This document shows positions 1 through 64,000 of a stretch of DNA of 64,000 nucleotides, one piece after another (position 1 is the stretch's first letter; each line of letters begins with the position of its first letter). Both the position numbers and the translations under genes were made by a program. The notes beneath the pieces are model-generated. The model did no database searches, had not been told where the DNA came from, and saw only the letters and a program-made list of their open reading frames with translations. The stretch comes from Synechococcus sp. UW140. GTDB taxonomy: Bacteria; Cyanobacteriota; Cyanobacteriia; PCC-6307; Cyanobiaceae. The stretch lies in assembly GCA_943369455.1 (NCBI GenBank), contig CALRND020000007.1, forward strand, positions 115,388-179,387, in the 5' to 3' direction.

Positions 1-300
1 CTGCGAGTGCTGCGGCGCGCACGAGCACCAGCGGGCCCTGGAGGTGGACCACAGCATCCCGAAAAACCAGGGCGGCTCCGACGCCATCAGCAACCTGCAG
101 GCCCTCTGCATCCGCTGCAACGCCGGTAAGCGCGACGGCTGTTTGCCTACGCAAGAGGGCGCACCGACTTCCGTGGTGTGCAGGCCAGCTACCTCCACCG
201 CGAGGCGGGCTGTGTGTTCTGCGTGCTGGAGGGCAGCGGCCGGGTGCTGCTGGAGAACGAGGGGCACAGCCTTGTGATCCCTCGGCGTCACGTGGTGGGC
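1..300 (+). pseudogene. HNH endonuclease / HIT hydrolase fusion remnant, copy 1 (5' end outside window, 3' part missing)
   Basis: Frame 2 reads CECCGAHEHQRALEVDH..NLQALCIRCNAGKRD (HNH motif). Frame 1 from GTG 178 reads HREAGCVFC..GHSLVIPRRH (N-terminal half of a HIT domain). Similarity to copy 2 (1330-1620) stops at about 300, where an antisense PIN gene begins. Confidence 0.6.
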
Positions 301-309
301 GCGATGGGC

Positions 310-726
310 TCAGCTCTCCAGGTAACGCTCCACCGTGTTGGTGGTCCAGGTTGCGATGCCGATGCCGAAGAAGTCCTGATCCTCCGTCCAGATGGCGCAT
401 TCCAATTGCAACGCCAGCGCCAGGGCAGGCCAGTCATCCTTATCGCGGATCCTCGCCAAGGCCTCCTCCTTGGCCGACCCCAGCAGGCTGTTTTCCACAA
501 CCTGGACAATCAACAGCAGGCTGAGCAAAGCCTTAGCGCAGACCTCTTGATCGAGACCTCTCTTCCTGGCGAGATCAGTCACGTAGGCGGTCGCCTCGGC
601 CACGTTGGCTTCAGCGACAAAGAAGTCCACCTGATCGGCGTAATGGGCGATGAGCGCACGCACCCGAAGGCCGAGACAGCCGCGAATGAGGATGTTCGCG
701 TCCAGGACCATGCGCTTGCGCTCCAC
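310..726 (-). CDS. PIN-domain ribonuclease toxin (VapC-like)
   Basis: 138-aa ORF. MVLDANILIR N-terminus with conserved acidic positions (D9, E39, D116/D118 region) typical of PIN. Sits 2 nt downstream of a small antitoxin-like ORF. Confidence 0.75.
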   Translation of the reverse strand: MERKRMVLDANILIRGCLGLRVRALIAHYADQVDFFVAEANVAEATAYVTDLARKRGLDQEVCAKALLSLLLIVQVVENSLLGSAKEEALARIRDKDDWPALALALQLECAIWTEDQDFFGIGIATWTTNTVERYLES

Positions 727-728
727 CC

Positions 729-998
729 TCAGGCCGACGGCTGCTCAGGGCGGCCTTTCCGCCAGGCCTTGAAGTCGGCACTGAGCTCGTTTTCGCTCAA
801 ACCGAGACGCTCCAGTTCAGCCTGCATCAGCCGGCCAGCCTCCAACACCTTCTCCCGATCACTCAGGTTGCCTTGCTGGGGCAAGGGCACGTAGAGGCCA
901 ATGGTGCGGCCATGGCGGGTCACCTCAATCGGCGTGGACGATTCCAGATGGGAGGCCAGCCGGGACCTGAGTTCACGGATGCCAATACGGGTCGCCAC
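729..998 (-). CDS. Type II antitoxin (Phd/YefM-like N-terminus) paired with the PIN toxin
   Basis: GTG at 998 preceded by AGGAGGAAGG. VATRIGIRELRSRLASHLESSTPIEVTRHGRTIGLYVPL. The longer 151-aa ORF upstream of this start is Pro/Gly/Ala-rich and unlikely to be coding. Confidence 0.6.
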   Translation of the reverse strand: MATRIGIRELRSRLASHLESSTPIEVTRHGRTIGLYVPLPQQGNLSDREKVLEAGRLMQAELERLGLSENELSADFKAWRKGRPEQPSA

Positions 999-1060
999 GC
1001 CTTCCTCCTGCCAAATGTGTACACATCCTAGGGCTGGCTGGGGAAGTCGGGCGGCGATAG

Positions 1061-1886
1061 CGGTGGCGGGTATGGACTGGGGCGGCACAGCCACACCAGG
1101 AGCCGGGTTGGCTGGAGCCCCCAGGCGCCCACGCCAGAAGGGATCCCAGCCGGGTCGCCCTCCTGTCGGGCCGCCCAACACCAAACCTGGCCCGGTCGCC
1201 CGGAAGCCGCCAGCGCCTCGATGCCTTCCGCGAGCAGCGCGGCGAAGAGGTGTTTGCCCACCGCAGCCGCCACCGCAGCCCGGTCAGTGGCTCGGTGAAC
1301 TACAGGGTTCACCGATGCGCCCAAGGCCGCTGCGAATGCTGCGGTGCACACGAGCATCAACGGGCCCTGGAGGTGGACCACATCGTCCCGAAAAACCAGG
1401 GTGGCTCCAACGCCATCACCAACCTGCAGGCGCTCTGCTTCCGCTGCAACGCCGGCAAGCGCGACGGCTGTTTGCCTACGCAAGAGGGCGCACCGACTTC
1501 CGCGGTGTGCAGGCCAGCGACGGCCACCGCGAAGCGGGCTCTGTGTTCTGCGCGCTGGAGGGCAGCGGCCGGGTGCAGCTGGAGAACGAGGGGACAGCCT
1601 GGTGATCCCGCGTCGTCATGGGGCCGACGGGCTGGAGGCTGCACCAGCCGGAGTGGAACGCCGTGGTGGAGCTGCTGAAGCTGCGGCGGGAGCAGCTCAG
1701 TGCCCAGGACGCATCGATCAGCGGCTGGGCTGGTTTGCTCAACGCAAGAGGGGGCTGAACTCAGGTGAGGCGGCGGGGCAGGCGGTGTTTCATGCGCACT
1801 GGCATCTGATTCCAAGGCGGGTGGGGGATTGTGAGGAGCCGCGGGGTGGGGTGCGGGGGGTGATTGCGGAGCATCGGAGCTATTGA
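1061..1886 (+). pseudogene. HNH endonuclease / HIT hydrolase fusion, copy 2, multiply frameshifted
   Basis: HNH part (..VNYRVHRCAQGRCECCGAHEHQRALEVDHIVPKNQGGSNAITNLQALCFRCNAGKRD) is in one frame. HREAGSVFCALEGSGRV is in a second frame. SLVIPRRH / EWNAVVELLKLRREQLSAQDASISGW / AAGQAVFHAHWHLIPRR (histidine triad at 1791-1805) are split over two further frames. Confidence 0.65.
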
Positions 1887-1916
1887 GATGTGCTCTATAG
1901 GCCAGCATCCAAGAGG

Positions 1917-2789
1917 TCAGATAACGGTTGCCATATAGCTAGAGGGAGAAAGCCGGCATGATTCCGAGAAGGCGCCAGAAAGGGTGAAAAGCCGAGGCTT
2001 AATGTTGAATCCAAACAAACGGTAGAGATAATAGCGAGATGTTTCTGACTCCGACACTGCAAGCTCGTTTCTGGATACGAAGAACGGAGTTTCTCGCCCA
2101 TATTTTGTTGTTTTTACTTCAATAAGTCTATCGGCGCCAGTCTCCTCATACGAGAGAATGTCAAAGCCGGCCCCGTCGCCTCGCGTTTGCGATGTGTGCT
2201 CGACTTTCTCGGCTAGCCTTTCTTTGCCAAGGTTGATCAGCCTTGCTCGCTCAAAGTTCAAGACAAAGAGCTCACCAGCATTACCAAGCGAGCGATTACG
2301 CGCTTCTCTCTCCAAGTAGTTGACTGAGATACATGCCCGAGTCGCCTGAAGGCTTCCTCTACTAGGTTCCTTGTCTCGGGGCTGCATGGCTGGAGGTGTG
2401 GTGAGCACTCCCAAAATATCTTCAACTTCCGGCACCACGATCGGCCTGTCAGCGTCTGCGGCCGCGACATTCAGGAGCTGGCTATCAGATACAAGTCTCT
2501 CGGAAACAACGTCATGCAGCAGGCCTTGATAATTGGATCGAGGCTTGTAACCAGTAATATAAGGGAATCCTAGGTCAATCAGTACAGCACTGATATTCGC
2601 ATGCTTGAACTCAACGGACTGCTCCGAACGACCTGAGAGGCGCTTAATCAGCGCGCGCCGGTGAGCTGCTTTATTGTAAGGAACCCCGGAGAGTTCAGCA
2701 GCAAGCATGGCAAAGTAGTCTGCCACGGTTGCTGCGACTTCCTCTCTTGACCAGTCAGTAGCCATTTCTCGAGGCGCGTTGGATACCAT
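1917..2789 (-). CDS. DUF3883-type (NO VEIN C-terminal, restriction-endonuclease-like fold) protein
   Basis: 290-aa ORF in visibly AT-richer DNA. C-terminal GDGAGFDILSYEETGADRLIEVKTTKYGRETPFFVSRNELAVSE..YYLYRLF matches the DUF3883 signature as I remember it. The N-terminal EFKHANISAVLIDLGFPYITGYKP domain is common in HNH/DUF3883 proteins. Confidence 0.7.
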   Translation of the reverse strand: MVSNAPREMATDWSREEVAATVADYFAMLAAELSGVPYNKAAHRRALIKRLSGRSEQSVEFKHANISAVLIDLGFPYITGYKPRSNYQGLLHDVVSERLVSDSQLLNVAAADADRPIVVPEVEDILGVLTTPPAMQPRDKEPSRGSLQATRACISVNYLEREARNRSLGNAGELFVLNFERARLINLGKERLAEKVEHTSQTRGDGAGFDILSYEETGADRLIEVKTTKYGRETPFFVSRNELAVSESETSRYYLYRLFGFNIKPRLFTLSGAFSESCRLSPSSYMATVI

Positions 2790-2844
2790 CTTTCCCGCTT
2801 GTTATAGGCCGGATTGATGCGCACTGGCACTTAGCTCACCCAGC

Positions 2845-3120
2845 TTGGCCCTGGTTATGGGAGCACCTAGGAACCATCACCGCGAAGCAGGCTGTGCGTT
2901 CTGCGCGCAGGAGGGCAGCGGCCGGGTGCTGCTAGAGAAGGAGCTGGCGCTGTGCATCTCCGACGCCTATCCCGTGAGCGAGGGGCACAGCCTGGTGATC
3001 CCACGGCTGCATCAATCTGCCAGGCCGTACAGCTCAATACGCCGACGTGGTGAAGGTGACGTCAGCATGGTTGGCCAAAGGGGTGGAACGGATGCTCTTG
3101 TCCGTTCCACCGGTGGATGA
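2845..3120 (+). pseudogene. HIT-domain N-terminal fragment, copy 3 (homology about 2872-3010, then unrelated read-through)
   Basis: HHREAGCAFCAQEGSGRVLLEKELALCISDAYPVSEGHSLVIPRLH. No histidine triad follows. Retains a 39-nt segment (ELALCISDAYPVS) that copies 1 and 2 lack. Confidence 0.6.
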
Positions 3121-3910
3121 GGTCAAGACGTTGGCCTGGCCTCCCCATCGGTTAAGGGACGAGAGGTGACTGGAGCAGAACACCAGCACCCGGAAAAGGG
3201 TTGGCTACAGCCACTGCATGCACACGCCGCAAGGTATCCCAGCAGGGGCGATGGCCTGCCGGACTGGCAGTTGACCACGAGCGCCATCGCAGCCGGGTCA
3301 ATCCAGCAGCCTGCCACTCAGGTTTTGTGAATGAAACTGCTAGTCAGATATCCAGATCCTCGTTGATAAGGCGACTTTTAATGCGCTGACCCTTGGCTAG
3401 GATCAACTCCCAGAAAAAAGCCAAGAATCTCCTGGCCTGCGTGAACAAGGATGTGCATAGTTGGTCTTGTAAACGATAGGCGATTGTTAGATTTTACCTG
3501 GGAATGTGGCATGGAAAGCGAAGAGATCGCCGCTCTCAGCAAAGACAACCGACAGACATGGAATTAAATCAAGACATCGGAATGCCTTCAACTGGGTAGC
3601 GGGCCTAATTCAGATTTTGACATTTTCTTAACAGTTAGCCAGGCAGAATGGTGTCCTTCACGGCCTAGTGAAACCGCCCCATTGAACTCCAGGTGCTCGT
3701 TCTTGCATGAGCCCCAACGAAAGACGAAAGGGCAATGCCTAAATTGTATGCATGAGAAGAATCGACAGGATTAAAGTAGATATCCATATATCCATGTCAG
3801 CACTGCTTGACATTGACATGCTAGCCATCAAACTAGATCATCTATCAAAGCACAGCAATTAATCGCGCACGCCGGCCCAAACCAGAGCGAAGCCGCCGTC
3901 CACCAATAGT

Positions 3911-6900
3911 TCACTTATGGAGTTCAATATCAAAACAAACTGTCTCCCCAACACCCTTCGAAAAACTTTCATGATTAAACTTCCTTGGCTCAACATACCA
4001 TACTTCTGAAACACGGGTTGCTGCGGCAAGAGCTGCAAAGGCAACGGCATGAATCTTAGATCCCGTGAGGCCAACTTCAACATTGGCTCCACTTCGAAAG
4101 TAAAGATCACAATAGATCTTCTCGATTTCTTCCAGTGTCTTTTTAAGATCGTTTGATCCTACTTGAATCAAACCAACATTAGCTTCGGCAGCACTTGCCG
4201 CGAGTTCAGCGGCAAACCAAGCTATGCGGCGGCGAGGCGAATCCTTGGGAGGAACAAGTATGCGAGTTGCGTCACTTGACCGAGCATCTAGCAGATGTAA
4301 CAGCCTATCATTCTTAGGAGATGCTGAAGCAATAAGCGCACGCCATCGCTCTGGACTTGCAGCACTTGAATGAACGCTGAAGTGTCTGTAAGGCCCAACC
4401 TCGCCAGTCAATATGTCATCAAGTGAAGCGAGTACATCATTTGATAATAAATTTCCCTCGAGGACCCCCCGATCAACGAGCTCTTGGTTACTTGGAAAGT
4501 ACTCCATTGCAGAGGTATGGACAACTCCAACACGCCGAGTGCTGACAAGGGCATTCATAATCGAGACGAAGATATATGGCTTTGAAAGTCCAGAGGTGTC
4601 TACAATTATAGACTCGCCCTTGATATTGGCCTGAACATCATCGACGCTACCGACAACTATCAGTTCAAGGTTTAAGCTTGATACATACTTTAGAATATCT
4701 GCGCCCTGATTAGTGTCATACTGCAAGAGAATTACCCTTTTAGGAGTAACTGTAGCCAAAAGTCTCTCCGCCGAAGCCTTGGCTCTCTCTTCGAAGCCAA
4801 GAGCCAAAAGCACAGTATCGACATCACGCCCTGCCCATGATTCGAGCACTCCATGGTTGATACTAATTCCAAGAGATGGCACGCATAAACCATCCGCAAT
4901 CAACACGCTTGAGCTAAGATCATTAACTTTTTCGATTATACTTAGTTGCCTGGTTTGGACACGGTTTACTGATTTCGAGATCTTAGTATTCTTGCCATTT
5001 TGCTTTACTAAAGCAGGCTTAGACACCTCTCCTTCCTTAGAACTGTTTGCATTGGCGTCTGATACACTTCCAGAATTAGTCGCCCGACGCGCCTCACTTT
5101 CAATTAATATATTCTTGGCATTCTCTGGATGCTCTAACCACTCTCTGAGCGTGTTTCCAGACAACTCGAATCGATCACGGTCAGAAAGCCCTATAAAGCT
5201 AGCAAGTCCCAGGGTCTTTCTATAAGAAAGCTTGAACTGTAGGACAGGATCATCGTCACGTGTCTTGGTTCTTGGCACTCCACCATCGTAAACAAAGACA
5301 CCAGTATCAAGAAGGTCAAGAATCATACGATATATCTTATCAAAGTCATGCCCAGCATCAACGCGCACGTACAACTTCGTGTATTGTCGCAGTCGCACTT
5401 GGTTTGCAGATAGTTTTAGTAGCTCACCAGCCGCTTGCGCAAAAGCTAGAGCTAGCCCCTTTTTGTGCTGATCACGCCTATTCAGATTATGCAATAAGTG
5501 TGCTGAATGCTCAAGAAAACAGTCAGTTTGTCTCTCATCAGAAACGGGGAGACTGCAACTGTCTCCATCGACTTGCTGAAGAATCTTTTCATAGAGCCTT
5601 AGAACATCGCCGATATCGCCTACGCAGACTGCTTGCAATGCCCGTAGCCCTCTATAGACACGTTTGCGCTCTCTTGAGGTAGCAGAAGAATTGGCAATTT
5701 CTCTGGCAATTACTTCTAGTTCTACGTCACCAAGAACTTCTCTTGGCTCAGCCTTATAAAGGGGATTGCGCCCACTTAGTTTTTGGCCCTTTCTCCGGAG
5801 AATCTCCTCTACAAACTTCATCTTCTGTTGAGTTGAACTCTTCCTCAGAAGACCATAGACTTCGTTTCCGAGATCGAATTCTTCGTAATCACGGTTAGGG
5901 TCAGCAGGGGCTTCGCCACCAGGGGACAGGAGAACACGGTGAAGCGCCTGTGCTTCAGTCGTAATGCGAAAGGCGCAATGGGCATGCTGAAAAAGGAGCT
6001 TTGAAATGACTTCCCGGACAGTATCCTCACTTAGATATCTAGTTGAGACATCATCCAATAGATAAAGAATGTACTTTTGATTGAAAGCCGGTGCCGCTGC
6101 CCTCAACACATCCGCAAGATAACTAAACGCATCTGCGGGCGCCATCTTTAGCCTATAATCCGAGGTTTCATCGGCAAGCTGGAACTGAAGGTCAATCAGA
6201 AAATCGTCAAACGCATGCTCGCCCGAACCTGGAATTCTCTCGAGCGGAATATCTAGTGGCTTCAGTGCATCTCTTAAAAGCATATCAATGCTATCCAATA
6301 AGCCGCCTGATTCTATGGAGCGTAAATGTCGGAGAACCTGTATGCCGTCGCGAAGGTATGCAACATACAGCCTCTCGAAAGGCGCACTGATAGTCGATGC
6401 ATTATCTTGTGGATTGAGTAACTTTTGGCAGGACGAATAAATACCAATAAAATCGTCACTCTTATATCCTGCGGTCATATCATCCGGCGTTGTGGCACGT
6501 GCATGAAAATGCAAGGCACGCAAAAGAATCGTTTTACCACAGCCTCGCATTCCTGTTATTACTTGAGGGCCACGGCCTGACGTCTTTGCCATCCACCTAC
6601 CCTCAGGGTCGAACCATAGGTCAGGCACATGCCAAGACTCAAGAGTTTGAGCGTTATAGCCATCTCCAAATCGTTGCAATTGAAGTGGTACACGCCAAGG
6701 TTCATCGGCTGCATTAACCGCTGCTTCAATAGCAGCTCGTGCTTCATCGCGTGTCATCATTCGCTGTGAACCCGCAGGAGGAGCAAGATGCTCAGCAAGC
6801 CCGCGCAGAGCACTCGCCAATCGATAATCAATATCACTAGAATCTTGGAGCGCCTTGGCAAGAGAAAATAGGTGCTTAGCGATTTGATGCTGGTCACCAA

Positions 6901-7576
6901 GACGATTGGAATCGGAATCGCTTTTACTTGCATCAAGAACTGAACCTAGATCAATCGCCACCGCACGCGTAGTTTCATCAATAGCACTTGATCTATAGGA
7001 TTCTCTCGCAAGACTTTCGATTAGGATATTGCCATCATGAAGATCATTATGGAAGCTTTTGTTCTCGGTAAAATAGTGGAAGATCTCAAATAGGTCGGCT
7101 CCAATCTGAGCCGCCATGCGTGATGTAAGCTTTCGTACTCCGCCTTGCCCTTTAATGAGCTGACCTAATGTAGGGCCTTCTACATTTTTAAGCACCGCGA
7201 CGTGGCATCGAAGTACTGAGTCCCCAAAAGAAACATCTGAATCAAATTTGTCTGTTATGTCAGCTACTAATGTCGAGCCCTCTCCAAGTCTTGCATGCTC
7301 TCTGCACTCTTCATTCCAATCCTTCGCGAAGTATTCGTAGACTTGAGTTGGAACAACTTTGAGGACAACTACTCTGCCAAGCGCCAACTGCTCGGCTCGG
7401 TATACAACACTGTAGAAGCCGCGTGAAACTGCATGCTTTATCTTGTAATTCTCAATCTGACTAGGTTTGTCATGCAATGGCAGCTCATAGGGGCGACCGC
7501 AGGAAGGACAACATTCATTGGGCGTTCTTTCAGAGTAATCCTGAGAAGGACACCAAAAGCAACATAGACTAGGCAT
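3911..7576 (-). CDS. Large multidomain protein: CxxC..CxxC zinc ribbon + protein-kinase-like domain + P-loop NTPase + C-terminal tandem Rossmann-like module
   Basis: Start taken at ATG 7576 (MPSLCCFWCP), which overlaps the upstream stop. Motifs: CCFWCP..CCPSCG (7499-7564); VVLKV Lys; HNDLHDGN catalytic loop (7028-7051); DLG (6944-6952); Walker A GMRGCGKT (6530-6553); Walker B ILYLLDD (6050-6070). Confidence 0.85.
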   Translation of the reverse strand: MPSLCCFWCPSQDYSERTPNECCPSCGRPYELPLHDKPSQIENYKIKHAVSRGFYSVVYRAEQLALGRVVVLKVVPTQVYEYFAKDWNEECREHARLGEGSTLVADITDKFDSDVSFGDSVLRCHVAVLKNVEGPTLGQLIKGQGGVRKLTSRMAAQIGADLFEIFHYFTENKSFHNDLHDGNILIESLARESYRSSAIDETTRAVAIDLGSVLDASKSDSDSNRLGDQHQIAKHLFSLAKALQDSSDIDYRLASALRGLAEHLAPPAGSQRMMTRDEARAAIEAAVNAADEPWRVPLQLQRFGDGYNAQTLESWHVPDLWFDPEGRWMAKTSGRGPQVITGMRGCGKTILLRALHFHARATTPDDMTAGYKSDDFIGIYSSCQKLLNPQDNASTISAPFERLYVAYLRDGIQVLRHLRSIESGGLLDSIDMLLRDALKPLDIPLERIPGSGEHAFDDFLIDLQFQLADETSDYRLKMAPADAFSYLADVLRAAAPAFNQKYILYLLDDVSTRYLSEDTVREVISKLLFQHAHCAFRITTEAQALHRVLLSPGGEAPADPNRDYEEFDLGNEVYGLLRKSSTQQKMKFVEEILRRKGQKLSGRNPLYKAEPREVLGDVELEVIAREIANSSATSRERKRVYRGLRALQAVCVGDIGDVLRLYEKILQQVDGDSCSLPVSDERQTDCFLEHSAHLLHNLNRRDQHKKGLALAFAQAAGELLKLSANQVRLRQYTKLYVRVDAGHDFDKIYRMILDLLDTGVFVYDGGVPRTKTRDDDPVLQFKLSYRKTLGLASFIGLSDRDRFELSGNTLREWLEHPENAKNILIESEARRATNSGSVSDANANSSKEGEVSKPALVKQNGKNTKISKSVNRVQTRQLSIIEKVNDLSSSVLIADGLCVPSLGISINHGVLESWAGRDVDTVLLALGFEERAKASAERLLATVTPKRVILLQYDTNQGADILKYVSSLNLELIVVGSVDDVQANIKGESIIVDTSGLSKPYIFVSIMNALVSTRRVGVVHTSAMEYFPSNQELVDRGVLEGNLLSNDVLASLDDILTGEVGPYRHFSVHSSAASPERWRALIASASPKNDRLLHLLDARSSDATRILVPPKDSPRRRIAWFAAELAASAAEANVGLIQVGSNDLKKTLEEIEKIYCDLYFRSGANVEVGLTGSKIHAVAFAALAAATRVSEVWYVEPRKFNHESFSKGVGETVCFDIELHK

Positions 7577-8822
7577 TAATGACCTCCATTTGTTGGTCCA
7601 AATCAACGGATACCAAGATACTACTAGAATTATCTGCAAGCGTGCTGAAGGCTGATTTAACTCTAGAGATCACATCAACAATGTCAAGGCACGTATCGCA
7701 GCGCAGAGTTGCAATTGGTTGATCTGCAACTACAGCCTCTCCAGGCATGACGAGAAGTTTTACTCCTGCAGGGTCTTTGAAACAATTATGGCCGTCCACA
7801 GTCTGCATAGATACAAGAACATCGCGTAAGCGGGCCAGATTAATCTGAAAGAAACCCGAAGACTCGGCTTTCAAGGTAAAGCGTGGGGCAGAGAGAATCT
7901 GTTTAGTGCGGTCAATAAATACATGGATTGACGTACCTTGAGCTATAAGGTGACTTTCAAATACTCTACGTGCATCGCAAATCATATTTGGAGATAGGCG
8001 CTCTTGTTCATGACGTTCGAGATCGGGACTGTCAGACATGCAAGCTGCCATACAATAGCAATCAATGGAATGATTTTCAAGCCAGATCTCGTCATCATCA
8101 TAAGGCAATAGATTTAACACTTTAGCGAGTGCAACAAGGCTTTCACCACGGCCGATCCATGGCTGTAAAGGAGCCATTTTCACGCCGAGGAACGCAACTG
8201 CAGAAATGCCAAGCAGACGAGCCGCCTCACAAAACATCGTGGCATTCTTTCGTGCCTCCGCTCTTGATTTGCCGAAGTTACCGTGGGAACCTATTCTAAT
8301 ATCTAAACCCACACATTTAACACCTACAGCGAGCTTTTTTGCCAGTAAGCTTGCTGCAGCAAGAACTGGAATTGCCACAGCATCATGTCTACGTCGACAC
8401 ATAAATAGAGACGCATCAAGTGGTGCAAAGCGGCTATCAGCGAGAAAATGAGCGTACCCGCAGTCTTCTATTACCTTGTGTACTTCATCAGAGGCCAACT
8501 GGACCTTGTATCCCTCAAGTGTGCCGAGACTGTCAATCGCACCTGCCGGTCTGCCAGGGACAGCTAGTTTTGCAACTTGAAATCCCATGACTCTCAGCCA
8601 CAGTGGACCCAACAAAGTCGAAAGCGAAGCTGGTCCACCTGTAGATGCGATGTCTGCAACGTTGTAGTGATCACCCCATTGTAGTTTCTCTCCGCTTGCT
8701 GCCAAGTGCTTCGCTAGACGTGCAACTTCAAATGCATCTAACGGGCAGTTGCGTGCCACTTCAATCAACTTTAAGAACTGTTCTTCATCACATTTAGTAG
8801 GTAGCGGAAGAAAGCTTGTCAT
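7569..8822 (-). CDS. Divergent thymidine phosphorylase / glycosyltransferase family 3 (PRT-like) protein
   Basis: 417 aa. DIASTGGPAS (8634-8654) corresponds to the DKHSTGGVGD loop and VPGRPAGAIDSLGTLEGY to SGRGLGHTGGTLDKLE of E. coli DeoA. C-terminal LLVMPGEAVVADQPIATL resembles the PYNP C-terminal domain. Confidence 0.75.
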   Translation of the reverse strand: MTSFLPLPTKCDEEQFLKLIEVARNCPLDAFEVARLAKHLAASGEKLQWGDHYNVADIASTGGPASLSTLLGPLWLRVMGFQVAKLAVPGRPAGAIDSLGTLEGYKVQLASDEVHKVIEDCGYAHFLADSRFAPLDASLFMCRRRHDAVAIPVLAAASLLAKKLAVGVKCVGLDIRIGSHGNFGKSRAEARKNATMFCEAARLLGISAVAFLGVKMAPLQPWIGRGESLVALAKVLNLLPYDDDEIWLENHSIDCYCMAACMSDSPDLERHEQERLSPNMICDARRVFESHLIAQGTSIHVFIDRTKQILSAPRFTLKAESSGFFQINLARLRDVLVSMQTVDGHNCFKDPAGVKLLVMPGEAVVADQPIATLRCDTCLDIVDVISRVKSAFSTLADNSSSILVSVDLDQQMEVINA

Positions 8823-8834
8823 GCTGGTAGTGTT

Positions 8835-9917
8835 TTAATCATTACTTGCAAGCCACGAGTCTACGTCTACTGCTATCTCCTCCTGAAATGATTTCCGAAT
8901 CTCAGCGGCATGAGCCATGATAAATGGGGGAGGAAGAGCATTGCCAATCATTAATGCTATAGCAGTCTTGTTGTTTACAGTAGGGAAGATGTAACCCTTA
9001 GGGAATCCCTGAAGTAAAGATGCTTCCCGCATAGTGACTGCCCGGTTCTGGTCGGGATGCAAGAAACGACCCTTAGAAGGATTGAAGCAGCCACTTGTAA
9101 TTGTAGGAGCCTGTGATCCCCACGACATTCGGCCATATATATCATAGAACCCATCACATCTCCGATGGCATTCAAGTTGTTCATCTTTTGAGAGACTAGA
9201 GCGGCTTCCACCATCATGTGGAATGCGGCCAATCAGATCAAGGATCCTCTTGCTTCGTCGTTCTGGAATGTCATGCACGGGATCACCGCTTGCGCCGGGA
9301 GTAGGCAGCATCCCAATAGCGTCCCGTACTGTATACTTTTGAGGGGAAGGTGGTGCAAATCGAATACTCTTCCCCAATCCAGCAATATAGATTAGCCTAT
9401 GGCGACGTTGCGGAACTCCATAGTCAGCTGCATTCAGAACCCTGTGATGCCCATGGTACCCAAATCGCTTCATCGATCTACAGAATTGCGAAAAGCGATG
9501 ATCATTTTGAAGGCCGGGAACATTCTCAAGCATCACCGCCCTAGGACGCAGCTCCTTTGCAAATCTCAGGAATTCGAAGAGAAGGTCGTTGCGTGCATCA
9601 TCTACGCATAGAGGACGATTTAATGCTCTCAGTTTTGAGAATCCTTGGCATGGCGGACACCCAGCCAATAGGTCGAGTTTTCCTTTTCGTAGTCCAATTT
9701 GCTTCTTAAGGCTACTAACCCCAAGCTTCTTGATGTCTGTGTGAAAAACTCTTACATCTGAGTGATTAGCGCTATATGTTTCTACTGAAGATTCATCAAC
9801 TTCAACAGCAGCAAGAACGCGAAATCCTGCTTGCTTCAGCCCCAATGTCAACCCCCCGCAACCGCTGAAAAGGTCGACCGCAGCAAAGTGGTTGTCAATG
9901 GCTGCCTGATCCTGCAT
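8835..9917 (-). CDS. DNA (cytosine-5)-methyltransferase
   Basis: Motif I FSGCGG (9852-9869), motif IV PPCQGFS (9636-9656), ENVPGL, QRRHRLIYIAG, GNALPPPF. Start set at ATG 9917 (GGAGG 13 nt upstream), 15 aa before motif I. The ORF is open up to TTG 10055. Confidence 0.9.
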   Translation of the reverse strand: MQDQAAIDNHFAAVDLFSGCGGLTLGLKQAGFRVLAAVEVDESSVETYSANHSDVRVFHTDIKKLGVSSLKKQIGLRKGKLDLLAGCPPCQGFSKLRALNRPLCVDDARNDLLFEFLRFAKELRPRAVMLENVPGLQNDHRFSQFCRSMKRFGYHGHHRVLNAADYGVPQRRHRLIYIAGLGKSIRFAPPSPQKYTVRDAIGMLPTPGASGDPVHDIPERRSKRILDLIGRIPHDGGSRSSLSKDEQLECHRRCDGFYDIYGRMSWGSQAPTITSGCFNPSKGRFLHPDQNRAVTMREASLLQGFPKGYIFPTVNNKTAIALMIGNALPPPFIMAHAAEIRKSFQEEIAVDVDSWLASND

Positions 9918-10260
9918 CCTTGAAGTGGTTCCTCCGTTGCCACTATACGCTCTGATCTTTGATTTTTGTCTGATCTGTCTGCATTCATCTCGCGACTGCT
10001 TGCAGGGACACAACATGCCTACGCAATCCCTTCCTTCGCCATTTGCGAAAAGCAAACCCTTAAGCAGCCGTCAGCCATTATCCAAGCCCACGATCTCGTC
10101 GTGCACATGGAGCCGACCCGCAACAGTCAAAACAAACCCTTCTGGCATGTCTGGGAGTAAGGGTCTGAATCAATACAACTTGAGTAATTGATGCCTTGAT
10201 CAGACTCAGAAATATCTGAATGGGTTTAGCCTCTATGGCAATACCAGCAAGATTAAGCAA

Positions 10261-12847
10261 GCTCCGCCCAGCGGATCGACCTGCTCTGCGCCTTCATCAA
10301 GTTCAGCGGCCTGCGCCTGCTCCAGCCGGCCCTCAGCGAGTTCCTGCAGGCCGAGCCCCGCCGCCCGTTGCGGGTGCTCACCACCGTCTACCTGGGCGCC
10401 ACCGACCGCCGCGCCCTCGATTGGCTGGTGGCTCACGGCGCCAAGGTGCGCGTCAGCTACGACACCCGCCGCACCCGCCTGCACGCCAAAGCCTGGCTGT
10501 TCCATCGGCCGGGCCTCTCGGGCGCCACCCTTTCCTCCACCGCCTACATCGGCTCCTCCAACCTCTCCACCGCCGCCCTGCACGACGGCCTGGAGTGGAA
10601 CGTGCGCCTCTCCGCCCACGACAACGAGGGCATCCTGGCCAAGTTCCAGGCCGCCTTTGAGAGCTACTGGGAGGAGGGCGAGTTCGAGCCCTACCGGGCC
10701 AGCGAACTGGAGCAGCGCCGCTTTGATCGGGCCGTGCGCGAGGAGTCGGCGGGGGACGCGGCGTTGGACGCCACCCCGCTCAGCTTCTTCGACATCCGCC
10801 CCTACCCCTACCAGCAGGAGATCCTCGACAAGCTGTCGGCCGAGCGCAGCCTCCATGGCCGCTGGCGCAACCTGGTGGTGGCCGCCACCGGCACGGGCAA
10901 AACCGTGGTCGCCGCCCTCGATTACGCCCGCCAGGCCGGTCCTGGTCACCCGAGCCTGCTGTTCGTGGCCCACCGGCGCGAGATCCTGCAGCAGAGCCTC
11001 GCCACCTTCCGCCAGGTGCTGCGCGATGGCTCCTTCGGCGAGCTGCTGGTGGATGGCCAGCGCCCCAGCCAGTGGCGCCACGTGTTCGCCTCGGTGCAGT
11101 CGCTCGCTGGGCTGGATCCGGCCGACCTGGCGCCAGACACGTTCGCCGTGGTGATCGTCGATGAGTTCCACCACGCCGCCGCCGCCAGGCCTCACCGCCA
11201 CCCCCGAGCGCACCGGCGGCGAGGACATCCTCCATTGGTTCGATGGCCGCATCGCAGCCGAGCTGCGCCTCTGGAGCGCCTTGGAGCAGGGCCTGCTCTG
11301 CCCCTTCCACTACTTCGGCCTCCACGACGGCACCGACCTCTCGCAGATCGAGTGGCGCCGCAACGCCTACGCCACAGAAGCCCTGTCCAACCTCTACACC
11401 GCCGACGACGCCCGCCTGCGCCTGATCCTGCGCGAACTGGCAGACAAGGTCACCAACCTGGATTCGATGCGGGCCCTGGGCTTCTGCGTGAGCGTGGAGC
11501 ACGCCCATTGGATGGCCCGCAAGTTCGTGGCCGCCGGCCTGCGCGCCGCTGCCCTAGATGCGTCCAGCCCCCGGGACGAGCGCGCCGAGCAGATCCGCCG
11601 CCTGCGCTCCGGCGAGCTGCAGATCCTGTCTGCGGTGGATCTGTTCAACGAAGGCCTCGACATCCCTGAGATCGACACGGTGCTGTTCCTGCGGCCCACC
11701 GAGAGCGCAATCGTGTTCCTGCACCAGCTTCGACCTGCGCTACCGCGCCCTGCTCGGTGGCACGCGCGACCAGCTGGAGCAGCAGATCAACGACGGGTTT
11801 CCCTTCCTGCCGGCCGGCTGCAGCCTGCAGCTCGATCGGGTGTCGAGCGAGCGGGTGCTTGCCAATCTGCGCGAGTCGCTGCCCACGCGCCGGCCCCAGC
11901 TGCTCGCCGAAGCTCACCGCCTCGGGCGCTGTTCGCTGGCGGGGTTGCTGGAGGGGCTCGGGATGGAGCTGGGGGAGTTTTACAAGGTGGCGGGGTCGTG
12001 GGCGTTGTTGCAGCGGGAGTTGGGGTGGGTGGCCTCGGTGGAACCCTCCGAGGATGAGTGGCGACTGGGACGGGGGATCGCCGGGGGGCTGCTGCATCTG
12101 GACGACCCCGAGCGGTTGCACTGGCTGGCGGGCCAACTGCAGCGGCCCATCGCGCCCGATCCGGCGGACTTCGATCCCGCCACCGAGCGCCGCTGGCGCA
12201 TGCTGATGGCCCAGCTCTGGGGCAGCGGCCGGCAGCACGTGCCCCTGGCCGAGGCCCTCGTCCGGCTCTGGGCCGCCGCCGACCTCCGCGCCGAACTGGT
12301 GGAGCTGTTCGCGCTGCTGCTCGAGCGCACCGACCACCTGGTGGCGCCGCTCGACTGGGACCGCGCCGATCCGCCCCCCATCCCCCTCAAACTCCACGGC
12401 CGCTACTCCCGCGCCGAGGTGTTCGCCGCGTTTGGGCTGCTGAACGAGGCCCGCCCTTTCCCCGGCCGGGAGGGGGTGTTCTTTGACGAAGCCACCCAGT
12501 GCGACGTCTTCTTCATCACCCTCAAGAAGTCCGAGCGCCTGTTCTCCCCCACCACCCGCTACAACGATGTCGCCATCTCCCCATGGGAGTTCCACTGGGA
12601 GAGCCAGAGCCTCACCCGGGAAGCGTCCGCCACCGGGCAGAGATACATCCACCACGTTGAGCGCGGCAGCCGGGTGATGCTGTTCGTGCGGGAGGAAAGC
12701 AAGCGCGGCGGGGTGACGCTGCCGTTTCTGGGCCTGGGGTTCGCGGATTACGTGAGCCATGAGGGCGAGCGGCCGATGGCGATTCGCTGGCGGTTGCACA
12801 GGGCGATACCGGCGGCGTTTGTGCCGGAGTTGGCGTTGGCGGTTTGA
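10261..12847 (+). pseudogene. PLD-nuclease / SF2 helicase / DUF3427 protein, 5'-truncated with two internal frame-breaking deletions
   Basis: RLHAKAWLF..GSSNLS (PLD HxK), VVAATGTGKT, VDEFHH, then a frame change to GLTATPERTGGEDILHWFDGRI. ..LFLRPTESAIVFLHQL, then a second frame change to FDLRYRALLGG..DUF3427-like C-terminus ending LALAV. The reading frame is open right up to the island edge, with no start codon. Confidence 0.75.
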
Positions 12848-12861
12848 GGGCGTGGAGCTGA

Positions 12862-13302
12862 TCAAGCCTTATCCCATTGGCCTTCTGGTTCCTGCAGGCG
12901 CCTCATGGCCTCCCTGGCAAGAACAATCGCAATCCCTTGAAAGTTGCCCAAGGCCAAGAGGTCGTCATCGCCAGAGACGATCAGATCGGCGAGGCCACCT
13001 ACGGCCGCAGCCAAGACCTGATCGTCGTCGGGATCCCTACTGACGGGACCTCCCAGATCAGCAGGTTCCACGAGCTCAACCAGGGCGGCATAGCCATCAA
13101 ACAGATCGGCAATCCTCACACCAAGCCGAAAAATGGGCTCTCTGAACTTCGGTCGCTGCAGCACGCCTTCCAACTCGGCGAGGAGAGGAACGGTACTGAT
13201 CAGCTGAACCCGCCCAACCACGGCCGCATCCATGAGCTGCCCGGGAACTCCCTGCCAGATCAGGGCAGAGAGAGCCGTGTTGGTGTCAAGAACCAGCCGC
13301 AA
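12862..13302 (-). CDS. PIN-domain toxin
   Basis: 146 aa. MRLVLDTNTALSALIW..DPDDDQVLAAAVGGLADLIVSGDDDLL. Overlaps the upstream antitoxin ORF by 17 nt. Confidence 0.75.
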   Translation of the reverse strand: MRLVLDTNTALSALIWQGVPGQLMDAAVVGRVQLISTVPLLAELEGVLQRPKFREPIFRLGVRIADLFDGYAALVELVEPADLGGPVSRDPDDDQVLAAAVGGLADLIVSGDDDLLALGNFQGIAIVLAREAMRRLQEPEGQWDKA

Positions 13303-13570
13303 GTCGTTGCCCCTTGCGGTAAGCGCTGATCTCCTCGTTGATCTCTCGCCGGGTCAGAACCTCTGGCGGGTCAGCAGCAAGAGCAGCCCTGGCGTCTTGC
13401 AGACGGACAATGCGGTCTGAGGCCAGCTTGTCCCGCAGCAGGCGCTCGATCGCTTCTGGCGCCAGCAGGCCGGCTCCGCTGGCTTCCGCCGCCAGCGCAT
13501 CAGGGAGGGTGATCTCGATGGTGGTCAAGCGTGCACCCCAACCATGCTTGCCTCTGAGGGTAGCCGGCAT
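13286..13570 (-). CDS. Antitoxin partner of the PIN toxin (start uncertain: ATG 13570 or TTG 13528)
   Basis: ..LTTIEITLPDALAAEASGAGLLAPEAIERLLRDKL..EINEEISAYRKGQ. Small, overlaps the toxin start. The N-terminal part of the 152-aa ORF is antisense to helicase copy B. Confidence 0.55.
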   Translation of the reverse strand: MPATLRGKHGWGARLTTIEITLPDALAAEASGAGLLAPEAIERLLRDKLASDRIVRLQDARAALAADPPEVLTRREINEEISAYRKGQRLAAGS

Positions 13571-13595
13571 CTCCGCCCAGAGGTACAGCCCACAG

Positions 13596-14201
13596 GCCAC
13601 GCCGCGAGCAGATCCGCCGCCTGCAGGCCAGCACCTGCCCCTGGCCGAGGCCCTCGTCGGGCTCTGGGCCGCTGCCGACCTCCGCGCCGAGCTGGTGGGC
13701 CCGCTTGACTGGGGCCGCGCCGATCCGCCCCCCATCCCCCTCAAACTTCACGGCCGCTACTCCCGCGCCGAGGTGTTCGCCGCCTTTGGGCTGTTGAACG
13801 AGGCCCGCCCCTTCCCCGGCCGGGAGGGCGTGTTTTTTGATGAGGCCACCCAGTGCGACGTCTTCTTCATCACCCTCAAGAAGTCGGAGCGACTGTTCTC
13901 CCCCACCACCCGCTACAACGACGTCGCCATCTCCCCGTGGGAGTTCCACTGGGAGAGCCAGAGCCTCACCCGCGAAGCGTCCACCACTGGGCAGCGATAC
14001 ATCCACCACCGAGAGCGCGGCAGCCGGGTGATGCTGTTCGTGCGGGAGGAGAACAGGCGTGGTGGGGTGACGCTGCCATTTCTGTGTCTGGGGTTCGCGG
14101 ATTACGTCAGCCACGAGGGCGAGCGGCCGATGGCGATTCGCTGGCGGTTGCACCGGGCGATTCCGGCGGCGTTCGTGCCGGAGTTGGCGTTGGCGGTTTG
14201 A
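13596..14201 (+). pseudogene. Second copy (B) of the helicase 3' end (DUF3427 region), internally deleted
   Basis: About 40 mismatches over about 560 hand-aligned nt versus 12232-12847, plus a 45-nt gap (ELFALLLERTDHLVA missing). At 13596-13625 a short EQIRRL-coding piece (compare 11585-11605) is fused directly to the QH(V/L)PLAEAL region. Confidence 0.7.
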
Positions 14202-14223
14202 GGGGGGCTGAAGCCGCTAGCCT

Positions 14224-14448
14224 GTGGAAATGGCTGATTCGCGCATCACCCTCAACCCAGCCCAGTGCGGCGGCAAGCCCTGCATCAGAGGGATGCGGAT
14301 CAGCGTGAGCGATGTGCTCGACCTTTATTCAGCTGGGCTTTCCCCCGATCAGATCCTCTCGGAGCTTCCTGATCTTGAGCCGGAAGATCTCAAGGCGGCC
14401 CTGAGCTACGCCGCCCGCGAGTTGAACCATCCTGTTCTGGTGGCGTGA
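14224..14448 (+). CDS. DUF433 family antitoxin-like protein
   Basis: 74 aa. NPAQCGGKPCIRGMRISVSDVLDLYSAGLSPDQILSELPDLEPEDLKAALSYA is the DUF433 signature. Confidence 0.75.
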   Translation: MEMADSRITLNPAQCGGKPCIRGMRISVSDVLDLYSAGLSPDQILSELPDLEPEDLKAALSYAARELNHPVLVA

Positions 14449-14603
14449 TTCTCTGGCTTGATGCTCAGTTGTCACCAGCCCTCGCGAGTTGGATCACAGC
14501 ACAATTCGCTCCGATAGAGGCGGCGCTGCTACGCACCCTTGTACTGGTTGTGGCCAACCCTGGCGATGGTGAACCCTGGGTCGAGATTCGTTCGACAAGC
14601 TGA
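14445..14603 (+). pseudogene. Truncated DUF5615 (PIN-like) toxin remnant
   Basis: GTGA overlap with the DUF433 stop. VILWLDAQLSPALASWITAQFAPIEAALLR matches only the first about 30 residues of DUF5615 proteins, then diverges and stops at 52 codons. Confidence 0.5.
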
Positions 14604-14629
14604 GGCCCCTACGCAACGGCGGAACCTGG

Positions 14630-14797
14630 TGCCCGTGGCTCGCGGATGCAACGGAAACCACGATGGCGAGCGAACCGCGTTGACCGAAGAGTGGCGATCC
14701 GTTGGCGGCTGGAGCGGGCGATCCCGGCTGCGTGGCTGCACGGCTGTTGTGTGACACAGCAGCTGTTCCTCGCCATCCCTGGCGTTGGCGGTTTAGC
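14630..14797 (+). pseudogene. Third, strongly diverged copy (C) of the helicase 3' terminus
   Basis: ..VAIRWRLERAIPAA.. and terminal CTGGCGTTGGCGGTTTAG (LALAV-stop) parallel 12770-12847 and 14125-14201. Confidence 0.45.
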
Positions 14798-14834
14798 GTC
14801 ATCCCAGGCCTCTCCTGAGCATTCACTGCCGGCC

Positions 14835-15131
14835 ATGGACGTCAGTTCCGAAACCTTGATCAGCCAGTTGCGCCAGCACGCGCCCATCTGGAGTGAGCGT
14901 TTCGGCGTGCGCAGCCTGCGGATCTTCGGCTCCTGGGCCCGTGGCACGGCAACACCGAGCAGCGATGTGGATCTGCTGGTGGCCTTCGACGGCCCTGCCA
15001 CCGCCAGACGCTTCTATGGCCTCCAGCTGTTCCTGGAAGACCTGCTCCAACAACCTGTCGATCTGGTGACGGAACAAGCACTCCGGCAGGAGCTCAGGCC
15101 TGCGGTGGAGGCGGATGCCATCACCCTCTGA
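14835..15131 (+). CDS. Nucleotidyltransferase (MNT-type antitoxin)
   Basis: 98 aa from ATG 14835. FGSWARGTATPSSDVDLLV (GSx..DxD) motif. Confidence 0.8.
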   Translation: MDVSSETLISQLRQHAPIWSERFGVRSLRIFGSWARGTATPSSDVDLLVAFDGPATARRFYGLQLFLEDLLQQPVDLVTEQALRQELRPAVEADAITL

Positions 15132-15471
15132 CGGCAGTCCGAAACGTGACTGGCGCCTTTATGCGCAGGACATGGATCGGTTTGCCTGTCGTGCCGTGGG
15201 CTACTGCGCTGATCTGAACCGTGCGCAGTTCGAGGCGAACCAGCTGATGCAGGATGCCGTTCTTCGCAACATCGAGCTGATCGGCGAAGCCGCCACTCGC
15301 ATCCCAGAGGAGGTGAGGCTCGCCCATACTGAGATCCCCTGGCGGGAAATCATCGCCATGCGCAATCAACTCATCCACGCCTACCTGGGGGTCGATCTTG
15401 ATGTGGTGTGGGATGTGATCCAGGTGGAATTGCCGCTGCTGATCCTTCAGCTGAAGGCTGTGATGGCCTGA
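15115..15471 (+). CDS. HEPN (DUF86) toxin
   Basis: 118 aa. RNQLIH (Rx4H) motif. 17-nt overlap with the MNT gene. Confidence 0.8.
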   Translation: MPSPSDGSPKRDWRLYAQDMDRFACRAVGYCADLNRAQFEANQLMQDAVLRNIELIGEAATRIPEEVRLAHTEIPWREIIAMRNQLIHAYLGVDLDVVWDVIQVELPLLILQLKAVMA

Positions 15472-15523
15472 CGGGCAGGGCCATTCCGCGGGGCCTGCTA
15501 TTCATTACCCAGCGCAGATCACC

Positions 15524-17299
15524 TCAGGACGAACAGCTGTAGTGGGACACCCCTCCGGCGTTGAAGAATTCCAGGGGCTTCAGACGGTCATAGGTCGCCA
15601 CCAGCTCCGCAGGCAGCGCTTTGTAGGGATGGCGGAACACCTCCTGCAGCTCCCTGACCAGGCCGTAGTCACCCTGCGCCGCCTGTGCATAGGCCGGGGC
15701 GATCAGCCATTCGCGCCAGGTGATGGCGGGATTGACGCGCTTCATCGCTGCCGATGTCTCGCGGGGGTCGCCGGAGTCGGTGACCTGATGCCGCCAGCGT
15801 TGCAGCCAGCTCGTCCATTGCCCTTCGAGCTCCTCTGAGCAGGGCAGGTAGAAGCTCTCCTGCAGGGCCGAAACCTGCTCGGGGATATCCGAAAGCCTGC
15901 GGAAGAAGATCGTGACGTCCGCCTTGGAGGCCACCATCAGCTGCAGCAGGTCCTGCACCAGCTCGGCGTCGTAGCGGATCAGGCCGAGCTTGCGGGCCCA
16001 CATCGCGTCGAGCGCCTGGCCCATCGCTTCGGCGAAGCCGTCGTGGATCTCATCAAGCCTGGCCAGGGCCTTTGGATTGCCCTCGAGAAGGGGCCGCAGA
16101 GCGGCCCAGAACATCTGGTAGTTGGCTTCGGCGGCCACCGGCTGGTTGAAGAAGGAGAAATGCTGCCCGCCGCCGGTCCAGGGCTGGAAGCGGGGGTCGA
16201 ACAGTTCGCAGAAGCCGAAGGGGCCGTAGTCGAGGGTGTAACCACCGGCGGCGCAATTGTCGCTGTTGAAATTGCCCTGGCAGTAGCCCACCCGCATCCA
16301 GTGCGCCACCAGAGACGTGAGCCGGCCGCGGAACAACCCCGCCAGCTCCACCACCTGATCAACGAAGTCCAGGGCCGGATCAATCTCCTGGCGGTAGTTG
16401 CGCTCGATCAGGTGCGCCACGATCATCCGCAGTTCGTTCAGCGCCTCCGGATGGGCACCGCTGCGTGCGCGTCGGGCGAACAGCTCCAGCTGGCCCACCC
16501 GCAGGAAGGACGGGGCCACCCGTGTGCTGATCGCCGCCGGGTTGTCCACCAGGATGTCGGGATCGAACGAGCGGGAGTTCGGCGCATACCAGGGCCGGCG
16601 CACCGTTTCCGATCCAGACACATAGAGCGTCAGCGAGCGGGAGGTGGGCACCCCCAGGGCGTGCATGAACTCCTGCGCCAGAAACTCGCGCACGCTGGAG
16701 CGCAGCACGGCGCGGCCATCGGCGCCGCGGCAGTAGGGCGTGGGGCCGCCGCCCTTGAGCTGCATCTCCCAGCGCCGGCCATTGAAGACGCCTTCGAACA
16801 CGGACATGGCCCGGCCGTCGCCGTAACCGTTGCCGGTGCCGAACGGGCACTGCTGGATGTATTCGCTGCCGTAGATCGAGAGGGCATACCCAGTGGCCCA
16901 GCCATAGGGCCGCATCGGCGCCTGCGCCGCCGTGATGTCACCGGAGAACAGTCGGCGGAAGTGCTCGTCGTGGGCGAGCTCATCGCCCAGGCCCAGCTCC
17001 TGGAAAAGGGTTTGGCTGAGCGCCACCAGCTCCGGCGCCGGCAGCGGGGTGGGCGTCACCGGCACGTAATGCCCGGAGAACACCTGGCGGGGCCGGTGAT
17101 CCTGGCCATCAGCGGTGGCCTGGGGATCCGGCCGTAGGGCATCCAGCAGCGAATAATTCGCCTTTTGGGCAAACCCCGCGAACGTTGTCGTCAGTTCTGC
17201 AGTCGGCACGGTGGTGGACGCTGCTGTGGGCACGGCGGTCGTCACGGGTCTCTCGGGTGTGGCGCGGCCCGGGCAGGGCCCTGACGCTGGGGTCCCCAT
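15524..17299 (-). CDS. selO: Protein adenylyltransferase SelO (YdiU/UPF0061)
   Basis: [64 protein letters not shown]. Start set at ATG 17299, because the longer ORF overlaps the Uma2 gene with Trp/Cys/Arg-rich text. Confidence 0.85.
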
Positions 17300-17336
17300 C
17301 CTGGCGAGCTGAGCCCGTACAGCGCCTGATCCCAGA

Positions 17337-17918
17337 TCAACCGTCCCAGATCTCCGCCAGCTCCAGCCGCAGGCCCGGCAGCTCCGGCTCCCCGTCCAGC
17401 ACCGCCAGCCCCTCCAGCCGCTGCGGTTCGCCGCTGGCGCTCCACACCTCCACACCGCGGCTTTCGGGCAGCAGCAGCCAGCCCAGCCTGGCCCCATTCG
17501 CCTGGTAGGTGTCCATCTTGCGTCGCAGATCCGGCAGCCGGTCCGATGGGCTCGCGAGCTCCACCACCAGATCGGGGCAGAGGGGCGGAAAGCCCTGGCG
17601 ATCGGCGCTGGAAAGGGCCTGCCAGCGATCCAGCCGCACGGCGCTGGCATCCGGACTCAGCACGGAGCCATCAGGCAGCAGGAAACCTGTGGAACTGTCG
17701 AACACGCACCAGCCGGGCTGGAGGCGGGCCCACAGACCCAGCTGCACAGCCAGCTGGTTGTTCCGCCGTCCGGTTTCGCCACCTGCAGGGGTCATCTCGA
17801 TCAACCGCCCGTCCGCCGCCAGCTCCAGCACCGCCTCCGGATTCGCCGCACAGAGATCGGCAAACTGGGCCGGAGTAAGCCGCAGCGCTGCGCTCAGTTG
17901 GCGGGGCAGGGTGAGCAT
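17337..17918 (-). CDS. Uma2 (DUF820) family endonuclease
   Basis: [54 protein letters not shown] is typical of the cyanobacterial Uma2 family. Confidence 0.8.
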
Positions 17919-17951
17919 GGCCCTGCGGGGGCACAAACAGTGGATTGGATC

Positions 17952-19535
17952 CTAGGCAGGGTTCAGGCGGCTGCCTTCTGAGTTTCCCAGCACCAGTCCC
18001 CCATACCGCCGCACCGCGCTGCGGTGATCGGCGTCGGCCCGCAGGCCGATGAACCCGTCCGGCCGCACCGCCAGCAGGGTCAGGGGCCCCAGCCCCAGGC
18101 TGGGCGCCTCCTCCAGCCGCACGGCCACCACGGCCTCCACCAGCGCCGGCGGCACCGCTCCGGCGGCCCGCTCGGCCTCCAGTTCGGCCTGCAGGCCGGC
18201 GATGGCCTCCGACGGCGTCTCCGGGCCGGCCAGCAGCAGCAGCGTGTGGCCGCAGCGGTGGGTGAGCGGGTGCAGCCGATCCGCGCCGGCTCCCGGCGGC
18301 AGCGCGATCGTGGTGGGCAGCCGCTGGCCCGCGCCGAACGGCTGGCCGCCGCCGCCGAGGGTGATCGCCGAGCCGGCGTAGCTCACGTTCATCTCGGTTT
18401 CCGCCACCACCTCCTGCTGGCGGGCCACCGGGTTGGCCAGCAGGGCGGCGATCGCCCGGTCGCGGGAGGCACGCTCAGCGGGCTCCTGCAGCCCGTGGGC
18501 CTGCTCGGTGGCATCGCCCGAGCGGCAGATCTGCTGGGCCACCGGACGCCGCTCCTGCTCGTAGCTGTCCAGCAGGGCGGGGGCCGCAGCCCCGTGGTGC
18601 ACCAGGGCCAGCTTCCAGGCCAGGTTGGCGGCATCGTGCAGCCCGCAGTTCATGCCGTGCCCCTCGGCGGGGGAGCACACGTGGGCGGCATCGCCGGCCA
18701 GGAACACGGGCCCGGCGCGGAAGGCGCTGGCCACCCGGCTGTGGCAGTGGAAGCGGCTGGGGTTCTCCACGCCGCTGAAGCGGGCTTCCGGCAGGTAGCG
18801 CCCCAGCACGGCGGCGGCTTCCGCCACCAGATCGCCCTCCTCGGCGGCGGGCCGCAGGTACACCCGCCAGCGCTCGTCGGGCAGGGCCGTGAGGATCAGG
18901 GGCGAGGCGTCCAGGTAGGCCGCGTTGACCTCGTGGCTGTCGGCCCAGCCCTCCACCGCCGCATCGAACACGGCCCAGGGGCGGCTGATGCCATGACCCT
19001 CGAAGGCGAGGCCGCTCAGCGCGCGGGTGGTGCTGCGCAGGCCGTCGCAACCCACCACCCAGCGGGCCTGCACGGTCTGCTCCAGCCCGTCGCCGTCCAC
19101 CGTGGCGATCACCCCGTCGCCGTGGGGCGCCAGACCCACCAGCCGGCAGGAGCGGTGCACCATGCCCCCCTCCGTCTCGAGATGGTCGGTGAGGATCGTT
19201 TCGGTCACCTCTTCGGAGAGGCCGAGGTTGAAGCCGTAGCGGCTGCCGCAGTCGGCCAGATCCAGCTCCCCCAACCGCTGGCCATCGGCGTGGATGAGGA
19301 TCCGCCGCTGCCGGCAGCCGGCCTCGAGAAACCGATCCACCAGCCCCAGCGCCTCGAAGATCTCCAGCGAAAGGGGGTGGATCACCGTGGCCCGATCCCA
19401 GTGCAGGGCTTCGGCGCGGGCGTCGATCAGCAGGTTGGGAACGCCGCGGCGCTGCAGCTCCCCCGCCAGCAGCAGGCCGGTGGGGCCCGCCCCCACCACG
19501 AGCACGCTGGTCTGGCGGGGAAGGGAAGACGGCAT
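17952..19535 (-). CDS. FAD-dependent monooxygenase (PheA/TfdB-like)
   Basis: VLVVGAGPTGLLLAGEL dinucleotide fold, GCDGLRSTTR, FLAGDAAHVCSPAEGHGMNCGLHDAANLAWKL. Start ATG 19535. Confidence 0.8.
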   Translation of the reverse strand: MPSSLPRQTSVLVVGAGPTGLLLAGELQRRGVPNLLIDARAEALHWDRATVIHPLSLEIFEALGLVDRFLEAGCRQRRILIHADGQRLGELDLADCGSRYGFNLGLSEEVTETILTDHLETEGGMVHRSCRLVGLAPHGDGVIATVDGDGLEQTVQARWVVGCDGLRSTTRALSGLAFEGHGISRPWAVFDAAVEGWADSHEVNAAYLDASPLILTALPDERWRVYLRPAAEEGDLVAEAAAVLGRYLPEARFSGVENPSRFHCHSRVASAFRAGPVFLAGDAAHVCSPAEGHGMNCGLHDAANLAWKLALVHHGAAAPALLDSYEQERRPVAQQICRSGDATEQAHGLQEPAERASRDRAIAALLANPVARQQEVVAETEMNVSYAGSAITLGGGGQPFGAGQRLPTTIALPPGAGADRLHPLTHRCGHTLLLLAGPETPSEAIAGLQAELEAERAAGAVPPALVEAVVAVRLEEAPSLGLGPLTLLAVRPDGFIGLRADADHRSAVRRYGGLVLGNSEGSRLNPA

Positions 19536-19597
19536 GGCGCCCGGGCGATTCGAGCTGGCGAGGGCCAGCGCGGGGCACACTAAACGCACCCCGGGGC

Positions 19598-20251
19598 TTG
19601 GTCCTGGCCAACCCATTCCGCTCCCTGGCCACCGCCACGACCGTCGGCCTGGCCGCGGCCCTCGCCCTCAGCACGGCAGCGGCGGCGGCGGCCCCCAACG
19701 GCACCTGGCTGTCCCAGCCCCAGATCTGGTACTACGCCTCCCGGCAGTTCCTGAACGGGGTGATGGCCGACATCCGGGGCAGCGACTTCAAGGTGGTGTT
19801 CCTCGATGTCCGCAAGGTGTCGGACGCGATGCAGCGGGAGGCGGCCCAGGCGGCCCGCCGCCAGGGTCTGCTGCCCGTGGTGTGGGTCCAGTCCCCCCAG
19901 TACCGGGCGTTGGCGATCGAGGATCTGGTGTACGAGGCCCGCCACGGCGACGCGATCCAGGTGGACGACCACTTCTTCGCCAACTACTCCCTGGAGGACT
20001 TCTATCTGCTGCGTCGGCTGTACCCGAAACCGATCTTCTGCAGCATCCAGCCGTTCCAGGCCAGCCTGGTGCCCACAGCGGGCTGCAACCAGCTCGATGT
20101 GCAGTGCTACAGCGCCCCGCAGTTCCAGCAGTGCCTCAAGCTGGCCGACCGGCTCGGCGCCGTGGTGAGTCTCTCCAGCGAGAACACCCTCAAGTACCGG
20201 AGTCAGCTGGGTGAGCGATCCTTCAACACCTTTCTCTGGCAGGGGCTCTGA
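19598..20251 (+). CDS. Hypothetical secreted protein
   Basis: TTG start. Ala-rich signal-like N-terminus followed by balanced composition. The competing antisense ORF is Gly/Arg/Ala-rich. Confidence 0.5.
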   Translation: MVLANPFRSLATATTVGLAAALALSTAAAAAAPNGTWLSQPQIWYYASRQFLNGVMADIRGSDFKVVFLDVRKVSDAMQREAAQAARRQGLLPVVWVQSPQYRALAIEDLVYEARHGDAIQVDDHFFANYSLEDFYLLRRLYPKPIFCSIQPFQASLVPTAGCNQLDVQCYSAPQFQQCLKLADRLGAVVSLSSENTLKYRSQLGERSFNTFLWQGL

Positions 20252-21509
20252 CGGGCGGGGCGTCCTGCGGCGCCAGATAGGCGCCGATCGCACGGAAGAT
20301 GTCATCGGCGGCATTGCAGTAGCCACCACTGGCATCAAAGGCCCCTTCGTCGAAGGTGACCGCCACCGCCACCGCGATCTTCCGTGAGGGCAGATAGGCC
20401 ATCACCCCCGCCTGCCCGGAGAACAGCGGGTTCTGCAGCAGCCAGGGGCCCGAGAGGACGATCCCGATCCCGTAGGTGTAGAAGTCGCTGAGTGTGGTGC
20501 AGGTGGCACAGCCCTCGATCGGCCGGCCGAAGCCCCGCAGCGTCGGAGCGATCTGCAGCCTGTGGCTCTGCGGCGACAACAGCCGGCCCGTCCCGATCGC
20601 CTCGGCGGAGGTGGCCATGTCGTGGATGGTGGTGTACTGCACCGCACCGCGGGTGATCGTCCAGGACGGGTTCCAGTAGGTCGACTCCTCGTAGAAGCGG
20701 GTCCCCGCCGGGATGCCGAGGCCCTGGCGCCGTTCCGAGGAGAAGGCGTGCAACACCGGCGGCGCGATCGCGGGAGTTCCGCCGGGGTCCCGCGTGTTGC
20801 GGAGCTTCAGGGGGCGGAAGATCCGCTCCTGCATCAGCACGGGCATCGGCTGGCCCGTGATGCGCTCCAGCGCCAGGCCCAGCAGGAGGTAGTTCGTGTG
20901 GGCGTAGTTCCAGCTCGTGCCGGGCTCGTACCAGAGCGACTTCAGGTCCGCGTAGGCGAGCAGGTCCTGCACGGAGAACTGCCGGAACGGGTTCTCGAGC
21001 GCAGTCTTTTCGAACGCAGCATTGCCAATCACGTAGTCGCGGTAGCCGGAGGTCATCCGGGCGAGCTGGCCGAGCGTGACCCGCTCCGCATTCGGGATCT
21101 CCGGCAGCCACGTCGCCAGCTTGTCGTCGAGGCTCACCCTGTTCTCGTCGACCAGTTGCAGCAGCAGCGTCGCCACGTAGGAGATGGCGATCGCACCGTT
21201 GCGGACGTGCATGTCCTCCGTGGCGGGCACACCCGTCATCGACTCGCCCATCGCCTCGGTGACCACCTCCTTGCCGTCGATCGTGACCCGCACGATCACC
21301 GCCCTCAGATGGTCGTCGGCCATGCGCTGACGAACGATCCGCAGGATGCCGGCCGCCTGGGGTGAGGCCGCCGGTGGGGCCGCGTCGGCGGTGCGGGCCT
21401 GGACCGGACCCGCTCCGCCCAGGCAACCCGCCAGGAGGGCAGCCAGGACACGGTTTCGATGAGGGGCGAACCAGCGACGATCCACACCGGCTCGCTCAGC
21501 AAGCGGCAA
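20223..21509 (-). CDS. Beta-lactamase-fold serine-hydrolase family protein lacking the SxxK motif
   Basis: ..VRNGAIAISYVATLLLQLVDENRVSLDDKLATWLPE..LARMTSGYRDY..WNYAHTNYLLLG. The family fold is recognisable, but AIAI (21183-21194) occupies the SxxK position. Confidence 0.7.
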   Translation of the reverse strand: MPLAERAGVDRRWFAPHRNRVLAALLAGCLGGAGPVQARTADAAPPAASPQAAGILRIVRQRMADDHLRAVIVRVTIDGKEVVTEAMGESMTGVPATEDMHVRNGAIAISYVATLLLQLVDENRVSLDDKLATWLPEIPNAERVTLGQLARMTSGYRDYVIGNAAFEKTALENPFRQFSVQDLLAYADLKSLWYEPGTSWNYAHTNYLLLGLALERITGQPMPVLMQERIFRPLKLRNTRDPGGTPAIAPPVLHAFSSERRQGLGIPAGTRFYEESTYWNPSWTITRGAVQYTTIHDMATSAEAIGTGRLLSPQSHRLQIAPTLRGFGRPIEGCATCTTLSDFYTYGIGIVLSGPWLLQNPLFSGQAGVMAYLPSRKIAVAVAVTFDEGAFDASGGYCNAADDIFRAIGAYLAPQDAPPVRAPARERC

Positions 21510-21539
21510 CGCTAAGCGCCCTGGCGCCTGCCGCCCCCG

Positions 21540-22169
21540 GTGAGCTTCCTACCCTGCCCCTGGTTGCGACGTGCCATGCCCAGCTCCCTTGGCCTGCGTC
21601 GCTGGGCCGCCCCGCTGCTGGTGGCTGTTGCGCTGAGCGGAGGGATGGCCACGCCCGCGGCAGCCGGCCCCCCGGCCACCCCGATAACGCTGGACTTTTC
21701 CGGCCAGACCTACCGGCTGCGCTGGTCGTCCCAGCACCAGCACGAGTTCACCCCGGCGGGCCAGGACGACCTGAGCCGCTGGACGGACATGGTCACCATC
21801 AACACCTACCCCGGGGTGAGCGATGGCGAGGGGCTGGCCGAGATGGCCAACCGGGCCCTCGCGAACTACCGGCGCAACGGGGCCACGGTGCTGCGCACAG
21901 CTTCCATTCCCCGCACCGCCGAGCGCCCCGCCGAGCACCTGGTCGTCGCCCTCTTCCCCACCCGCGCCTTCAGCGAGGCCGTCTTCGCCCGCTGGCGTCT
22001 GACAGACGGCCGCGGCACCGCGGTGATCGTCAGCCACCGCCTCTATGGCCCGAAGGCGGGGGACGCCATGGCGACCTGGTTACGGGCGAATGGACCCACC
22101 GTGGAGCGACGCCTGATGGCCCTCGATCCGATTCCCTCCCACCGCGTCCTCGAACCGGCCGGCCGCTGA
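21540..22169 (+). CDS. Hypothetical exported protein (start may be ATG 21576)
   Basis: Signal-like LRRWAAPLLVAVALSGGMATPAAA followed by non-biased sequence. Confidence 0.5.
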   Translation: MSFLPCPWLRRAMPSSLGLRRWAAPLLVAVALSGGMATPAAAGPPATPITLDFSGQTYRLRWSSQHQHEFTPAGQDDLSRWTDMVTINTYPGVSDGEGLAEMANRALANYRRNGATVLRTASIPRTAERPAEHLVVALFPTRAFSEAVFARWRLTDGRGTAVIVSHRLYGPKAGDAMATWLRANGPTVERRLMALDPIPSHRVLEPAGR

Positions 22170-22350
22170 GCAGGTCCAGACCCGGCGCAGCAGACGGCGC
22201 CTGGGAGGATCGCCGGGAGCTGGGCTGGGACGGGCCGGTGCGGGCCAGCGGTCCCGATGGGCAAGGGAAGAAGGAAGGGTCGCAATCAATACAAAACAGT
22301 GACCTCGGACGACTACGCTGATCTTCAGGATTTCGACGGTCACGACTCTG

Positions 22351-24513
22351 GTGTGGATGCGTCGTCTCTCCAGGGGTTCGGTGAATCAGCTCAGCATCAA
22401 ATCCAAGCTGATTCTGATGCTTCTATTGGTGAGTGGCTTCTCCACGCTCTTCTCCGCTGCCCTCGGGTATCGCAGTGGCCGGATCAATCTCACCGATCGC
22501 GTCTTCAACCAGCTCACCAGCGTTCGTGCCTCCAAGGCCTATCAGATTGAATCCTATTTTCGTACCATCCAGAACCACACCCAGACCCTGAGTGAGGATC
22601 TGTCGATCATCGCCGCCGTCCAGGAATTCGACGCGGCCTATCGCCAGCTCGCCACCGCCCCCGAGCCTGCCGGAACCAGCCAAGGCCTGGAGAATTACTA
22701 CCGCACCCAGTTCCTGCCACGCCTCGACAAGATCCATTCCGGCACCCCGAATCTGCCCGCCTACCTCCCCAACGGGAAAGCCACGCGGCACCTGCAGTAC
22801 AACTACATCGCCGCCAACCCCAATCCCGTCGGCAAGAAGCAGCAGCTCGTGGCCGCCCGTGACGGCAGCACCTACTCCCAGGTGCATGGCCGCTATCACC
22901 CGATCTTCCGCAACATCGTTGCCAGATTCGGCTACTACGACATGTTCCTAATCAATCCCCAGGGACAGATCGTCTACACCGTTTTCAAGGAAACCGATTA
23001 CGCCACCAGCCTCCAGAACGGCCCCTACAAGGACAGCAACCTTGCCCAGCTGGTGCGGCAGGTGATCGCCGCAAAGGAGAAGGGCTTCACCCAGCTGGTC
23101 GATTTCGCCGCCTACGCCCCCTCCTACGGCACCCCCGCCTCCTTCATCGCCGCCCCCATCTACAACGGCTCCACCCTGGTGGGGGTCCTGGCCTTCCAGA
23201 TGCCCGTCGACGAGATCAACAACGTCATGACCGGCAACCAGGCCTGGCGGAAGGACGGCCTCGGCCAGTCCGGCGAAACCATCCTGGTGGGCCAGGACAC
23301 CCTCATGCGCTCCGCCTCGCGTTTCTACCTGGAGGATCCCAAGGCCTACCTGGCCCAGCTCTCCTCCCGCGGCGTCAAGGACGACGCCATCGCCCGCCTG
23401 CGCCAGTACGGCACCACGATCCTGCAGCAGCCGGTGGCAACCCCGGCGGTGACCAAGGCGATCGCCGGCGGCAGCGGCACCCAGCAGGTGACGGACTACC
23501 GCGGCGTGCCGGTGCTCAGCTCCTACGCCCCCCTGCAGATCAAGGGCTTCGACTGGGTGATCCTGGCCCAGATGGACCTTGCGGAGGCCTACGCGCCGAT
23601 CCATGCCTTCCAGAATCAGATCCTGATCACCGTCACGCTGCTGATCCTGGTGGTCACCGTGCTGGCCATGGCCCTGGCCCATCTGTTCGTCAAGCCGGTG
23701 CAGCAGCTGATCGACAGCGCCCGCAAGGTCTCCTCCGGCGAACTCACCAGCATCCCGGCCCTGAATTCGGGCGATGAGTTCGGCGAACTGGCCCAGTCCT
23801 TCAATGCCGTCGTGCAAAGCCTCCAGACCCAGACGGCCCTGGTCGACCAGAAGAACCAGGAGAACGAGAAGCTGCTCTTCAGCGTCTTCCCCGCCGCCAT
23901 CGCCCGCCGGCTGCAGCGCGGCGAAACCCAGATCGCCGAGGAGGTCACCAACGTGGCCGTGCTGTTCGCCGACCTCAAGGGATTCTCCCGGCTCGTCTCC
24001 ACCCTCAGCGCCCATGAATCCCTGGCGATTCTCAATGATCTGGTGGCGTCCTTCGATGATCTGGCCGAACGCTTCGGCCTGGAGAAGGTGAAGACGATCG
24101 GCGACAGCTATCTGGCCGTATGCGGTCTCTCGGTTCCCTATCTCGACCACGACAAACGGGCCCTCGATTTCGCCATCGAAATGCTCGGCATCCTGCGGCG
24201 CTTCAACCTGGAGCGGGGCTTCGACCTCGGCATCCAGATCGGTGTGCACTCCGGCGACATCCTCGCCGGCATCGTCGGCAAGAGCCGGGTCGTCTACGAC
24301 ATCTGGGGGGAGACGGTGAAAACAGCCCACCTGCTCAGCCAGGTTTGTCCCTCCGGGGCCGTGCTCGTCTCGGCGGTGGTGCACCACCGGCTGGAGGACC
24401 TCTACCAGTTCGAACTCACCAGCGCGGCCGCCGAAGCCCAGCCCGCCCTGCAGGTCTGGCGGCTCACCAGCGCCACCCCGGCAGCGGCCGGAGAGGCGGT
24501 CACCACCCCATGA
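22351..24513 (+). CDS. Membrane-bound class III adenylate/guanylate cyclase with double-Cache sensor and HAMP domain
   Basis: N-terminal TM segment. dCache-like YDMFLINPQGQIVYT..ASFIAAPIYNGSTLVGVLAFQ. HAMP. Cyclase core VAVLFADLKGFSRL..KTIGDSYLAVCGL..IQIGVHSGDILAGIVG. Confidence 0.85.
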   Translation: MWMRRLSRGSVNQLSIKSKLILMLLLVSGFSTLFSAALGYRSGRINLTDRVFNQLTSVRASKAYQIESYFRTIQNHTQTLSEDLSIIAAVQEFDAAYRQLATAPEPAGTSQGLENYYRTQFLPRLDKIHSGTPNLPAYLPNGKATRHLQYNYIAANPNPVGKKQQLVAARDGSTYSQVHGRYHPIFRNIVARFGYYDMFLINPQGQIVYTVFKETDYATSLQNGPYKDSNLAQLVRQVIAAKEKGFTQLVDFAAYAPSYGTPASFIAAPIYNGSTLVGVLAFQMPVDEINNVMTGNQAWRKDGLGQSGETILVGQDTLMRSASRFYLEDPKAYLAQLSSRGVKDDAIARLRQYGTTILQQPVATPAVTKAIAGGSGTQQVTDYRGVPVLSSYAPLQIKGFDWVILAQMDLAEAYAPIHAFQNQILITVTLLILVVTVLAMALAHLFVKPVQQLIDSARKVSSGELTSIPALNSGDEFGELAQSFNAVVQSLQTQTALVDQKNQENEKLLFSVFPAAIARRLQRGETQIAEEVTNVAVLFADLKGFSRLVSTLSAHESLAILNDLVASFDDLAERFGLEKVKTIGDSYLAVCGLSVPYLDHDKRALDFAIEMLGILRRFNLERGFDLGIQIGVHSGDILAGIVGKSRVVYDIWGETVKTAHLLSQVCPSGAVLVSAVVHHRLEDLYQFELTSAAAEAQPALQVWRLTSATPAAAGEAVTTP

Positions 24514-25988
24514 GCACCCCCACCCCCATCTGGCTCTGGGGGATCGGCCTGGCCCTCGGCTTCCCCCTGGCCACGATCCTGCTGGGCGAAGCCATCCACC
24601 GGCTCAAGCGACGGCGGCGGGCCATCGCCGGCACCGTGCGGCTGGTGCGGGACGTGCTGGTGCCCATCCTGGCGCTGCTGGTCTTCCTGCAGCACCTGCT
24701 CCAGGTCGATCCCGGCACCCGCCTGTTCCGGACCGTGGAGACGGTGTTCTGGGTGTGTGTGATCCATGCCTCCCTCTCCCTGCTCAACGTGATCCTGTTC
24801 GAGCAGGCCGAAGCCGACACCTGGCGCTCCCGGGTGCCCAAGCTGCTGATCGATCTGGCCCGCCTGTTCCTGATCCTGCTGGGCACCGCCTTCGTGCTGG
24901 CCACGGTCTGGAACGCCGATCTGGCCGGCCTGGTCACCGCCCTGGGGGTAAGTTCGATCGTCATCGGCCTGGCCCTGCAGGACACCCTCGGCAGCGTCAT
25001 GTCGGGCATCGCCCTACTGTTCGAGCGGCCGTTCACGGTGGGCGACTGGCTTGAGGTGGGCGGGGTGGTGGGCCAGGTGATCGACATCAACTGGCGCGCC
25101 GTGCGTCTGCTGACCCTGGAGCAGGAGATGGTGGTGATTCCCCACAAGCTGATCAGCAGCGAGGTGATCCGCAACTTCACCAAACCCACCCCGATCCATG
25201 CCGAACGGATCCAGATCGGCTTCTCCTACAACGATCCCCCAAACCTGGCCCGGCAGGTGCTCAAGAGCACGGCCCTGGAAACAAAGGGCATCCTGCTGGA
25301 TCCCGAGCCCGATGTGTTCACCCTCGCCTATGCCGATTCCGCTGTCACCTATGAGGTGAAGTTCTTCATCCGTGATTACGGCGAGATCGAGCAGATCCGC
25401 GAACGCTTCATGACCCGGGTGTGGTACGCGGCCAAGCGCAACAACCTCTCCATTCCCTTCCCGATCCGCACCGTCTACAACTTCCACGGCCCCACCAGCC
25501 AGCAGAAGGGGCTCGCCAAGAAGTTCAGCGAAAGCCTGCAGGCCATCCCCTCCTACGTGCCGATCAACCGGGAGGACGACAGCGTCACCCCCTCCGCCTC
25601 GGGCATCTCCCTGCAGCATTTCGCCGCCGGGGAGAAGGTGATCCGCCAGGGCCAGATGGGCAACGCCCTCTACATCATCGTGGCCGGTCAGGCCCTGATG
25701 ACCCGACGCGATGGCAGCGGCGAGGATCGCGAACTGCTGTCCCTGCGCAGCGGCGAATTCTTCGGGGAGATGAGTCTTTTTTCCGGCGAACCCAGCGCCG
25801 TCACCATCGCCGCCAGCAACGACCTGGAGGTGATGAAGATCTCTGCCACGGTGGTCAACCAGATGATCGACCGCCAGCCCAGCTTCGCCCGCGAGATCGG
25901 CCAGATCCTCGAGAGCCGCCGCCTGGCCATCCAGGAAACGACCCAGGCCCAGGCGCCCTACAGCGGCCAGGACCCGGGCCTGATGTGA
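24510..25988 (+). CDS. MscS-family mechanosensitive channel with C-terminal cyclic-nucleotide-binding domain
   Basis: ATGA overlap with the cyclase stop. FERPFTVGDWLEVGGVVGQVIDINWRAVRL (MscS beta domain). C-terminal FAAGEKVIRQGQMGNALYIIVAGQ..GEFFGEMSL (cNMP binding). Confidence 0.85.
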   Translation: MSTPTPIWLWGIGLALGFPLATILLGEAIHRLKRRRRAIAGTVRLVRDVLVPILALLVFLQHLLQVDPGTRLFRTVETVFWVCVIHASLSLLNVILFEQAEADTWRSRVPKLLIDLARLFLILLGTAFVLATVWNADLAGLVTALGVSSIVIGLALQDTLGSVMSGIALLFERPFTVGDWLEVGGVVGQVIDINWRAVRLLTLEQEMVVIPHKLISSEVIRNFTKPTPIHAERIQIGFSYNDPPNLARQVLKSTALETKGILLDPEPDVFTLAYADSAVTYEVKFFIRDYGEIEQIRERFMTRVWYAAKRNNLSIPFPIRTVYNFHGPTSQQKGLAKKFSESLQAIPSYVPINREDDSVTPSASGISLQHFAAGEKVIRQGQMGNALYIIVAGQALMTRRDGSGEDRELLSLRSGEFFGEMSLFSGEPSAVTIAASNDLEVMKISATVVNQMIDRQPSFAREIGQILESRRLAIQETTQAQAPYSGQDPGLM

Positions 25989-27094
25989 TGGGCCGTCCCC
26001 TGCCGGACCCCGGGGCTGCCGGCGTCAGGATTGCAGAGGTCCACCGCCGCCGCCCCATGCCACCGACCCTCGGCCGTCGCCAGGTCCTGACGCTCTCCGG
26101 CCTGGCCCTGGGGGCGGGCCTCTGGCAGGCGATCCGGCCGGCCCCATCCCAGGCCGGCGGCCTGGTGGCCCCACCCCGCGGCGGCACCCGCCTGGTGCTG
26201 ATCAGCGACCTCAACGCCTCCTACGGCTCCACCACCTACATCGACGAGGTGCACCGGGGCGTGGCCCTGATCCCCTCGCTACGCCCGGATCTGGTGATCT
26301 GCGCCGGCGACATGGTGGCGGGCCAGAAGGCGGGGCTGGGGCAGGAACGGCTTGCCGCCATGTGGGCGGGCTTCGACCGCAGCGTTCTCAGCCCGCTGCG
26401 CCGCGCCGGCCTGGCGTTCGCGCCGGCGATGGGCAACCACGACGCCTCCGGCGCCCGCTCCGGCGGCCGCTTCCTCTTCGAGGCCGACCGGCGCGAAGCG
26501 GCCCGCTTCTGGCGGGCGCGCCGCGACGCCCTCGGACTCACGTTCGTCGACAGCGGCGACTTCCCCTTCCACTACGCCATCCGTCAGGGCGACGTGTTCG
26601 TGCTGGTGTGGGACGCCTCCAGCGCGACGGTGCCGGACGAGCAGCTGCGCTGGGCCGAGCGGATCCTGGCGAGCCCCGCCGCCCGCTCCGCCAGCCAGCG
26701 CCTGGTGGTGGGCCACCTGCCGCTGCGGGCCGTGAGCCAGGGCCGCGACCGGCCGGGGGAGGTGCTGGCCCAGCCGGCGGCCCTGCAGCAGCTCCTGGAA
26801 CGCCACGGGGTGGAGGCCTACGTGAGCGGGCACCAGCACGCCTACTTCCCGGCCCGCCTGGGCCAGCTGGACCTGTTCCACCTCGGCGCCATGGGCAGCG
26901 GCCCCCGCCGGCTGCTGGGCCAGGCCACCACCCCCTTCCAGACCCTCACGGTGCTGGATCTGGTCGGCAGCCCGCCCCGGCTGGTGGACACCAGCTTCGA
27001 TCTGCAGACCCTGCGGCGCATCGACCCCAACCGGCTGCCCCGCTCCCTCAGCGATGCCGCCGGCCGGGTGCTGCCCCGTCGGCCCGGCCCCTGA
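25988..27094 (+). CDS. Twin-arginine-signal metallophosphoesterase (alternative start ATG 26057)
   Basis: LGRRQVLTLSGLALGAG Tat-like signal. LVLISDLNASYG, CAGDMVAGQ, MGNHD, GHLP, SGHQH motifs. ATG 25988 overlaps the MscS stop (TGATG). Confidence 0.75.
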   Translation: MGRPLPDPGAAGVRIAEVHRRRPMPPTLGRRQVLTLSGLALGAGLWQAIRPAPSQAGGLVAPPRGGTRLVLISDLNASYGSTTYIDEVHRGVALIPSLRPDLVICAGDMVAGQKAGLGQERLAAMWAGFDRSVLSPLRRAGLAFAPAMGNHDASGARSGGRFLFEADRREAARFWRARRDALGLTFVDSGDFPFHYAIRQGDVFVLVWDASSATVPDEQLRWAERILASPAARSASQRLVVGHLPLRAVSQGRDRPGEVLAQPAALQQLLERHGVEAYVSGHQHAYFPARLGQLDLFHLGAMGSGPRRLLGQATTPFQTLTVLDLVGSPPRLVDTSFDLQTLRRIDPNRLPRSLSDAAGRVLPRRPGP

Positions 27095-27314
27095 GGGGCG
27101 GAGCCAGAGCCGGCGGCTCTATCGTCGCCGCCATCGCACGCCGACGTCATGAAGCTGCCGGAAGGCTGGCGGATCTACGCCCTGGTCATCGGTCTGAATG
27201 TGTTGGCGGTCTCGCTCTGGTGGGTCGACCGCGACGTGGCGCCCCACACCGTCACCGGGGGCATCGGCGCCTGGATCTCCTCCCGCCTGGGATCCTGAGT
27301 TCCCCGTGATCACG

Positions 27315-28112
27315 ATGCAAGCCAACCGACAGCGCCTCCCCCTCCTGGCCGGCCTCTCCGGTCTGGTGCTCCTGCCGGCCGTTCCCCAGCCCCCGGCGCT
27401 CGCCTCCACCACGTCCGCCGCCCGGCTGGAGGACACCGCCTGGGTGGTGGAGCGGCTGGGTGAACGCCCGCCCGTGGGGAGCACCAGCCTGACGCTGCGC
27501 TTCGAGAACGGCCGGGTGGCGGGCAGCGACGGCTGCAACCGCTATGGCGCCCCGGTCACCGTGCGGGGAACCACCCTGCAGGTGTCGCCCCGGGGCATGA
27601 CCACAAAGATGGCCTGCGCACCGGCGGTGATGCAGCAGGCGGAGGCCTTCCAGAGCGCCCTGCGCAACAGCCGGGGCTTCCGGCTCGACGGCGGGCGCCT
27701 GCGCCTGCTCGCCGCCGACGGCCGGCCCCTGCTGGTGCTGGTGCCCCAGGCGCAGCAGCTGGTCGGCAGCACCTGGCGGGTGGCGGGCTTCAACAACGGC
27801 CGCCAGGCCCTGGTGAGCCCGATCCTGGGCACCTCCCTGTCGCTGCGCGTCCTCAGCGGCGGCCAGCTGGCCGGCTCGGCGGGCTGCAACAGCTTCGCCG
27901 CCCCGTTGCGGCTGGAGGGCACCCGCCTGCGCATCGGCACCCCGGTGGCGACCCGCCGGCGCTGTCCGGGCGCCGGGGTGATGGAGCAGGAGCGGCAGTT
28001 CCTGGCCGCCCTGCCCACGGCCGTCAGCCTGCGACTGGAGGGCGACGCCCTCGAGCTCCGCCGCGCCGACGGGGCCATCGCCCTCAGCCTGCGCCGCATC
28101 GCCGGGCCCTGA
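27315..28112 (+). CDS. Tandem META-domain (HslJ-like) lipoprotein/secreted protein
   Basis: Two repeats of ..W.V...G......L.F..GRVAGS.GCN.(Y/F).AP.... Signal-like LPLLAGLSGLVLLPAV. Confidence 0.75.
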   Translation: MQANRQRLPLLAGLSGLVLLPAVPQPPALASTTSAARLEDTAWVVERLGERPPVGSTSLTLRFENGRVAGSDGCNRYGAPVTVRGTTLQVSPRGMTTKMACAPAVMQQAEAFQSALRNSRGFRLDGGRLRLLAADGRPLLVLVPQAQQLVGSTWRVAGFNNGRQALVSPILGTSLSLRVLSGGQLAGSAGCNSFAAPLRLEGTRLRIGTPVATRRRCPGAGVMEQERQFLAALPTAVSLRLEGDALELRRADGAIALSLRRIAGP

Positions 28113-28179
28113 GCCAGCGGCGTTCAGCCGGCCCAACCCCTTCCGGCGGCTAGCGTCTGCTCCGCAATGGGGACCGGGC

Positions 28180-28893
28180 ATGGATCTGCCGAGGGTGGTG
28201 TTCTTCGGACGCACCGGGGCTGATGCCCTGGCCTTCTTCAACCTCGATCTGGCGGACTGGCGCCGCCAGCGGCTGCTCGACTGCCCGGGCGGTCCCGGCT
28301 CGTTCACCGCCCTGGCCCGCGCCGCCGGGGTGGAGAGCGTGGCGGCCGACCCCCTCTACGACCTCTCGCTGCCGGAGCTGGAACAGCGCTGCCGCGACGA
28401 CGTCGCCTTCACCATGGAGCGCCTGGCCCGCAGTCACTCGCTGCGGCCGGAGTTCGACCTGGCCCGGTTCGAGCAGGGCAAGCTGGAGGCCCTGGAGGCG
28501 TTCCTGGCCGATCGGCGCGACCACCCGGAGGCCTACCGGGCGGCGGCGCTGCCCAGCCTGCCCTTCGAGGCGGCCAGCTTCGATCTGGTGCTCTGCGGCC
28601 ACCTGCTCTTCTGCTACGCACCGATCGCCGACGGCGGGCTCAGCGAACAACCCGACTTCGACCTCGACTGGCATCGCCGCGCCCTGGCCGAACTGCTGCG
28701 GGTGAGCCGGCGGGAGGTGCGGATCTACCCCGCCCACACGATCGAGCGGCGCCCGAAGGTCCATCCCTGGGTGGAGCCCCTGCTGGCCACGCTGCCCCCC
28801 GGCTGGCAGGGGCAGCTCGAGGACACCGCCTACGACGAGGGCTTCGAGGGCGCAACGCCGATGCTGCGCCTGCGACGGGACGCCGCTAACTGA
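28180..28893 (+). CDS. Class I SAM-dependent methyltransferase-like protein
   Basis: LLDCPGGPGSF (motif I) and FDLVLCGHLLF. Confidence 0.6.
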   Translation: MDLPRVVFFGRTGADALAFFNLDLADWRRQRLLDCPGGPGSFTALARAAGVESVAADPLYDLSLPELEQRCRDDVAFTMERLARSHSLRPEFDLARFEQGKLEALEAFLADRRDHPEAYRAAALPSLPFEAASFDLVLCGHLLFCYAPIADGGLSEQPDFDLDWHRRALAELLRVSRREVRIYPAHTIERRPKVHPWVEPLLATLPPGWQGQLEDTAYDEGFEGATPMLRLRRDAAN

Positions 28894-29027
28894 GAGGGCC
28901 CAAAAATCACGAATCCAACACTTCAAATCGTCAGGCCTGATACAAAAGCCGGCGAATGTAACAGCTCGTGGCTTGTTTTCGCCGCTGGGGACACACTGAA
29001 AAAAAATTGCACCCGGAGTGAATCCCC

Positions 29028-29738
29028 ATGACGTATCTGACCTGGAGGCGGGAGCTGGTGCGCTCCGCCATCGATCAGATGCTGGAGGCCTCCGATCCCG
29101 ACCGCGGCCCCTTCGGTGATGGGGGAGTTCTTTTCAACGCCATGATGCAGGAGCTGACCCAGAGCCTCCCGGCCCTGGAGATCGTGGCCGCTGCCGACGA
29201 CATCCTCACCGCCCATCGGGGGTTCTGCGAGGGTCGCAGCTGTGAGGTGGCCCAGGCCCTCAAGGTGTGCCTCTCGATGCCGGCGGAGAAGCAGGGCCTC
29301 GAGCGCCGTCTGGTCCTCGATCGCGAACGGGTCGAGGACAACGCCCTCAGCCATGACGCCAACCTGCTGCTGGTCTGGGATGGGCGCCGCGGCAGCACCA
29401 TCGAGGAGCTGAGCGCCGCCGGCCTCAGCGAGCGCTTCCCCTGCCAGGGCACCGAGGCCCGCTGGAACACCGACGAGTTCGTGGCCCTGCTGGAGGCCCG
29501 TGCCCTCCAGTGCCGCCGCACCCGGGTGGCCCTGGAGATCGTGGCGGAGGATCCCGCCACCACCCCCTCGGCCGGCACCGTGGTGCTGGTGTTCCCCACC
29601 GACAGCGGCACCCGCCCCTGGGTCGCCACCGTGGCCGTGGCCCTGCGCTCCGAGGAGCTGCCCGAAAGCGAACCCCCCACCCTCGACGGCTACCAGGCCA
29701 TGCGGGTGCTGGCGGGGCCCAGCAGGACGTCGGCATAA
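29028..29738 (+). CDS. Hypothetical protein
   Basis: 236-aa ORF with balanced composition. No motif recognised. Confidence 0.45.
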   Translation: MTYLTWRRELVRSAIDQMLEASDPDRGPFGDGGVLFNAMMQELTQSLPALEIVAAADDILTAHRGFCEGRSCEVAQALKVCLSMPAEKQGLERRLVLDRERVEDNALSHDANLLLVWDGRRGSTIEELSAAGLSERFPCQGTEARWNTDEFVALLEARALQCRRTRVALEIVAEDPATTPSAGTVVLVFPTDSGTRPWVATVAVALRSEELPESEPPTLDGYQAMRVLAGPSRTSA

Positions 29739-30657
29739 CGGTCGAAGGCCTCGCCCTCACCCAGGAACAGGCGCGGGATCACCAGCTCGCACTCCAGCAG
29801 CAGCAACTCGCCGGCCCCATCGCGGAGTCCGTCGATGCGGGCATAGGGCAGTACCCCGAAGCGCCGGCGCAGGCGCACCTCGATCGCCGCGGCCCACTGC
29901 CGCTCCGCCGCACTGGCCTTCCGGGGGGTGTTGGCGCCGCCGAAGCGTTCGTGGGCGATCCAGCCGCCGGCCGCCACGGTCTTGGCCACCGCGTGGGAGA
30001 AACGGCCGCCGAGCATCACGGCGCTGAACTCCCCGTCCCGGCAGACCGCGGGCAGGAACGGCTGCAGACACACCTCCCCGTCCCGGGTCAGGCCGGCCAG
30101 CCAGCCATCGACCTCGCCGGCCGACGCCGCGCCGCTGCCATCAGCCGCCGTGACCACCAGGTGCGCTCCATCGCGGCGCACCCGGTAGGTGTGCCAGCCC
30201 AGGGAGCCGACTGCCGGCTTGAGCACGGCCTCCTGCCAGCCGCCGTCCTCCAGGAGCTCCGCCAGGGATCCGCACCAGCCGCGCGGCAGCCAGCGGCTGG
30301 GGATCAGGGCCACGCCCTCCTGCGCGAGCTGGGGCAGGTAGGCGTTCTTGGCATGGCCGGCCTCGATCACCGGCAGGGGGTTGGCCAGGGGTACCCCGAG
30401 GGCCTCGAGATGCTGGGCCAGGGACCGGATCCGGGGTAGGAAGTCGCCGTGACGATGGCTGCCGCGGCAGTCGCGCACGCTGACCAGATCGAAGCGCCGC
30501 CAGTCAGGGGCTGCGGAGGCGCTGGCCAGCGGGGGCAGGGGCACCAGCTCGCTGGCGATGCCGCGCCGGGCGAGATGGGCCCTCAGCGCCGGCGTCTCGT
30601 CGTGGATCCGCCCCAGGTGCAGCAGGGCGATCCGCTTCAGGTGGGCAGGATCCCCCA
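29690..30657 (-). CDS. ATP-grasp family protein (RimK/glutathione-synthetase-like); start approximate (GTG about 30657)
   Basis: ..HAKNAYLPQLAQEGVALIPS..EAVLKPAVGSLGWHTYRV..CLQPFLPAVCRDGEFSAVMLGGRFSHAVAK..ARIDGL..LLLLECELVIPRLF. The upstream part of the 422-aa ORF is Ala/Arg/Gly-rich and overlaps the neighbouring gene. Confidence 0.55.
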
Positions 30658-31035
30658 CTCGCGCTTGACCTGCACGCTGGTGATCTCCCAGGCCTCCTCG
30701 GCCGCCACCACCGGTCCACGGGGCTCCTCGGGTGCCAGGCCGCGCCGGGCGAACTCGTTCTGCAGCAGCAGCTGGAACAGCACGCTCTGGGACACCAGCG
30801 CGCGCAGCCGATCTTCGCCGCCCACCCGCGCCATCAGCACCGGATGGCCCTGGCAGTCCCGAAGGGCCCGCAGCTGCTGCTGCAGCCACACCCGCTCGTA
30901 CTGCAACATCGCGTCGCTGCAGCGGGACAGGTTCTCCCGGTAGCAGCCGGCATGGCATTGGATGGCCCCTTCGGACAGGCCCGCTGCCGTGCCGGCGTCC
31001 CTCAGGAGCTGCATCGCATCACTCAGGAAACTCAC
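30637..31035 (-). CDS. Hypothetical protein
   Basis: 132-aa ORF with ATG start and balanced composition. Its stop overlaps the putative ATP-grasp start. Confidence 0.5.
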   Translation of the reverse strand: MSFLSDAMQLLRDAGTAAGLSEGAIQCHAGCYRENLSRCSDAMLQYERVWLQQQLRALRDCQGHPVLMARVGGEDRLRALVSQSVLFQLLLQNEFARRGLAPEEPRGPVVAAEEAWEITSVQVKREWGILPT

Positions 31036-31184
31036 GCGTGTTCAACGCATCCTGAGGAACGGTAGAAAGGACGCCAGGCGCTGCCCACGGAGGGACTGGC
31101 GTGGCAATGATCCGTAGCGGTCAGAAAGAAAAGCAAAAATCAGTGGCTTTGGCTACATAACCAAGGCCGATCCCGGCCAGGCCC

Positions 31185-32324
31185 TCAGAGCCAGTGCTTG
31201 CGTCGGAAATAGAGGTACAAGGAGACGCCGATCACGATCATCACCGCCCACACGGAGTAGTAGCCGCCGCGCCACTCCAGCTCGGGCATCTCCTTGAAAT
31301 TCATGCCGTACACACCGGCAATGAAGGTCAGGGGGATGAAGATCGTGGAGATGATCGTCAGCACCTTCATCACCTCGTTCATCCGGTGGCTGAGGATCGA
31401 GAGGTAGGTGTCATGCATGCCCCCGAGAATGTCGCGGTGAGTTTCCACGAGATCGATGATCTGGATGCAGTGGTCGTAGAGATCGCGCCAGAACACCCGG
31501 CTCTCGGCCGTCAGCAGGGACGACTCGCTCTTGACGATCATGGCCACCTCCTCCCGGATCGGCCAGACGGCCTTACGCAGGCTGAGGATGGACCGCTTGA
31601 GGCCATGGATTTCCTTGATGTCGCCGGGGTGGGGATCCTCCAGCAGCCGATCATCCACCTCCTCAATGATGTCGCCCATGCGTTCCACGGCCAGGAAGTA
31701 ATGGTCGACAACGGCGTCCAGCAGGGAGTAGGCGAGGTAGTCGGCCTTCATCCAGCGGATCCGACCACCGGAGGCACGGATCCGGTCACGAACCCCGTCG
31801 AAGACGTCGCCGTCATCCTCGAGGAAGGAAATCACGAAGTGATCGCCGAGGATCACACTCACATGCTCGATGTCAATGGTCTGGGTGTCTTCGTTGAAGG
31901 CGATCATCTTCAACACCATGAAGACATAGCCAGGAAACTCCTCCACCTTGGGGCGCTGGGTGGTGTTGGCGATGTCCTCCAGGGTCATCGGATGCAGGCC
32001 GAAGCATTGGCCAAGGCGCTCCACCAAAGCGACGTCATGGACGCCACTGACATTCATCCAGGTGATGCTGCCCGCCGCCACTGTTTCGGCGCATCCATGC
32101 ACCGGGAAGTCCCGATGCTCCGACCAGCCATCGGCGTCGTAGTGGATGACATCGATCTGCACCTTGTCCAGCCGCTGCTCGCCGACGAACACCACGGTGC
32201 CGGGGGAGGACCCGGGCCGGATCCGTCGGCTGCGGATGCCTCGGCCGCCCGTGGTGCCAGTGGCGGCGCGGATGCGCGGGGACGGTCGCGATCGCCTCGT
32301 CTTCATCGCTGGGCCTGGAGGCAT
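31185..32324 (-). CDS. corA: Magnesium/cobalt transporter CorA
   Basis: C-terminal YGMNF (GMN) motif between two TM helices. Typical CorA length plus a basic N-terminal extension. Confidence 0.85.
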   Translation of the reverse strand: MPPGPAMKTRRSRPSPRIRAATGTTGGRGIRSRRIRPGSSPGTVVFVGEQRLDKVQIDVIHYDADGWSEHRDFPVHGCAETVAAGSITWMNVSGVHDVALVERLGQCFGLHPMTLEDIANTTQRPKVEEFPGYVFMVLKMIAFNEDTQTIDIEHVSVILGDHFVISFLEDDGDVFDGVRDRIRASGGRIRWMKADYLAYSLLDAVVDHYFLAVERMGDIIEEVDDRLLEDPHPGDIKEIHGLKRSILSLRKAVWPIREEVAMIVKSESSLLTAESRVFWRDLYDHCIQIIDLVETHRDILGGMHDTYLSILSHRMNEVMKVLTIISTIFIPLTFIAGVYGMNFKEMPELEWRGGYYSVWAVMIVIGVSLYLYFRRKHWL

Positions 32325-32377
32325 CGATGTAGATCGGAGCCTATCCGTATCCCACGGTCAGAGGACGTCGGGCCACG

Positions 32378-33280
32378 TCAGAGGAAGTCGGGCCGCAGCT
32401 GATGGCTGAGCGCCAGCGACTGCTCCAGTCCGCTCCAGTCCTCCTGCCGCACCATCGCTTCGAGGCCGGCCAAAGAGCGCTGGTAATGCCCCAGGGCCAC
32501 CAGCAGCGCCTCCCTGTTGGCCCGGGCCATCAGCATCCCCAGCTCCGGGTTGCCGCCGCCGACGCGGGTCGTGTCGGCGAAGCCGCTGGAGGCCAGGGCC
32601 CGCACCAGGCCGGCCCCGACCTCCGGCGTGGCGCCGGCCTCGCCGCCCCCGGCATCGGCCGCCTGCAGCAGGGCCGCTCCCACCAGCACCGGCAGGTGAG
32701 AGATGAGGGCCACGGCCCGGTCGTGGGCCTCGGCGTCGCAGCACAGCCAGCGCGCCCCGAGGGCCTCCGCCAGTTCCCGCACCGCCTCCAGCGCCACCGG
32801 GTCGGTGTCCGGCGCCGGGGTCGCCACCCAGGGCCGTCCTTGGAACAGCCCCCTCTCCCCCGCCTCCACCCCGGCCCGGGCCGTGCCCGCCATCGGATGG
32901 GAGGCCACAAAGCGGGACGCCGCCGGGCCGCCGCCGGTCGCCGCCAGCAACTGGCGCCAGCGGCGCAGCACCGGCCCCTTCACCGAGCCCACATCCGTGA
33001 TCACCGCCGCAGCCGGCAGTGCCGCCAACAGGGCGGGATCCGGCTCCAGCAGCCGGTCGAGGGGCAGGGCCAGCAGCACCAGCCCGCAGCCCGCCAGCAC
33101 CGCCGGATCGGTGCTCACCGCGCTGGCCAGCCCCCGCTCCCTGGCCCGCTCGGCGGTGGCCGGCCGGTGCACCAGGGCCCGCACCTGCGCCCCGGCCGCC
33201 ATCAGATCGAGCCCCAGGGAGCCGCCGATCAGCCCCAGACCCACCACCCCCACCGGTTCGCGCTGCCAGAGGGGTGTCAT
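32378..33280 (-). CDS. tyrA: Arogenate/prephenate dehydrogenase
   Basis: VGVVGLGLIGGSLGLDL Rossmann motif, ..FVASHPMAGT.., HDRAVALISHLP. Confidence 0.85.
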   Translation of the reverse strand: MTPLWQREPVGVVGLGLIGGSLGLDLMAAGAQVRALVHRPATAERARERGLASAVSTDPAVLAGCGLVLLALPLDRLLEPDPALLAALPAAAVITDVGSVKGPVLRRWRQLLAATGGGPAASRFVASHPMAGTARAGVEAGERGLFQGRPWVATPAPDTDPVALEAVRELAEALGARWLCCDAEAHDRAVALISHLPVLVGAALLQAADAGGGEAGATPEVGAGLVRALASSGFADTTRVGGGNPELGMLMARANREALLVALGHYQRSLAGLEAMVRQEDWSGLEQSLALSHQLRPDFL

Positions 33281-33323
33281 CGTCGCTGCGGATCGGCTGG
33301 AGCCAGCTTCCTACGATCCGGCG

Positions 33324-34781
33324 ATGTTGGAAGCCCGCGCCCACCAGCACCTCAAGGCTCTCCTGCAGCGAGAGGGGGTGGAACGCTGGCCCCATCACCT
33401 CACCCTCAGCCGGCTGGTGGCCCGCAGCCTGCGCCGGGCCGACCACACCCTGGTGCGGCTGGCCCCCGGTACCGCCCCCAGCTGGTGGATCAGCCTGCTG
33501 GTGCCCCTGGCCCTCAGCGAGGTCCCCCTGGCCCTGGTGGTGACCCCGGCCCTGCGCCAGCGGCTGCTGCTGGTGGAGTGGCCCCGGCTGCGCAGCGTGG
33601 GGCTGGAACTGGCCTGCTGGGAAGGGCCCGGGGCCCCCGCCGGCTCCCGGCTCTGGCTGCTCGACCACCGCGAGCTGGTGGCGGCCTGGCGCAACGGCGA
33701 ACTGGGGGAACGGCAACTGGTGATCCCCGAGGCCGAGACGCTGGAGGCGGCCCTGCGCGAGGCCCTGGAGGTGGAGCTGGAGCCCCGCCACTGGGACCAG
33801 CTGCGCCGCGTCCAGCCCAGTGCAGAAGGCTGCCTGCTGGGCCTGCACGAACGGCTCAGCCGCCGGGTGCTCGCCCATCCCCGCTCCCCCCACCGGCTGG
33901 TGGCCCTGGCCGACGATGACGAGGCCCCCCTGCGCCACCTGCTGCGGCTGCTGGAGCCCCTGCCGGAGCCCTGGCCCCGCTGGCTGAGCGCCGGAGCGGG
34001 CTGGAGCAGCTGGGCCCGGGTGGATCCGTCGTTGCTGCAGTGGAACCTGCTGCGCCAACCCCTCGAACCCCTGAACGAACTGGCCGGCCTGCTGGTCGGG
34101 CGGGGGGCGGTGCTGATCGGGGAGCTGGCCACCGGCCGGGCGGCGGAGGGCCAGCCCGCCTCCGGTGCCGCCCTGGGGCTGAAGCCCGCGGTGGTGCTGG
34201 ATCTGGCCGATCCCCCCCTGTCCGACCCTCTGCCCCTCTACGCCCCCCTGCGCCAGCCCCTGCCCAACAGTCCCCAGTACGCCGAGCACCTCCTGGAGCA
34301 GGGCCGGCGACTGGTGCTGGGCCAGAGCGGCCTGTCGGTGGTTCTGATCGACGATCAGGCCCTGTGCCTGGGCCTGGCCAGCGGCCTGGCCGCCGAATTC
34401 GGCAGCCGCGTGTGCCACCAGAACCTGGCCCCGGAGAGCAACGGGGTGGTGTGCTGCAGCTGGGACTGGTGGCTCGAACACCAGCCGCGCCTGCCCCTTC
34501 CCTGCCAGGTGGTGGTGGGCCTGCTGCCGATCGCCAGCCTGGAGGATCCGCTCACGGCGGCCCGGGTCGGGGTGCTGCGCCAGCAGGGCCGTGACTGGTT
34601 CCGGGAACTGCTGCTGCCCGAGGCCCTCAACCGGCTGCAGCGGGGCGTGGCGGGGCTACGCCGCAGCGGCGGCCGGCTGGCGGTGCTGGACGGCCGCCTG
34701 CGGGGCCGCAGCTGGGGTCGGCTGGTCTTCACCGCCCTGGAGCCCTGGGTGGCCCTGAACCGATTGCGGCCCGACTCCTAG
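33324..34781 (+). CDS. DinG/Rad3-like helicase-related protein (degenerate motifs)
   Basis: ATG 33324. LVIPEAETLE in place of DEAH and a C-terminal GRLAVLDGRLR segment reminiscent of DinG. No canonical Walker A seen. Confidence 0.45.
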   Translation: MLEARAHQHLKALLQREGVERWPHHLTLSRLVARSLRRADHTLVRLAPGTAPSWWISLLVPLALSEVPLALVVTPALRQRLLLVEWPRLRSVGLELACWEGPGAPAGSRLWLLDHRELVAAWRNGELGERQLVIPEAETLEAALREALEVELEPRHWDQLRRVQPSAEGCLLGLHERLSRRVLAHPRSPHRLVALADDDEAPLRHLLRLLEPLPEPWPRWLSAGAGWSSWARVDPSLLQWNLLRQPLEPLNELAGLLVGRGAVLIGELATGRAAEGQPASGAALGLKPAVVLDLADPPLSDPLPLYAPLRQPLPNSPQYAEHLLEQGRRLVLGQSGLSVVLIDDQALCLGLASGLAAEFGSRVCHQNLAPESNGVVCCSWDWWLEHQPRLPLPCQVVVGLLPIASLEDPLTAARVGVLRQQGRDWFRELLLPEALNRLQRGVAGLRRSGGRLAVLDGRLRGRSWGRLVFTALEPWVALNRLRPDS

Positions 34782-34809
34782 CCTGCTGCCAGTTGCCACC
34801 GAACGCCTG

Positions 34810-35061
34810 ATGGGGGAAGCCAAACGCCGGGCCGAGCAGGGTCTGCCGCCCCGCGACAAGCCACGCGCCAGCAAGACCAAGACCGTCGACACCTCGCCCC
34901 GGATCGTCGACTGGCTGCCCCTGACCCGCAACCAGGCCTCCCGCTTCGTGGCGATCACCACCAAGGGGGCCTGGATCGGCATCGGCGCCCTGGCCCTGTT
35001 CTGGGTCACCGTGCGCTTCATCGGCCCGGCGGCCGGCTGGTGGACCCTGGCCGACGGCTGA
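34810..35061 (+). CDS. Small membrane protein (DUF2839-like)
   Basis: MGEAKRRAEQGLPPR.. with a C-terminal TM helix. Common cyanobacterial small ORF as I recall it. Confidence 0.5.
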   Translation: MGEAKRRAEQGLPPRDKPRASKTKTVDTSPRIVDWLPLTRNQASRFVAITTKGAWIGIGALALFWVTVRFIGPAAGWWTLADG

Positions 35062-35198
35062 GCAGGGACACCGGGAGCCTTCCGGGTGCGCCTGCTTCCT
35101 TCGGGCCTCCCGGGTGCGGGTCTCCCCACAGGCGCCGCAACGCCTGGCGAGAATCGGAAGAAATCCTTATGATCTGCGGATCGTGATGGGAACGACCC

Positions 35199-35564
35199 AT
35201 GTTTCTCCGTCTGGCCGAGCAGTACCGCTCGGCCGTTGAGGATCTGATCCTGAGCCTCCAGGCCCTGGCAGTGTCCCTGCGGAAACAGGGCCATGTCGCC
35301 ACCTGCTACACCTGCGGCGACGGCCGCGACGGCCATGGCGCCTCCTTCGTCGCCGACCTGGGTGACAACCACATGGTGCGGCTGCTGGTGTCCGATTTCG
35401 GCATCAGCTGGGTGGAGTCCCGCCACGGCCAGGAGCTGGTGAAGCTTGAGGGCGCCGACGCCATCCAGGAACTGCAGCGGGTGGTGCTGGTGCTGCAGCC
35501 CACGGCCGAGCCTGCCAAAGCGACCACCAGGCCCCCCGGAGCGGCTCTGCCAGCCCAGCCCTGA
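35199..35564 (+). CDS. Hypothetical protein
   Basis: 121-aa ORF with ATG start and balanced composition. Confidence 0.45.
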   Translation: MFLRLAEQYRSAVEDLILSLQALAVSLRKQGHVATCYTCGDGRDGHGASFVADLGDNHMVRLLVSDFGISWVESRHGQELVKLEGADAIQELQRVVLVLQPTAEPAKATTRPPGAALPAQP

Positions 35565-35602
35565 GTCAGGCGCCCCGGGGGGCCTGGCTCAGGGCCCCGG
35601 GA

Positions 35603-36808
35603 TCAGCCCGCGGCGGGCAACTCCTCCAGTTCAGCGGCGTCCTCTCCAGCCTGGGGCTTGGCCGCCGCCAGCTTGGCCGCCGCCGCCAGCGGCTTCATCG
35701 AGTTGGCGGTGACCTCGGAACCCTCGGTGAGCTTCTTGCGGGTGAGCTGCTCGATCACCTCCTTCGGCCCGGGGTTCTGCTCCAGCCAGGTGATCGTGTT
35801 GTCGCGGCCCTGGCCGATGTTGTCGCCCTCGTAGCTGTACCAGGCGCCCTTGCGGGTGACCACACCCGTTTCCTCGGCCAGATCGAGCAGACAGCCCAGG
35901 GTGCTGATGCCGCGGCCGAAGAGGATGTCGAACTCGGCGATCCGGAAGGGGGGCGCCACCTTGTTCTTGGCCACCTTCACCTTGGCCCGGATGCCGTACT
36001 CCTCGGTGCCGCGCTTGAGGGTCTGGATGCGGCGGATGTCGAGGCGCACCGAGGCATAGAACTTGAGGGCATTGCCACCGGTGGTGGTTTCCGGGTTGCC
36101 GTAGGTGACGCCGATTTTCTGGCGCAGCTGGTTGAGGAAGATCACCGTGCAGCCGGATTTGCCGATGTTGCCGGTGATCTTGCGCATGGCCTGACTCATC
36201 AGCCGGGCCTGGCTGCCCACCGCCAGGTCGCCCATCTCCCCTTCGATCTCAGCCCGGGGCGTCAACGCCGCCACCGAGTCGACGACGACGATGTCGACGG
36301 CGGCCGAGCGCACCAGCTGGTCGACGATCTCCAGGGCCATCTCGCCGGTGTCCAGCTGGGAGACCAGCAGGTTTTCGATGTCGACCCCGAGGGCGGCGGC
36401 ATAGACCGGATCGAGGGCATGCTCCGCATCCACGAAGGCGGCCACGCCGCCGCGCTTCTGCACCTCGGCGATGGCATGCAGGGTGAGGGTGGTCTTGCCG
36501 GAGCTCTCCGGTCCGTAGACCTCCACCACCCGGCCCTTGGGATAGCCGCCCCCGAGGGCCAGATCGAGGGTGAGCGCCCCGGTGGGGACCGTTTCCACCC
36601 GCATGCGGGAGGCATCCCCGAGCCGCATGATCGAGCCCTTGCCGAAGTTGCGCTCGATCTGGGTGAGCACGAGACCCAACGCCTTGTCGCGCTCCGCGGC
36701 GGCCCGGGGATCGCCGCTGGGGGCGGCGGCGGACACGTAGGAGGTGGAGGGGGAGCTGGAGGAGGAAGACGCTGCGGCGGCGGCCGTGGCCCTGGAATCG
36801 GCAGGCAT
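35603..36808 (-). CDS. recA: Recombinase RecA
   Basis: [22 protein letters not shown], Walker [11 protein letters not shown], ..[10 protein letters not shown]... Start ATG 36808. Confidence 0.95.
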
Positions 36809-36979
36809 GGTGGGGGTGGGTGATGGAACGGGCCGCAGCCGGCTGAAGCCGTGCAGGCGCGGGATTGGGGATGGGAAAGGGGGCCGGAACCAGGCGCCAT
36901 CCTGCGACCTCTGGACAACCAGTGCCACCCGGAGTGGCCGGCGTATCAATCCCGTGTAGTACGGGCGTACTCTAGCGGT

Positions 36980-37780
36980 TCATGGCCAGAGCGCCAGGGG
37001 GGCCTCGAAGCCGGCGGGCTCCAGCCAGCGGATCCCCAGGGGGGCCAGCCCTACCCCGTCCCCCGGGCCCAGATACCCCCACGACACCAGATAGCAGCGC
37101 ACCGCCTCCAGCCCGGGGGTGCGCCGCACCAGCTCCAGGGTGGGGCGACGGTCCTCGACGAACCACAGGGGACGCTCCGCGGGGTCGTGCCCGGCCAGCA
37201 GCTGCGCCAGCACCGACGGCTTGCTGCCCTGTTCGTGGCCGTACAGGGCCAGGGGCGTGAGGCCGGCGGCGGCCAGCAGGCGGGCGGCGAAGGCCCCGCC
37301 CTTGGTGGTGAGCACCGCCCAGTCGGCCCCCTCCGCCGCCAGGCGACCCAGGCGCGCCTCGACGCCGGGATAGAAGCGGTGCAGGGCCAGCCAGGCGTCG
37401 GGGTCGGTGGCGATGGCCTCGGCCCGCAGACCCTCGAGCGCCTGCTGCAGCTGGTCGGTGGTCCAGCCCCAGCGCCGCAGGGCCGCCCCGAGGAAGGTGT
37501 CGTAATCGGCCAGGGCGGCGTCGAGATCAACGTCGGGCCGTCCCAGCTCGGCGGCCATCAGCACCATCTCCCAGCCCTTGTGGATCAGGGGCCGCAACAG
37601 GGCGAACCCCGGTGGCGCCTGCTCCGGCAGGTGCCAGCCGGAGGGGGCGGCACTGCCGGAGGGGGCGGCGCCGGCGGCGACCAGGGCCAGGGCGGCCCGC
37701 CGGGCCGACCACCAGTACTCGGCCATGCCGTCCACCAGCACGCCATCGAAATCGAACACCAGCAACGGGCGTTCAGGCAC
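36980..37780 (-). CDS. HAD-superfamily hydrolase
   Basis: LLVFDFDGVLVD motif I; TTKG; FVEDR. Confidence 0.7.
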   Translation of the reverse strand: MPERPLLVFDFDGVLVDGMAEYWWSARRAALALVAAGAAPSGSAAPSGWHLPEQAPPGFALLRPLIHKGWEMVLMAAELGRPDVDLDAALADYDTFLGAALRRWGWTTDQLQQALEGLRAEAIATDPDAWLALHRFYPGVEARLGRLAAEGADWAVLTTKGGAFAARLLAAAGLTPLALYGHEQGSKPSVLAQLLAGHDPAERPLWFVEDRRPTLELVRRTPGLEAVRCYLVSWGYLGPGDGVGLAPLGIRWLEPAGFEAPLALWP

Positions 37781-37801
37781 CGGTGGGAAGGAGAGAAAAA
37801 A

Positions 37802-37873
37802 CTGGGCCGCTAGGATTCGAACCTAGGAATGTCGGGACCAAAACCCGATGCCTTACCGCTTGGCGACGGCCCA
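37802..37873 (-). tRNA. tRNA-Gln (UUG)
   Basis: Cloverleaf folded by hand. Acceptor UGGGCCG/CGGCCCA, anticodon arm UCGGG-UUUUGGU-CCCGA, T arm CUAGG-UUCGAAU-CCUAG. No encoded CCA. Confidence 0.85.
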
Positions 37874-37985
37874 ATCAAGCCCATGGGATGGGACAGGCGT
37901 CGGTCCGAAACCGGCGCCTTGCTAGTTACCCACAGCGGCTGGTCCTTCGTCAACTCGCCGGCGTCCACCCCGGCGGCAGGCCCCT

Positions 37986-39590
37986 TCAGGAGGGAAACAC
38001 CCGCAGCCGCTGCTGCAGGCCGCGCCCGAACACGGCACTGCGCAGTCGGTAGTGGTGCACCAGCTCGGCCTGGAGGGCCCGCACCGCCTCGCTGCGGGGC
38101 AGCAGCTCCACCGGCCGACCTTCGGGCAGCACCACCTGCTCCACCGCCAGCCGGCATTCCTCCAGGGCCGCATGGGCGTCGTCGAGGCGGGCCGGAGCGA
38201 CCGGTTCTTCCTCCCCGTCCGCCCCGCCGCCCCCCCGGCGCCGCTCCAGCAGGCGCTCCATGGCCCGCTGCAGCTGGTGGGGGGTGTCGGATTTGATCAC
38301 CAGGATCGGCAGGCCGAGGTCGCGGGCCTGGCGGCGCAGCTCCGGGTCGCGCCCCAGCTGCCCGCGCACGCTCAGCACCGCATCCGCCTGCTCCGGGCCC
38401 TCCACCACCTGCACCGGCAGCTGGCGGCGGCGCACGGCCTCCTCCAGCTGCTGGGCCGCCAGCCCCACCCCGTAGACCCGCAGGGCGGGCAGCGCCGGGG
38501 CGGGGGTGGCAGCGGCCGGCCGGGGGGCCGCCGGATCGGGCAGGGGCACCACCGCCAGGGGGGCGGGGCCGGGGCGCCGGGGGGGCACGGCGGCGGGGGC
38601 CCAGGCGGGCGGAGCGGCCGGGCGGACGGGGCCGTCGTCGCGCAGCACCAGGCGGCCGTCGCCGCCCAGCTCACGCACCTGGGGGTGGGTGGGCTGGGCG
38701 CGCAGCAGCAGATCCACCGTGCCGGCCACGTCGCGGTGCACCAGCCAGCGGTGCCGGCTGTGCATCTCCACCGCCAGGGGGAAGGTGGGCTCGGCCGCCC
38801 GTTCCAGCACGGTCTTCTGGGTGCGCCGGCGGCGGGCCTCCTCGTCCCCCAGGGTCACCGACTGGATCCCCCCCACCAGGTCGCTAAGGGTGGGGTTGCG
38901 GATCAGGTTGGCCAGTTCGTTGCCGTGGGCGGTGGCCACCAGCATCACGCCCCGTTCGGCGATGGTGCGGGCCGCCTGGGCCTCCAGTTCGGTGCCGATC
39001 TCATCGATGACGATGACCTCGGGCATGTGGTTCTCCACCGCCTCGATCATCACCTGGTGCTGCAGCTCCGGGCGCGCCACCTGCATCCGCCGGGCCCGGC
39101 CGATGGCGGGGTGGGGGATGTCGCCGTCGCCGGCGATCTCGTTGCTGGTGTCGATCACCACCACCCGGCGCTGCAGGTCGTCGGCGAGCACCCGGGCGAT
39201 CTCCCGCAGGGCCGTGGTCTTGCCCACCCCGGGGCGGCCCATCAGCAGCAGCGACTGGCCCGTGTCCAGCAGGTCGCGCACCATCGCCACCGTGCCGAAC
39301 ACGGCCCGGCCCACCCGGCAGGTGAGTCCCACCACGTCGCCGGTGCGGTTGCGGATGGCGCTGATGCGGTGCAGCGTGCGCTCGATGCCGGCCCGGTTGT
39401 CACCACCGAACGGGCCGAGGCGTTGCAGCACCGCCGCCAGATCGGAACGGGCGATCGCGTCGTTGCCCAGGGCCAGAACCCGGCCGGGGTAGCGGGCCTC
39501 CGGCACCCGCCCCAGGTCGAGCACCACCTCCAGCAGGCCCTCCCGCTGCTCCGGCCCCGCCAGGGCCCGCTGCACCACGGGCGGCAGCAC
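37986..39590 (-). CDS. ycf45: Ycf45-like AAA ATPase with R3H domain
   Basis: LLMGRPGVGKTTALREIARVL, VVVIDTSNEIAGDGDIPHPAIGRARRMQV. C-terminal R3H-like region after an Ala/Pro-rich linker. Confidence 0.8.
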   Translation of the reverse strand: MLPPVVQRALAGPEQREGLLEVVLDLGRVPEARYPGRVLALGNDAIARSDLAAVLQRLGPFGGDNRAGIERTLHRISAIRNRTGDVVGLTCRVGRAVFGTVAMVRDLLDTGQSLLLMGRPGVGKTTALREIARVLADDLQRRVVVIDTSNEIAGDGDIPHPAIGRARRMQVARPELQHQVMIEAVENHMPEVIVIDEIGTELEAQAARTIAERGVMLVATAHGNELANLIRNPTLSDLVGGIQSVTLGDEEARRRRTQKTVLERAAEPTFPLAVEMHSRHRWLVHRDVAGTVDLLLRAQPTHPQVRELGGDGRLVLRDDGPVRPAAPPAWAPAAVPPRRPGPAPLAVVPLPDPAAPRPAAATPAPALPALRVYGVGLAAQQLEEAVRRRQLPVQVVEGPEQADAVLSVRGQLGRDPELRRQARDLGLPILVIKSDTPHQLQRAMERLLERRRGGGGADGEEEPVAPARLDDAHAALEECRLAVEQVVLPEGRPVELLPRSEAVRALQAELVHHYRLRSAVFGRGLQQRLRVFPS

Positions 39591-39688
39591 GGCCAGCAGA
39601 CGATCCAGGTCGTCGGTGACCCGCTGGGGGGAGAGGGAAGGGGGGGGCGAAGGCTCCAGGGGGCGACGGGGGGAGCTGCCCGTTCGTT

Positions 39689-40771
39689 CTAGCCGGGCCC
39701 GGGGCCCGCCAGACCCCGGGGGCCGCTGGCACCGCGGGCCAGCCAGGGGGCCACCAGCCCCTCGGCGATGGCCAGGGCCCGGGGCCAGAGCAGGGGCTGG
39801 TCCAGCACCCGTCGCCCCTCGGCCTGGGCCTCCTGCAGCAGGGGCTGGAGCTGGCGGCGGGCCACCCCCCCAAAGGCGACCCCGGCCGCCCGGGGCCCGG
39901 CCGCCGGGGAGCGGGCCAGCACCGCCAGGGTGTGGGCATTGGTGCCGCCGGCCAGCTGCAGCGGACCCGGCGGCGCCAGCGGCCCCAGCCGCTCCAGCAG
40001 CCCCACCGCCGCATGGGCCGTGCCGGCCCCCACATCGCCGCTCATCGGCCGGCCATCCAGCTGCCAGAGCGGCCGGAAGCCGGCCCCGCGCAGCAGGCGG
40101 AACCGCTGCCAGAGCTCCGCCGCCAGCTCCTCCACCGTGGCCCCTCCCTCCAGAGCCGCGCTCACCGCCACCCGGCGCAGCGGCACCCCGCTGGCGGCCA
40201 GCTGGGCCACCCGATCGCCGAAGGCCTCCAGCCGCCCCGGCCGGGTGTGCAGCTCCACGGCGTCGGGGGCCAACTGCGCCAGCAGGCCCCCCACGCCGGA
40301 CGCCTCCAGCACCTGACTGCGCTCCTCGATCAGCCCCAGGGGGCAGGCCGGCAGGCAGCGACCGCAGCCGTAGCAGCGCTCCTCCACCACCCCTGTGCCG
40401 CCGATGGCCAGGGCGGGGCAGACGCGCTCGCAGGGCCGGGGACAGGCGGGCGGGCAGCGGCCCGGATCGAACCAGGCCTTGCGGAAGTGGGGGTCCAGGC
40501 CGTCACTGAGGCTGACCATCAGCCAGGGACGGGCCGCGCCCCTGGCCTCGGCCCAGGCCATGCCCCGCCGGGCCGCGGCCACCACCGCCGGGTCGGCCGC
40601 CACATCGATGCAGTGCACCCCGGCCAGGGCATGGATGCCGGCCAGATCCTCGATGGCGGCCAGATCCTGGTTGCTGGCCCCGCCGATCAGCTTCACCCAG
40701 CCGCCGGCGGCCAGGGCCTGCTCGGGGTCCTGGCGGAGCATCGGCGCGGGGCCCCGCAGCAAGGCACCCAT
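39689..40771 (-). CDS. ldpA: LdpA-like iron-sulfur protein
   Basis: VKLIGGASNQDLAAIEDLAGIHALAGVHCIDVAADPAVV and CPRPCERVCP..CYGCGRCLPACP cysteine clusters. Confidence 0.6.
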   Translation of the reverse strand: MGALLRGPAPMLRQDPEQALAAGGWVKLIGGASNQDLAAIEDLAGIHALAGVHCIDVAADPAVVAAARRGMAWAEARGAARPWLMVSLSDGLDPHFRKAWFDPGRCPPACPRPCERVCPALAIGGTGVVEERCYGCGRCLPACPLGLIEERSQVLEASGVGGLLAQLAPDAVELHTRPGRLEAFGDRVAQLAASGVPLRRVAVSAALEGGATVEELAAELWQRFRLLRGAGFRPLWQLDGRPMSGDVGAGTAHAAVGLLERLGPLAPPGPLQLAGGTNAHTLAVLARSPAAGPRAAGVAFGGVARRQLQPLLQEAQAEGRRVLDQPLLWPRALAIAEGLVAPWLARGASGPRGLAGPGPG

Positions 40772-40816
40772 GGGTTGCGCACGTGGGGTGGATCGATCCT
40801 GCCACCGGCGGGCCCC

Positions 40817-42067
40817 TCAGCCGGCACCGGGCAGCTCCGGCGCGACCTCCGGCTGGGCGAGCCCCAGGCGCTGCACCAGCCAGGGGGCGGAGAACCCCTG
40901 CAGGCCCACGGTCATCAGAATGGTGAGGAACACCAGCCCCTTGAGGGTGGCGCCGCCGGGGACCTCAGCCCGGTCGAGCTCGAGGGCGAACAGGCTGACC
41001 ACCGCCGCGGTGACGATGCCCCGCGGCGCGATCCAGCTGAGCAGGGCCTTCTCCTTCCAATCGAGGCTGGGCAGGCCGAGGCCCGTCAGCTGGATGAGCG
41101 GCCAGCGCATCAGCATCAGGCCCAGCACGCAGGCCAGGCCGCCCAGGCCGAGGGGACTCAGCTCGGCCCAGGAGACATCGGCCGCCAGCAGGGGAAACAG
41201 CACCGTGATCGCCAGCATGGCCAGCTGGCGGATCAGGGCGTCGAGCTGGGTGGCGGCCGCATCGAGGCGCAGTCCCACCACCACCCCCGCGCTGACCGCC
41301 GCCGGCAGGCCCGATTCCGGCAGCAGCGCCTCGCAGCCGCTGAACATCAGGAACAGCACCCCAAGGGTGAGCTGCAGCTCCAGGCCACCGGGCTCGGCCG
41401 GCCCCGCCCCGCCCCGCGACGCCGCCACGGCGGCCAGGCGCCGGAGCACCTCCGAGAGCAGCAGCCCGGCCAGGCCGCCGAGGACCACCCCGCCCCCCAG
41501 GCGCAGCAGCAGCCGGGAGGCCACCTCCTGCCAGCTGCCCAGGTCCCCCAGGATCACCTGGAGCAGCACCAGACCCAGCACCGCACTGACTGGTTCGAGG
41601 ATCAGGCCCTCCGCCTCCAGCAGCTGGCCCAGCTTCGGAGCCAGGCGCAGCTGCCGCACCATCGGGGTGACCACCGTGGGGCCGGTGGCCAGGGCGATCG
41701 CGCCGTAGACCAAGGCCAGGGGCCAGGGCAGCCCCGCCAGGACGTGGGCCAGCAGGGCCGCCAGGGGCAGCCCCAGCACCAGGCGCACCAGCACCAGTTG
41801 CAGCACCGAACGCTGCAGATCGCGGCCGGCCAGGCGCAGGTTGAGCCCCCCGTCAAAGAGCACCAGGCTCACCAGCAGACCGACCAGGGGCTCCAGACCG
41901 GCACCCAGGTTCTCGGGATGGACAAGGTCGAAACCAGCATGGCCCGTGAGCAGGCCGATCGCCAGGAGCAGGACCACCGCCGGCTGCCCGGTGAGCCAGG
42001 CCGTGGCCTGGGCCAGGGAGCCGGCGAAGAAGGCCGAACCCCAGATCAATCCCAGCCGCTCACTCAA
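40817..42067 (-). CDS. Cation:proton antiporter (CPA1/NhaP-like)
   Basis: 416 aa, polytopic hydrophobic. LVSLVLFDGGLNLRL and ..SWIAPRGIVTAAV.. motifs. Confidence 0.75.
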   Translation of the reverse strand: MSERLGLIWGSAFFAGSLAQATAWLTGQPAVVLLLAIGLLTGHAGFDLVHPENLGAGLEPLVGLLVSLVLFDGGLNLRLAGRDLQRSVLQLVLVRLVLGLPLAALLAHVLAGLPWPLALVYGAIALATGPTVVTPMVRQLRLAPKLGQLLEAEGLILEPVSAVLGLVLLQVILGDLGSWQEVASRLLLRLGGGVVLGGLAGLLLSEVLRRLAAVAASRGGAGPAEPGGLELQLTLGVLFLMFSGCEALLPESGLPAAVSAGVVVGLRLDAAATQLDALIRQLAMLAITVLFPLLAADVSWAELSPLGLGGLACVLGLMLMRWPLIQLTGLGLPSLDWKEKALLSWIAPRGIVTAAVVSLFALELDRAEVPGGATLKGLVFLTILMTVGLQGFSAPWLVQRLGLAQPEVAPELPGAG

Positions 42068-42114
42068 GGCCCTGGAGTCCGCGGAACGGACCCAGGCTAT
42101 GGGGTGGATTCAGC

Positions 42115-42576
42115 TCAGGCCGGCACGAGCTGTTCGAGCGGCTGCCAGCGCAGGGCCCGGGCGCCGCCCATCTCCACCACCAGCTTCAGGCGCGGTTCGC
42201 GGCGGCAGAGATCGCAGAGGGCGGCCAGCTCCGAGCTGCTCAACACCTGGCCTTCCAGCAGCCAGAGGAGCACCGGGCCGTCGCCGGCCAGCGCAGGGCC
42301 CAGCAGGGGCATCACCCGCTGCACCTCGCCCACGGCGGCCGCCCGGCCGACGCTGTGGTGGCCCAGGTGGGGCGGCCGGATGCCGTGCAGCTGCATCAGG
42401 TAGGCCTCCGGATCCCCCAGCCCCCGGGCGGAGGTGAGATGGGCCCGGTAACCGGCCGCCCGCAGCCGCCGCAGCAGCCGGGTCTCGGCGCCGCCCTCCA
42501 GGGGAACGAACAGGGCGAGGGCACCGCTGCGCTCCAGTTCGGTGCGGAAACCACGGCCGGTCAACAGCAGGGGCAT
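42115..42576 (-). CDS. ndhN: NAD(P)H-quinone oxidoreductase subunit N
   Basis: [43 protein letters not shown]. Start ATG 42576. Confidence 0.8.
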
Positions 42577-42989
42577 CGGGAGCGGCAGGCGAATCGGCGC
42601 TGAGTCTGGCAGCCAATGGGGGTCCCAGGGGTGGTGGTGCACACCATGAGGTACTGTTGACTCTTGTGCCGATGATCTGTGCCCGTCCGCTAGCCGGGCC
42701 TCCAGAGAACGGTACGGGGTCCGTCAGTGGTGACGAACCCTTCCCGGCCCGTACGACTCCCGCAGTGCTCGTCGCTGTGCGGACCGTCGGGATACTGCCC
42801 GAGGCCTCACCGCTTCCGGCAAGTCCCAGCCCGCTGATTCGCCTCGCTAGCTCCTGACCCTCGGGTCAATCTGCGATTCCACGAATTCAGCCCCCCCCGC
42901 CGTCCAGCGGGTCCTCCACGGATGTCGGGCCTCGGCCCAGATCCATGGCGGCACGCCACGGCAGTCCAGCTGGTGTTGTTCTCCCTCCC

Positions 42990-43637
42990 ATGTCCATCGG
43001 CATTCTCGGGAAGAAGTTGGGTATGTCCCAGTTCTTCGACGAAGAAGGCAAATCCATTCCGGTCACCCTGATCGAAGCGGGTCCCTGCCGCATCACCCAA
43101 CTCAAGAGCGAAGCCACCGACGGCTACACCGCGGTGCAGCTCGGCTTCGGCGAGACGCGCGACAAGCTCGTCAACAAACCCGCCAAGGGCCACCTGGCCA
43201 AATCCGGCGAGGCGCCCCTGCGGCATCTCAAGGAGTACCGGCTGGAGGCCATCGACGGCCTCGAGCTCGGGGCCGCCGTCACCGTCGGTGACTTCGCCCC
43301 CGGCCAGAAGGTCGACGTCAGCGGAGACACGATCGGTCGTGGTTTCTCGGGCCTCCAGAAGCGCCACGGCTTCAGCCGCGGCCCCATGAGCCACGGCTCC
43401 AAGAACCACCGCGAACCGGGTTCCATCGGCGCCGGCACCACCCCAGGTCGGGTCTATCCCGGCAAACGGATGGCCGGCCGCTATGGCGGCAAGCAGATCA
43501 CCACCCGCGGCCTCACCATCCTCAAGGTGGATGCGGAACGCAATCTGCTCGTCGTCAAGGGCTCGGTACCCGGCAAGCCCGGCGCCCTGCTCGACATCCG
43601 CCCGGCCCGGCGGGTGGGCGTCCCCGCAGCGAACTGA
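42990..43637 (+). CDS. rplC: 50S ribosomal protein L3
   Basis: [33 protein letters not shown]. Confidence 0.95.
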
Positions 43638-43648
43638 GGAGAACACCC

Positions 43649-44284
43649 ATGACTGACTGTGTGATCCGCGACTGGCAAGGCAAGGAGAGCGGCAAGGCTC
43701 CCCTCGACCTCAAGGTCGCCAAGGAAACATCCGCCAACGGCCTGCTGCACCGCGCCGTGGTCCGCCAGCTGGCCCATGCCCGTCAGGGCACCGCCAGCAC
43801 CCTCACCCGGGCCGAAGTGGCCGGTGGCGGCCGCAAGCCCTACAAGCAGAAAGGCACCGGCCGGGCCCGCCAGGGCTCGATCCGTACCCCCCTGCGGCCC
43901 GGTGGCGGCGTGATCTTCGGTCCCAAGCCCCGCAGCTATGCGGTGTCCATGAACCGCAAGGAGCGTCGCCTGGCCCTGCGCACCGCCCTGATGAGCCGCG
44001 TTGCGGACATCACCGTGGTGAAGGGCTTCGGCGCCGGGCTCGACACCCCCAAAACCAAGGAGATCACCGCCGCCCTGGCCCGCTTCGGCATCGAGGCCGG
44101 CGCCAAGGTGCTGCTGATCCTCGATGGCGCTCCCGAGGCGGTGACCCGCTCGGTGCGCAATCTCGAAAAGGTGAAGCTGATCGCTGCCGATCAGCTGAAC
44201 GTGTTCGATCTGCTCCATGCCAACAAGCTGGTGCTCAGCGAAGAGGCACTGGCGAAGATTCAGGAGGTCTACGGCGATGTCTGA
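43649..44284 (+). CDS. rplD: 50S ribosomal protein L4
   Basis: [37 protein letters not shown]. Confidence 0.95.
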
Positions 44285-44579
44285 GCGTTTTGCAGGCCGG
44301 CTGGCGGACGTGATCCGTCGCCCGCTGATCACCGAGAAGGCCACCCGGGCCATCGAGATCAACCAGTACACCTTCGAGGTGGACCATCGGGCCGCCAAGC
44401 CCGACATCAAGGCGGCCGTCGAGCATCTGTTCGACGTCAAGGTCGTCGGCGTCAGCACCATGAATCCCCCCCGCCGCTCCCGTCGGGTGGGGCGCTTCGC
44501 CGGCAAACGCGCCCAGGTGAAGAAAGCGGTGGTGCGCCTTGCCGAAGGCAACGCCATCCAGTTGTTCCCTGAGTCCTGA
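44277..44579 (+). CDS. rplW: 50S ribosomal protein L23
   Basis: [29 protein letters not shown] overlaps the rplD end. Confidence 0.9.
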
Positions 44580-44594
44580 GGGGTCTGAAACGTC

Positions 44595-45458
44595 ATGGCA
44601 ATCCGCAACTACAGGCCCAACACCCCCGGCACCCGCACGCTGGTCGTCACTGATTTCAGTGACATCACGGGCAAGAACCGGGAACGGGGCCTGGTGGTGT
44701 CCAAGCACCGCCACAAGGGCCGCAACAACCGCGGCGTGATCACCTGCCGCCACCGCGGCGGTGGCCACAAGCGCCTCTACCGCATCGTCGACTTCCGTCG
44801 CGACAAGCACGGGGTGAGCGCCAAGGTGGCCGCGATCCACTACGACCCGCACCGCAACGCCCGTCTGGCGCTGCTCTATTACACCGACGGCGAGAAGCGC
44901 TACATCCTTGCCCCCGCCAATGTGGCGGTGGGCCAGAGCGTCATCTCCGGCCCCGACGCCCCGATCGAGAACGGCAACGCCCTGCCGCTCTCGGCCATCC
45001 CCCTGGGCTCGAGCGTCCACAACGTGGAGCTCTACGCCGGTCGCGGCGGTCAGATGGTCCGCACCGCCGGGGCCAGCGCCCAGGTGGTGGCCAAGGAAGG
45101 TGACTACGTCGCCCTCAAGCTGCCCTCCACCGAGGTGCGGCTGGTGCGCCGGGAGTGCTACGCCACCCTTGGCGAGGTGGGCAACGCCGAGCAGCGCAAC
45201 ACCAGCCTGGGCAAGGCCGGTCGCAAGCGCTGGCTGGGCCGCCGTCCGGAAGTGCGCGGCAGCGTGATGAACCCCTGCGACCACCCCCACGGTGGTGGTG
45301 AGGGCCGGGCACCGATCGGCCGTTCCGGTCCGGTCACGCCCTGGGGCAAACCCGCCTTGGGCCTCAAGACCCGCAAGCGCAACAAGCCGAGCAACCGGTT
45401 CGTGCTGCGGAAACGACGCCGCACCTCCAAACGGAGCCGTGGCGGACGCGACTCCTGA
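44595..45458 (+). CDS. rplB: 50S ribosomal protein L2
   Basis: [35 protein letters not shown]. Confidence 0.95.
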
Positions 45459-45493
45459 TGACCCACACCGCTCTGCTGTTCGCCTGATCCGCC

Positions 45494-45769
45494 ATGGGAC
45501 GCTCACTCAAAAAAGGCCCGTTCGTCGCCGACCACCTGCTTCGCAAGGTGGAGAAGCAGAACGCTGCCGACGACAAGACCGTGATCAAGACCTGGTCACG
45601 GGCCTCCACCATCCTGCCGATGATGATCGGCCACACCATTGCCGTTCACAACGGCAAGGCCCACGTGCCCGTCTACGTGACGGAGCAGATGGTGGGCCAC
45701 AAGCTGGGCGAATTCGCCCCCACCCGCACATTCCGCGGGCACATCAAAGACAAGAAGGGAGGCCGCTGA
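45494..45769 (+). CDS. rpsS: 30S ribosomal protein S19
   Basis: [28 protein letters not shown]. Confidence 0.95.
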
Positions 45770-45773
45770 TCCG

Positions 45774-46133
45774 ATGGCAACCACCACACCCGACACCCAG
45801 GCCCTGGCACACGGCCGCTTCATCCGCGGTTCCGTGTCGAAGGTTCGCCGGGTTCTCGATCAGATCCGGGGTCGCACCTACCGCGACGCCCTGATCATGC
45901 TCGAGTTCATGCCCTACCGCTCCACCGGCCCGATCACCAAGGTGCTCCGCTCCGCGGTCGCCAATGCCGAGCACAACCTCGGCCTCGATCCGGCGACCCT
46001 GGTCATCAGCCAGGCCAGCGCCGACATGGGACCCTCCCTGAAGCGGTTCCGGCCCCGGGCCCAGGGCCGCGCCTTCGCCATCAAAAAGCAAACCTGCCAC
46101 ATCAGCATTGCTGTGGCAGCGCCCACCGCCTGA
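45774..46133 (+). CDS. rplV: 50S ribosomal protein L22
   Basis: [33 protein letters not shown]. Confidence 0.95.
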
Positions 46134-46152
46134 CCCCCGAGGACACCGCCCG

Positions 46153-46881
46153 ATGGGACACAAGATCCATCCAACCGGCCTGCGCCTGGGGATCACCCAG
46201 GACCACCGCTCCCGCTGGTACGCCCCAAGCAAGACCTATCCCGTCCTCCTTCAGGAGGACGACCGGATCCGGTCGTTCATCAACAAGAAGTACGCCGCCG
46301 CCGGCATCAGCGACGTGCTGATCGCCCGTAAAGCCGACCAGCTCGAAGTGGAACTCAAGACCGCCCGTCCGGGCGTTCTCGTGGGCCGCCAGGGCAGCGG
46401 CATCGAGGAGCTGCGCACCGGCATCCAGAAGACCCTCGGCGACGCCCACCGTCAGGTGCGCATCAACGTGGTCGAGGTGGAGCGGGTCGACGCCGACGCC
46501 TTCCTGCTGGCCGAGTACATCGCCCAGCAGCTGGAGAAGCGGGTGGCCTTCCGGCGCGTCATGCGCATGGCGGTGCAGCGCGCCCAGCGGGCCGGGGTGC
46601 TGGGTCTCAAGCTCCAGGTGAGCGGCCGCCTCAACGGCGCCGAGATCGCCCGGACGGAGTGGACCCGCGAGGGTCGCGTGCCCCTGCACACGCTCCGCGC
46701 CGACATCGACTACGCCACCAAGGTGGCCACCACCACCTATGGGGTCCTGGGCATCAAGGTCTGGGTGTTCAAAGGGGAGGTGCTTCCCGGTCAGCAAGAC
46801 CAGCTGCCCGTGGGTGGAGCACCGAAACGCCGCGCCAACCGCCGGCCGCAACAGTTCGAAGACCGCTCCAACGAGGAGTGA
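46153..46881 (+). CDS. rpsC: 30S ribosomal protein S3
   Basis: [37 protein letters not shown]. Confidence 0.95.
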
Positions 46882-46897
46882 TCAGGAGGCCTGAACC

Positions 46898-47356
46898 ATG
46901 CTGAGTCCAAAACGCGTCAAGTTCCGAAAACAGCAGCGAGGCCGCATGCGCGGCATCGCCACGCGCGGCAACACGATCGCCTTCGGCGATTTTGCCCTGC
47001 AGGCCCAGGAGTGCGGGTGGATCACCTCCCGCCAGATTGAGGCCAGCCGCCGTGCCATGACCCGCTACGTCAAGCGGGGGGGCAAGATCTGGATCCGGAT
47101 CTTCCCCGACAAGCCCGTCACCATGCGACCGGCCGAAACCCGTATGGGTTCCGGTAAGGGCAACCCGGAATTCTGGGTGGCCGTGATCAAGCCGGGCCGC
47201 ATTCTCTTCGAGATGGGTGGCCCCGAAATCACCCCCCAGATCGCCAAGGAAGCCATGCGTCTGGCCCAGTTCAAACTGCCGCTCAAGACGAAGTTCCTCG
47301 CCCTGGCCGACCAGGTGGCAGCCGCCCCCGAACCCGCCCTCGCAGTGGAGTCCTGA
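46898..47356 (+). CDS. rplP: 50S ribosomal protein L16
   Basis: [34 protein letters not shown]. Confidence 0.95.
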
Positions 47357-47358
47357 CC

Positions 47359-47571
47359 ATGGCCCGTCCCACCATCACCGATGTGCGTTCGCTCAGCGAC
47401 GCCCAGATCGCCGAACAGATCGATGGCGTCCGCCGCGAACTGTTCGACCTCCGCTTCCAGCAGGCCACCCGCCGTCTGGAGCACCCGCACCGCTTCAAGG
47501 AGTCCCGCATCAAGCTGGCCCACCTGCTGACGGTGCAGGAGGAGCGTCAACGCTCCACCGTCGCCTCCTGA
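47359..47571 (+). CDS. rpmC: 50S ribosomal protein L29
   Basis: [24 protein letters not shown]. Confidence 0.9.
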
Positions 47572-47588
47572 TTCCCCCCTCGATCCCC

Positions 47589-47840
47589 ATGGCACTCAAG
47601 GAAAGGGTCGGCACCGTCGTCAGCGACAAGATGGACAAAACGGTGGTGGTGGCGGTGGAAAACCGCTTCCCCCATCCCATCTATCAGAAGACCGTCCGCC
47701 GCACCACCCGCTACAAAGCCCACGACGAAGCCAACAGCTGCCGCGTGGGTGACCGGGTCCGGATCACCGAGACCCGTCCCCTCAGCCGCACCAAACGTTG
47801 GGCCGTGGCCGAAGTTCTCTCCACCACCAGCGCCGGCTGA
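47589..47840 (+). CDS. rpsQ: 30S ribosomal protein S17
   Basis: [31 protein letters not shown]. Confidence 0.9.
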
Positions 47841-47850
47841 GGCACCTCCC

Positions 47851-48216
47851 ATGATTCAGCAGGAAACCTTCCTCAACGTCGCTGACAACAGCGGCGCCAA
47901 GCGCATCCAGTGCATCCGGGTGCTCGGCACCAACCGTCGCTACGCCCACGTGGGCGATGTGATCGTGGCCGCCGTCAAGGACGCCATGCCCAACATGGGC
48001 GTCAAGAAGTCGGATGTGGTCAAGGCCGTGGTGGTGCGCACCCGGGCCACGCTGCGCCGTGACACCGGCAACGCCATCCGCTTCGACGACAATGCCGCCG
48101 TGATCCTGGGGAACGACAACAACCCCAAGGGCACCCGCGTCTTCGGCCCTGTCGCCCGGGAGTTGCGCGAGCGCAACTTCACCAAGATCGTGTCCCTCGC
48201 CCCGGAGGTGATCTGA
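47851..48216 (+). CDS. rplN: 50S ribosomal protein L14
   Basis: [26 protein letters not shown]. Confidence 0.95.
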
Positions 48217-48217
48217 G

Positions 48218-48574
48218 ATGGCCACCGCAACCCCCAAGGCCCGGCCCGTCCAGCGCGTCAAGATGCGCATCCGCAAGGGCGACACCGTCCAGGTGATCGC
48301 CGGCAAGGACCGGGGCAAGACCGGCGAGGTGCTGCGCACCCTGCCGAACGAGAACCGTGTCGTCGTGCAGGGCATCAACCTGCGCACCCGCCACGTCAAA
48401 CCCACCCAGGAGGGCGAGACCGGCCGCATCGTCACCGAAGAGGCCTCCCTGCATGCCTCCAACGTGATGGTGTACTCCACCGCCAACAAGGTGGCCAGCC
48501 GGGTGGAGATCGTCGTCCAGGACGACGGCAGCAAGAAGCGCCGCCTCAAGAAGACCGGGGAGGTGCTCGACTGA
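48218..48574 (+). CDS. rplX: 50S ribosomal protein L24
   Basis: [25 protein letters not shown]. Confidence 0.9.
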
Positions 48575-48690
48575 CCGCCACCCACCGCGTCGCCATCCCC
48601 CTCCGCGACGCCCCCCACGCTCCGCGTCCCTGCCTTCCTCCCCTGTCCGCCTTCTGACAACGTCCAGAAGCGCCCCCCCATCCCCCCGTC

Positions 48691-49230
48691 ATGTCACTCA
48701 AACAGCGCTACCGGGAGACGATCCAGCCCAAGCTGCTGAAGGATCTCAACCTCTCCAACGTCCACGAGGTTCCCAAGGTGGTCAAGGTCACCGTCAACCG
48801 GGGCCTCGGTGAAGCCGCCCAGAACGCCAAGGCCCTCGAGGCCTCGATCACCGAACTGGCGACCATCACCGGTCAGAAGGTGGTGGTGACCCGCGCCAAG
48901 AAGGCCATCGCCGCCTTCAAGATCCGCCAGGGCATGCCGATCGGCGTGGCCGTCACCCTGCGGGGCGAGCGGATGTATGCCTTCCTGGAGCGTCTCATCC
49001 ACCTGGCGCTGCCTCGCATCCGCGACTTCCGCGGTGTGAGCCCGAAGAGCTTCGACGGCCGGGGCAACTACACCCTGGGGATCCGGGAGCAGATCATCTT
49101 CCCCGAGATCTCCTTCGACAAGATCGATGCCATCCGGGGGATGGACGTCACGATCGTGACCAACGCCCGTAACGACGAAGAGGGCCGGGCCCTCCTCCGC
49201 GAAATGGGAATGCCGTTCCGCAATACCTGA
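48691..49230 (+). CDS. rplE: 50S ribosomal protein L5
   Basis: [37 protein letters not shown]. Confidence 0.95.
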
Positions 49231-49250
49231 GCCCCCTCCCGGACACGACC

Positions 49251-49652
49251 ATGGCCAACCACGACCCGATCTCAGACATGCTCACTCGCCTTCGCAACGC
49301 GAGTGAGAAGCGCCACGAGCGCACCAAGATTCCCGCCTCCCGGCTCTCCCGCAGCATCGCCAACGTGCTGCACCAGGAAGGCTTCATCGGCGCCATCGCC
49401 GAGGAAGGCGAAGGCGTGCAGCGCCACCTGGTGCTCGAGTTGAAGTACAGCGGCAAGCACCGCCAGCCCACCATCCGCTCCGTGCAGCGGGTGAGCAAGC
49501 CCGGTCTGCGCATCTACAAGAACACCCGCCAGCTGCCCAAGGTGCTGGGCGGCCTCGGCGTGGCGATCATCTCCACCTCCCGGGGTGTGATGAGCGACCG
49601 TGATGCCCGCAAGCAGGGCGTCGGCGGCGAAGTGCTCTGCTACGTCTACTGA
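49251..49652 (+). CDS. rpsH: 30S ribosomal protein S8
   Basis: [28 protein letters not shown]. Confidence 0.95.
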
Positions 49653-49668
49653 TCCCAGGAGTTGTCCC

Positions 49669-50208
49669 ATGTCTCGTATCGGTAAAGCCCCGATCCCCAT
49701 CCCCGACAAGGTCACCGTCAGCCTCGATGGCCTGGCGGTCACCGTGAAGGGTCCCAAGGGGGAACTCAGCCGCGTTCTCCCGGAGGGCGTCAGCGTCAGC
49801 CAGGAAGGCGGCACGGTGGTGGTGAGTCCCACCAGCAGCCACCGCCGCTCCCGGGAGCGTCACGGCCTCAGCCGCACCCTCGTCGCCAACATGGTGGAAG
49901 GGGTCAGCCAGGGCTTCACCCGCAAGCTCGAGATCATCGGCGTGGGCTACCGGGCCCAGGTCCAGGGGCGCAAGCTCGTGGTCAGCGCCGGCTACAGCCA
50001 CCCGGTGGAGATGGTCCCCCCCGAAGGGGTCACCTTCTCGGTCGAGAACAACACCTCGGTCTTCGTCTCCGGCCCCGACAAGGAGCTGGTGGGCAACGAG
50101 GCGGCCAAGATCCGCGGCATTCGTCCCCCCGAGCCCTACAAAGGCAAGGGCATCAAGTACGAAGGTGAGCGGATTCTGCGCAAGGCCGGCAAGACCGGCA
50201 AGAAATGA
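49669..50208 (+). CDS. rplF: 50S ribosomal protein L6
   Basis: [35 protein letters not shown]. Confidence 0.95.
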
Positions 50209-50240
50209 GGTCTGCTCGAGCGTCATCCGTCTGATCCCCC

Positions 50241-50606
50241 ATGTCTACCCTCTCCCGCAAACAGCAGACCCAGAAGCGTCACCGCCGCCTGCGTCGTCTG
50301 CTCTCCGGCACCGCCGACCGTCCCAGGCTGGCCGTGTTCCGCTCCAACAACCACATCTACGCCCAGGTCATCGACGACGACGCCCAGAGCACCCTCTGTG
50401 CCGCGTCCACCCTCGACAAGGACCTGCGCACCAGCGTCACGGCGGGCGCCAACTGTGACGCCTCCGTCGCGGTCGGCCAGCTCGTCGCCCAGCGCGCCCT
50501 CGCCAAGGGCATCCAGCAGGTGGTCTTCGATCGCGGCGGCAACCTGTACCACGGCAGGGTCAAGGCCCTTGCTGACGCCGCCCGGGAAGCGGGCCTTCAG
50601 TTCTGA
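50241..50606 (+). CDS. rplR: 50S ribosomal protein L18
   Basis: [42 protein letters not shown]. Confidence 0.95.
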
Positions 50607-50620
50607 TCCCTGCTCTCACC

Positions 50621-51289
50621 ATGACCGAAACCAACGACCAGATCCAGACCGGCGCCGTGCCTGCGGCCTCCGACGTCCCCGCCGCTGCCGAAGGCCAGCA
50701 GGAGCAGCGCCGGGGCGGCGGTGGCGGTGGCCGCGGCGATGCCAAGGGTGACCGCCGCGGCGGTGGCGGCGGCCGTGGCCGCGACAACCGCCGCGGCCAG
50801 GAACGCGACTCCGAATGGCAGGAGCGGGTGGTTCAGATCCGCCGCGTTTCCAAGACCGTCAAAGGCGGCAAGAAGATGAGCTTCCGGGCCATCGTCGTCG
50901 TCGGCAACGAGCGCGGCCAGGTGGGCGTGGGCGTCGGCAAGGCCGGCGATGTCATCGGCGCCGTCCGCAAGGGCGTGGCCGACGGCAAGAAGCATCTGGT
51001 CAAGGTGCCCCTCACCCGCACCAGCTCGATCCCCACCCTGAGCAATGGCCGCGACGGCGCCGCCAGCGTGCTGATCCGGCCGGCCGCCCCCGGTACCGGG
51101 GTGATCGCGGGCGGTTCGATCCGCACCGTGCTCGAACTGGCCGGCATCAAGAACGTGCTGGCGAAACGGCTGGGCTCCAAGACCCCGCTCAACAACGCCC
51201 GCGCCGCCATGCAGGCCCTCGAAGGCCTGCGCACCCACAAGGAGACCGCCAAGGAGCGGGGCATCTCCCTCGAGCAGATCTACTCCTGA
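50621..51289 (+). CDS. rpsE: 30S ribosomal protein S5 with Gly/Arg-rich N-terminal extension
   Basis: [40 protein letters not shown]. Confidence 0.95.
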
Positions 51290-51297
51290 GGCCCGCC

Positions 51298-51753
51298 ATG
51301 ACGTCCTTCTCTCTCAACAATCTCCAGCCCCAGACAGGCTCCCGCCGGCGCAAGCTGCGCAAGGGTCGCGGCATCGCCGCCGGCCAGGGCGCCAGCTGCG
51401 GCTTCGGCATGCGCGGCCAGAAGTCCCGCTCCGGCCGGCCCACCCGGCCCGGCTTCGAGGGCGGCCAGATGCCCCTCTACCGCCGGATCCCGAAGCTCAA
51501 GCACTTCCCGGTCATCAACCCCACCCACTACACCGTGATCAACGTGTCACGGCTGGGTGAGCTGAAGGCCGGCAGCACGGTGAGCCTCGAGTCCCTCGAG
51601 AAGGCGGGTCTGGTCACCAGCCCCCGCTACCCGCTGAAGGTGCTCGGCAACGGCGAGCTGAAGGTGAAACTCACCGTCCAGGCCGCCGCCTTCACCGCCT
51701 CGGCCCGCGCCAAGATCGAAGCCGCCGGCGGCACCTGCGAGATCATCGACTGA
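51298..51753 (+). CDS. rplO: 50S ribosomal protein L15
   Basis: [38 protein letters not shown]. Confidence 0.95.
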
Positions 51754-51781
51754 GGCCGGGCCCTGCCCAGCCCCCAGCCGC

Positions 51782-51821
51782 GAGCCGCCTGCCCGTAGCC
51801 TTGTGCTGCGGCAGGCGGCTC
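51782..51821 (+). promoter_or_regulatory. Perfect 12-bp inverted repeat (hairpin) in the rplO-secY spacer
   Basis: GAGCCGCCTGCC (51782-51793) pairs with GGCAGGCGGCTC (51810-51821), with a 16-nt loop and no U-tract. Confidence 0.3.
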
Positions 51822-51860
51822 CGGTCGTAGCGACCCGTTCCCTCCACTCCCGACATCACC

Positions 51861-53180
51861 ATGCTCCTCAGCAGGGGGCGCAATCCGAGCGCCGCTGAAA
51901 TCCTCGTCCAGCTCGTCCAGTCGAAGGGCCTGCGGGATCGGGTGCTCACCACCCTGGGCCTGCTGCTGCTGGTGCGACTCGGCATCTACATCCCGGTGCC
52001 CGGCATCGACCGGGTCGCCTTCCAGGACTTCATCCGCCAGGGGGGCCAGCTGATCGGCTTCCTCGACATCTTCACCGGCGGCGGCCTCTCGACCCTGGGC
52101 GTGTTCGCCCTGGGCATCCTGCCCTTCATCAACGCCTCGATCATCATCCAGCTGATGACGGCGGCCCTGCCCCAGCTCGAGGAGCTGCAGAAGAACGAGG
52201 GGGAGGCCGGCCGCCGCAAGCTGGCCCAGATCACCCGCTACGTGGCCCTGGGCTGGGGCATCCTGCAGAGCATCGTCTTCGCCCTGATCCTGCGGCAGTA
52301 CGCCCTGCCGGGCCTGCCCGAATGGCTGTTCGTCGTCCAGACGAGCCTGGCCCTGGTGACCGGATCGATGGTGGTGATGTGGGTCAGCGAGGTGATCACC
52401 GAGCGGGGCATCGGCCAGGGGGCCTCCCTGGTGATCTTCATCAACATCGTCGCCACCCTGCCCAAGGCCCTCGGCTCCACCATCCAGCTGGCCCAGAGCG
52501 GCGACCGGGCCACGGTGGGCGGCATCGTCGTGCTGGTGCTCGTCTTCCTGGTGACGATCGTGGGGATCATCTTCCTGCAGGAGGGCAGCCGCCGTATCCC
52601 GATCGTCAGCGCCAAGCGTCAGGTGGGCGGGGCCAGCACCCTGGCCTCCCGCCAGAGCTACCTGCCCCTGAAGCTCAATGCCGGCGGCGTGATGCCGATC
52701 ATCTTCGCCTCGGCGGTCGTCTTCCTGCCCCTGACGATCGCCAACCTCACCAAGAGCCCCTGGCTGATCCGGGTGGCGGGCTACCTCAACCCCACCAGCA
52801 GCACCCCCTGGGTCTATGCCGTGGTGTACTTCGCCCTGATCTGTGGCTTCGCCTTCTTCTACGCCTCCCTCACCGTCAACCCGGTGGACATCGCCACCAA
52901 CCTGAAGCGCTCCGGCGTGGCCATCCCGGGGGTGCGGCCTGGCTCGGCCACCGCCGACTACCTCTCGGGCGTGTCCAACCGGCTGACCCTGCTGGGGGGC
53001 CTGTTCCTGGGCGCCATCGCGATCATCCCCTCAGCGGTGGAAGGCGCCACCCAGGTGCGCACCTTCCAGGGGCTCGGGGCCACCTCCCTGCTGATCCTGG
53101 TGGGCGTGGCCATCGACACCGCCAAGCAGGTCCAGACCTACGTCATCTCCCAGCGCTACGAAGGACTGGTCCGCCAGTAG
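51861..53180 (+). CDS. secY: Preprotein translocase subunit SecY
   Basis: 439 aa polytopic. GIDRVAFQDF..LGILPFINASIIIQL..GQGASLVIF. Confidence 0.95.
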   Translation: MLLSRGRNPSAAEILVQLVQSKGLRDRVLTTLGLLLLVRLGIYIPVPGIDRVAFQDFIRQGGQLIGFLDIFTGGGLSTLGVFALGILPFINASIIIQLMTAALPQLEELQKNEGEAGRRKLAQITRYVALGWGILQSIVFALILRQYALPGLPEWLFVVQTSLALVTGSMVVMWVSEVITERGIGQGASLVIFINIVATLPKALGSTIQLAQSGDRATVGGIVVLVLVFLVTIVGIIFLQEGSRRIPIVSAKRQVGGASTLASRQSYLPLKLNAGGVMPIIFASAVVFLPLTIANLTKSPWLIRVAGYLNPTSSTPWVYAVVYFALICGFAFFYASLTVNPVDIATNLKRSGVAIPGVRPGSATADYLSGVSNRLTLLGGLFLGAIAIIPSAVEGATQVRTFQGLGATSLLILVGVAIDTAKQVQTYVISQRYEGLVRQ

Positions 53181-53204
53181 GCCCCTTCTCCCGTTTCCCT
53201 TCCC

Positions 53205-53756
53205 ATGAAACAGCGACTCCTCTTCCTCGGTCCCCCCGGCGCCGGCAAGGGCACCCAGGCCGAGCTCCTGGCTGAACGCCACCAGCTGCTGCATCTCTCC
53301 ACCGGCGACCTGCTGCGGGCAGAGGTCAAGGCCGGCACCGCCCTGGGGCAGGAGGCGGAGGCGGTGATGGCCCGCGGCGAGCTGGTCAGCGATGCCCTGG
53401 TGCTGGCGATCGTGCGCAGCCGCCTGGAGGGCCACACGGGCGGCTGGCTGCTCGACGGCTTCCCCCGCAACCTCGCCCAGGCCGAGGCGCTCGACGATCT
53501 GCTGGCGGAGCTCGACCAGCGCATCGAACGGGTGCTGCTGCTGGAGCTGGAGGACGGCGTGCTGATCCAGCGCCTGCTCTCCCGCGGCCGGGCCGACGAC
53601 AACGAGGCGGTGATCCGCAACCGCCTGGTGGTCTACCAGGAGCAGACCGCCCCCCTGATCGACCACTACCGCCAGCTCGGCCTGCTCTGCAGCGTCGAGG
53701 CCTCCGGCACCGTGGAGGCGATCGCAGCCAGGATCGTAGCCAGCTTGACGGACTGA
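53205..53756 (+). CDS. adk: Adenylate kinase
   Basis: LLFLGPPGAGKGTQAELL..LLDGFPRNLAQAEAL. Confidence 0.95.
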   Translation: MKQRLLFLGPPGAGKGTQAELLAERHQLLHLSTGDLLRAEVKAGTALGQEAEAVMARGELVSDALVLAIVRSRLEGHTGGWLLDGFPRNLAQAEALDDLLAELDQRIERVLLLELEDGVLIQRLLSRGRADDNEAVIRNRLVVYQEQTAPLIDHYRQLGLLCSVEASGTVEAIAARIVASLTD

Positions 53757-53799
53757 TGTGATAAGGTAGCTGTTTGCAAATTCGGAGAGCACAACGCCC

Positions 53800-53913
53800 A
53801 TGAAGGTGCGTGCCTCAGTCAAGAAGATGTGCGACAAATGCCGGGTGATCCGTCGCCACGGCCGGGTCATGGTGATCTGCACCAACCCGAAGCACAAGCA
53901 GCGTCAGGGTTGA
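53800..53913 (+). CDS. rpmJ: 50S ribosomal protein L36
   Basis: Translated by hand: [37 protein letters not shown]. Too short for the ORF track. Confidence 0.9.
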
Positions 53914-53979
53914 CCCCCCACGCTTCCACGGCGGCCGCCTTCGGCCGCCACCCCCTTTGCCCTCTGATCGTTTCCTGAC

Positions 53980-54345
53980 GTGGCTCGGATCGCCGGTGTC
54001 GATATCCCTCGTGACAAGAGGGTTGAGATCTCACTCACTTACGTGTACGGGATCGGGCTCACCAGGGCCCGCAAGATTCTCGCCAAGTCGGGGGTCAGCC
54101 CCGACATCCGGGTGAAGGACCTCAGCGACGGCGACGTGCAGAAGCTGCGCGGCGCCGCCGATTCCTTCGTCCTCGAGGGCGACCTGCGGCGGGAGGAGGG
54201 CATGGCCCTCAAGCGCCTCCAGGACATCGGCTGCCTGCGGGGTCGCCGCCACCGCATGGGCCTGCCCGTGCGCGGCCAGCGCACCCGCACCAACGCCCGC
54301 ACCCGCCGCGGCGCCCGCAAGACCGTCGCCGGCAAGAAGAAGTGA
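53980..54345 (+). CDS. rpsM: 30S ribosomal protein S13
   Basis: GTG start. [25 protein letters not shown]. Confidence 0.95.
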
Positions 54346-54516
54346 GGCTCGGGCCTTCGGGCCCTTTCTCCCTTCCCTGCCTGCACCATTTCCCAGCCCG
54401 TGGCCCCTCGCGGCAGCCACCGGGCCCCAGCCCCGCCGCCCTCCCTTTGCGGAGGTCGTCACCGGGGCTCCCCCCCAGTCCTCCGATCACCTCCCCGCAG
54501 CCGCGGGGTCACCGCC

Positions 54517-54909
54517 ATGGCCAAACCAGCCAAGAAGACCGGCCCCAAGAAGGCCAAGCGCAACGTGCCCAACGGCGTCGCGCACATCCAGAGCACCTTC
54601 AACAACACGATCGTCTCCATCACCGACACCGCCGGTGAAGTGGTGAGCTGGTCGTCGGCCGGCGCCAGCGGCTTCAAGGGAGCCCGCAAGGGCACCCCCT
54701 TCGCCGCCCAGACCGCCGCCGAGGCCGCCGCCCGTCGCGCCCTTGAACAGGGCATGCGTCAGATCGAAGTGCTGGTGCGCGGCCCCGGCTCCGGCCGTGA
54801 AACCGCCATCCGCGCCCTGCAGGTGGCCGGTCTCGAGATCACCCTGATCCGCGACGTCACCCCCCTGCCCCACAACGGCTGCCGCCGGGCCAAGCGCCGC
54901 CGGGTCTGA
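54517..54909 (+). CDS. rpsK: 30S ribosomal protein S11
   Basis: [42 protein letters not shown]. Confidence 0.95.
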
Positions 54910-54991
54910 GCCCCCGGAGTTCCTCCGGCCTCCTTCCCGCCTTCCCCGGGCCGCCGTCGCGGCCACCGTTCCCTTTTCACCTCCTCAGACC

Positions 54992-55930
54992 GTGTTGCAC
55001 TACCAGATCGATCGGGTCGAGCACCAGGTCGCCGACGACCGTTCCCAGACGGGCGTCTTCCTGATCGGGCCCCTGGATCGGGGTCAGGCGACCACCCTCG
55101 GCAATGCCCTGCGGCGTGTGCTGATCGGTGGTCTCGAAGGAAGCGCCATCACGGCGGTGCGTCTCTCCGGGGTCAACCATGAGTACGCCACGGTGCCCGG
55201 TGTGCGCGAGGACGTGCTCGACATCCTGCTGAACTGCAAGTCGGTGCCGGTCAACAGCCGCAGCCGCGACCTGGAGATCGGCCGTCTGATGGTGAACGGC
55301 CCGGCCCGGGTCACCGCCTCGGATCTGCAGTTCTCCCCCCAGGTGCAGGTGATCGACGGCGACCGGGAGATCGCCACCGTGGCCGAAGGCCACAGCCTGG
55401 AGATGGAGGTTCACGTCGAGCGCGGCGTGGGCTACCGGCCGGTGGATCGCCACAACGAGGACACCTCCGCCATCGATCTCCTGCAGATCGATGCGGTGTT
55501 CATGCCCGTCCGCCGGGTCAACTACACCGTCGATGAGACGGCGGTCGGCGAGGGCGGTTCGGCCCACGAGCGCCTGCGCATTGAGATCGAGACCAACGGC
55601 AGCGTCACCCCCGACGACGCCATGGCCCAGGCCGCCAACCAGCTGATCAGCCTGTTCCAGCCCCTGGCCACCCTCACCATGACCGAGGAGCCCGGCCTGG
55701 AACCCGAGCCTTCGGCCGAGGCCCAGATTCCCCTGGAAGAGCTGAACCTCTCCGTCCGCGCCTACAACTGCCTCAAGCGCGCCCAGGTCAACTCCGTCTC
55801 CGACCTCATGGGCTTCAGCTACGAAGACCTGCTGGAGATCAAGAACTTCGGTTCCAAGTCCGCCGACGAGGTGATCGAGGCTCTCGAGAGGATCGGCATC
55901 TCCCTGCCCCAGAGCCGCACCAGCGGCTGA
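54992..55930 (+). CDS. rpoA: DNA-directed RNA polymerase subunit alpha
   Basis: [45 protein letters not shown]. Confidence 0.95.
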
Positions 55931-55976
55931 AAGGCGGTTTCCCCTTCCCCGTTTCGCCACCCGCCCCGTCCCCACC

Positions 55977-56327
55977 ATGCGACACCAGTGCCGAGTCCCC
56001 CTGCTGGGACGCCCCGCCGACCAACGCAAGGCCATGCTGCGTGGTCTGACCACCCAGCTCATTCGTGAAGGCCGCGTCACCACCACCAAGGCCCGTGCCA
56101 AGGCCCTGCGTGACGAAGCCGAGCGCATGATCACCCTGGCCAAGGACGGCACCCTCGCCGCCCGCCGCCGCGCCATCGGCTACATCTACGACAAGCAGCT
56201 GGTGCACGCCCTGTTCGACAAGGCCCAGGACCGCTACTGCGATCGCCAGGGTGGCTACACCCGCATCATCCGCACGGTGCGCCGCCGCGGCGACAACGCC
56301 GAGATGGCCATCATCGAGCTGGTCTGA
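55977..56327 (+). CDS. rplQ: 50S ribosomal protein L17
   Basis: [37 protein letters not shown]. Confidence 0.95.
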
Positions 56328-57169
56328 AACGGATCGCCCTCTCGCTGCAGTACGACGGAGCCGCCTTCCACGGCTGGCAGCGGCAGGCCCATCACATCAG
56401 CGTCCAGGAAACCCTGGAGGCCGCCATCGAGGCCCTCGACCCACACCGGCCCGTGCGGGCTGTGGCGGCGGGCCGCACCGACACCGGCGTCCATGCGGCC
56501 GCCCAGGTGGTGCACTTCGATGTCGTCGGCCCCATCCCCGTGACCCGCTGGGCCAAGGCCCTCAACGGCCGCCTGCCGCCCACGGTCCGGGTGCGGGCCG
56601 CCAGTGAGGTGCCTGGCGACTGGCACGCCTGCTTCAGCGCCACCTACCGGCGCTACCGCTACACCATCCACAACGGCCGCGCCCCCAACCTCTTCCTGGC
56701 CCCCTGGAGCTGGCACCGCTACCAGTGGCGCCTGGATGAGGCCCTGATGGCCCGTTGCCTGGAGGCCCTCCTGGGCGAGCACGATTTCTCCGCCTTCCAG
56801 CGGGCGGGCAGCCGCCGCGCCCATGCCCGCACCACCCTGCAGGAGGTGCGGGTCGATCGCTGCGGCGATCTGCTGGTCACCGAGGTCCAGGCCAGCGGCT
56901 TCCTCTACGGCATGGTGCGCCTGCTGATGGGCCAGCTGGTGGCGGTGGGGGAGGGTCGCCTGGCAGCTTCGGAGTTTCTGCACCGCTGGCGCAGCGGCGC
57001 CCGCCATGCCGTGAAGGAGGCCGCACCGCCCCAGGGCCTCTGCCTGCTGCGGGTGGGCTACCCGGAGCCGGTCTTCCCTGAGGCTGCCTGGTATGATTGT
57101 CAACCGCGATTTCTGTTGGAATCGCGCGATCCTCCCGCCGATCCCTTCGGCGACGATCCGATCGGTTGA
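56324..57169 (+). CDS. truA: tRNA pseudouridine(38-40) synthase TruA (start codon uncertain)
   Basis: (L)[48 protein letters not shown]. The conserved N-terminus lies upstream of the first ATG/GTG of the listed ORF. Confidence 0.8.
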
Positions 57170-57315
57170 GCGCCCTGCAGGGAGCCCCGTCAGGCGGCCC
57201 CAGGCAGCTGGTGGCTCTCCGAATTCGCCGGATCCGGCGACACGGTAGGGTCGAATCTTCCTGTCCCGACCCATCCGGCTGCGATGGGCTCACCCCAAAC
57301 CGGCCCGCCGGCGCG

Positions 57316-57768
57316 ATGAACAAGACAACCCCACCCTCCATCGATTCGCTCGAGCGCCAGTGGTATCTGGTCGACGCAGCGGACCAGACCCTCGGCCGTC
57401 TCGCCAGTGAAGTGGCGCAGGTGCTGCGCGGCAAGAACAAGCCCACCTTCACGCCCCACCTCGACACGGGTGATTTCGTGGTGGTGATCAACGCCGACAA
57501 GGTGCGCGTCAGCGGCAACAAGGGCACCCAGAAGATCTACCGGCGCCACTCCGGCCGTCCGGGCGGCATGAAGACCGAAACCTTCGAGCACCTGCAGGCC
57601 CGCCTGCCGGAGCGCATCATCGAGAAGGCGATCAAGGGCATGCTTCCCCACAACGCCCTGGGCCGCCAGCTCTTCCGCAAGCTGAAGGTCTACAAGGGTG
57701 CCGAGCATCCCCACGCCGCCCAGCAGCCCCAGCCCCTCGCCCTCGATCCCGCCGCCGCCGCCCAATGA
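57316..57768 (+). CDS. rplM: 50S ribosomal protein L13
   Basis: [35 protein letters not shown]. Confidence 0.95.
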
Positions 57769-58172
57769 CCAGCACCTCCAACCGCGTCGTCTACTGGGGC
57801 ACGGGCCGTCGCAAGACCGCCGTCGCCCGTGTGCGGGTGGTCCCCGGCAGCGGCAGCGTCACCATCAACGGCCGCCCCGGCGACAACTACCTCAACTACA
57901 ACCCCGTCTATCTGGCGGCGGTCAAGGCTCCCCTGCAGACCCTGGGTCTGGAAGCCCAGTACGACCTCCTGGTCAACGTGCGCGGCGGCGGCCTCACCGG
58001 CCAGGCCGATGCCATCAAGCAGGGTGCGGCCCGCGCCCTGTGCGATCTCTCCCCCGACAACCGCAAGCCCCTCAAGATCGAAGGCCACCTGAGCCGCGAT
58101 CCCCGGGCCAAGGAGCGTCGCAAGTACGGCCTCAAGAAAGCCCGCAAGGCTCCCCAGTTCTCCAAGCGCTGA
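57765..58172 (+). CDS. rpsI: 30S ribosomal protein S9
   Basis: ATGA overlap with rpl[48 protein letters not shown]. Confidence 0.95.
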
Positions 58173-58180
58173 TTTCCGTC

Positions 58181-58477
58181 ATGCCGAAAGCCGACATCCA
58201 TCCCACCTGGTATCCGGACGCCAAGGTGATCTGCAACGGAGAGGTGGTGATGACCACCGGCTCCACCCAGCCCGAGCTCACGGTCGACGTGTGGAGCGGC
58301 AACCACCCCTTCTACACGGGCACCCAGAAGATCCTTGACACCGAGGGCCGGGTCGACCGCTTCATGCGCAAGTACGGCATGGGCAGCACCGATTCCGCCT
58401 CGGGTGCCAAGAAGGCCGCCAAGGCCAGCGACGTCCCCGCCACCCCGGTGGAAGAGCCGGCCGCCTCCGAAGCCTGA
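58181..58477 (+). CDS. rpmE: 50S ribosomal protein L31 (Cys-poor form with C-terminal tail)
   Basis: MPKADIHPTWYP..NHPFYTGTQKILDTEGRVDRFMRKYG. Confidence 0.9.
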   Translation: MPKADIHPTWYPDAKVICNGEVVMTTGSTQPELTVDVWSGNHPFYTGTQKILDTEGRVDRFMRKYGMGSTDSASGAKKAAKASDVPATPVEEPAASEA

Positions 58478-58540
58478 CGCGTCTCTCGGCCTGACACGTC
58501 CCTCGGACCCCCGGACCACGCGACGGTCCGGTTCTGCCTT

Positions 58541-58574
58541 GGCCGGGTGCCTGACGCACCCGGCCCTTTTTGTT
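58541..58574 (+). terminator. Rho-independent terminator downstream of rpmE
   Basis: GGCCGGGTGC-CTGAC-GCACCCGGCC followed by CTTTTTGTT. Confidence 0.6.
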
Positions 58575-58588
58575 GCCGGTGCCGCCCC

Positions 58589-59704
58589 ATGGATTCCGAG
58601 CTGCTGCAATCCCGGCTGGAGACCGCCTGCCGCACCTTCCAGACCCTGGAGCGCCAGCTGGCGGATCCGGCCGTGGCCTCCGACCCGGTCCGGCTGCAGG
58701 CGATCGCCCGGGAACGGGCGCGGCTGGAGCCCCTGGTCAACGACTACCAGCGGCTGCGCAAGCTGGAGCAGGAACGGGAGGAGGCCCGCGCCCTGCTGCG
58801 GGCCCACCGCGACGACCCCGCAGGCGAGGAACTGGCGGCCCTGGCCAGTGAGGAGCTGGTGAGCCTCGAGGCCCTGATCAGCACCCTCAACGGCCGCCTC
58901 ACCCTGAGCCTGCTGCCCACGGATCCCCGCGACGAGCGCAGCGTGATGCTGGAGATCCGCGCCGGTGCCGGCGGCGATGAGGCCAGCCTCTGGGCGGGAG
59001 ATCTGGCCCGCATGTACGAGCGCTACGCCCAGGGCCAGGGCTGGCAGGTGCAGCCGGTGAGCGCCTCGGAGGCCGATCTCGGGGGCTACAAGGAGCTGAT
59101 CCTCGCCATTCGCGGCGACGGGGTCTATAGCCGGCTCAAGTTCGAGGCGGGCGTGCATCGGGTGCAGCGGGTCCCGGCCACCGAATCCCAGGGGCGGGTG
59201 CACACCTCCACCGCCACCGTGGCGGTGATGCCCGAGGCCGACCCGGTGGAGGTGCAGATCGACCCCGGGGATCTGGACATCAGCACGGCCCGCTCGGGGG
59301 GCGCCGGCGGCCAGAACGTCAACAAGGTGGAGACGGCGGTCGACCTGCTGCACAAGCCCACCGGCATCCGGGTGTTCTGCACCCAGGAACGCTCCCAGCT
59401 GCAGAACCGGGAGCGGGCCATGGAGATCCTGCGGGCCAAGCTCTACGAGCGCCAGCTGGCGGAAGCGAACGCTGCCGAGCGTTCCGTGCGCCGCGCCCAG
59501 GTGGGCAGCGGCGACCGCAGCGAGAAGATCCGCACCTACAACGCCAAGGACAACCGGGTGACCGATCACCGTCTGGGGCGGAACTTCTCCCTCGAGCCCG
59601 TGCTGGCCGGCCAGATCGAGGACCTGATCGGGGCCTGCATCGCCGAGGAGCAGCGGCAGGGTCTGGAGGCCCTCGCCCTCGAGGCCACCGGAACCGGGGG
59701 CTGA
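58589..59704 (+). CDS. prfA: Peptide chain release factor 1
   Basis: PAT tripeptide ([10 protein letters not shown]) and GGQ ([16 protein letters not shown]). Start ATG 58589. Confidence 0.95.
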
Positions 59705-59738
59705 GGGGGAGATGGAGCCGACGACGACGCGGGGCGGA

Positions 59739-60239
59739 TCAGGCGCCGATGACGTACTTGGCCCACTCCTGGTGCTGGCCGGAGCGGATGCGGCGATTGG
59801 CCTCGAAGCTCAGGCTGCCCAGGGGCCGACGGGGCTCCCGGGCCAGGGGCATGCCCGCCTCCCGCGGGGTGCGGCTGCCCTTGCGCACGTTGCAGGGCAG
59901 GCAGGCGGTGGTGACGTTCTCCCAGACATCGGTGCCGCCGCGGCTGCGGGGCACCACATGGTCGATGGAGAGCTGCTCACCGTTGTAGCCGCAGTACTGG
60001 CAGGCGTGGCCGTCGCGATGGAAGACGTTGCGGCGGGTGAGGGGGAGCGGCTTGTAGGGCACCCGCACGAACTGGCGCAGCCGGATGACCGTGGGCAGGA
60101 AATGGTCCGGACGGATTGCCCGCTCGGGGTCGTGCTCGAGCCCCTCGGCCTTGCCCTTGAGCAGCATCACCATGGCGCGCCGCCAGGTGGTGATGTTCAG
60201 CGGTTCGTAGGACGCATTCAGAACGAGTACGTGGCCCAT
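59739..60239 (-). CDS. HNH endonuclease family protein
   Basis: HVLVLNASYEPLNITTWRRAMVMLLKGKAE..RDGHACQYCGYNGEQLSIDHVVPRSRGGTDVWENVTTACLPCNVRKG. Confidence 0.85.
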   Translation of the reverse strand: MGHVLVLNASYEPLNITTWRRAMVMLLKGKAEGLEHDPERAIRPDHFLPTVIRLRQFVRVPYKPLPLTRRNVFHRDGHACQYCGYNGEQLSIDHVVPRSRGGTDVWENVTTACLPCNVRKGSRTPREAGMPLAREPRRPLGSLSFEANRRIRSGQHQEWAKYVIGA

Positions 60240-60313
60240 TCCCGTCCGCGGGATACGCGGCATGCTAACGGGATTCCCATGATTTCCATGGTCCACTCCC
60301 TGCGGCGGCGCCC

Positions 60314-61537
60314 ATGACCACCTCTTCGCTCGCCACCACCAGCGTGACGGAGGAGACCCAGCCGTCGCGGCAGCGGGCCTGGGTGGAGGTGAATACCGCG
60401 GCCATCCAGGCCAACGTGCGGGCCCTGCAGCGCCACATCGGTCCGGCCACCCAGCTGATGGCGGTGGTCAAGGCCGACGCCTATGGCCACGGCGCCCTGG
60501 CGGTGGCCCGCGCCTCCCTGGAGGCGGGGGCGGCCTGTTTCGGGGTTGCCACCCTGGCCGAAGGGCTGCAGCTGCGCCGCGCCGGCATCTCCGCTCCGGT
60601 GCTGGTGCTCGGCAACCTCACCCAGCCCGAGGAACTGCGCAGCTGCCTGCGCTGGCAGCTGATGCCGACCCTCAGCAGCATGCGGGAGGCCCTGCTCTGC
60701 CAGAACCTGGCCAGCGGCAGCGGCCGACCCATGACCGTGCAGCTGAAGCTGGACACCGGCATGGCCCGCCTCGGCGCCGACTGGCAGGAGGGGCCCAGGC
60801 TGGTGGCGGCCCTGCAGGGCATGGAAGCCATCGAGCTGGCGGGCCTCTACTCCCATCTGGCCTGCGCCGATGCCGTTCCCGGGGAGGACGAGGGCCTCAA
60901 CGCGCTCCAGCAGCAGCGCTTCGAGACGGTCCTCACCAGCCTGGCCGAACAGGGCCTGGCGGCCGGTTGCCGTCACCTCGCCAATTCGGCGGCCACCCTG
61001 CGGGGGCACGGACAGCATTACGACCTGGTCCGGGTGGGGCTGGCCCTCTACGGCCAGGCTCCTGCGGCCCACCTGGACGGCGTGGTCCCCCTGCGGCCGG
61101 CGCTGCAGATCCACGCCCGCGTCACCCTGCTGCGCCAGGTGGGGGCGGGGGTCGGCGTCAGCTACGGCCACCGTTACCGCACCAGCCGGCCCAGCCGGCT
61201 GGCGGTGGTGTCGATCGGCTACGCCGACGGGGTGCCCCGCCAGCTCTCCAACCGCATGGACGTCCTCTTCGAGGGCCGGCGCCTGCCCCAGGTGGGCGCC
61301 ATCACCATGGACCAGCTGGTGATCGACGCCACCGAGGCCCCCGGCATGGAGGTGGGCAGCATGGTCACCCTGCTGGGCGAACAGGAGGGGGAGACCATCA
61401 GCCCCCTCGACTGGAGCGAGCGCTGCGGCACCATCCCCTGGGAGATCCTCTGCGGCTTCAAGCACCGACTGCCGCGTCTGGCCGTGCCCCCGGATCCGGG
61501 GGCACCCCTGCCGCCGGGGCCCGAGTCCGAGCCCTGA
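60314..61537 (+). CDS. alr: Alanine racemase
   Basis: AWVEVNTAAIQANVRAL..LMAVVKADAYGHGA (PLP lysine)..VSYGHRY..GYADG. Confidence 0.9.
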   Translation: MTTSSLATTSVTEETQPSRQRAWVEVNTAAIQANVRALQRHIGPATQLMAVVKADAYGHGALAVARASLEAGAACFGVATLAEGLQLRRAGISAPVLVLGNLTQPEELRSCLRWQLMPTLSSMREALLCQNLASGSGRPMTVQLKLDTGMARLGADWQEGPRLVAALQGMEAIELAGLYSHLACADAVPGEDEGLNALQQQRFETVLTSLAEQGLAAGCRHLANSAATLRGHGQHYDLVRVGLALYGQAPAAHLDGVVPLRPALQIHARVTLLRQVGAGVGVSYGHRYRTSRPSRLAVVSIGYADGVPRQLSNRMDVLFEGRRLPQVGAITMDQLVIDATEAPGMEVGSMVTLLGEQEGETISPLDWSERCGTIPWEILCGFKHRLPRLAVPPDPGAPLPPGPESEP

Positions 61538-61555
61538 TAAGCTCGCTGGGCCACT

Positions 61556-61644
61556 GGAGAGGTGGCTGAGTGGTTGAAAGCGGCTCCCTGCTAAGGAGTT
61601 ACAGGAGGCAACTTCTGTCGAGGGTTCGAATCCCTCCCTCTCCG
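61556..61644 (+). tRNA. tRNA-Ser (GCU)
   Basis: GGAGAGG acceptor, anticodon loop CUGCUAA, long variable arm, T arm GAGGG-UUCGAAU-CCCUC. No encoded CCA. Confidence 0.85.
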
Positions 61645-61647
61645 TTC

Positions 61648-61713
61648 CAGGCCCTTCCATGGGCCGACCCCAAGGCCCTTCCATGGGCCCGATCCCCAGG
61701 TCCTTCCGGGGCC
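61648..61713. repeat. Three tandem about 23-26-nt units, each with an internal GGCCC..GGGCC palindrome
   Basis: CAGGCCCTTCCATGGGCC (61648-61665), CAAGGCCCTTCCATGGGCC (61671-61689), CAGGTCCTTCCGGGGCC (61697-61713). Confidence 0.7.
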
Positions 61714-61716
61714 CCC

Positions 61717-61745
61717 GTCGCCAGGTCCACTCAGAGCCTGGCGAC
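61717..61745. terminator. Perfect 9-bp hairpin between convergent tRNA-Ser and a membrane-protein gene
   Basis: GTCGCCAGG-(11 nt)-CCTGGCGAC. The loop contains the stop codon of the minus-strand gene. No clear U-tract. Confidence 0.35.
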
Positions 61746-62381
61746 TCCGCTCCAGCCCAGGTAGAGCGCGAACAGAAAACACAGACCGCCATTGATCTGT
61801 CCCTGGTGGGCCAGGGTCCAGTGGCAGAGCTGATCGAGGCGGGCCCGCCCCCAGGCCCCCGTGAGCGCGAGGACCAGCGGCGGCAGCAGCGACGGCGCCA
61901 GGGTGACCAGGCTCACCAGCAGCACCAGGGCGGCCAGGGGGCCCGCCGCCAGGCCGGAACGGGCCAGGTCCTGCAGCGCCGGCAGGTAGAGCACCAGGGA
62001 GGTGAGGTTGCCCGCCATCAGGACGATCCCCAGCCCGAAGGATCGGCCCATGGACGGCCCCCCCGGGGCCGGGGATGCCGTCACCCCTTCGCGGTGCAGG
62101 GCCCGGGCGCCGATGGCGAGCAGCACGGCGGCCAGGACCAGCCGGACGCCGGCGGACACCGGATCGGCGCCGGCGATGGGACGCGACGGCAGGGATCCTC
62201 CCGAGCCCAGCCCCACCAGCGCCCAGGCCACCACCACGACGGCGTTGCCGGCGACGTAGGCCCAGCTCTGGCGCACCCCTGAGCCCGGAGCGGTGAGGGT
62301 GCGCATCTGTCCCACCAGCAGCATCGGGCTCACCGCCGCCCCCAGGGCGAGGGGAACCACATCAAGGGGTGGGGACGTCAC
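61731..62381 (-). CDS. Polytopic membrane protein (GAP/Sap-like)
   Basis: GTG 62381 start chosen to avoid overlap with the upstream gene. Multiple hydrophobic helices (LDVVPLALGAAVSPMLLVGQ..). Confidence 0.55.
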   Translation of the reverse strand: MTSPPLDVVPLALGAAVSPMLLVGQMRTLTAPGSGVRQSWAYVAGNAVVVVAWALVGLGSGGSLPSRPIAGADPVSAGVRLVLAAVLLAIGARALHREGVTASPAPGGPSMGRSFGLGIVLMAGNLTSLVLYLPALQDLARSGLAAGPLAALVLLVSLVTLAPSLLPPLVLALTGAWGRARLDQLCHWTLAHQGQINGGLCFLFALYLGWSGVARL

Positions 62382-62391
62382 TGGGGCGGGG

Positions 62392-63324
62392 TCAGGTGTC
62401 CAGCAGGGCGGCGGCGATGGCCGGCAGCAGGGCCTCGTCGGCGGCCCGGGCCCGACCCTCGCTGAAGACCACCAGCAGCATCGGCGCCCTCCCGTCCACC
62501 TCCACATAGGCGGCGTCGTGGCGCGCCTGGCTCATCCAGCCGGCCTTGCTCCACAGCCGGGCCCCCTCGGGCAGGCCGGCCCCGAGAAAGCCATCCACCT
62601 GGTTCTCGGGATCGGCGGCCCGGGCCTGGGGGTCGAGGGAACGGCGCAGCAGCGCCGTCATGCGGCGGCAGGCCGGGGGGGAGACCGCCGCTCCGGCCAT
62701 CACGGCGTGCAGCAGGCGGGCCGTGACATCGGTGCTGAGGCGGTTGCGATTCTCCAGCTGGGCACCGTAGAAGTCCCGTTCGCGGCCATAGGGGCCCTCC
62801 GCCCAGGTCTTCTGGCAGGCGTTCACCCCTGCCATCTCGCTCCAGCCGAGGCGGGCCAGCCAGTCGTTGACCACCTGGCGCTGGCGACACCAGGCGGCAT
62901 GCCGTTCCGGCGGCAGGGACGGACCGCTGGTGGTGCCACTGAGCAGATCCACCACCAGGCTGGTGGCATCGTTGCCCGAATCGCGCACCATGTCGGCCAG
63001 GGCCCGGCGCAGCTCCGGTCCGTCCTCGATCAGCTGGCGCTGCAGCCAGGCTTCGGCCGCCACCAGGTAGACCAGCTTCACGACGCTGGCGGGATAGCGG
63101 GGCGTCGGGCCCGCCCAGGAGGCGCCGGTCACCGTCCGGCCCCAGAACTCCTCCTGGCCCAGGCCCTCGGCCCCGCCCACCAGGGAGTCGCCGTAGCGGA
63201 GCCAGGTGACGGAGAGCTGCTCCCCCAGCCCCGGGCGCCCGTCCTCCTCCAGTCGGCCGATCAGCTGGCGCAGGGCCTCGCCCATGGCCGGATCCGGGCT
63301 GTAGAACGCCATCAGCGGCGGCAC
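62392..63324 (-). CDS. Class A beta-lactamase-related serine hydrolase
   Basis: SVVK (SxxK), SGND (SxN), KAGW (KxG) in the canonical order. Confidence 0.7.
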   Translation of the reverse strand: MPPLMAFYSPDPAMGEALRQLIGRLEEDGRPGLGEQLSVTWLRYGDSLVGGAEGLGQEEFWGRTVTGASWAGPTPRYPASVVKLVYLVAAEAWLQRQLIEDGPELRRALADMVRDSGNDATSLVVDLLSGTTSGPSLPPERHAAWCRQRQVVNDWLARLGWSEMAGVNACQKTWAEGPYGRERDFYGAQLENRNRLSTDVTARLLHAVMAGAAVSPPACRRMTALLRRSLDPQARAADPENQVDGFLGAGLPEGARLWSKAGWMSQARHDAAYVEVDGRAPMLLVVFSEGRARAADEALLPAIAAALLDT

Positions 63325-63330
63325 CTTGCG

Positions 63331-64000
63331 ATGGCGACCTTAGGCACCCTGCCGGCGCCGGGCCGTGTCTGGACCCTGACCCGGCCGCTGCCGGCCTACA
63401 GCCGGCCGCAGGGCCCGGGGCTGGCCACCGAGATCCACGCGGGCCGGTGCCTGACGGTGCTGGCCGCCGCCCCCGCACCCGCCGGCGGCGAAACCCGCCT
63501 GCGGGTGCGGCTGCACGAGGACGGCTACCCCTGCTGGGTGGACGCGGCGGCCCTGGAGACCAACGGGCACCCCACGACGTCGCCGCCGCCGTTGCCCCGC
63601 CTCGATCGCGACCGGATCGCCGCCCGCCTGGAGGCGGTGCTGGCCTTTGCCGAGGTCGCCCGGCAGCCCCCCAACCGCTACCTCTGGGGGGGCACCCTCG
63701 GGCCCGACTACGACTGCTCGGGGCTGGTGCAGACCGCCTTCGCGCAGGTCGGCATCTGGCTGCCCCGCGACGCCTACCTGCAGGAGCGCTTCTGCCGCCC
63801 GGTGGCCGTCGCCAGCGGCGTCACCCACCTGCTGCTGCCGGGGGATCTGATCTTCTTCGGCACCCCGCGGCGCTGCACCCACGTGGCCCTGCACCTGGGC
63901 CGCGGCCGCTACCTGCACAGCTCCGGGCGCCAGCACGGCCGCGACGGCATCGGCATCGACGACCTGAATCCCCGCAACCGGGATCCGGTGGCGTGCCACT
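63331..64000 (+). CDS. NlpC/P60 family peptidase with SH3-like N-terminal region (3' end outside window)
   Basis: Translated by hand from ATG 63331: ..YLWGGTLGPDYDCSGLVQTAFAQVGIWLPRDAYLQ..GDLIFFG..THVALHLGRGRYLHSSG. Open to the window end, so absent from the ORF track. Confidence 0.75.
   Translation, partial: MATLGTLPAPGRVWTLTRPLPAYSRPQGPGLATEIHAGRCLTVLAAAPAPAGGETRLRVRLHEDGYPCWVDAAALETNGHPTTSPPPLPRLDRDRIAARLEAVLAFAEVARQPPNRYLWGGTLGPDYDCSGLVQTAFAQVGIWLPRDAYLQERFCRPVAVASGVTHLLLPGDLIFFGTPRRCTHVALHLGRGRYLHSSGRQHGRDGIGIDDLNPRNRDPVACH

Follow-up and report, generated by a model that had tools for sequence, protein, structure and literature searches.

A three-gene operon in an AT-rich island

Does the AT-rich island near the left end of a 64,000 nt stretch of Synechococcus sp. 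UW140 DNA (hereafter the window) encode an undescribed methylation-linked defence system, and if so, how may its genes act together? The original prediction, made from the sequence alone, described three co-directional minus-strand genes, encoding a C5-methyltransferase (MTase), a divergent thymidine phosphorylase-family protein (TP-like) and a kinase/NTPase of 1,221 aa (the giant). Analysis of the open reading frames confirmed this arrangement, including the 12 nt gap between the MTase stop and the TP-like start, and the 8 nt shared by the TP-like stop and the giant start (ATGCCTAG, 7569–7576). All three are real genes, with homologues numbering in the hundreds in homology searches. The features of the locus are as follows:

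8835–9917, minus strand: MTase, a Dcm-type C5-cytosine DNA methyltransferase, 360 aa from the ATG at 9917, with the reading frame open to 10055
7569–8822, minus strand: TP-like, a divergent thymidine/pyrimidine-nucleoside-phosphorylase-fold protein of 417 aa, predicted accessory partner of the giant
3911–7576 (stop included), minus strand: giant, a ZnR-STK-Orc1/Cdc6 AAA+-wH-CARF protein, 1,221 aa from the ATG, with the reading frame open upstream to a TTG at 7639
1917–2789, minus strand: PDC-S36/NOV_C nuclease-like neighbour (PADLOC PDC-S36, 5e-111; Pfam NOV_C, 1.4e-20)

The island has a GC content of 46%, versus ~66% in the surrounding picocyanobacterial (Cyanobium/Synechococcus) genome, with values of 0.44–0.50 across 3501–10000, 0.59–0.73 rightward and 0.63–0.68 far left, in agreement with the AT-richer island originally noted. 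The right flank contains a PLD-nuclease/ResIII-helicase/Helicase_C/DUF3427 gene broken across three frames, the PLD domain of which is N-terminally truncated at the island edge. This gene was proposed to be interrupted by the island; its decay is clear, but as no matching left half was found, we prefer to say that the island truncates it. Together with this decayed gene, an MntA/HepT toxin-antitoxin pair (14646–15471) and a DUF433 gene (14224–14448) bear out the proposed defence-island context. No tRNA was found at the island edges, and the island holds no cas-like gene. The PDC-S36/NOV_C gene, which has repeated HIT-gene segments on both sides, shares a locus with the giant in only one of the 80 other loci compared below (L030), and is a separate candidate defence gene outside the module.

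The giant combines a kinase, an ORC-like ATPase and a CARF domain

The giant matched the PADLOC model PDLC01925 (CARF6--CARF_STK_AAA) from end to end (E = 0, 1137.6 bits, residues 1–1218 against positions 1–1185 of 1187), and 655 homologues of ~1210–1260 aa were identified. Its architecture of a Zn ribbon, Ser/Thr kinase, AAA+ ATPase with an arginine in the P-loop and CARF domain was described in 2014 as a ‘small family’, for which no function or partners were given and a role of the CARF domain in a kinase-mediated signalling pathway was proposed (Makarova et al. 2014, Front Genet, PMC4012209). The gene set had been predicted to be undescribed, which holds in so far as PADLOC recognised no named multi-gene system, with no BREX/Pgl, DISARM, Detocs or Dnd matches, but the protein family of the giant was already catalogued in that paper and in the PADLOC model, while its partners and mechanism were not. 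The domains, all on the minus strand, are:

7487–7576, minus strand: Zn-ribbon at the N-terminus (residues 1–30), with C6, C9, C23 and C26 invariant or nearly so in 36 homologues
6677–7459, minus strand: Ser/Thr protein kinase domain (residues ~40–300; PADLOC PD-T4-6 models down to 5e-11, Pfam Pkinase 0.005)
5072–6661, minus strand: Orc1/Cdc6-type AAA+ ATPase with helical lid and small alpha/beta (winged-helix-like) domain (residues ~306–835; Pfam PF24389 ORC-CDC6-like, 3.7e-27)
4355–4882, minus strand: CARF domain (residues ~899–1074) with D993-x-S-x-x-x-K999 signature and a PADLOC CARF6--CARF_CARF_CARF match at 917–1021
3914–4342, minus strand: second Rossmann-like alpha/beta domain (residues ~1079–1221), with invariant S1086, K1088, R1091 and T1171-G-x-K1174

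The kinase domain looks active, judging from residues that are invariant in the homologues (K73, E90, H176-N-D178, N183 and D209-L-G211). Invariant in the AAA+ domain are the Walker A motif GMRGCGK348T, with the arginine (R344) inside the P-loop, and Walker B D508-D509. The residues originally singled out as D199, N204 and K369 are real, with a numbering offset of +21 relative to the ATG start (D178, N183 and K348). The AlphaFold2 (AF2) model of the AAA+ region (pLDDT 79) gave an archaeal Orc1/Cdc6-DNA complex (2QBY), RdrA (8HR8) and ORC subunits as best Foldseek matches, and also resembled the defence ATPase Avs3. Conservation in the giant is highest in the winged-helix-like middle domain, across clades with different MTase families, which speaks against a motif-specific readout of unmethylated DNA as in restriction-modification (R-M).

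The CARF region was modelled with a pLDDT >90, and matched Can1 (6SCE, E = 5e-7, probability 1.0) and Csm6 (9W3U, 5FSH and 8JBC, probability ~1.0). It combines the Rossmann-like fold of the CARF superfamily with its [DN]x[ST]xxx[RK] loop, here an invariant D993-x-S995-x-x-x-K999. The second Rossmann-like domain, assigned by structure only, has a confident AF2 model and packs on the first CARF domain, and the best whole-model match of the C-terminal region is Can1, a protein with two CARF domains in a single chain. It may be a second CARF domain, an assignment kept tentative because the two domains lack profile-profile similarity. No nuclease fold was detected by Foldseek in the AF2 models of the AAA+ and C-terminal regions. 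The original prediction of a kinase and an NTPase was correct for these two parts, but missed the CARF sensor and the Orc1/Cdc6-type nature of the ATPase module, which change the mechanistic picture. The giant is a full-length member of the ZnR-STK-AAA+-CARF family (PMC4012209), with the same domain order. It departs from the published description in the size of the family (>650 members), in its conserved neighbours (TP-like, Dcm-type MTase and Vsr genes), in a winged-helix-like domain placed before CARF in the ORC-like module, and in the second Rossmann-like domain after it.

The methyltransferase and the phosphorylase-like protein

The MTase matched Pfam PF00145 over its full length (1.3e-60), TIGR00675 dcm above cutoff (7e-48) and the PADLOC models MTase_II (4e-85) and DruM2 (1e-83), and its translation shows the motifs FSGCGG, PPCQ, ENVPG, QRRHR and GNALPPP. 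The operon is not a type II R-M system: PADLOC recognised no restriction endonuclease beside the MTase, and the giant has no nuclease fold by Foldseek. Neither is it a Dcm-Vsr pair, as neither Vsr nor a remnant of it was found in the window; the absence of Vsr had been noted originally, yet Vsr is a frequent partner of the family, with 43 of the 80 related loci encoding it.

The TP-like protein matched NCBIfam thymidine phosphorylase models (9e-29), without reaching any of the thymidine/pyrimidine-nucleoside phosphorylase equivalog cutoffs (best NF004490, 100.4 bits versus a cutoff of 269; TIGR02644, 88.8 versus 409), and its family profile matched the pyrimidine-nucleoside phosphorylase (PyNP) 1BRW over residues 44–421 (E = 3e-39). 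It shares with DeoA/PyNP and archaeal AMP phosphorylase the fold over ~370 residues, the STGG motif and the base-binding Arg/Ser/Lys triad, the latter (R143, S158 and K162, corresponding to PyNP Arg168, Ser183 and Lys187) being invariant in 34 TP-like sequences. The phosphate site is different: of the PyNP residues Lys81, His82, Ser83, Lys108, Ser110 and Thr120 the family keeps only S83 and K108, with K81 replaced by I/V/L, H82 by A/P, S110 by A (or P) and T120 by A, which removes the Lys-His of KHSTGG as well as Ser/Thr phosphate ligands, and 2 residues are missing from the Gly loop. The helical domain at the N-terminus is shortened too, and the family has many invariant residues of its own (D57, R91, D97, H125, D136, R176, Q220, R225, E227, H251 and C255). 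Its context in the loci examined is always defence, never nucleoside salvage.

Conservation of the neighbourhood

We compared 80 genome loci from many phyla around homologues of the TP-like gene, and a separate set of loci seeded with the giant. The co-occurrence of the genes, which had been named as one of the tests of the prediction, is conserved. Of the 77 loci in which the contig permits, 76 have a full-length giant after the TP-like gene (72 on the same strand). The stop/start overlap is kept: −8 nt is the value in 26 of 46 loci, and 44 of the 46 fall between −14 and +2 nt. A C5-MTase is located within 10 kb in 61/80 loci, and the close clade of the window’s MTase (E < 1e-90) takes in 37 of these 61. 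MTase divergence follows that of the giant (Spearman 0.47, Mantel p 0.005; TP-giant 0.57), and MTase position and orientation vary among related loci. Some of the MTase linkage may reflect co-location in islands, since 9/80 loci have no C5-MTase within 10 kb despite room on both sides, and in L112 and L113 the nearby MTase is one half of a conventional type II R-M pair. Module carriers include many bacterial phyla and one archaeal MAG, with Pseudomonas khorasanensis (L012) a tractable homologue host, while no homologues were found on plasmids or phages in annotated collections. No description of a TP-like/MTase/Vsr/giant neighbourhood was found in the searchable literature.

The TP-like protein had originally been proposed as a nucleoside- or nucleotide-cleaving effector, with archaeal AMP phosphorylase as the precedent, which the kinase/NTPase of the giant switches on. 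The PNP effector of Detocs also cleaves in this way. Nucleotide-depleting effectors are a known defence strategy, the TP-like and giant genes are tightly coupled translationally, and the TP-like family has 48 invariant columns, many of them charged, which suggest a functional pocket. This proposal is weakened by the altered phosphate site and shortened loop, by the lack of a Detocs match in PADLOC, and by the loci seeded with the giant, about one third of which, in at least seven independent lineages, have no TP-like gene, so that the system must have another output. Such giants are scattered among clades that have the TP-like gene, and some form compact MTase-giant-Vsr operons (L083, L117, L119 and L127). 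We therefore consider the TP-like protein a probable accessory rather than an obligate effector, and the effector proposal unlikely.

The second original proposal, that the trio builds a further-modified cytosine or exchanges a DNA base, takes its appeal from the C5-MTase adjoining an enzyme with a fold for reversible base/sugar transfer, and base-exchange systems such as Dpd exist. We found no positive evidence for it, and consider it highly improbable: a biosynthetic pathway would not be expected to contain a kinase-ORC-CARF sensor protein, many lineages do without the TP-like gene, the annotated neighbours in the 80 loci include no further recurrent modification enzymes, and the TP fold closes over free nucleosides rather than duplex DNA.

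The recurrent annotated neighbours in the 80 loci are defence genes, comprising Vsr, Z1, HATPase_c_3, DUF4420, UvrD-PD-(D/E)XK and BrxL. The annotated recurrent families include no cas genes (two small clusters, 9 and 10, have no Pfam match, and several others are unannotated), so that the cas10 or type III association of a CRISPR-Cas ancillary effector is not seen among them, and no cyclase, TIR or Cas10 signal synthase is encoded with the module. A defence role is inferred from this genomic context. The module might instead be a selfish addiction or regulatory element, such as methylase-linked post-segregational killing or an epigenetic or stress-signalling kinase gathering in variable islands. 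R-M-like modules can behave as addiction elements, and RtcR is an example of CARF proteins outside CRISPR that act as regulators (PMC4012209). The recurrent co-location with defence genes across phyla, the anti-phage kinases (PD-T4-6) as best matches of the kinase domain, and the similarity of the AAA+ domain to the defence ATPases RdrA and Avs3 make such a non-antiviral role improbable.

A proposed mechanism

We tentatively propose, as a reading that is quite possible when taken as a whole, that the island has gained, by horizontal transfer, a copy of a widespread sensor-kinase defence module that is linked to methylation and works without a nuclease. At its core the giant would unite sensor and effector in one large protein (Zn-ribbon, Ser/Thr kinase, AAA+ of the Orc1/Cdc6 type with winged-helix-like domain, and C-terminal CARF), usually accompanied by a cognate C5-methyltransferase of the Dcm type, in many cases together with Vsr, and by the translationally coupled TP-fold enzyme. 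The methyltransferase would mark host DNA as self, the ORC-like ATPase/winged-helix module may engage nucleic acid, and the CARF domain(s) may read a nucleotide- or nucleoside-type signal, after which the giant would phosphorylate host or phage proteins and arrest infection without a nuclease. The TP-like protein, with its pyrimidine pocket kept and phosphate site altered, may make, edit or destroy a pyrimidine-nucleoside-type ligand or related metabolite, and so tune the signal as ring nucleases tune cyclic oligoadenylate (cOA) signalling. A more specific and rather doubtful version is a CARF pathway without cyclase, in which the TP-fold enzyme would make, edit or destroy a messenger derived from a pyrimidine nucleoside, possibly from host 5-methylcytosine-marked DNA, which CARF would read to trigger phosphorylation by the fused kinase/ORC-like ATPase.

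The signal could also be an alarm of altered self, with 5-methylcytosine as the host label: chromosome breakdown induced by phage would free 5-methyl-pyrimidine nucleotides or nucleosides that are absent from the normal pool, the TP-like protein would bind or convert these, and CARF would sense the product and activate the kinase for abortive infection. This would explain the joint occurrence of an enzyme with a pyrimidine pocket (R143/S158/K162), a small-molecule sensor and a C5-MTase, the freedom of the MTase to vary in position and orientation or to be shared with other restriction genes, and the lack of an encoded signal synthase. Such an alarm is wholly inferential, and we consider it unlikely, given the MTase-giant-Vsr operons without the TP-like gene, the loci without a nearby MTase, and the retained Arg/Ser/Lys triad, which fits a thymine- or uracil-type base through its carbonyl oxygens, not cytosine.

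To our knowledge, nearly all that is known of CARF domains concerns their role in receiving cyclic oligoadenylates from type III CRISPR-Cas. The module described here places a CARF sensor in a widespread setting that is independent of CRISPR and without a cyclase, regularly linked to cytosine methylation and a remodelled nucleoside phosphorylase, with the kinase as the only evident output. Working out the ligand of the giant would reveal what else CARF domains sense, and its target how a methylation-linked system acts without a nuclease, a question that BREX/Pgl poses as well. If true, the cyclase-less CARF pathway would represent new second-messenger chemistry and a new ‘altered-self’ link of DNA methylation to nuclease-free immunity. 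The comparative data point to specific mutants and to homologues that are tractable, for example in Pseudomonas (L012).

Comparison with known systems

Detocs combines a DtcA/DtcB relay with a PNP-family effector, but the giant matched no Detocs model and the TP-like protein no PADLOC model at all. With Can1/Csm6-type CARF effectors of type III CRISPR-Cas the giant shares the C-terminal Rossmann-like CARF fold with D-x-S-x-x-x-K loop, but it lacks a nuclease output domain and has a kinase as its presumed output, and its loci have neither a cyclase nor, among the commonest annotated neighbour families, recurrent cas10 or other cas genes, so that its CARF domain may bind something other than a cyclic oligoadenylate. 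In the non-CRISPR regulator RtcR (CARF-AAA+-HTH) a CARF sensor is likewise joined to a DNA-binding domain and an AAA+ ATPase (PMC4012209), but its ATPase is of the NtrC type and activates sigma-54 transcription, whereas that of the giant is of the Orc1/Cdc6 type and accompanied by a kinase. The anti-phage Ser/Thr kinases Stk2 and PD-T4-6, the latter being the best defence-model match (5e-11), share the presumed output of protein phosphorylation, but are much smaller and have no ORC-like ATPase, CARF, methylase or TP-like partners.

Pgl/BREX type 2 (PglW kinase, PglX methylase, PglY/BrxC ORC-Cdc6-like ATPase and PglZ; PMC12839542) has the same nuclease-free logic of a Ser/Thr kinase, an ORC/Cdc6-clade AAA+ ATPase with wHTH and a self-marking DNA methylase. 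No PADLOC BREX/Pgl model, including those for PglZ, BrxC/PglY and the N6-adenine methylase PglX, matched any of the three proteins, the operon lacks PglZ, BrxA, BrxB and BrxL, and a BREX survey lists no such system and no thymidine phosphorylase (PMC12839542). Unlike Pgl/BREX, the methylase described here is C5-cytosine-specific rather than N6-adenine-specific, and a single protein unites the kinase, the ATPase and a CARF sensor.

Genomic organisation of the island

Three minus-strand genes, separated by a 12-nt gap and a stop/start overlap, had been predicted from the sequence, and all three ORFs were confirmed. The gap lies between the stop codon of the C5-methyltransferase (MTase) gene and the ATG of the thymidine-phosphorylase-like (TP-like) gene, and the TAG of the latter shares the overlap ATGCCTAG with the ATG of the gene for the 1,221-aa giant protein. 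The expected AT-richer island was equally evident, with a GC content of 0.44–0.50 over 3.5–10 kb versus 0.59–0.73 past 10 kb, and since the RecA encoded in the window shares 98–99% identity with its counterparts in Cyanobium gracile and freshwater Synechococcus spp., this low-GC island is foreign DNA within a high-GC picocyanobacterium.

Features of the island and its right flank (window positions)
3911–7576, minus strand, ORF: giant protein, 1,221 aa
7569–8822, minus strand, ORF: thymidine-phosphorylase-like protein, 417 aa
8835–9917, minus strand, ORF: C5-methyltransferase, 360 aa from ATG
14224–14448: DUF433 antitoxin-type gene, with a small overlapping ORF
14646–15131: MntA (NTP_transf_2), toxin-antitoxin pair with HepT
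15115–15471: HepT, toxin-antitoxin pair with MntA

The right flank contains a PLD-nuclease/ResIII-helicase/Helicase_C/DUF3427 gene spread over three reading frames (10368–12847); its PLD domain is cut short at the edge of the island. A second DUF3427 fragment follows 0.5 kb further downstream (13338–14201), and together they look like a decayed, possibly duplicated, modification-dependent restriction-type gene. The island had been thought to interrupt this nuclease-helicase gene; its decay was borne out and it is truncated at the edge, whereas an interruption was not demonstrable. Next after the MntA/HepT pair, on the opposite strand, is a gene for an unusually long (708 aa) SelO-family protein (15524–17650).

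On the left flank, a PDC-S36/NOV_C gene (1917–2789) has repeated HNH/HIT gene segments on either side. This 264-nt segment is present in three copies (1–264, 1330–1593 and 2873–3007; 92% and 87–91% identity), the second and third of which bracket the PDC-S36/NOV_C gene, suggesting an insertion or duplication event separate from that of the MTase-TP-giant segment. A PDC-S36 homologue (2e-75) was also located 4 nt downstream of the giant gene in a Balneolaceae homologue locus (L030:14757–15611), where the order MTase-TP-giant-S36 matches the window, the sole other case among 80 genome loci; this reflects either chance co-location in islands or a shared ancestral island. The ~790 nt downstream of the giant stop codon (3121–3910), a position carrying Vsr in many related loci, contain no notable ORF or Vsr remnant, and tblastn with 65 Vsr proteins against the 1.1-kb gap that follows the giant gene found none (best E 0.08), in agreement with the original prediction, which had seen no Vsr in the window. 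A terminator-like hairpin is located downstream of the giant gene (3438–3418, minus strand). No tRNA, integration signature or structured RNAs were found in the island or at its edges, promoter and terminator scans were uninformative, as counts stayed close to those of shuffled sequence, and tblastn with the TP-like protein gave no matches in annotated plasmid or phage collections.

Conservation of the gene set

A scan seeded with the TP-like protein, using one genome per species, gave 80 loci from Acidobacteriota, Bacteroidota, Pseudomonadota, Actinomycetota, Planctomycetota, Verrucomicrobiota and Nitrospinota, and also from Firmicutes MAGs and one archaeal MAG. In 76/80 loci the TP-like gene is directly followed by a full-length giant homologue (72 on the same strand), and three of the four loci without an adjacent giant end at a contig edge. 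The window is typical in its overlap: the two genes share 8 nt (−8) in 26 of the 46 scorable loci, and are spaced −14 to +2 nt in 44/46. A C5-MTase (E < 1e-20) was present within 10 kb in 61/80 loci, either directly upstream (23), further upstream (20), directly downstream of the giant (11) or further downstream (7), and 37 of these 61 belong to the close clade of the window MTase (E < 1e-90). A Vsr gene was present in 43/80 loci, and Z1, HATPase_c_3, DUF4420, UvrD-PD-(D/E)XK and BrxL, all defence-island genes, also recur nearby. Divergence of the MTase correlates with that of the giant (Spearman 0.47, Mantel p 0.005), nearly matching the correlation between TP-like protein and giant (0.57), and swaps occur occasionally. 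The suggestion that homologues of the three genes co-occur is upheld: they form a conserved module, linked to methylation and without a name, within a defence island.

A reciprocal scan of metagenomes, seeded with the giant, gave ~41 assessable true family members. The TP-like gene lies upstream of 28 of them and is absent within 7 kb of ~13. A C5-MTase was still present in 10 of these 13 TP-less loci, and compact MTase-giant-Vsr operons lacking the TP-like gene were found in several loci (L083, L117, L119 and L127). The TP-less giants are dispersed among the TP-containing clades in at least seven lineages, with TP-containing nearest neighbours at 50–70% identity. The TP-like gene therefore depends on the giant and not vice versa, and both forms have the methylase as a partner.

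Domain architecture of the giant protein

The giant had been regarded as an anonymous kinase/NTPase; its kinase and ATPase are intact, but the protein is not anonymous: over its full length it matches PDLC01925, the PADLOC model ‘CARF6--CARF_STK_AAA’ (E = 0, 1137 bits), and it includes CARF and ORC-like domains that had been missed. The model name presumably originates from the 2020 CARF census. In an alignment of 36 homologues (residues counted from the ATG at 7576), the Zn-ribbon cysteines, the full kinase catalytic set (K73, E90, H-N-D178, N183 and D209-L-G), the Walker A motif GMRGCGK348T, whose P-loop contains an arginine, and Walker B (D508-D509) are all invariant. An AF2 model of residues 300–860 (pLDDT 79) was closest in Foldseek to archaeal Orc1/Cdc6 on origin DNA, to RdrA (the ATPase of RADAR) and to ORC subunits. 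The model of residues 840–1221 (pLDDT 85, pTM 0.83) contains two Rossmann-like domains, with Can1 as best Foldseek match (E 5e-7, probability 1.0) and several Csm6 proteins ranking next. Can1 is a cA4-activated type III CRISPR nuclease whose single chain carries two CARF domains. The first of the two domains (899–1074) matches PADLOC CARF6 and has an invariant D993-x-S-x-x-x-K999 signature. The second (1079–1221) may tentatively be considered a second CARF, giving a ‘tandem CARF’, on its modelled structure alone, since hhalign detected no sequence similarity to the first; an internal duplication as the origin of the pair was rejected on the same result. A hidden nuclease within residues 300–1221 was likewise rejected, using the two AF2 models and Foldseek.

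Distant relatives of the giant (22–24% identity, ~860–890 aa) were found in loci L136–L143 (e.g. L139:3179–5761 and L141:6452–9124). These have kinase and/or ORC-like ATPase regions, lack the CARF region and the TP-like, MTase and Vsr partners, and may represent a sister family whose sensor differs.

The methyltransferase and the TP-like protein

The MTase is predicted to be an ordinary, intact Dcm-type enzyme, matching PF00145 (1e-60) and TIGR00675 (above cutoff) with all catalytic motifs visible in the translation. In one homologue locus (L103:1415–2863), a single 483-aa ORF directly upstream of the TP-like gene matches both C5-MTase and Vsr queries, and appears to be a Dcm-Vsr fusion or read-through.

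The TP-like protein is predicted to have the TP/PyNP fold, its family profile matching PyNP 1BRW (E 3e-39 over ~370 residues). It scored 100 bits versus the NCBIfam cutoff of 269 for bona fide TP/PyNP, gave no PADLOC model matches, and judged by sequence is not orthologous to any characterised phosphorylase. The family retains the STGG motif, and the pyrimidine-binding triad (R143, S158 and K162) is invariant across 34 sequences. The phosphate-site residues Lys81, His82, Ser110 and Thr120 are replaced, the glycine loop is shortened by two residues, and numerous charged positions have become invariant. The original prediction had cast this enzyme as the effector, which is unlikely given the loss of the phosphate site and the existence of TP-less systems; it is better seen as an accessory, and the original interpretation is only partly supported overall.

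The most divergent TP-like protein (L079:7870–11170; 32% identity) alone has room for a giant yet lacks one. Its gene forms a three-gene operon with those for an unknown 374-aa protein and an ImmA/IrrE M78 peptidase (capP-like), adjoined by a BamHI-like endonuclease, which may be a second defence context for this enzyme family.

Proposed function of the module

The giant combines a CARF sensor with a kinase and an ORC-type ATPase bearing a wH-like domain, in one protein with intact kinase and ATPase motifs; it is co-inherited with a C5-methylase and usually translationally coupled to a remodelled pyrimidine-binding enzyme, and neither a nuclease nor a signal synthase is present in the module. 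We infer a methylation-linked, nuclease-free defence module, a joint mechanism that we give slightly less than an even chance. The methylase would mark self DNA, and the giant would combine nucleic-acid engagement via its ORC/wH module with a small-molecule cue sensed by CARF, with protein phosphorylation as output. To tune this cue, the TP-like enzyme would make, edit or destroy a ligand of the pyrimidine-nucleoside type, a role that would be analogous to that of ring nucleases, likewise dispensable accessories. A strict R-M-like readout of unmethylated motifs is disfavoured, since no other part of the protein is as conserved as the wH-like middle domain across clades with different MTase families, 9/80 loci with room on both sides have no nearby MTase, and the MTase of two loci (L112/L113) belongs to an ordinary type II pair.

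Alternatively, the signal could be 5mC-derived nucleosides from degraded host DNA, giving an ‘altered-self’ alarm, which we consider improbable; an addiction or regulatory role instead of defence has a similarly low probability, and a DNA hypermodification pathway is very improbable. A cyclase-less CARF pathway with a pyrimidine-nucleoside-derived messenger tied to 5mC is doubtful, and would be highly interesting if true.

Comparison with known systems

Scans of the three proteins with PADLOC, Pfam and NCBIfam bore out that the gene set fits no named system: BREX/Pgl, DISARM, Detocs, Dnd and type I–IV R-M were all rejected. The module has no REase as in type II R-M, and does not qualify as BREX/Pgl, as Detocs or, on the neighbour families annotated in the 80 loci, as a type III CRISPR ancillary effector. 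Membership of Druantia was rejected, as only the MTase resembles DruM/DrmMII (PADLOC), as was MADS, where the mad6 match (1e-4) covers the kinase domain only.

The family of the giant has a PADLOC-DB HMM and was described by Makarova et al. in 2014, and is therefore already catalogued; that study describes the protein family and not its gene neighbourhood, and its text contains no reference to a context of thymidine phosphorylase, Dcm or Vsr (PMC4012209). The module is absent from the 2026 BREX-diversity survey, and no link of the TP-like enzyme with CARF, kinase, Dcm or defence was found in the full-text literature outside the 2020 CARF census, which may already note the TP-like/Dcm/Vsr neighbourhood. 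The combination of a CARF sensor with methylation-linked defence is not described in the accessible literature. In its logic the module is closest to Pgl/BREX type 2, where a kinase and a methylase are likewise combined with an ATPase of the ORC/Cdc6 clade that has a wHTH (PMC12839542).

What the first reader, a model, noticed from the sequence alone, without database searches (positions are those of the whole stretch)
3911..7576. Giant protein fusing a zinc ribbon, an apparently active eukaryotic-like kinase core and a P-loop NTPase, with no recognisable nuclease
Seen in the sequence:
- N-terminal CCFWCP..CCPSCG (7499-7564).
- Kinase signatures in canonical order: VVLKV lysine, HNDLHDGN catalytic loop (7028-7051) and DLG (6944-6952). 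The catalytic Asp/Asn and the metal-binding Asp are kept.
- Walker A GMRGCGKT (6530-6553) and Walker B ILYLLDD (6050-6070), followed by about 350 aa of helical-looking sequence.
- A Ser/Asn/Lys-rich linker (about residues 850-895 of the ORF).
- A about 300-aa C-terminal module.

Inference: a kinase fused to an ORC/STAND-like NTPase suggests a nucleotide-dependent switch that phosphorylates a target on activation. Pgl PglW and Stk2 are the only defence kinases I can cite for comparison, and neither has this architecture to my knowledge.
Basis: partly seen in the sequence, partly recalled or inferred. Interest (0 to 1): 0.8.

Follow-up and report, generated by a model that had tools for sequence, protein, structure and literature searches.

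The report
CARF-gated kinase in methylase-linked defence cassette
The giant gene is real and encodes a zinc-ribbon protein kinase fused to an ORC-like ATPase and, at its end, a double CARF ligand sensor; this fusion was catalogued by computer in 2014 but never tested, and here it travels with a DNA cytosine methylase and an altered thymidine-phosphorylase-like enzyme, not with CRISPR.

Summary
The ORF 3911-7576(-), 1221 aa, carries every motif at the stated coordinates, and those motifs are 100% conserved in 186 homologues.

The kinase model is closest in fold to Hanks-type Ser/Thr kinases such as PknB and PKR. The ATPase matches Pfam ORC-CDC6-like.

- **The C-terminal module is a sensor.** The unassigned ~300 aa form two Rossmann-like units. 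The best PDB match is Can1, followed by Csm6 and Cam1, which makes it a probable tandem CARF.
- **The architecture is already catalogued.** Makarova et al. 2014 describe it, and PADLOC model CARF6--CARF_STK_AAA matches end to end at 1138 bits. I found no experiments on it.

Context adds what I could not find described:
- A divergent thymidine/pyrimidine-nucleoside-phosphorylase homologue lies directly upstream of the gene in about 56 of 80 loci.
- A C5 DNA methyltransferase lies within 10 kb in 68 of 80 loci.
- The cassette usually sits in R-M, BREX or Abi islands. No conserved Cas10 or cyclase neighbour was found.
- In the window the cassette lies in a low-GC insert.

Best reading: a ligand-gated, ATP-dependent signalling kinase of a CRISPR-independent, m5C-linked defence cassette. 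The ligand, the kinase substrate and the role of the phosphorylase-like partner are inferred, not shown.

The parts
3911..7576 (-). Whole CDS (1221 aa plus stop): Zn ribbon, Ser/Thr kinase, ORC/Cdc6-like AAA+, helical/putative wHTH region, linker, tandem CARF
   Evidence: End-to-end PADLOC match to PDLC01925 CARF6--CARF_STK_AAA at 1137.6 bits. More than 120 full-length homologues of 1210-1260 aa.
7496..7564 (-). N-terminal zinc ribbon (aa 5-27, CCFWCP...CCPSCG)
   Evidence: C6, C23 and C26 are conserved in all sequences that cover the region. C9 is Cys, His or Asp. The profile aligns aa 11-187 to the rubredoxin-plus-kinase region of PknG.
6701..7468 (-). Hanks-type protein-kinase domain (aa ~37-292). 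Key residues: K73, E90, H176-N-D178-L-H-x-G-N183 (7028-7051), D209-L-G (6944-6952). Short activation loop with invariant S212 and near-invariant S219.
   Evidence: AF2 model with pLDDT 84.7. Foldseek top hits PknB, PKR, CaMK1D and Chk2 at E~1e-9, TM 0.5-0.55. HMM hits to StkP and PknB at E~3e-6. PD-T4-6 at E=5e-11. Catalytic residues are 100% conserved in 186 sequences.
5864..6661 (-). ORC/Cdc6-like AAA+ ATPase core (aa 306-571). Walker A GMRGCGKT (6530-6553) with an Arg inside the P-loop. Walker B ILYLLDD (6050-6070).
   Evidence: Pfam PF24389 at E=3.7e-27, 95.7 bits against a cut-off of 27. G342, R344, K348, T349, D508 and D509 are 100% conserved. [quoted passage not shown]
5027..5863 (-). 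Conserved helical region plus a basic motif GGxPRTKTRDxxPxxQFKL (aa 572-850). Possibly the AAA+ lid and a winged helix. Not assigned.
   Evidence: Highly conserved, with invariant R769. No Pfam or PDB sequence hit. PMC4012209 lists a wHTH in this family, in ambiguous order.
4832..5026 (-). Variable Ser/Asn/Lys-rich linker (aa 851-915)
   Evidence: No column conservation and many indels across 20 homologues.
4514..4816 (-). Rossmann-like CARF unit 1 (aa ~921-1021). Motifs GFEER after strand 1 and D-T-S-G-L-S-K-P after strand 4.
   Evidence: AF2 model with pLDDT 91.5, pTM 0.92. Foldseek hits Can1, Csm6 and Cam1. PADLOC CARF6--CARF_CARF_CARF hit on aa 917-1021. G927, E929, D993 and K999 are about 100% conserved.
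3923..4387 (-). Rossmann-like CARF unit 2 (aa ~1064-1218). Motifs SxKxxRL and E-x-G-L-T-G-S-K.
   Evidence: R1091, G1172 and K1174 are 100% conserved. No detectable sequence similarity to unit 1, so the second unit is CARF-like by structure and motif only.
7569..8822 (-). Partner gene: divergent thymidine/pyrimidine-nucleoside-phosphorylase-like protein (417 aa). Its stop overlaps the kinase start by 8 nt.
   Evidence: NCBIfam PRK05820 at E=9e-29 but 100 bits against a cut-off of 269. Family profile against PyNP 1brw at E=1.7e-41. Directly upstream of the kinase gene in about 54-58 of 80 loci and in 3 of 3 further sampled loci.
8835..9917 (-). C5 cytosine DNA methyltransferase (360 aa from M47 of the ORF), first gene of the cassette
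   Evidence: Pfam DNA_methylase at E=2e-60. Motifs FSGCGG, PPCQ, ENV, QRRxR and GNALPP are present. A homologue lies within 10 kb of the kinase gene in 68 of 80 loci.

Best explanation
**What it is**
- The gene encodes the signalling subunit of a horizontally mobile three-gene cassette: C5 DNA methyltransferase, thymidine-phosphorylase-like protein (TPL), and a zinc-ribbon / Ser-Thr-kinase / ORC-like AAA+ / tandem-CARF protein.
- It belongs to the computationally catalogued CARF_STK_AAA family.

**Shown here**
- The domain identities.
- Complete conservation of the kinase, Walker and CARF-motif residues.
- The conserved, translationally coupled TPL partner.
- The C5-methylase linkage.
- The defence-island context.
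- The absence of a conserved Cas10 or cyclase neighbour.

**Inferred mechanism**
1. The tandem CARF acts as a pseudo-dimer within one chain and binds a nucleotide-type ligand that appears on infection or DNA damage.
2. Ligand binding releases the ORC-like AAA+ module to bind ATP and oligomerise. RtcR's CARF gates its AAA+ domain in a comparable way.
3. Oligomerisation brings kinase domains together, and they trans-autophosphorylate on the short activation loop (S212, S219).
4. The active kinase phosphorylates the co-translated TPL and/or host proteins. The outcome is growth arrest, or a change in the pyrimidine nucleotide pool, that blocks phage replication.
5. The methylase marks self DNA and ties the module to m5C-based self/non-self discrimination.
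For: **Family and domains**
- Family membership: (1137.6 bits, end to end); PMC4012209.
- Kinase.
- AAA+.
- CARF. Top PDB hit is 6sce Can1 at E=1.7e-7, with Csm6 and Cam1 at probability 1.0.

**Cassette**
- TPL lies directly upstream, with a -8 nt overlap in 21 loci.
- A C5 methylase is present in 68 of 80 loci.
- The window's methylase has all catalytic motifs.

**Defence context**
- Low-GC insert next to a PDC-S36/NOV_C gene and a PIN-domain ORF.
- The family is scattered across more than 10 phyla.

**Partner slot**
- Some TPL-less loci carry a putAbiC membrane protein or a small protein with a C-terminal TM helix next to the kinase gene. This suggests an exchangeable effector position.

**Precedents**
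- RtcR: CARF + AAA+ + HTH (PMC4012209).
- PglW: kinase + wHTH + ORC-like domain in a methylase-linked system (PMC12839542).
Against: - No ligand source is encoded nearby, so the CARF input is unknown.
- CARF unit 2 has no sequence similarity to unit 1, and Foldseek gives no per-domain ranges.
- The window protein's Pkinase score is below Pfam's cut-off. The C-lobe is short, the activation loop is modelled poorly, and the catalytic-loop Lys of HRDLKxxN is His. Substrate class is therefore uncertain.
- TPL has lost four of six canonical phosphate-site residues (using my knowledge of PyNP residue roles). It may not be a phosphorylase at all.
- About a quarter of loci lack TPL and about 10% lack a nearby methylase.
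- No experiment on any family member was found.
- Nothing shows that the protein reads DNA methylation.
Confidence: 0.55

Rival explanations
1. Type III CRISPR-Cas ancillary effector. The CARF module is activated in trans by cyclic oligoadenylates made by Cas10, and the kinase is the effector, as its placement among CARF accessory models in PADLOC implies.
For: The CARF fold is closest to the cOA-activated effectors Can1, Csm6 and Cam1. The PADLOC model name groups it with CARF families.
Against: No cas10-like or cyclase cluster recurs among the neighbours of 80 loci; all clusters present in at least 3 loci were annotated except a 127-aa ORF cluster and a fragment of the gene itself. No CRISPR-like array was found in the 64-kb window. 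The consistent partners are a C5 methylase and TPL instead. PMC4012209 presents it as a signal-transduction fusion and does not mention CRISPR linkage for it.
Confidence: 0.12
2. One reading: a self-contained single-protein defence kinase. The ORC/STAND-like NTPase is the only switch, and there is no dedicated sensor domain or partner, as with Stk2 or PD-T4-6.
For: The kinase region hits PD-T4-6 models at E=5e-11. The Walker motifs are intact. About a quarter of loci lack TPL.
Against: The conserved tandem CARF module has invariant pocket motifs. The TPL partner is translationally coupled, and the TPL subfamily was found only next to this gene. A methylase is linked in 68 of 80 loci.
Confidence: 0.1
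3. A housekeeping or repair accessory of m5C methylation. TPL would process thymine, uracil or 5-methylcytosine nucleosides, or T:G damage created by m5C deamination. The kinase would regulate methylase or repair activity. On this reading the cassette is not an immune system.
For: TPL keeps the pyrimidine-binding Arg/Ser/Lys triad. Vsr is present in 27 of 80 loci, and an HhH-GPD glycosylase sits beside the methylase in L086/L087.
Against: The distribution is patchy and horizontally transferred, and the insert is low-GC. Neighbours include integrases, BREX, Abi and restriction genes. Vsr is a normal companion of any Dcm-type methylase. A 1221-aa ligand-gated kinase-ATPase is excessive for salvage.
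Confidence: 0.1
4. A controller or guard of the adjacent restriction-modification system. The protein would sense loss of methylation, or phage anti-restriction such as SAM depletion or methylase inhibition, and respond by phosphorylation. It would act as a second layer rather than an independent system.
Against: Many loci, including the window, have only the methylase and no recognisable restriction enzyme. Nothing identifies a methylation- or SAM-sensing element.
Confidence: 0.13

Closest known systems
CARF_STK_AAA family (Makarova et al. 2014, Front Genet 5:102, PMC4012209; PADLOC-DB model PDLC01925 'CARF6--CARF_STK_AAA')
   Same: The architecture is identical: Zn ribbon, Ser/Thr(/Tyr) kinase, AAA+ with an Arg in the P-loop, then CARF. 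The HMM match is end to end at 1137.6 bits. The window protein is a member.
   Different: The 2014 text lists 'CARF and wHTH'. My model shows two Rossmann-like units at the C-terminus and no wHTH there. The TPL and C5-methylase linkage is not mentioned in that paper. Makarova et al. 2020 could not be read. No experimental data were found.
PglW of BREX type 2 / Pgl (Streptomyces)
   Same: A large multidomain defence kinase in a methyltransferase-linked system that lacks a classical restriction enzyme. PglW combines an active S/T/Y kinase, wHTH modules and an ORC/Cdc6-like ATPase domain, and has been proposed as a sensory hub (PMC12839542 section 23).
   Different: PglW has a NERD nuclease and a pseudokinase, its ORC-like domain is inactive and C-terminal, and it has no CARF. 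Its partners are PglX (an N6 methylase), PglY and PglZ. Here the ATPase is intact, a tandem CARF is present, and the partners are a C5 methylase and TPL. No PglW model appears among the 20 PADLOC matches, which were scanned down to E=0.1.
RtcR (CARF + NtrC-type AAA+ + HTH transcription activator)
   Same: A CARF sensor coupled to an AAA+ oligomerisation module outside CRISPR. RtcR's CARF also binds partner proteins RtcA and RtcB (PMC9650030 abstract). It is the best analogue for how CARF could gate an AAA+ domain.
   Different: The AAA+ clades differ (NtrC versus ORC/Cdc6). RtcR's output is sigma-54 transcription, not phosphorylation. RtcR has a single divergent CARF at the N-terminus.
Can1 / Csm6 / Cam1 (cOA-activated type III CRISPR effectors)
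   Same: Closest solved folds to the C-terminal module. Can1, like this protein, carries two CARF units in one chain (the Can1 architecture is from my own knowledge).
   Different: Those effectors are nucleases or membrane proteins encoded beside Cas10 systems. Sequence identity is 10-20%, and no HMM-level similarity to any PDB chain was found.
Bacterial Hanks-type kinases (PknB, StkP, PknG) and the defence kinases Stk2 and PD-T4-6
   Same: Best sequence and fold matches for aa 37-290. The PknG alignment extends from aa 11 of the query into PknG sequence N-terminal to its kinase core; from my own knowledge that region holds PknG's rubredoxin-type Zn module, which would parallel the Zn ribbon here. 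PD-T4-6 models hit at E=5e-11.
   Different: The catalytic loop is HNDLHxGN, with no Lys. The activation segment and C-lobe are much shorter. There is no PASTA, FHA or TM domain. The fusion to AAA+ and CARF is specific to this family.
Thymidine / pyrimidine-nucleoside phosphorylase (NP-II family), for the partner gene
   Same: Homologous along nearly the whole length to PyNP 1brw at E=1.7e-41. The STGG loop is retained. So is the base-binding Arg/Ser/Lys triad (R143, S158, K162, matching R168, S183, K187 of PyNP).
   Different: Scores are far below NCBIfam equivalog cut-offs. It lacks the first ~30 residues of PyNP. K81, H82, S110 and T120 of the phosphate site are replaced by Ile, Ala, Ala and Ala/Gly, and the motif GRPAG replaces GHTGG. 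It gains several invariant arginines. It was found only next to this kinase gene.

Membership tests
CARF_STK_AAA (PADLOC PDLC01925; Makarova 2014 'small family') | End-to-end match to the family HMM | tested here: met
   1137.6 bits, aa 1-1218 against model 1-1185/1187.
CARF_STK_AAA (PADLOC PDLC01925; Makarova 2014 'small family') | N-terminal Zn ribbon | tested here: met
   CxxC...CxxC. C6, C23 and C26 are conserved, and C9 is Cys, His or Asp in 186 sequences.
CARF_STK_AAA (PADLOC PDLC01925; Makarova 2014 'small family') | AAA+ ATPase with an arginine inside the P-loop | tested here: met
   GMRGCGKT. R344 and K348 are 100% conserved. The feature is quoted in PMC4012209.
CARF_STK_AAA (PADLOC PDLC01925; Makarova 2014 'small family') | wHTH domain accompanying the CARF | tested here: inconclusive
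   The C-terminal 317 aa model as two alpha/beta units with no wHTH. The region aa 572-850 has no Pfam or PDB sequence hit and was not modelled.
CARF domain superfamily | Rossmann-like fold matching solved CARF domains | tested here: met
   Foldseek: Can1 6sce at E=1.7e-7 and TMq 0.52; Csm6 and Cam1 at probability 1.0, on a model with pLDDT 91.5.
CARF domain superfamily | Conserved loops after strand 1 and strand 4 ([DE]-x-[ST]-G-x-x-K type) | tested here: met
   GFEER and DTSGLSKP in unit 1; SPKNDR and EVGLTGSK in unit 2. These are about 100% conserved. The motif definition is from my own knowledge of CARF literature.
CARF domain superfamily | Binds a cyclic oligoadenylate or other nucleotide ligand | not testable with these tools
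   Needs binding assays.
Type III CRISPR-Cas ancillary effector | Encoded next to, or co-occurring with, Cas10 or cas genes | tested here: not met
   No recurrent cas or cyclase cluster in 80 loci. No array in the window. Whole-genome co-occurrence was not tested.
Hanks-type (eukaryotic-like) Ser/Thr protein kinase | Catalytic residues: beta-3 Lys, alpha-C Glu, catalytic Asp and Asn, DFG Asp | tested here: met
   K73, E90, D178, N183 and D209 are 100% conserved in 186 sequences.
Hanks-type (eukaryotic-like) Ser/Thr protein kinase | Protein-kinase fold | tested here: met
   Foldseek hits PknB, PKR, CaMK1D, Chk2, Nek7 and Aurora at E~1e-9, TM 0.5-0.55.
Hanks-type (eukaryotic-like) Ser/Thr protein kinase | Pfam Pkinase gathering score | tested here: not met
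   16.8 bits against 31.7. Only the N-lobe to the catalytic loop aligns. Many homologues do carry a precomputed PF00069 hit.
Hanks-type (eukaryotic-like) Ser/Thr protein kinase | Canonical HRDLKxxN loop, full activation segment and substrate-binding C-lobe | tested here: inconclusive
   The loop is HNDLHxGN. Residues 214-224 have pLDDT below 50, and the C-lobe is reduced to three helices.
ORC/Cdc6-like AAA+ (Pfam PF24389) | Score above the gathering threshold, with Walker A and B | tested here: met
   95.7 bits against 27. The motifs are invariant. Only model positions 5-283 of 571 are matched.
   No NACHT, NB-ARC or repeat hits among the Pfam matches at E up to 0.1.
BREX type 2 PglW | Homology to PglW models; NERD plus tandem kinases; PglX/Y/Z partners | tested here: not met
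   No PglW model among the PADLOC hits. The partners differ. The architecture of PglW is taken from PMC12839542.
Thymidine / pyrimidine-nucleoside phosphorylase (partner gene) | Full-length homology to NP-II enzymes | tested here: met
   E=9e-29. Profile against 1brw at E=1.7e-41 over aa 16-392.
Thymidine / pyrimidine-nucleoside phosphorylase (partner gene) | Equivalog score and an intact phosphate-binding site | tested here: not met
   100 bits against a cut-off of 269. K81, H82, S110 and T120 equivalents are replaced. Residue roles are from my own knowledge of PyNP structures.

The most novel reading that the evidence does not exclude
The methylase / TP-like / kinase-AAA+-CARF trio is a self-contained, CRISPR-independent immune cassette. 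Its tandem CARF senses a pyrimidine nucleoside- or nucleotide-derived signal that the thymidine-phosphorylase-like partner makes, removes or presents. One possible source is breakdown products of m5C-marked host DNA, or another thymine-type metabolite. The kinase then transduces that signal. If so, this would be a new input route into CARF signalling, a kinase as CARF output, and the first NP-II-family enzyme in prokaryotic immunity.
Probability: 0.22. Interest if true: 0.85.

Novelty: new member of a known kind. Interest (0 to 1): 0.55.

Why it matters
CARF domains are known mainly as receivers of Cas10-made cyclic oligoadenylates, and their usual outputs are nucleases. This family pairs a tandem CARF with an ATPase and a protein kinase. 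It is broadly distributed, and it is wired to m5C methylases and a remodelled nucleoside phosphorylase rather than to CRISPR.

Working out its ligand and substrate would address three questions:
- whether CARF signalling operates outside CRISPR with a different messenger;
- how nuclease-free, methylase-linked systems such as BREX and Pgl stop phage;
- whether phosphorylation or pyrimidine metabolism is the executing step.

The architecture itself is not new, so the value lies in the cassette and its untested mechanism.

Tried and rejected
**Searches that returned nothing useful**
- HMM profile of the C-terminal module against PDB sequences: only chance hits. The fold search was needed to identify it.
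- Profile and Pfam scans of aa 560-850: nothing.
- hhalign of CARF unit 1 against unit 2: probability 0.1. Internal duplication is not shown by sequence.
- Search for other architectures carrying this tandem CARF among 1.84 billion representatives: all of the top 150 are this family or fragments of it. There is no evidence for domain swapping of the kinase.
- tblastn against phage genomes: no hit. Against plasmids: one hit, a Loktanella plasmid, annotated as hypothetical.

**Literature**
- Makarova et al. 2020 (the CARF census that named CARF6) is not held. I cannot say whether the TPL/methylase link is already noted there.
- Searches for CARF-kinase experiments or TP-like defence genes found nothing relevant.

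**Readings rejected**
- Small-molecule (APH/ChoK-type) kinase, which I considered because of the HxDLHxxN loop. Rejected as the first choice because both sequence and fold neighbours are Hanks protein kinases.
- Pseudokinase. Rejected because the catalytic residues are 100% conserved.
- NOV_C/PDC-S36 as part of the system. Rejected because it adjoins the kinase gene only in the window and in L046.
- Promoter and terminator scan: not above shuffled expectation.

Full report
**1. Observation**

The window has a minus-strand ORF, 3911..7639 from the first TTG. Translated from the ATG at 7576 it gives 1221 aa. Homologues begin at the same MPSLCCF. The upstream gene's stop overlaps this ATG by 8 nt, and the same overlap occurs in 21 other loci. 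The ATG is therefore the start.

- Zn ribbon, C5..C26: 7499-7564.
- K73 in VVLKV.
- HNDLHDGN: 7028-7051.
- DLG: 6944-6952.
- GMRGCGKT: 6530-6553.
- ILYLLDD: 6050-6070.
- A variable Ser/Asn/Lys-rich linker.
- A conserved C-terminal module of about 300 aa.

The protein has more than 655 homologues, and over 120 of them are full length at 1210-1260 aa. In 186 non-identical full-length relatives, K73, E90, H176, D178, N183, D209, G342, R344, K348, T349, D508 and D509 are 100% conserved. This is not a chance pattern.

**2. Domain identities**

*Kinase.*
- Pfam Pkinase is sub-threshold for this sequence (16.8 bits, N-lobe to catalytic loop only).
- A family profile finds bacterial Hanks kinases StkP, PknB and PknA at E of about 3e-6. 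It aligns aa 11-187 to PknG sequence that starts N-terminal to the kinase core. From my own knowledge that region holds PknG's rubredoxin-type Zn module.
- An AF2 model of aa 1-300 (pLDDT 84.7) is closest to PknB, PKR, CaMK1D, Chk2, Nek7 and Aurora, at E of about 1e-9 and TM 0.5-0.55.
- It is therefore a protein-kinase fold with a complete catalytic set.
- Three features are unusual: an HNDLHxGN loop, a short and poorly modelled activation loop carrying invariant S212 and near-invariant S219, and a reduced C-lobe.

*ATPase.*
- Pfam ORC-CDC6-like scores E=3.7e-27 on aa 306-571.
- The Walker A motif contains an invariant arginine.

*Region aa 572-850.*
- It is highly conserved, including a basic GGxPRTKTRD...QFKL motif.
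- It gave no Pfam or PDB sequence hit and remains unassigned.

*C-terminal module.*
- An AF2 model of aa 905-1221 (pLDDT 91.5, pTM 0.92) shows two Rossmann-like alpha/beta units.
- Foldseek puts Can1 (6sce) first at E=1.7e-7 and TMq 0.52. Can1 is a cA4-activated nuclease that, from my own knowledge, has two CARF domains in one chain.
- Csm6 and Cam1 follow at probability 1.0.
- Both units carry a [DE]-x-x-G-L-[ST]-x-K type loop after the fourth strand (DTSGLSK and EVGLTGSK). These loops are about 100% conserved.
- Sequence methods alone saw nothing here.

**3. The architecture is already catalogued**

PADLOC model PDLC01925, named 'CARF6--CARF_STK_AAA', matches end to end at 1137.6 bits.

[quoted passage not shown] They suggest that the CARF acts in a kinase-mediated signal pathway.

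- The 2020 CARF census that presumably named CARF6 is not in the library.
- I found no experimental work on the family.
- RefSeq calls a plasmid-borne homologue 'hypothetical protein'.

**4. Context**

*In the window.*
- The gene is the last of three co-directional genes.
- The first is a C5 DNA methyltransferase at 8835-9917, with all catalytic motifs.
- The second is a 417-aa protein at 7569-8822.
- The third is the kinase gene.
- They lie in a segment of 45-54% GC within DNA of about 65-75% GC.

*The 417-aa partner (TPL).*
- It is a divergent thymidine/pyrimidine-nucleoside phosphorylase homologue. NCBIfam gives E=9e-29 but well below the cut-off. The family profile against PyNP 1brw gives E=1.7e-41.
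- From the printed alignment, and my knowledge of PyNP residue roles, the base-binding triad R168/S183/K187 is kept as invariant R143/S158/K162.
- Phosphate-site residues K81, H82, S110 and T120 are replaced. GRPAG replaces GHTGG.

*Across 80 genome loci from more than 10 phyla.*
- TPL lies directly upstream of the kinase gene in about 54-58 loci.
- A C5 methylase lies within 10 kb in 68 loci. Several of the loci without one are truncated contigs.
- Three more distant TPL homologues sampled independently were each again directly upstream of a 1220-1230-aa ORC-CDC6-like gene.
- Pairwise identities correlate for kinase with TPL (Spearman 0.60) and for kinase with methylase (0.55).

*Recurrent further neighbours.*
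- Vsr, in 27 loci.
- HATPase_c_3 proteins.
- AIPR.
- DUF4420.
- UvrD-PD-(D/E)xK helicase-nucleases.
- NaeI.
- BREX PglX/PglZ/BrxL.
- Integrases.

No Cas10- or cyclase-like cluster recurs. All clusters present in at least 3 loci were annotated, apart from a 127-aa ORF cluster and a fragment of the kinase gene itself.

*TPL-less loci.*
- A putAbiC membrane protein occupies the upstream slot in L054 and L055.
- A small protein with a C-terminal TM helix sits beside the kinase gene in L051, L052, L079, L082 and L084.
- This hints at an exchangeable effector position.

**5. Mechanism**

*Shown.* The domain set, the conservation of all three active or ligand sites, the coupled TPL partner, the methylase linkage, the defence-island setting, and the lack of a linked messenger synthase.

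*Inferred.*
1. The tandem CARF binds a nucleotide-type ligand.
2. This licenses ATP-dependent assembly of the ORC-like AAA+ module. RtcR, which is CARF + AAA+ + HTH, is the analogue.
3. Kinase domains are brought together and trans-autophosphorylate. This is how Hanks kinases and PKR are activated (my own knowledge).
4. The kinase then phosphorylates TPL and/or host targets, causing growth arrest or a change in pyrimidine pools.
5. The methylase supplies self-marking.

I give this general reading about 0.55. Each specific step scores lower.

*Rivals.*
- A Cas10-driven CRISPR ancillary effector (0.12).
- An m5C repair or salvage accessory (0.10).
- A guard or controller of the neighbouring R-M system (0.13).

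**6. Comparison with known systems**

The protein is a member of the catalogued CARF_STK_AAA family.

Functionally, the nearest characterised analogue is PglW of BREX type 2. A 2026 analysis describes PglW as NERD + pseudokinase + active kinase + three wHTH + an inactive ORC/Cdc6-like domain, and calls it a 'sensory hub' in a methylase-linked system without a classical restriction enzyme (PMC12839542). The window protein differs in three ways: its ATPase is intact, it has a tandem CARF, and its partners are different. It is not a PglW homologue by HMM.

**7. Verdict**

It missed the CARF sensor, the cassette and the prior description.
- Novelty: a new member of a known but experimentally untouched family. 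The TP-like partner and the C5-methylase linkage are the parts I could not find described.
- Interest: 0.55.

Noticed in passing
window 1917-2789 (-): A low-GC 290-aa gene matches the PADLOC candidate defence gene PDC-S36 at E=5e-111, with a NOV_C (restriction-endonuclease-like) domain. A homologue lies directly downstream of the kinase gene in L046 only. It is probably an independent neighbouring defence gene.
   Followed up: partly
window 1-264, 1330-1593, 2873-3007: There are three copies (87-92% identical) of a segment that overlaps a weak HIT-domain ORF (2845-3120). They bracket the low-GC inserts. This looks like a repeatedly used insertion hotspot with duplicated target-gene ends.
   Followed up: no
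window 12862-13302 (-), 13338-14201 (+), 15524-17650 (-): Beyond the island lie a PIN-domain ORF, a DUF3427 fragment and a SelO protein adenylyltransferase. The nearer flanking ORFs (178-894, 901-1605, 10233-11081, 11645-12865) have no Pfam hit.
   Followed up: no
[not shown]
   Followed up: partly
L051, L052, L079, L082, L084 (Loktanella plasmid NZ_CP072995.1); L054, L055: In TPL-less variants the kinase gene sits beside a 165-190-aa protein with a C-terminal TM helix, plus a NaeI endonuclease and its C5 methylase. In two Pedobacter loci a putAbiC membrane protein sits in the upstream slot.
   Followed up: partly
L086 and L087, 6080-6835: An HhH-GPD DNA glycosylase gene lies next to the methylase position, in place of Vsr. 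It may be a T:G mismatch glycosylase companion of the m5C methylase.
   Followed up: no
L051, L067, L068: The kinase gene is split into an N-terminal fragment and the remainder. In L068 a Mu-type transposase lies between the pieces. These are disrupted copies.
   Followed up: no
L088 and L089, 12926-17182: The TPL-kinase pair has no methylase within 8 kb. It sits next to a HATPase_c_3 + HEF_HK + HATPase_c protein (993 aa) and a Response_reg_2 protein. The same 991-aa family recurs in L033, L041, L057 and L069.
   Followed up: no

What the first reader, a model, noticed from the sequence alone, without database searches (positions are those of the whole stretch)
3914..4822. C-terminal about 300 aa look like two tandem Rossmann-like repeats, each carrying a CARF-type loop
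Seen in the sequence: two segments share the same pattern of a hydrophobic strand, a small-residue loop ending in Lys, then a helix.
- SIIVDTSGLSKPYIFVSIMNAL (motif at 4580-4603), preceded by TVLLALGFEE and VILLQYD.
- NVEVGLTGSKIHAVAFAALAAA (motif at 4055-4072), preceded by ALIASASPKN and TRILVPP and followed by VWYVEP.

Established knowledge: CARF domains carry a [DN]x[ST]xxx[RK] / hDhTGGTK loop after a central strand, and SAVED domains are fused CARF-like pairs.

Inference: the module could be a pseudo-dimeric ligand (nucleotide) sensor controlling the kinase/NTPase. If so, the ligand source is unknown, because no cyclase, CD-NTase or TIR gene is in the operon. The adjacent phosphoribosyltransferase-fold enzyme is the only candidate producer.
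Basis: inference. Interest (0 to 1): 0.65.

Follow-up and report, generated by a model that had tools for sequence, protein, structure and literature searches.

The report
Tandem CARF sensor on kinase-ATPase protein
The last ~305 residues of a 1,221-1,242-aa bacterial defence-island protein really are two back-to-back CARF-type nucleotide-sensor domains, but the family's CARF tail was catalogued in 2014 and is in PADLOC, so the open question is which small molecule it senses.

Summary
Both quoted segments are present on the minus strand, and both loops are almost invariant across distant homologues (D1014/K1020; L1191-T-G-x-K1195). A high-confidence AlphaFold2 model (pLDDT 92.7) shows two consecutive beta-alpha domains, D1 (aa 938-1094) and D2 (aa 1096-1242). 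Each carries its conserved loop directly after strand 4.

The best PDB match is Can1, a single-chain double-CARF protein (E 5.9e-7, TMq 0.51). D1 and D2 each hit CARF profiles separately. SAVED, SLOG and generic Rossmann readings are not supported. No sequence similarity between the two halves is detectable, so "duplication" is structural only.

The family is already known. PADLOC model "CARF6--CARF_STK_AAA" matches full length (E = 0). Makarova et al. 2014 described the architecture of Zn-ribbon, kinase and AAA+ with CARF and wHTH.

What I add:
- The CARF part is double.
- It can exist as a separate gene.
- The protein sits in a conserved operon with a C5 DNA methyltransferase and a divergent pyrimidine-nucleoside-phosphorylase-like gene. 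That gene is replaced elsewhere by TIR, putAbiC/TM or ThyX-like genes.
- No cyclase is conserved nearby.

The ligand and its source remain unknown.

The parts
3914..7576 (-). Gene for the Zn-ribbon / Ser-Thr kinase / ORC-Cdc6-like AAA+ / tandem-CARF protein. The likely start is M22 (ATG 7576-7574). The mechanical ORF runs 3911-7639 from a TTG.
   Evidence: ORF list. PADLOC PDLC01925 CARF6--CARF_STK_AAA aligns aa 22-1239 to profile 1-1185/1187, E = 0, 1137 bits. The upstream gene's stop codon is 7569-7571, 2 nt from the M22 codon.
7496..7564 (-). Zn ribbon (CCFWC...CCPSC, aa 26-48).
   Evidence: Read directly from the sequence. C6, C23 and C26 of alignment A4 are at least 90% conserved. Matches the family description in PMC4012209.
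6740..7468 (-). Ser/Thr protein kinase domain (about aa 58-300), apparently catalytically competent.
   Evidence: Pfam Pkinase aa 65-209 (sub-threshold). PADLOC PD-T4-6 5.6e-11. In 36 diverse homologues K94, E111 and D230 (DLG) are invariant, and H197-N-D199-L-H and N204 are at least 90% conserved (numbering checked).
5060..6661 (-). ORC/Cdc6-like AAA+ ATPase with C-terminal helical/wHTH part (about aa 327-860). Walker A GMRGCGKT lies at 6530-6553.
   Evidence: Pfam PF24389 ORC-CDC6-like 3.9e-27. Walker A including R365 within the P-loop, Walker B LLDD (D529, D530) and R534 are invariant.
4829..5059 (-). Poorly conserved, Ser/Asn/Lys-rich linker (aa 861-937).
   Evidence: Gappy, unconserved columns in A1 and A4.
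4358..4828 (-). CARF domain D1 (aa 938-1094): b1 VLLAL + GFEER loop, b4 IIVD + TSGLSKP loop, b5 VGVVHTS, helical insert, GE.GPY, b6.
   Evidence: AF2 model residues 13-162 with high pLDDT. PADLOC CARF6 CARF_CARF_CARF models (best 4.8e-7) and CARF_m9--CARF_TM in 8/37 members. G948 and E950 are 100% and F949 98-100% conserved.
4577..4600 (-). D1 post-b4 loop DTSGLSKP. D1014-x-S1016-xxx-K1020 fits the CARF [DN]x[ST]xxx[RK] motif exactly.
3914..4354 (-). CARF domain D2 (aa 1096-1242): b1' RALIAS + SPKNDR loop, b4' NVEVG + LTGSK loop, b5' EVWYVE, b6' TVCFDIE.
   Evidence: AF2 model residues 171-310. PADLOC CARF3--CARF PDLC01847 hits 26/37 members, best 7.3e-10. The window sequence scores 2.2e-6 over residues 10-134 against profile 11-133/239. 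Csx1, CARF_2M, CARF1 and CARF8 models also hit. Pfam HFX_2341_N hits 5/25 members sub-threshold and maps to D2 in the window sequence; Csa3_N hits 1/25, with the half not determined.
4055..4072 (-). D2 post-b4' loop GLTGSK. It is one residue shorter than the canonical CARF motif.
   Evidence: L1191 95-100%, T1192 92-96%, G1193 100% and K1195 100% conserved.
7569..8822 (-). Upstream operon partner: a divergent pyrimidine-nucleoside/thymidine-phosphorylase-like protein (417 aa).
   Evidence: PDB 1brw PyNP E = 4.7e-19 over aa 32-391. NCBIfam thymidine phosphorylase 9e-29, below the cut-off. Same strand and directly upstream in 60/80 related loci. Family-specific conserved motifs STGGP, GRPAGGID, SLLxKK, GNFG.
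8835..10055 (-). First gene of the operon: C5 cytosine DNA methyltransferase.
   Evidence: Pfam DNA_methylase 2e-60, TIGR00675 dcm 1e-47. A homologue lies within +-8 kb in 68 of 80 related loci, most often just upstream on the same strand. There is a 12-nt gap to the TP-like gene.

Best explanation
Residues 938-1242 are two consecutive CARF-fold domains in one chain. Together they form an intramolecular, asymmetric pseudo-dimer of the kind seen in the single-chain double-CARF nuclease Can1.

The four most conserved elements of the module are the loops after b1 and b4 of each domain:
- GFExR and DxTGLxKP in D1.
- SxKxxRL and E.GLTGSK in D2.

I infer that these loops line one shared pocket, and that the pocket binds a nucleotide-derived ligand that need not be symmetric. 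Occupancy of the pocket would gate the ORC/Cdc6-type AAA+ switch and the Ser/Thr kinase in the same polypeptide. This resembles the way the RtcR CARF domain gates its AAA+ module. The output would pass through phosphorylation and/or through the variable partner encoded just upstream. That partner is a pyrimidine-nucleoside-phosphorylase-like enzyme here, and TIR, putAbiC/TM or ThyX-like genes elsewhere.

The whole is a methyltransferase-linked defence-island system, and this protein is a new member of the catalogued CARF6 'CARF_STK_AAA' family.

Shown here: the fold, the CARF profile matches for each half, loop conservation, intact kinase and ATPase catalytic residues, the conserved operon, and the separability of the module.

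Inferred: ligand binding, the shared pocket, the gating, and the defence function.
For: Structure: AF2 with a diverse 25-sequence alignment gives pLDDT 92.7 and pTM 0.92. The model has two b-a-b-a-b-a-b-a-b-b units, each with its motif loop after b4.

Foldseek against the PDB:
- Top hit Can1 6sce_A, E 5.9e-7, TMq 0.51 over 442 columns.
- Next, a 761-aa Csm6 (9w3u/9w3v), TMq 0.40-0.43 over 524-552 aligned columns.
- Matches to CARF proteins over only about 170-210 columns (TtCsm6, Cam1) give TMq about 0.32.
- Generic Rossmann methyltransferases give TMq at most 0.29.
- The jump to 0.51 implies both domains superpose on Can1 at once.

Sequence profiles:
- Full-length PADLOC CARF6--CARF_STK_AAA, E = 0.
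- D2 alone hits CARF3--CARF in 26/37 members, best 7e-10.
- D1 alone hits CARF6 and CARF_m9 models.
- Stand-alone ~300-aa 'CARF_CARF_CARF' profiles are collinear with D1+D2.

Conservation:
- Loop residues are 90-100% conserved over very diverse homologues.
- The kinase residues K94, E111 and D230, Walker A and Walker B are invariant, and the catalytic loop (H197-N-D199-L-H, N204) is at least 90% conserved.

Modularity: the module is a separate 345-361-aa gene immediately after an 858-897-aa kinase/ORC-Cdc6-like gene in L081-L084.

Family size and context:
- The profile search found 340 cluster representatives at E <= 1e-3.
- The genome scan found 127 loci across many phyla.
- PMC4012209 already assigned CARF to this architecture.
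Against: - No ligand, binding assay or phage phenotype exists for any member.
- D1 and D2 show no detectable sequence similarity to each other.
- The D2 loop is one residue shorter than the canonical CARF motif, and the b1 loops are atypical.
- No PDB CARF protein is found by sequence search alone, and the Pfam CARF hits are sub-threshold.
- Foldseek E-values for the shorter CARF matches overlap those of generic Rossmann folds.
- No signal-producing cyclase is conserved nearby.
- The role of the strongly linked methyltransferase is unexplained by this model.
Confidence: 0.62

Rival explanations
1. The upstream phosphorylase-like enzyme (or the ThyX-like or TIR genes that replace it) makes the ligand from a pyrimidine nucleoside or nucleotide. 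The tandem CARF senses that product, so the operon is a self-contained signalling pair.
For: - The TP-like gene is translationally coupled and present in 60/80 loci.
- It keeps the base-binding Arg/Ser/Lys of PyNP and has its own conserved active-site-like motifs. Its phosphate-site residues are changed, which suggests altered chemistry.
- A split variant has a ThyX-family gene in the same position. That is another pyrimidine-nucleotide enzyme.
- One locus has a TIR gene there. TIR enzymes are known signal producers in Thoeris (my own knowledge).
- No other candidate producer is conserved.
Against: - In other loci the same slot holds putAbiC/TM or small TM proteins, or nothing at all (L002, L025, L026, L046, L052/53, L065). 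These cannot synthesise a nucleotide signal and are typical effectors.
- In the variants with a small TM protein (cluster c16) that protein lies elsewhere relative to the big gene: downstream in L049, L050 and L086, and upstream on the opposite strand in L077 and L080.
- No activity has been shown.
Confidence: 0.25
2. The ligand comes from outside the operon. It could be an infection-derived nucleotide species, such as RNA or DNA breakdown products, 2',3'-cyclic-phosphate ends as proposed for RtcR, or cyclic oligonucleotides made in trans. The upstream gene is then an interchangeable effector, for example one that depletes nucleotides.
For: - The pattern of partner swapping (phosphorylase-like / TIR / putAbiC-TM / small TM) is that of effector modules.
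- Some loci have no partner at all.
- CARF controlling an AAA+ module has a precedent in RtcR (PMC4012209 section 7).
- The loci sit in defence islands.
Against: - No conserved cyclase or type III CRISPR lies nearby, so cOA in trans would need co-occurrence that I could not test.
- It does not explain the thematic link to pyrimidine enzymes (TP-like, ThyX) or to C5 methyltransferases.
Confidence: 0.35
3. The double CARF is not a small-molecule sensor. It would be a degenerate scaffold used for protein-protein contacts or oligomerisation, or a ring-nuclease-like enzyme.
For: - Per its abstract, RtcR CARF binds the RtcA/RtcB proteins directly (PMC9650030).
- The b1 loops (GFExR, SxKxxR) differ from typical CARF motif I.
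- E950, R952 and R1112 could in principle be catalytic.
Against: - The strongest conservation lies exactly in the four loops that form the ligand site in known CARF dimers.
- The canonical D-x-S/T-xxx-K motif is retained in D1.
Confidence: 0.12
4. The module is a SAVED domain, or a generic Rossmann / SLOG / USP-type nucleotide-binding enzyme domain, rather than CARF proper.
For: - SAVED is also a fusion of two CARF-like units (my own knowledge).
- Foldseek lists many methyltransferases, tandem USP and KCC C-terminal domains at E of 1e-3 to 1e-4.
Against: - No SAVED, SLOG/LOG or USP profile reaches significance in Pfam or PADLOC. The best is Usp, E 0.09, in 2/25 members.
- These structural hits have TMq at most 0.29, against 0.51 for Can1.
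- There is no GxGxxG loop after b1.
- No CD-NTase partner is present.
Confidence: 0.05

Closest known systems
CARF6 'CARF_STK_AAA' family (PADLOC PDLC01925; architecture described by Makarova et al. 2014, Front Genet 5:102, PMC4012209)
   Same: Full-length collinear match (aa 22-1239, E = 0). The architecture agrees: Zn ribbon, Ser/Thr kinase, AAA+ with an Arg inside the P-loop (GMRGCGKT), wHTH-containing ORC/Cdc6-like part, and C-terminal CARF.
   Different: None at family level; this is a new member, 57% identical to the nearest cluster representative. [quoted passage not shown] Here the CARF part is resolved into two distinct CARF domains. The conserved MTase/TP-like operon is not mentioned in the passages of that paper I retrieved (section 7, read via term searches). 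The 2020 CARF classification paper could not be read.
Can1 (Thermus thermophilus TTHB144, PDB 6sce), a single-chain double-CARF cA4-activated nuclease
   Same: Best structural match (E 5.9e-7, TMq 0.51). Two non-identical CARF domains in one polypeptide. In Can1 these form one pseudo-symmetric ligand site (my own knowledge).
   Different: In Can1 the two CARFs are separated by a nuclease-like domain, the effector is a PD-(D/E)XK nuclease, and it is associated with type III CRISPR. Here the CARFs are adjacent and C-terminal, they are fused to a kinase and an AAA+ ATPase, and there is no CRISPR link. Sequence identity is 10%.
RtcR (CARF + NtrC-type AAA+ + HTH)
   Same: A CARF domain fused to an AAA+ ATPase and a DNA-binding domain, outside CRISPR loci. 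It is a logical precedent for CARF gating an AAA+ switch. Relatives are associated with R-M systems (PMC4012209).
   Different: RtcR has a single N-terminal CARF that dimerises, a sigma54-activator AAA+ rather than ORC/Cdc6-like, and no kinase.
SAVED domains (CBASS Cap4/Cap5, CalpL)
   Same: The concept is the same: two fused CARF-like units forming one asymmetric nucleotide pocket.
   Different: No SAVED profile hit, no CD-NTase or Cas10 partner, and SAVED structures are absent from the top 50 Foldseek matches.
Stand-alone CARF6 'CARF_CARF_CARF' proteins (~300-360 aa; PADLOC PDLC01910-01923)
   Same: Collinear with D1+D2. P0179 and P0180 are encoded right after split kinase/ORC-Cdc6-like genes.
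   Different: They are separate polypeptides with only 23-24% identity. The partner genes differ (ThyX-like plus an N6/N4 MTase, or a 187-aa unknown protein, with Eco29kI-type R-M nearby).

Membership tests
CARF superfamily | Rossmann-like b-a core with six strands (b1-a1-b2-a2-b3-a3-b4-a4-b5...b6) | tested here: met
   The AF2 secondary-structure order shows this for both D1 (model residues 13-162) and D2 (171-310), at pLDDT 92.7. Strand order within the sheet could not be inspected because no coordinates were available.
CARF superfamily | Conserved [DN]x[ST]xxx[RK] loop after b4 | tested here: met
   D1: D1014-T-S1016-G-L-S-K1020 is an exact fit, 90-100% conserved. D2: E1188-V-G-L-T1192-G-S-K1195 is one residue shorter, with K 100%, G 100% and T 92-96% conserved.
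CARF superfamily | Conserved small/polar motif after b1 | tested here: inconclusive
   The loops are strongly conserved but atypical: GFExR in D1 and [SA]xKxxRL in D2.
CARF superfamily | Significant match to curated CARF sequence profiles | tested here: met
   PADLOC: the whole protein matches CARF6--CARF_STK_AAA at E = 0. D2 matches CARF3--CARF in 26/37 members, best 7.3e-10. D1 matches CARF6 models at 4.8e-7 and CARF_m9 at 4e-5. In Pfam only sub-threshold hits appear (HFX_2341_N, Csa3_N).
CARF superfamily | Structural similarity to solved CARF domains | tested here: met
   The Foldseek PDB top hits are Can1, Csm6, SiRe_0806 and Cam1.
CARF superfamily | Dimer or pseudo-dimer forming a shared ligand pocket; binds cyclic or linear oligonucleotide | not testable with these tools
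   There is only indirect support: TMq 0.51 to double-CARF Can1, against about 0.32 for the shorter CARF matches. No coordinates and no binding data.
CARF6 CARF_STK_AAA family | Zn ribbon + Ser/Thr kinase + AAA+ with Arg in the P-loop + wHTH + CARF, collinear full-length homology | tested here: met
   Description in PMC4012209.
SAVED | Match to SAVED profiles (Pfam PF18145 / PADLOC SAVED effectors) | tested here: not met
   No SAVED family appears among the hits even at E <= 10 (Pfam) or E <= 1 (PADLOC).
SAVED | Genomic association with a CD-NTase or Cas10 cyclase | tested here: not met
   Among the neighbour clusters of 80 loci, only MTase (68), TP-like (60) and Vsr (29) recur. Of the rarer clusters (4-11 loci), the ten largest non-integrase ones plus c3, c16, c21, c44 and c383 were annotated, and none is a cyclase. 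The others were not annotated.
Can1/Card1 (CARF4, DUF1887) | CARF fused to a PD-(D/E)XK nuclease; DUF1887 profile | tested here: not met
   No nuclease domain is present in the protein. No Pfam DUF1887 hit. PADLOC CARF4--CARF_PDDEXK hits only 2/25 members (2.2e-5). The resemblance is in fold and arrangement only.
Pyrimidine-nucleoside/thymidine phosphorylase (upstream gene) | Full-length homology with conserved base-binding and phosphate-binding residues | tested here: inconclusive
   Homology is clear (1brw 4.7e-19; NCBIfam 9e-29, but far below the equivalog cut-offs). The alignment keeps the Arg, Ser and Lys of the base site. It replaces the K-H before STGG and shortens the GHTGGT loop. My assignment of these residues to particular sites is from memory.

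The most novel reading that the evidence does not exclude
The tandem CARF is the receptor of a previously unknown, non-cyclase second-messenger pathway. A pyrimidine-nucleotide enzyme in the operon (phosphorylase-like here, ThyX-like in a split variant) would convert a 5-methyl-pyrimidine nucleoside or nucleotide into the ligand. That substrate might be released from DNA marked by the operon's own C5 methyltransferase when host DNA is degraded during infection. The ligand would switch on the kinase/AAA+ module. This would be a CARF pathway independent of Cas10/CD-NTase, and it would explain the methyltransferase linkage without a nuclease.
Probability: 0.12. Interest if true: 0.8.

Novelty: new member of a known kind. 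Interest (0 to 1): 0.4.

Why it matters
CARF and SAVED sensors are known almost entirely as receivers of Cas10- or CD-NTase-made cyclic oligonucleotides. This family couples a single-chain double CARF to a kinase and an ORC/Cdc6-like ATPase. It was found in 127 loci among about 186,000 species genomes, across many phyla. It has no conserved cyclase but does have a conserved C5 methyltransferase and a pyrimidine-nucleoside-phosphorylase-like partner.

Identifying the ligand would show either a new source of CARF ligands or a new way for methylation-based self-marking to feed an abortive or kinase response. For this window itself the result is mainly an annotation. The gene is an uncharacterised member of a catalogued defence-associated family. 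A homologue on a Loktanella plasmid in RefSeq is labelled only 'hypothetical protein'.

Tried and rejected
1. Internal duplication by sequence. blastp of one half against the other gave E 0.065. hhalign with three different alignments gave probability about 0.4%. No detectable homology, so the repeat rests on fold only. D1 and D2 may be two different CARF lineages fused, since D1 matches CARF6/CARF_m9 models and D2 matches CARF3.

2. The first AF2 run, with 26 close homologues, left the second half below pLDDT 50. Its Foldseek search returned mainly generic methyltransferases, with Can1 at rank 34. I discarded this in favour of the diverse-alignment model.

3. A profile search of PDB sequences with the module found nothing relevant.

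4. Foldseek against viral structures found only generic Rossmann methyltransferases.

5. The three word-indexed homologue searches found few sequences (13, 28 and 20). The exhaustive representative search was needed to see the family.

6. Literature. Makarova 2020 (PMC7498327) is not held. A search for 'CARF6' returned only plant ARF papers. Searches combining thymidine or nucleoside phosphorylase with defence, kinase or CARF terms found no description of this operon.

7. The NOV_C/PDC-S36 gene at 1917-2789 as part of the system. Rejected, because it co-occurs in only 1 of 80 loci.

8. SAVED, SLOG, USP and generic Rossmann readings. Rejected; see the rival explanations.
Full report
**Locus.** The finding lies at the 3' end of a 1,242-codon minus-strand ORF (3911-7639; probable start M22 at 7576). 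The ORF sits in a low-GC island (GC 0.45-0.50 from about 3,000 to 10,000) inside 0.63-0.71 GC flanks. Three minus-strand genes are tightly packed:
- A C5 cytosine DNA methyltransferase at 8835-10055 (Pfam 2e-60).
- A 417-aa pyrimidine-nucleoside-phosphorylase-like gene at 7569-8822.
- The large gene itself.

The gaps are 12 nt and 2 nt. The large protein reads as:
- Zn ribbon (aa 26-48).
- Ser/Thr kinase (about aa 58-300).
- ORC/Cdc6-like AAA+ with a helical/wHTH part (about aa 327-860, Pfam PF24389 3.9e-27).
- A low-complexity linker.
- The C-terminal ~305 aa in question.

**Checking the observation.** On sequence alone the resemblance of the two segments is not significant:
- The core [ST]G.{1,2}K occurs twice, with 0.9 expected (P 0.22).
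- blastp of one half against the other gives E 0.065, although in register with the motifs.
- Three profile-profile comparisons give probability about 0.4%.

The pattern is nevertheless real, because it is conserved and structural. The exhaustive profile search found 340 cluster representatives (139 at E <= 1e-30). About 64 of the 150 listed hits are ~1,200-1,250 aa with the module at the C-terminus, and the shorter ones look like fragments. Across 65 such representatives and 75 genome-derived sequences:
- D1014 is 98-100% conserved, S/T1016 about 97-100%, K1020 90-97%.
- L1191 is 95-100%, T1192 92-96%, G1193 and K1195 100%.

Other near-invariant elements are GFExR (aa 948-952), GE.GPY, [SA]xKxxRL (aa 1107-1113) and WYV.P.

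**Structure.** A first AF2 run with 26 close homologues failed for the second half. With 25 diverse sequences the model reached pLDDT 92.7 and pTM 0.92. It shows two consecutive units with the same order of elements:
- D1: b1 13-17, a1, b2, a2, b3, a3, b4 82-85, a4, b5 107-113, a helical insert, b6 156-162.
- D2: b1' 171-176, a1', b2', a2', b3', a3', b4' 257-261, a4', b5' 283-288, b6' 304-310.

Model residue 1 is aa 930. Both motif loops follow the fourth strand, and the GFExR and SxKxxR loops follow the first strand. These are the two positions that carry the conserved motifs in CARF domains (PMC4012209).

Foldseek against the PDB gave:
- Can1 (6sce_A) first, E 5.9e-7, TMq 0.51, 442 aligned columns. 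It is a single-chain double-CARF protein.
- A 761-aa Csm6 (9w3u/9w3v), TMq 0.40-0.43.
- SiRe_0806, TtCsm6 and Cam1 follow; the shorter CARF matches (TtCsm6, Cam1) have TMq about 0.32.
- Generic Rossmann methyltransferases, tandem USP and KCC C-terminal domains at TMq at most 0.29.

A TMq of 0.51 for a 313-residue query cannot come from one ~150-residue domain. So both domains superpose on Can1's CARF pair simultaneously. This is an inference, since I had no coordinates. The viral library gave only generic methyltransferases.

**Sequence-profile evidence for CARF, domain by domain.**
- The whole protein matches PADLOC PDLC01925 'CARF6--CARF_STK_AAA' from end to end (E = 0, 1137 bits).
- D2 alone hits 'CARF3--CARF' in 26/37 diverse members (best 7.3e-10). 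The window sequence scores 2.2e-6 over nearly the whole domain. Csx1, CARF_2M, CARF1 and CARF8 models also hit.
- D1 alone hits several 'CARF6--CARF_CARF_CARF' models (best 4.8e-7) and 'CARF_m9--CARF_TM' in 8/37.
- The ~300-position CARF_CARF_CARF profiles are collinear with D1+D2.
- Pfam gives only sub-threshold hits (HFX_2341_N, Csa3_N). It gives no SAVED, SLOG or DUF1887 hit.
- PDB sequences are not reached by HMM.

So each half is a CARF domain. The halves look like two different CARF lineages rather than a recent duplication.

**Prior knowledge.** Makarova et al. 2014 (PMC4012209, section 7) describe exactly this architecture. [quoted passage not shown] They also suggest the CARF acts in kinase-mediated signalling. 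The window protein has GMRGCGKT, with the Arg inside the P-loop. The PADLOC model name points to the 2020 CARF classification, which I could not read. The CARF assignment is therefore not new. That the CARF part is double is at most a refinement.

**Context in 80 related genomic loci.**
- The family occurs in Verrucomicrobiota, Planctomycetota, Acidobacteriota, Proteobacteria, Actinobacteria, Bacteroidota, Firmicutes, Saccharibacteria and others.
- A TP-like gene lies directly upstream on the same strand in 60/80 loci.
- A C5 methyltransferase lies within +-8 kb in 68/80, usually first in the operon.
- Vsr occurs in 29 loci.
- In loci without the TP-like gene, the slot is filled by a TIR_2 protein (L039) or putAbiC proteins with TM helices (L052/53), or is empty.
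- In the variants with a small TM protein (c16), that protein lies downstream of the big gene (L049, L050, L086) or upstream on the opposite strand (L077, L080).
- The methyltransferase sometimes has a genuine REase partner: NaeI in L050, L077, L080 and the Loktanella plasmid L086, and Eco29kI in L081.
- None of the neighbour clusters I annotated is a cyclase, CD-NTase or Cas10.

**Gene fission.** Stand-alone 345-361-aa versions of the module (P0179, P0180) are encoded immediately after 858-897-aa kinase/ORC-Cdc6-like genes. In one case the operon begins with a ThyX-family gene and an N6/N4 methyltransferase. This shows that D1+D2 is one independent functional unit that works with the kinase-ATPase.

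**The upstream enzyme.** It aligns over its length with Bacillus PyNP (1brw, E 4.7e-19). In that alignment:
- It keeps the Arg and the S..KK of the pyrimidine site.
- It replaces the Lys-His preceding STGG.
- It shortens the GHTGGT phosphate loop.

Its own family motifs (STGGP, GRPAGGID, SLLxKK, GNFG, QPxIGRGE) are conserved in 58 sequences. I conclude that it probably binds a pyrimidine nucleoside or nucleotide, but with altered chemistry. Which residues belong to which site is from my memory of TP/PyNP structures.

**Mechanism.** I commit to this reading: D1+D2 form an intramolecular asymmetric CARF pseudo-dimer, and its four conserved loops bind a nucleotide-derived ligand. Binding gates the AAA+ switch and the kinase. 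Both appear catalytically intact:
- K94, E111, D230, Walker A and Walker B are invariant.
- The HND199LH catalytic loop and N204 are at least 90% conserved.

Output passes through phosphorylation and/or the variable upstream partner. Fold, profile matches, conservation and operon structure are shown here. Binding, gating and the defence role are inferred.

TIR, TM or putAbiC proteins in its place, and loci lacking any partner, favour effector. The recurrence of pyrimidine enzymes (TP-like, ThyX) and of C5 methyltransferases favours a pyrimidine-related signal. The role of the methyltransferase is unexplained.

**Verdict.**
- Observation: confirmed.
- Interpretation: partly supported. Tandem CARF, yes. 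SAVED, no. 'Only candidate producer' is doubtful.
- Novelty: low for the domain assignment, since this is a new member of a catalogued family.
- Interest: moderate, because the ligand and the logic of the methyltransferase / phosphorylase-like / kinase-CARF operon are undescribed in the literature I could search.

Noticed in passing
window 1917-2789 (-): A 290-aa NOV_C/DUF3883 protein matches PADLOC candidate system PDC-S36 full length (5e-111). It is a separate single-gene defence candidate next to the operon. It co-occurs with the family in only 1 of 80 loci (L044).
   Followed up: partly
window ~2000-10100: A low-GC island (0.45-0.54) sits in a 0.63-0.71 GC background and carries both defence candidates. 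No tRNA gene was found in 1-16000. No integrase was looked for.
   Followed up: partly
window 2845-3120 (+): By eye, this 91-aa ORF (…CAFCAQEGSGRVLLEKELALCISDAYPVSEGHSLVIPRLH…) looks like a truncated HIT-family gene remnant. It lies in the ~1.1-kb non-coding-looking gap between the two defence genes.
   Followed up: no
window 7569-8822 (-): The phosphorylase-like partner keeps the PyNP base-site residues. It has lost the Lys-His before STGG and part of the GHTGGT phosphate loop. The replacement motifs (STGGP, GRPAGGID, GNFG) are conserved family-wide, which suggests a changed reaction rather than decay.
   Followed up: partly
L081 4799-8574; L082; L083; L084 137-5888: Split versions of the system: an 858-897-aa kinase/ORC-Cdc6-like gene followed by a separate 345-361-aa double-CARF gene. 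L084 starts with a ThyX (Thy1) gene and an N6/N4 methyltransferase. L081 has a 187-aa unknown protein in the partner slot, with MTase + Vsr + an Eco29kI-like REase alongside.
   Followed up: partly
L039 (gene at -1296..-277 relative to the kinase gene); L052/L053 (-1256..-9): The slot occupied by the phosphorylase-like gene is taken by a TIR_2 protein (1.4e-09) or by a putAbiC protein with N-terminal TM helices (8.7e-16).
   Followed up: partly
L086 (Loktanella salsilacus plasmid NZ_CP072995.1, 439558-445929): RefSeq annotates the family member as 'hypothetical protein'. There it is followed by a small TM protein, a DNA cytosine methyltransferase and a NaeI-family restriction endonuclease.
   Followed up: partly
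window 8835-10055 (-): The mechanical ORF of the methyltransferase starts at a TTG about 57 codons before the Pfam domain begins. The real start is probably a downstream Met, for example the MQDQAAIDNHF… codon. No Vsr gene accompanies it in this window, unlike in 29 of 80 related loci.
   Followed up: no
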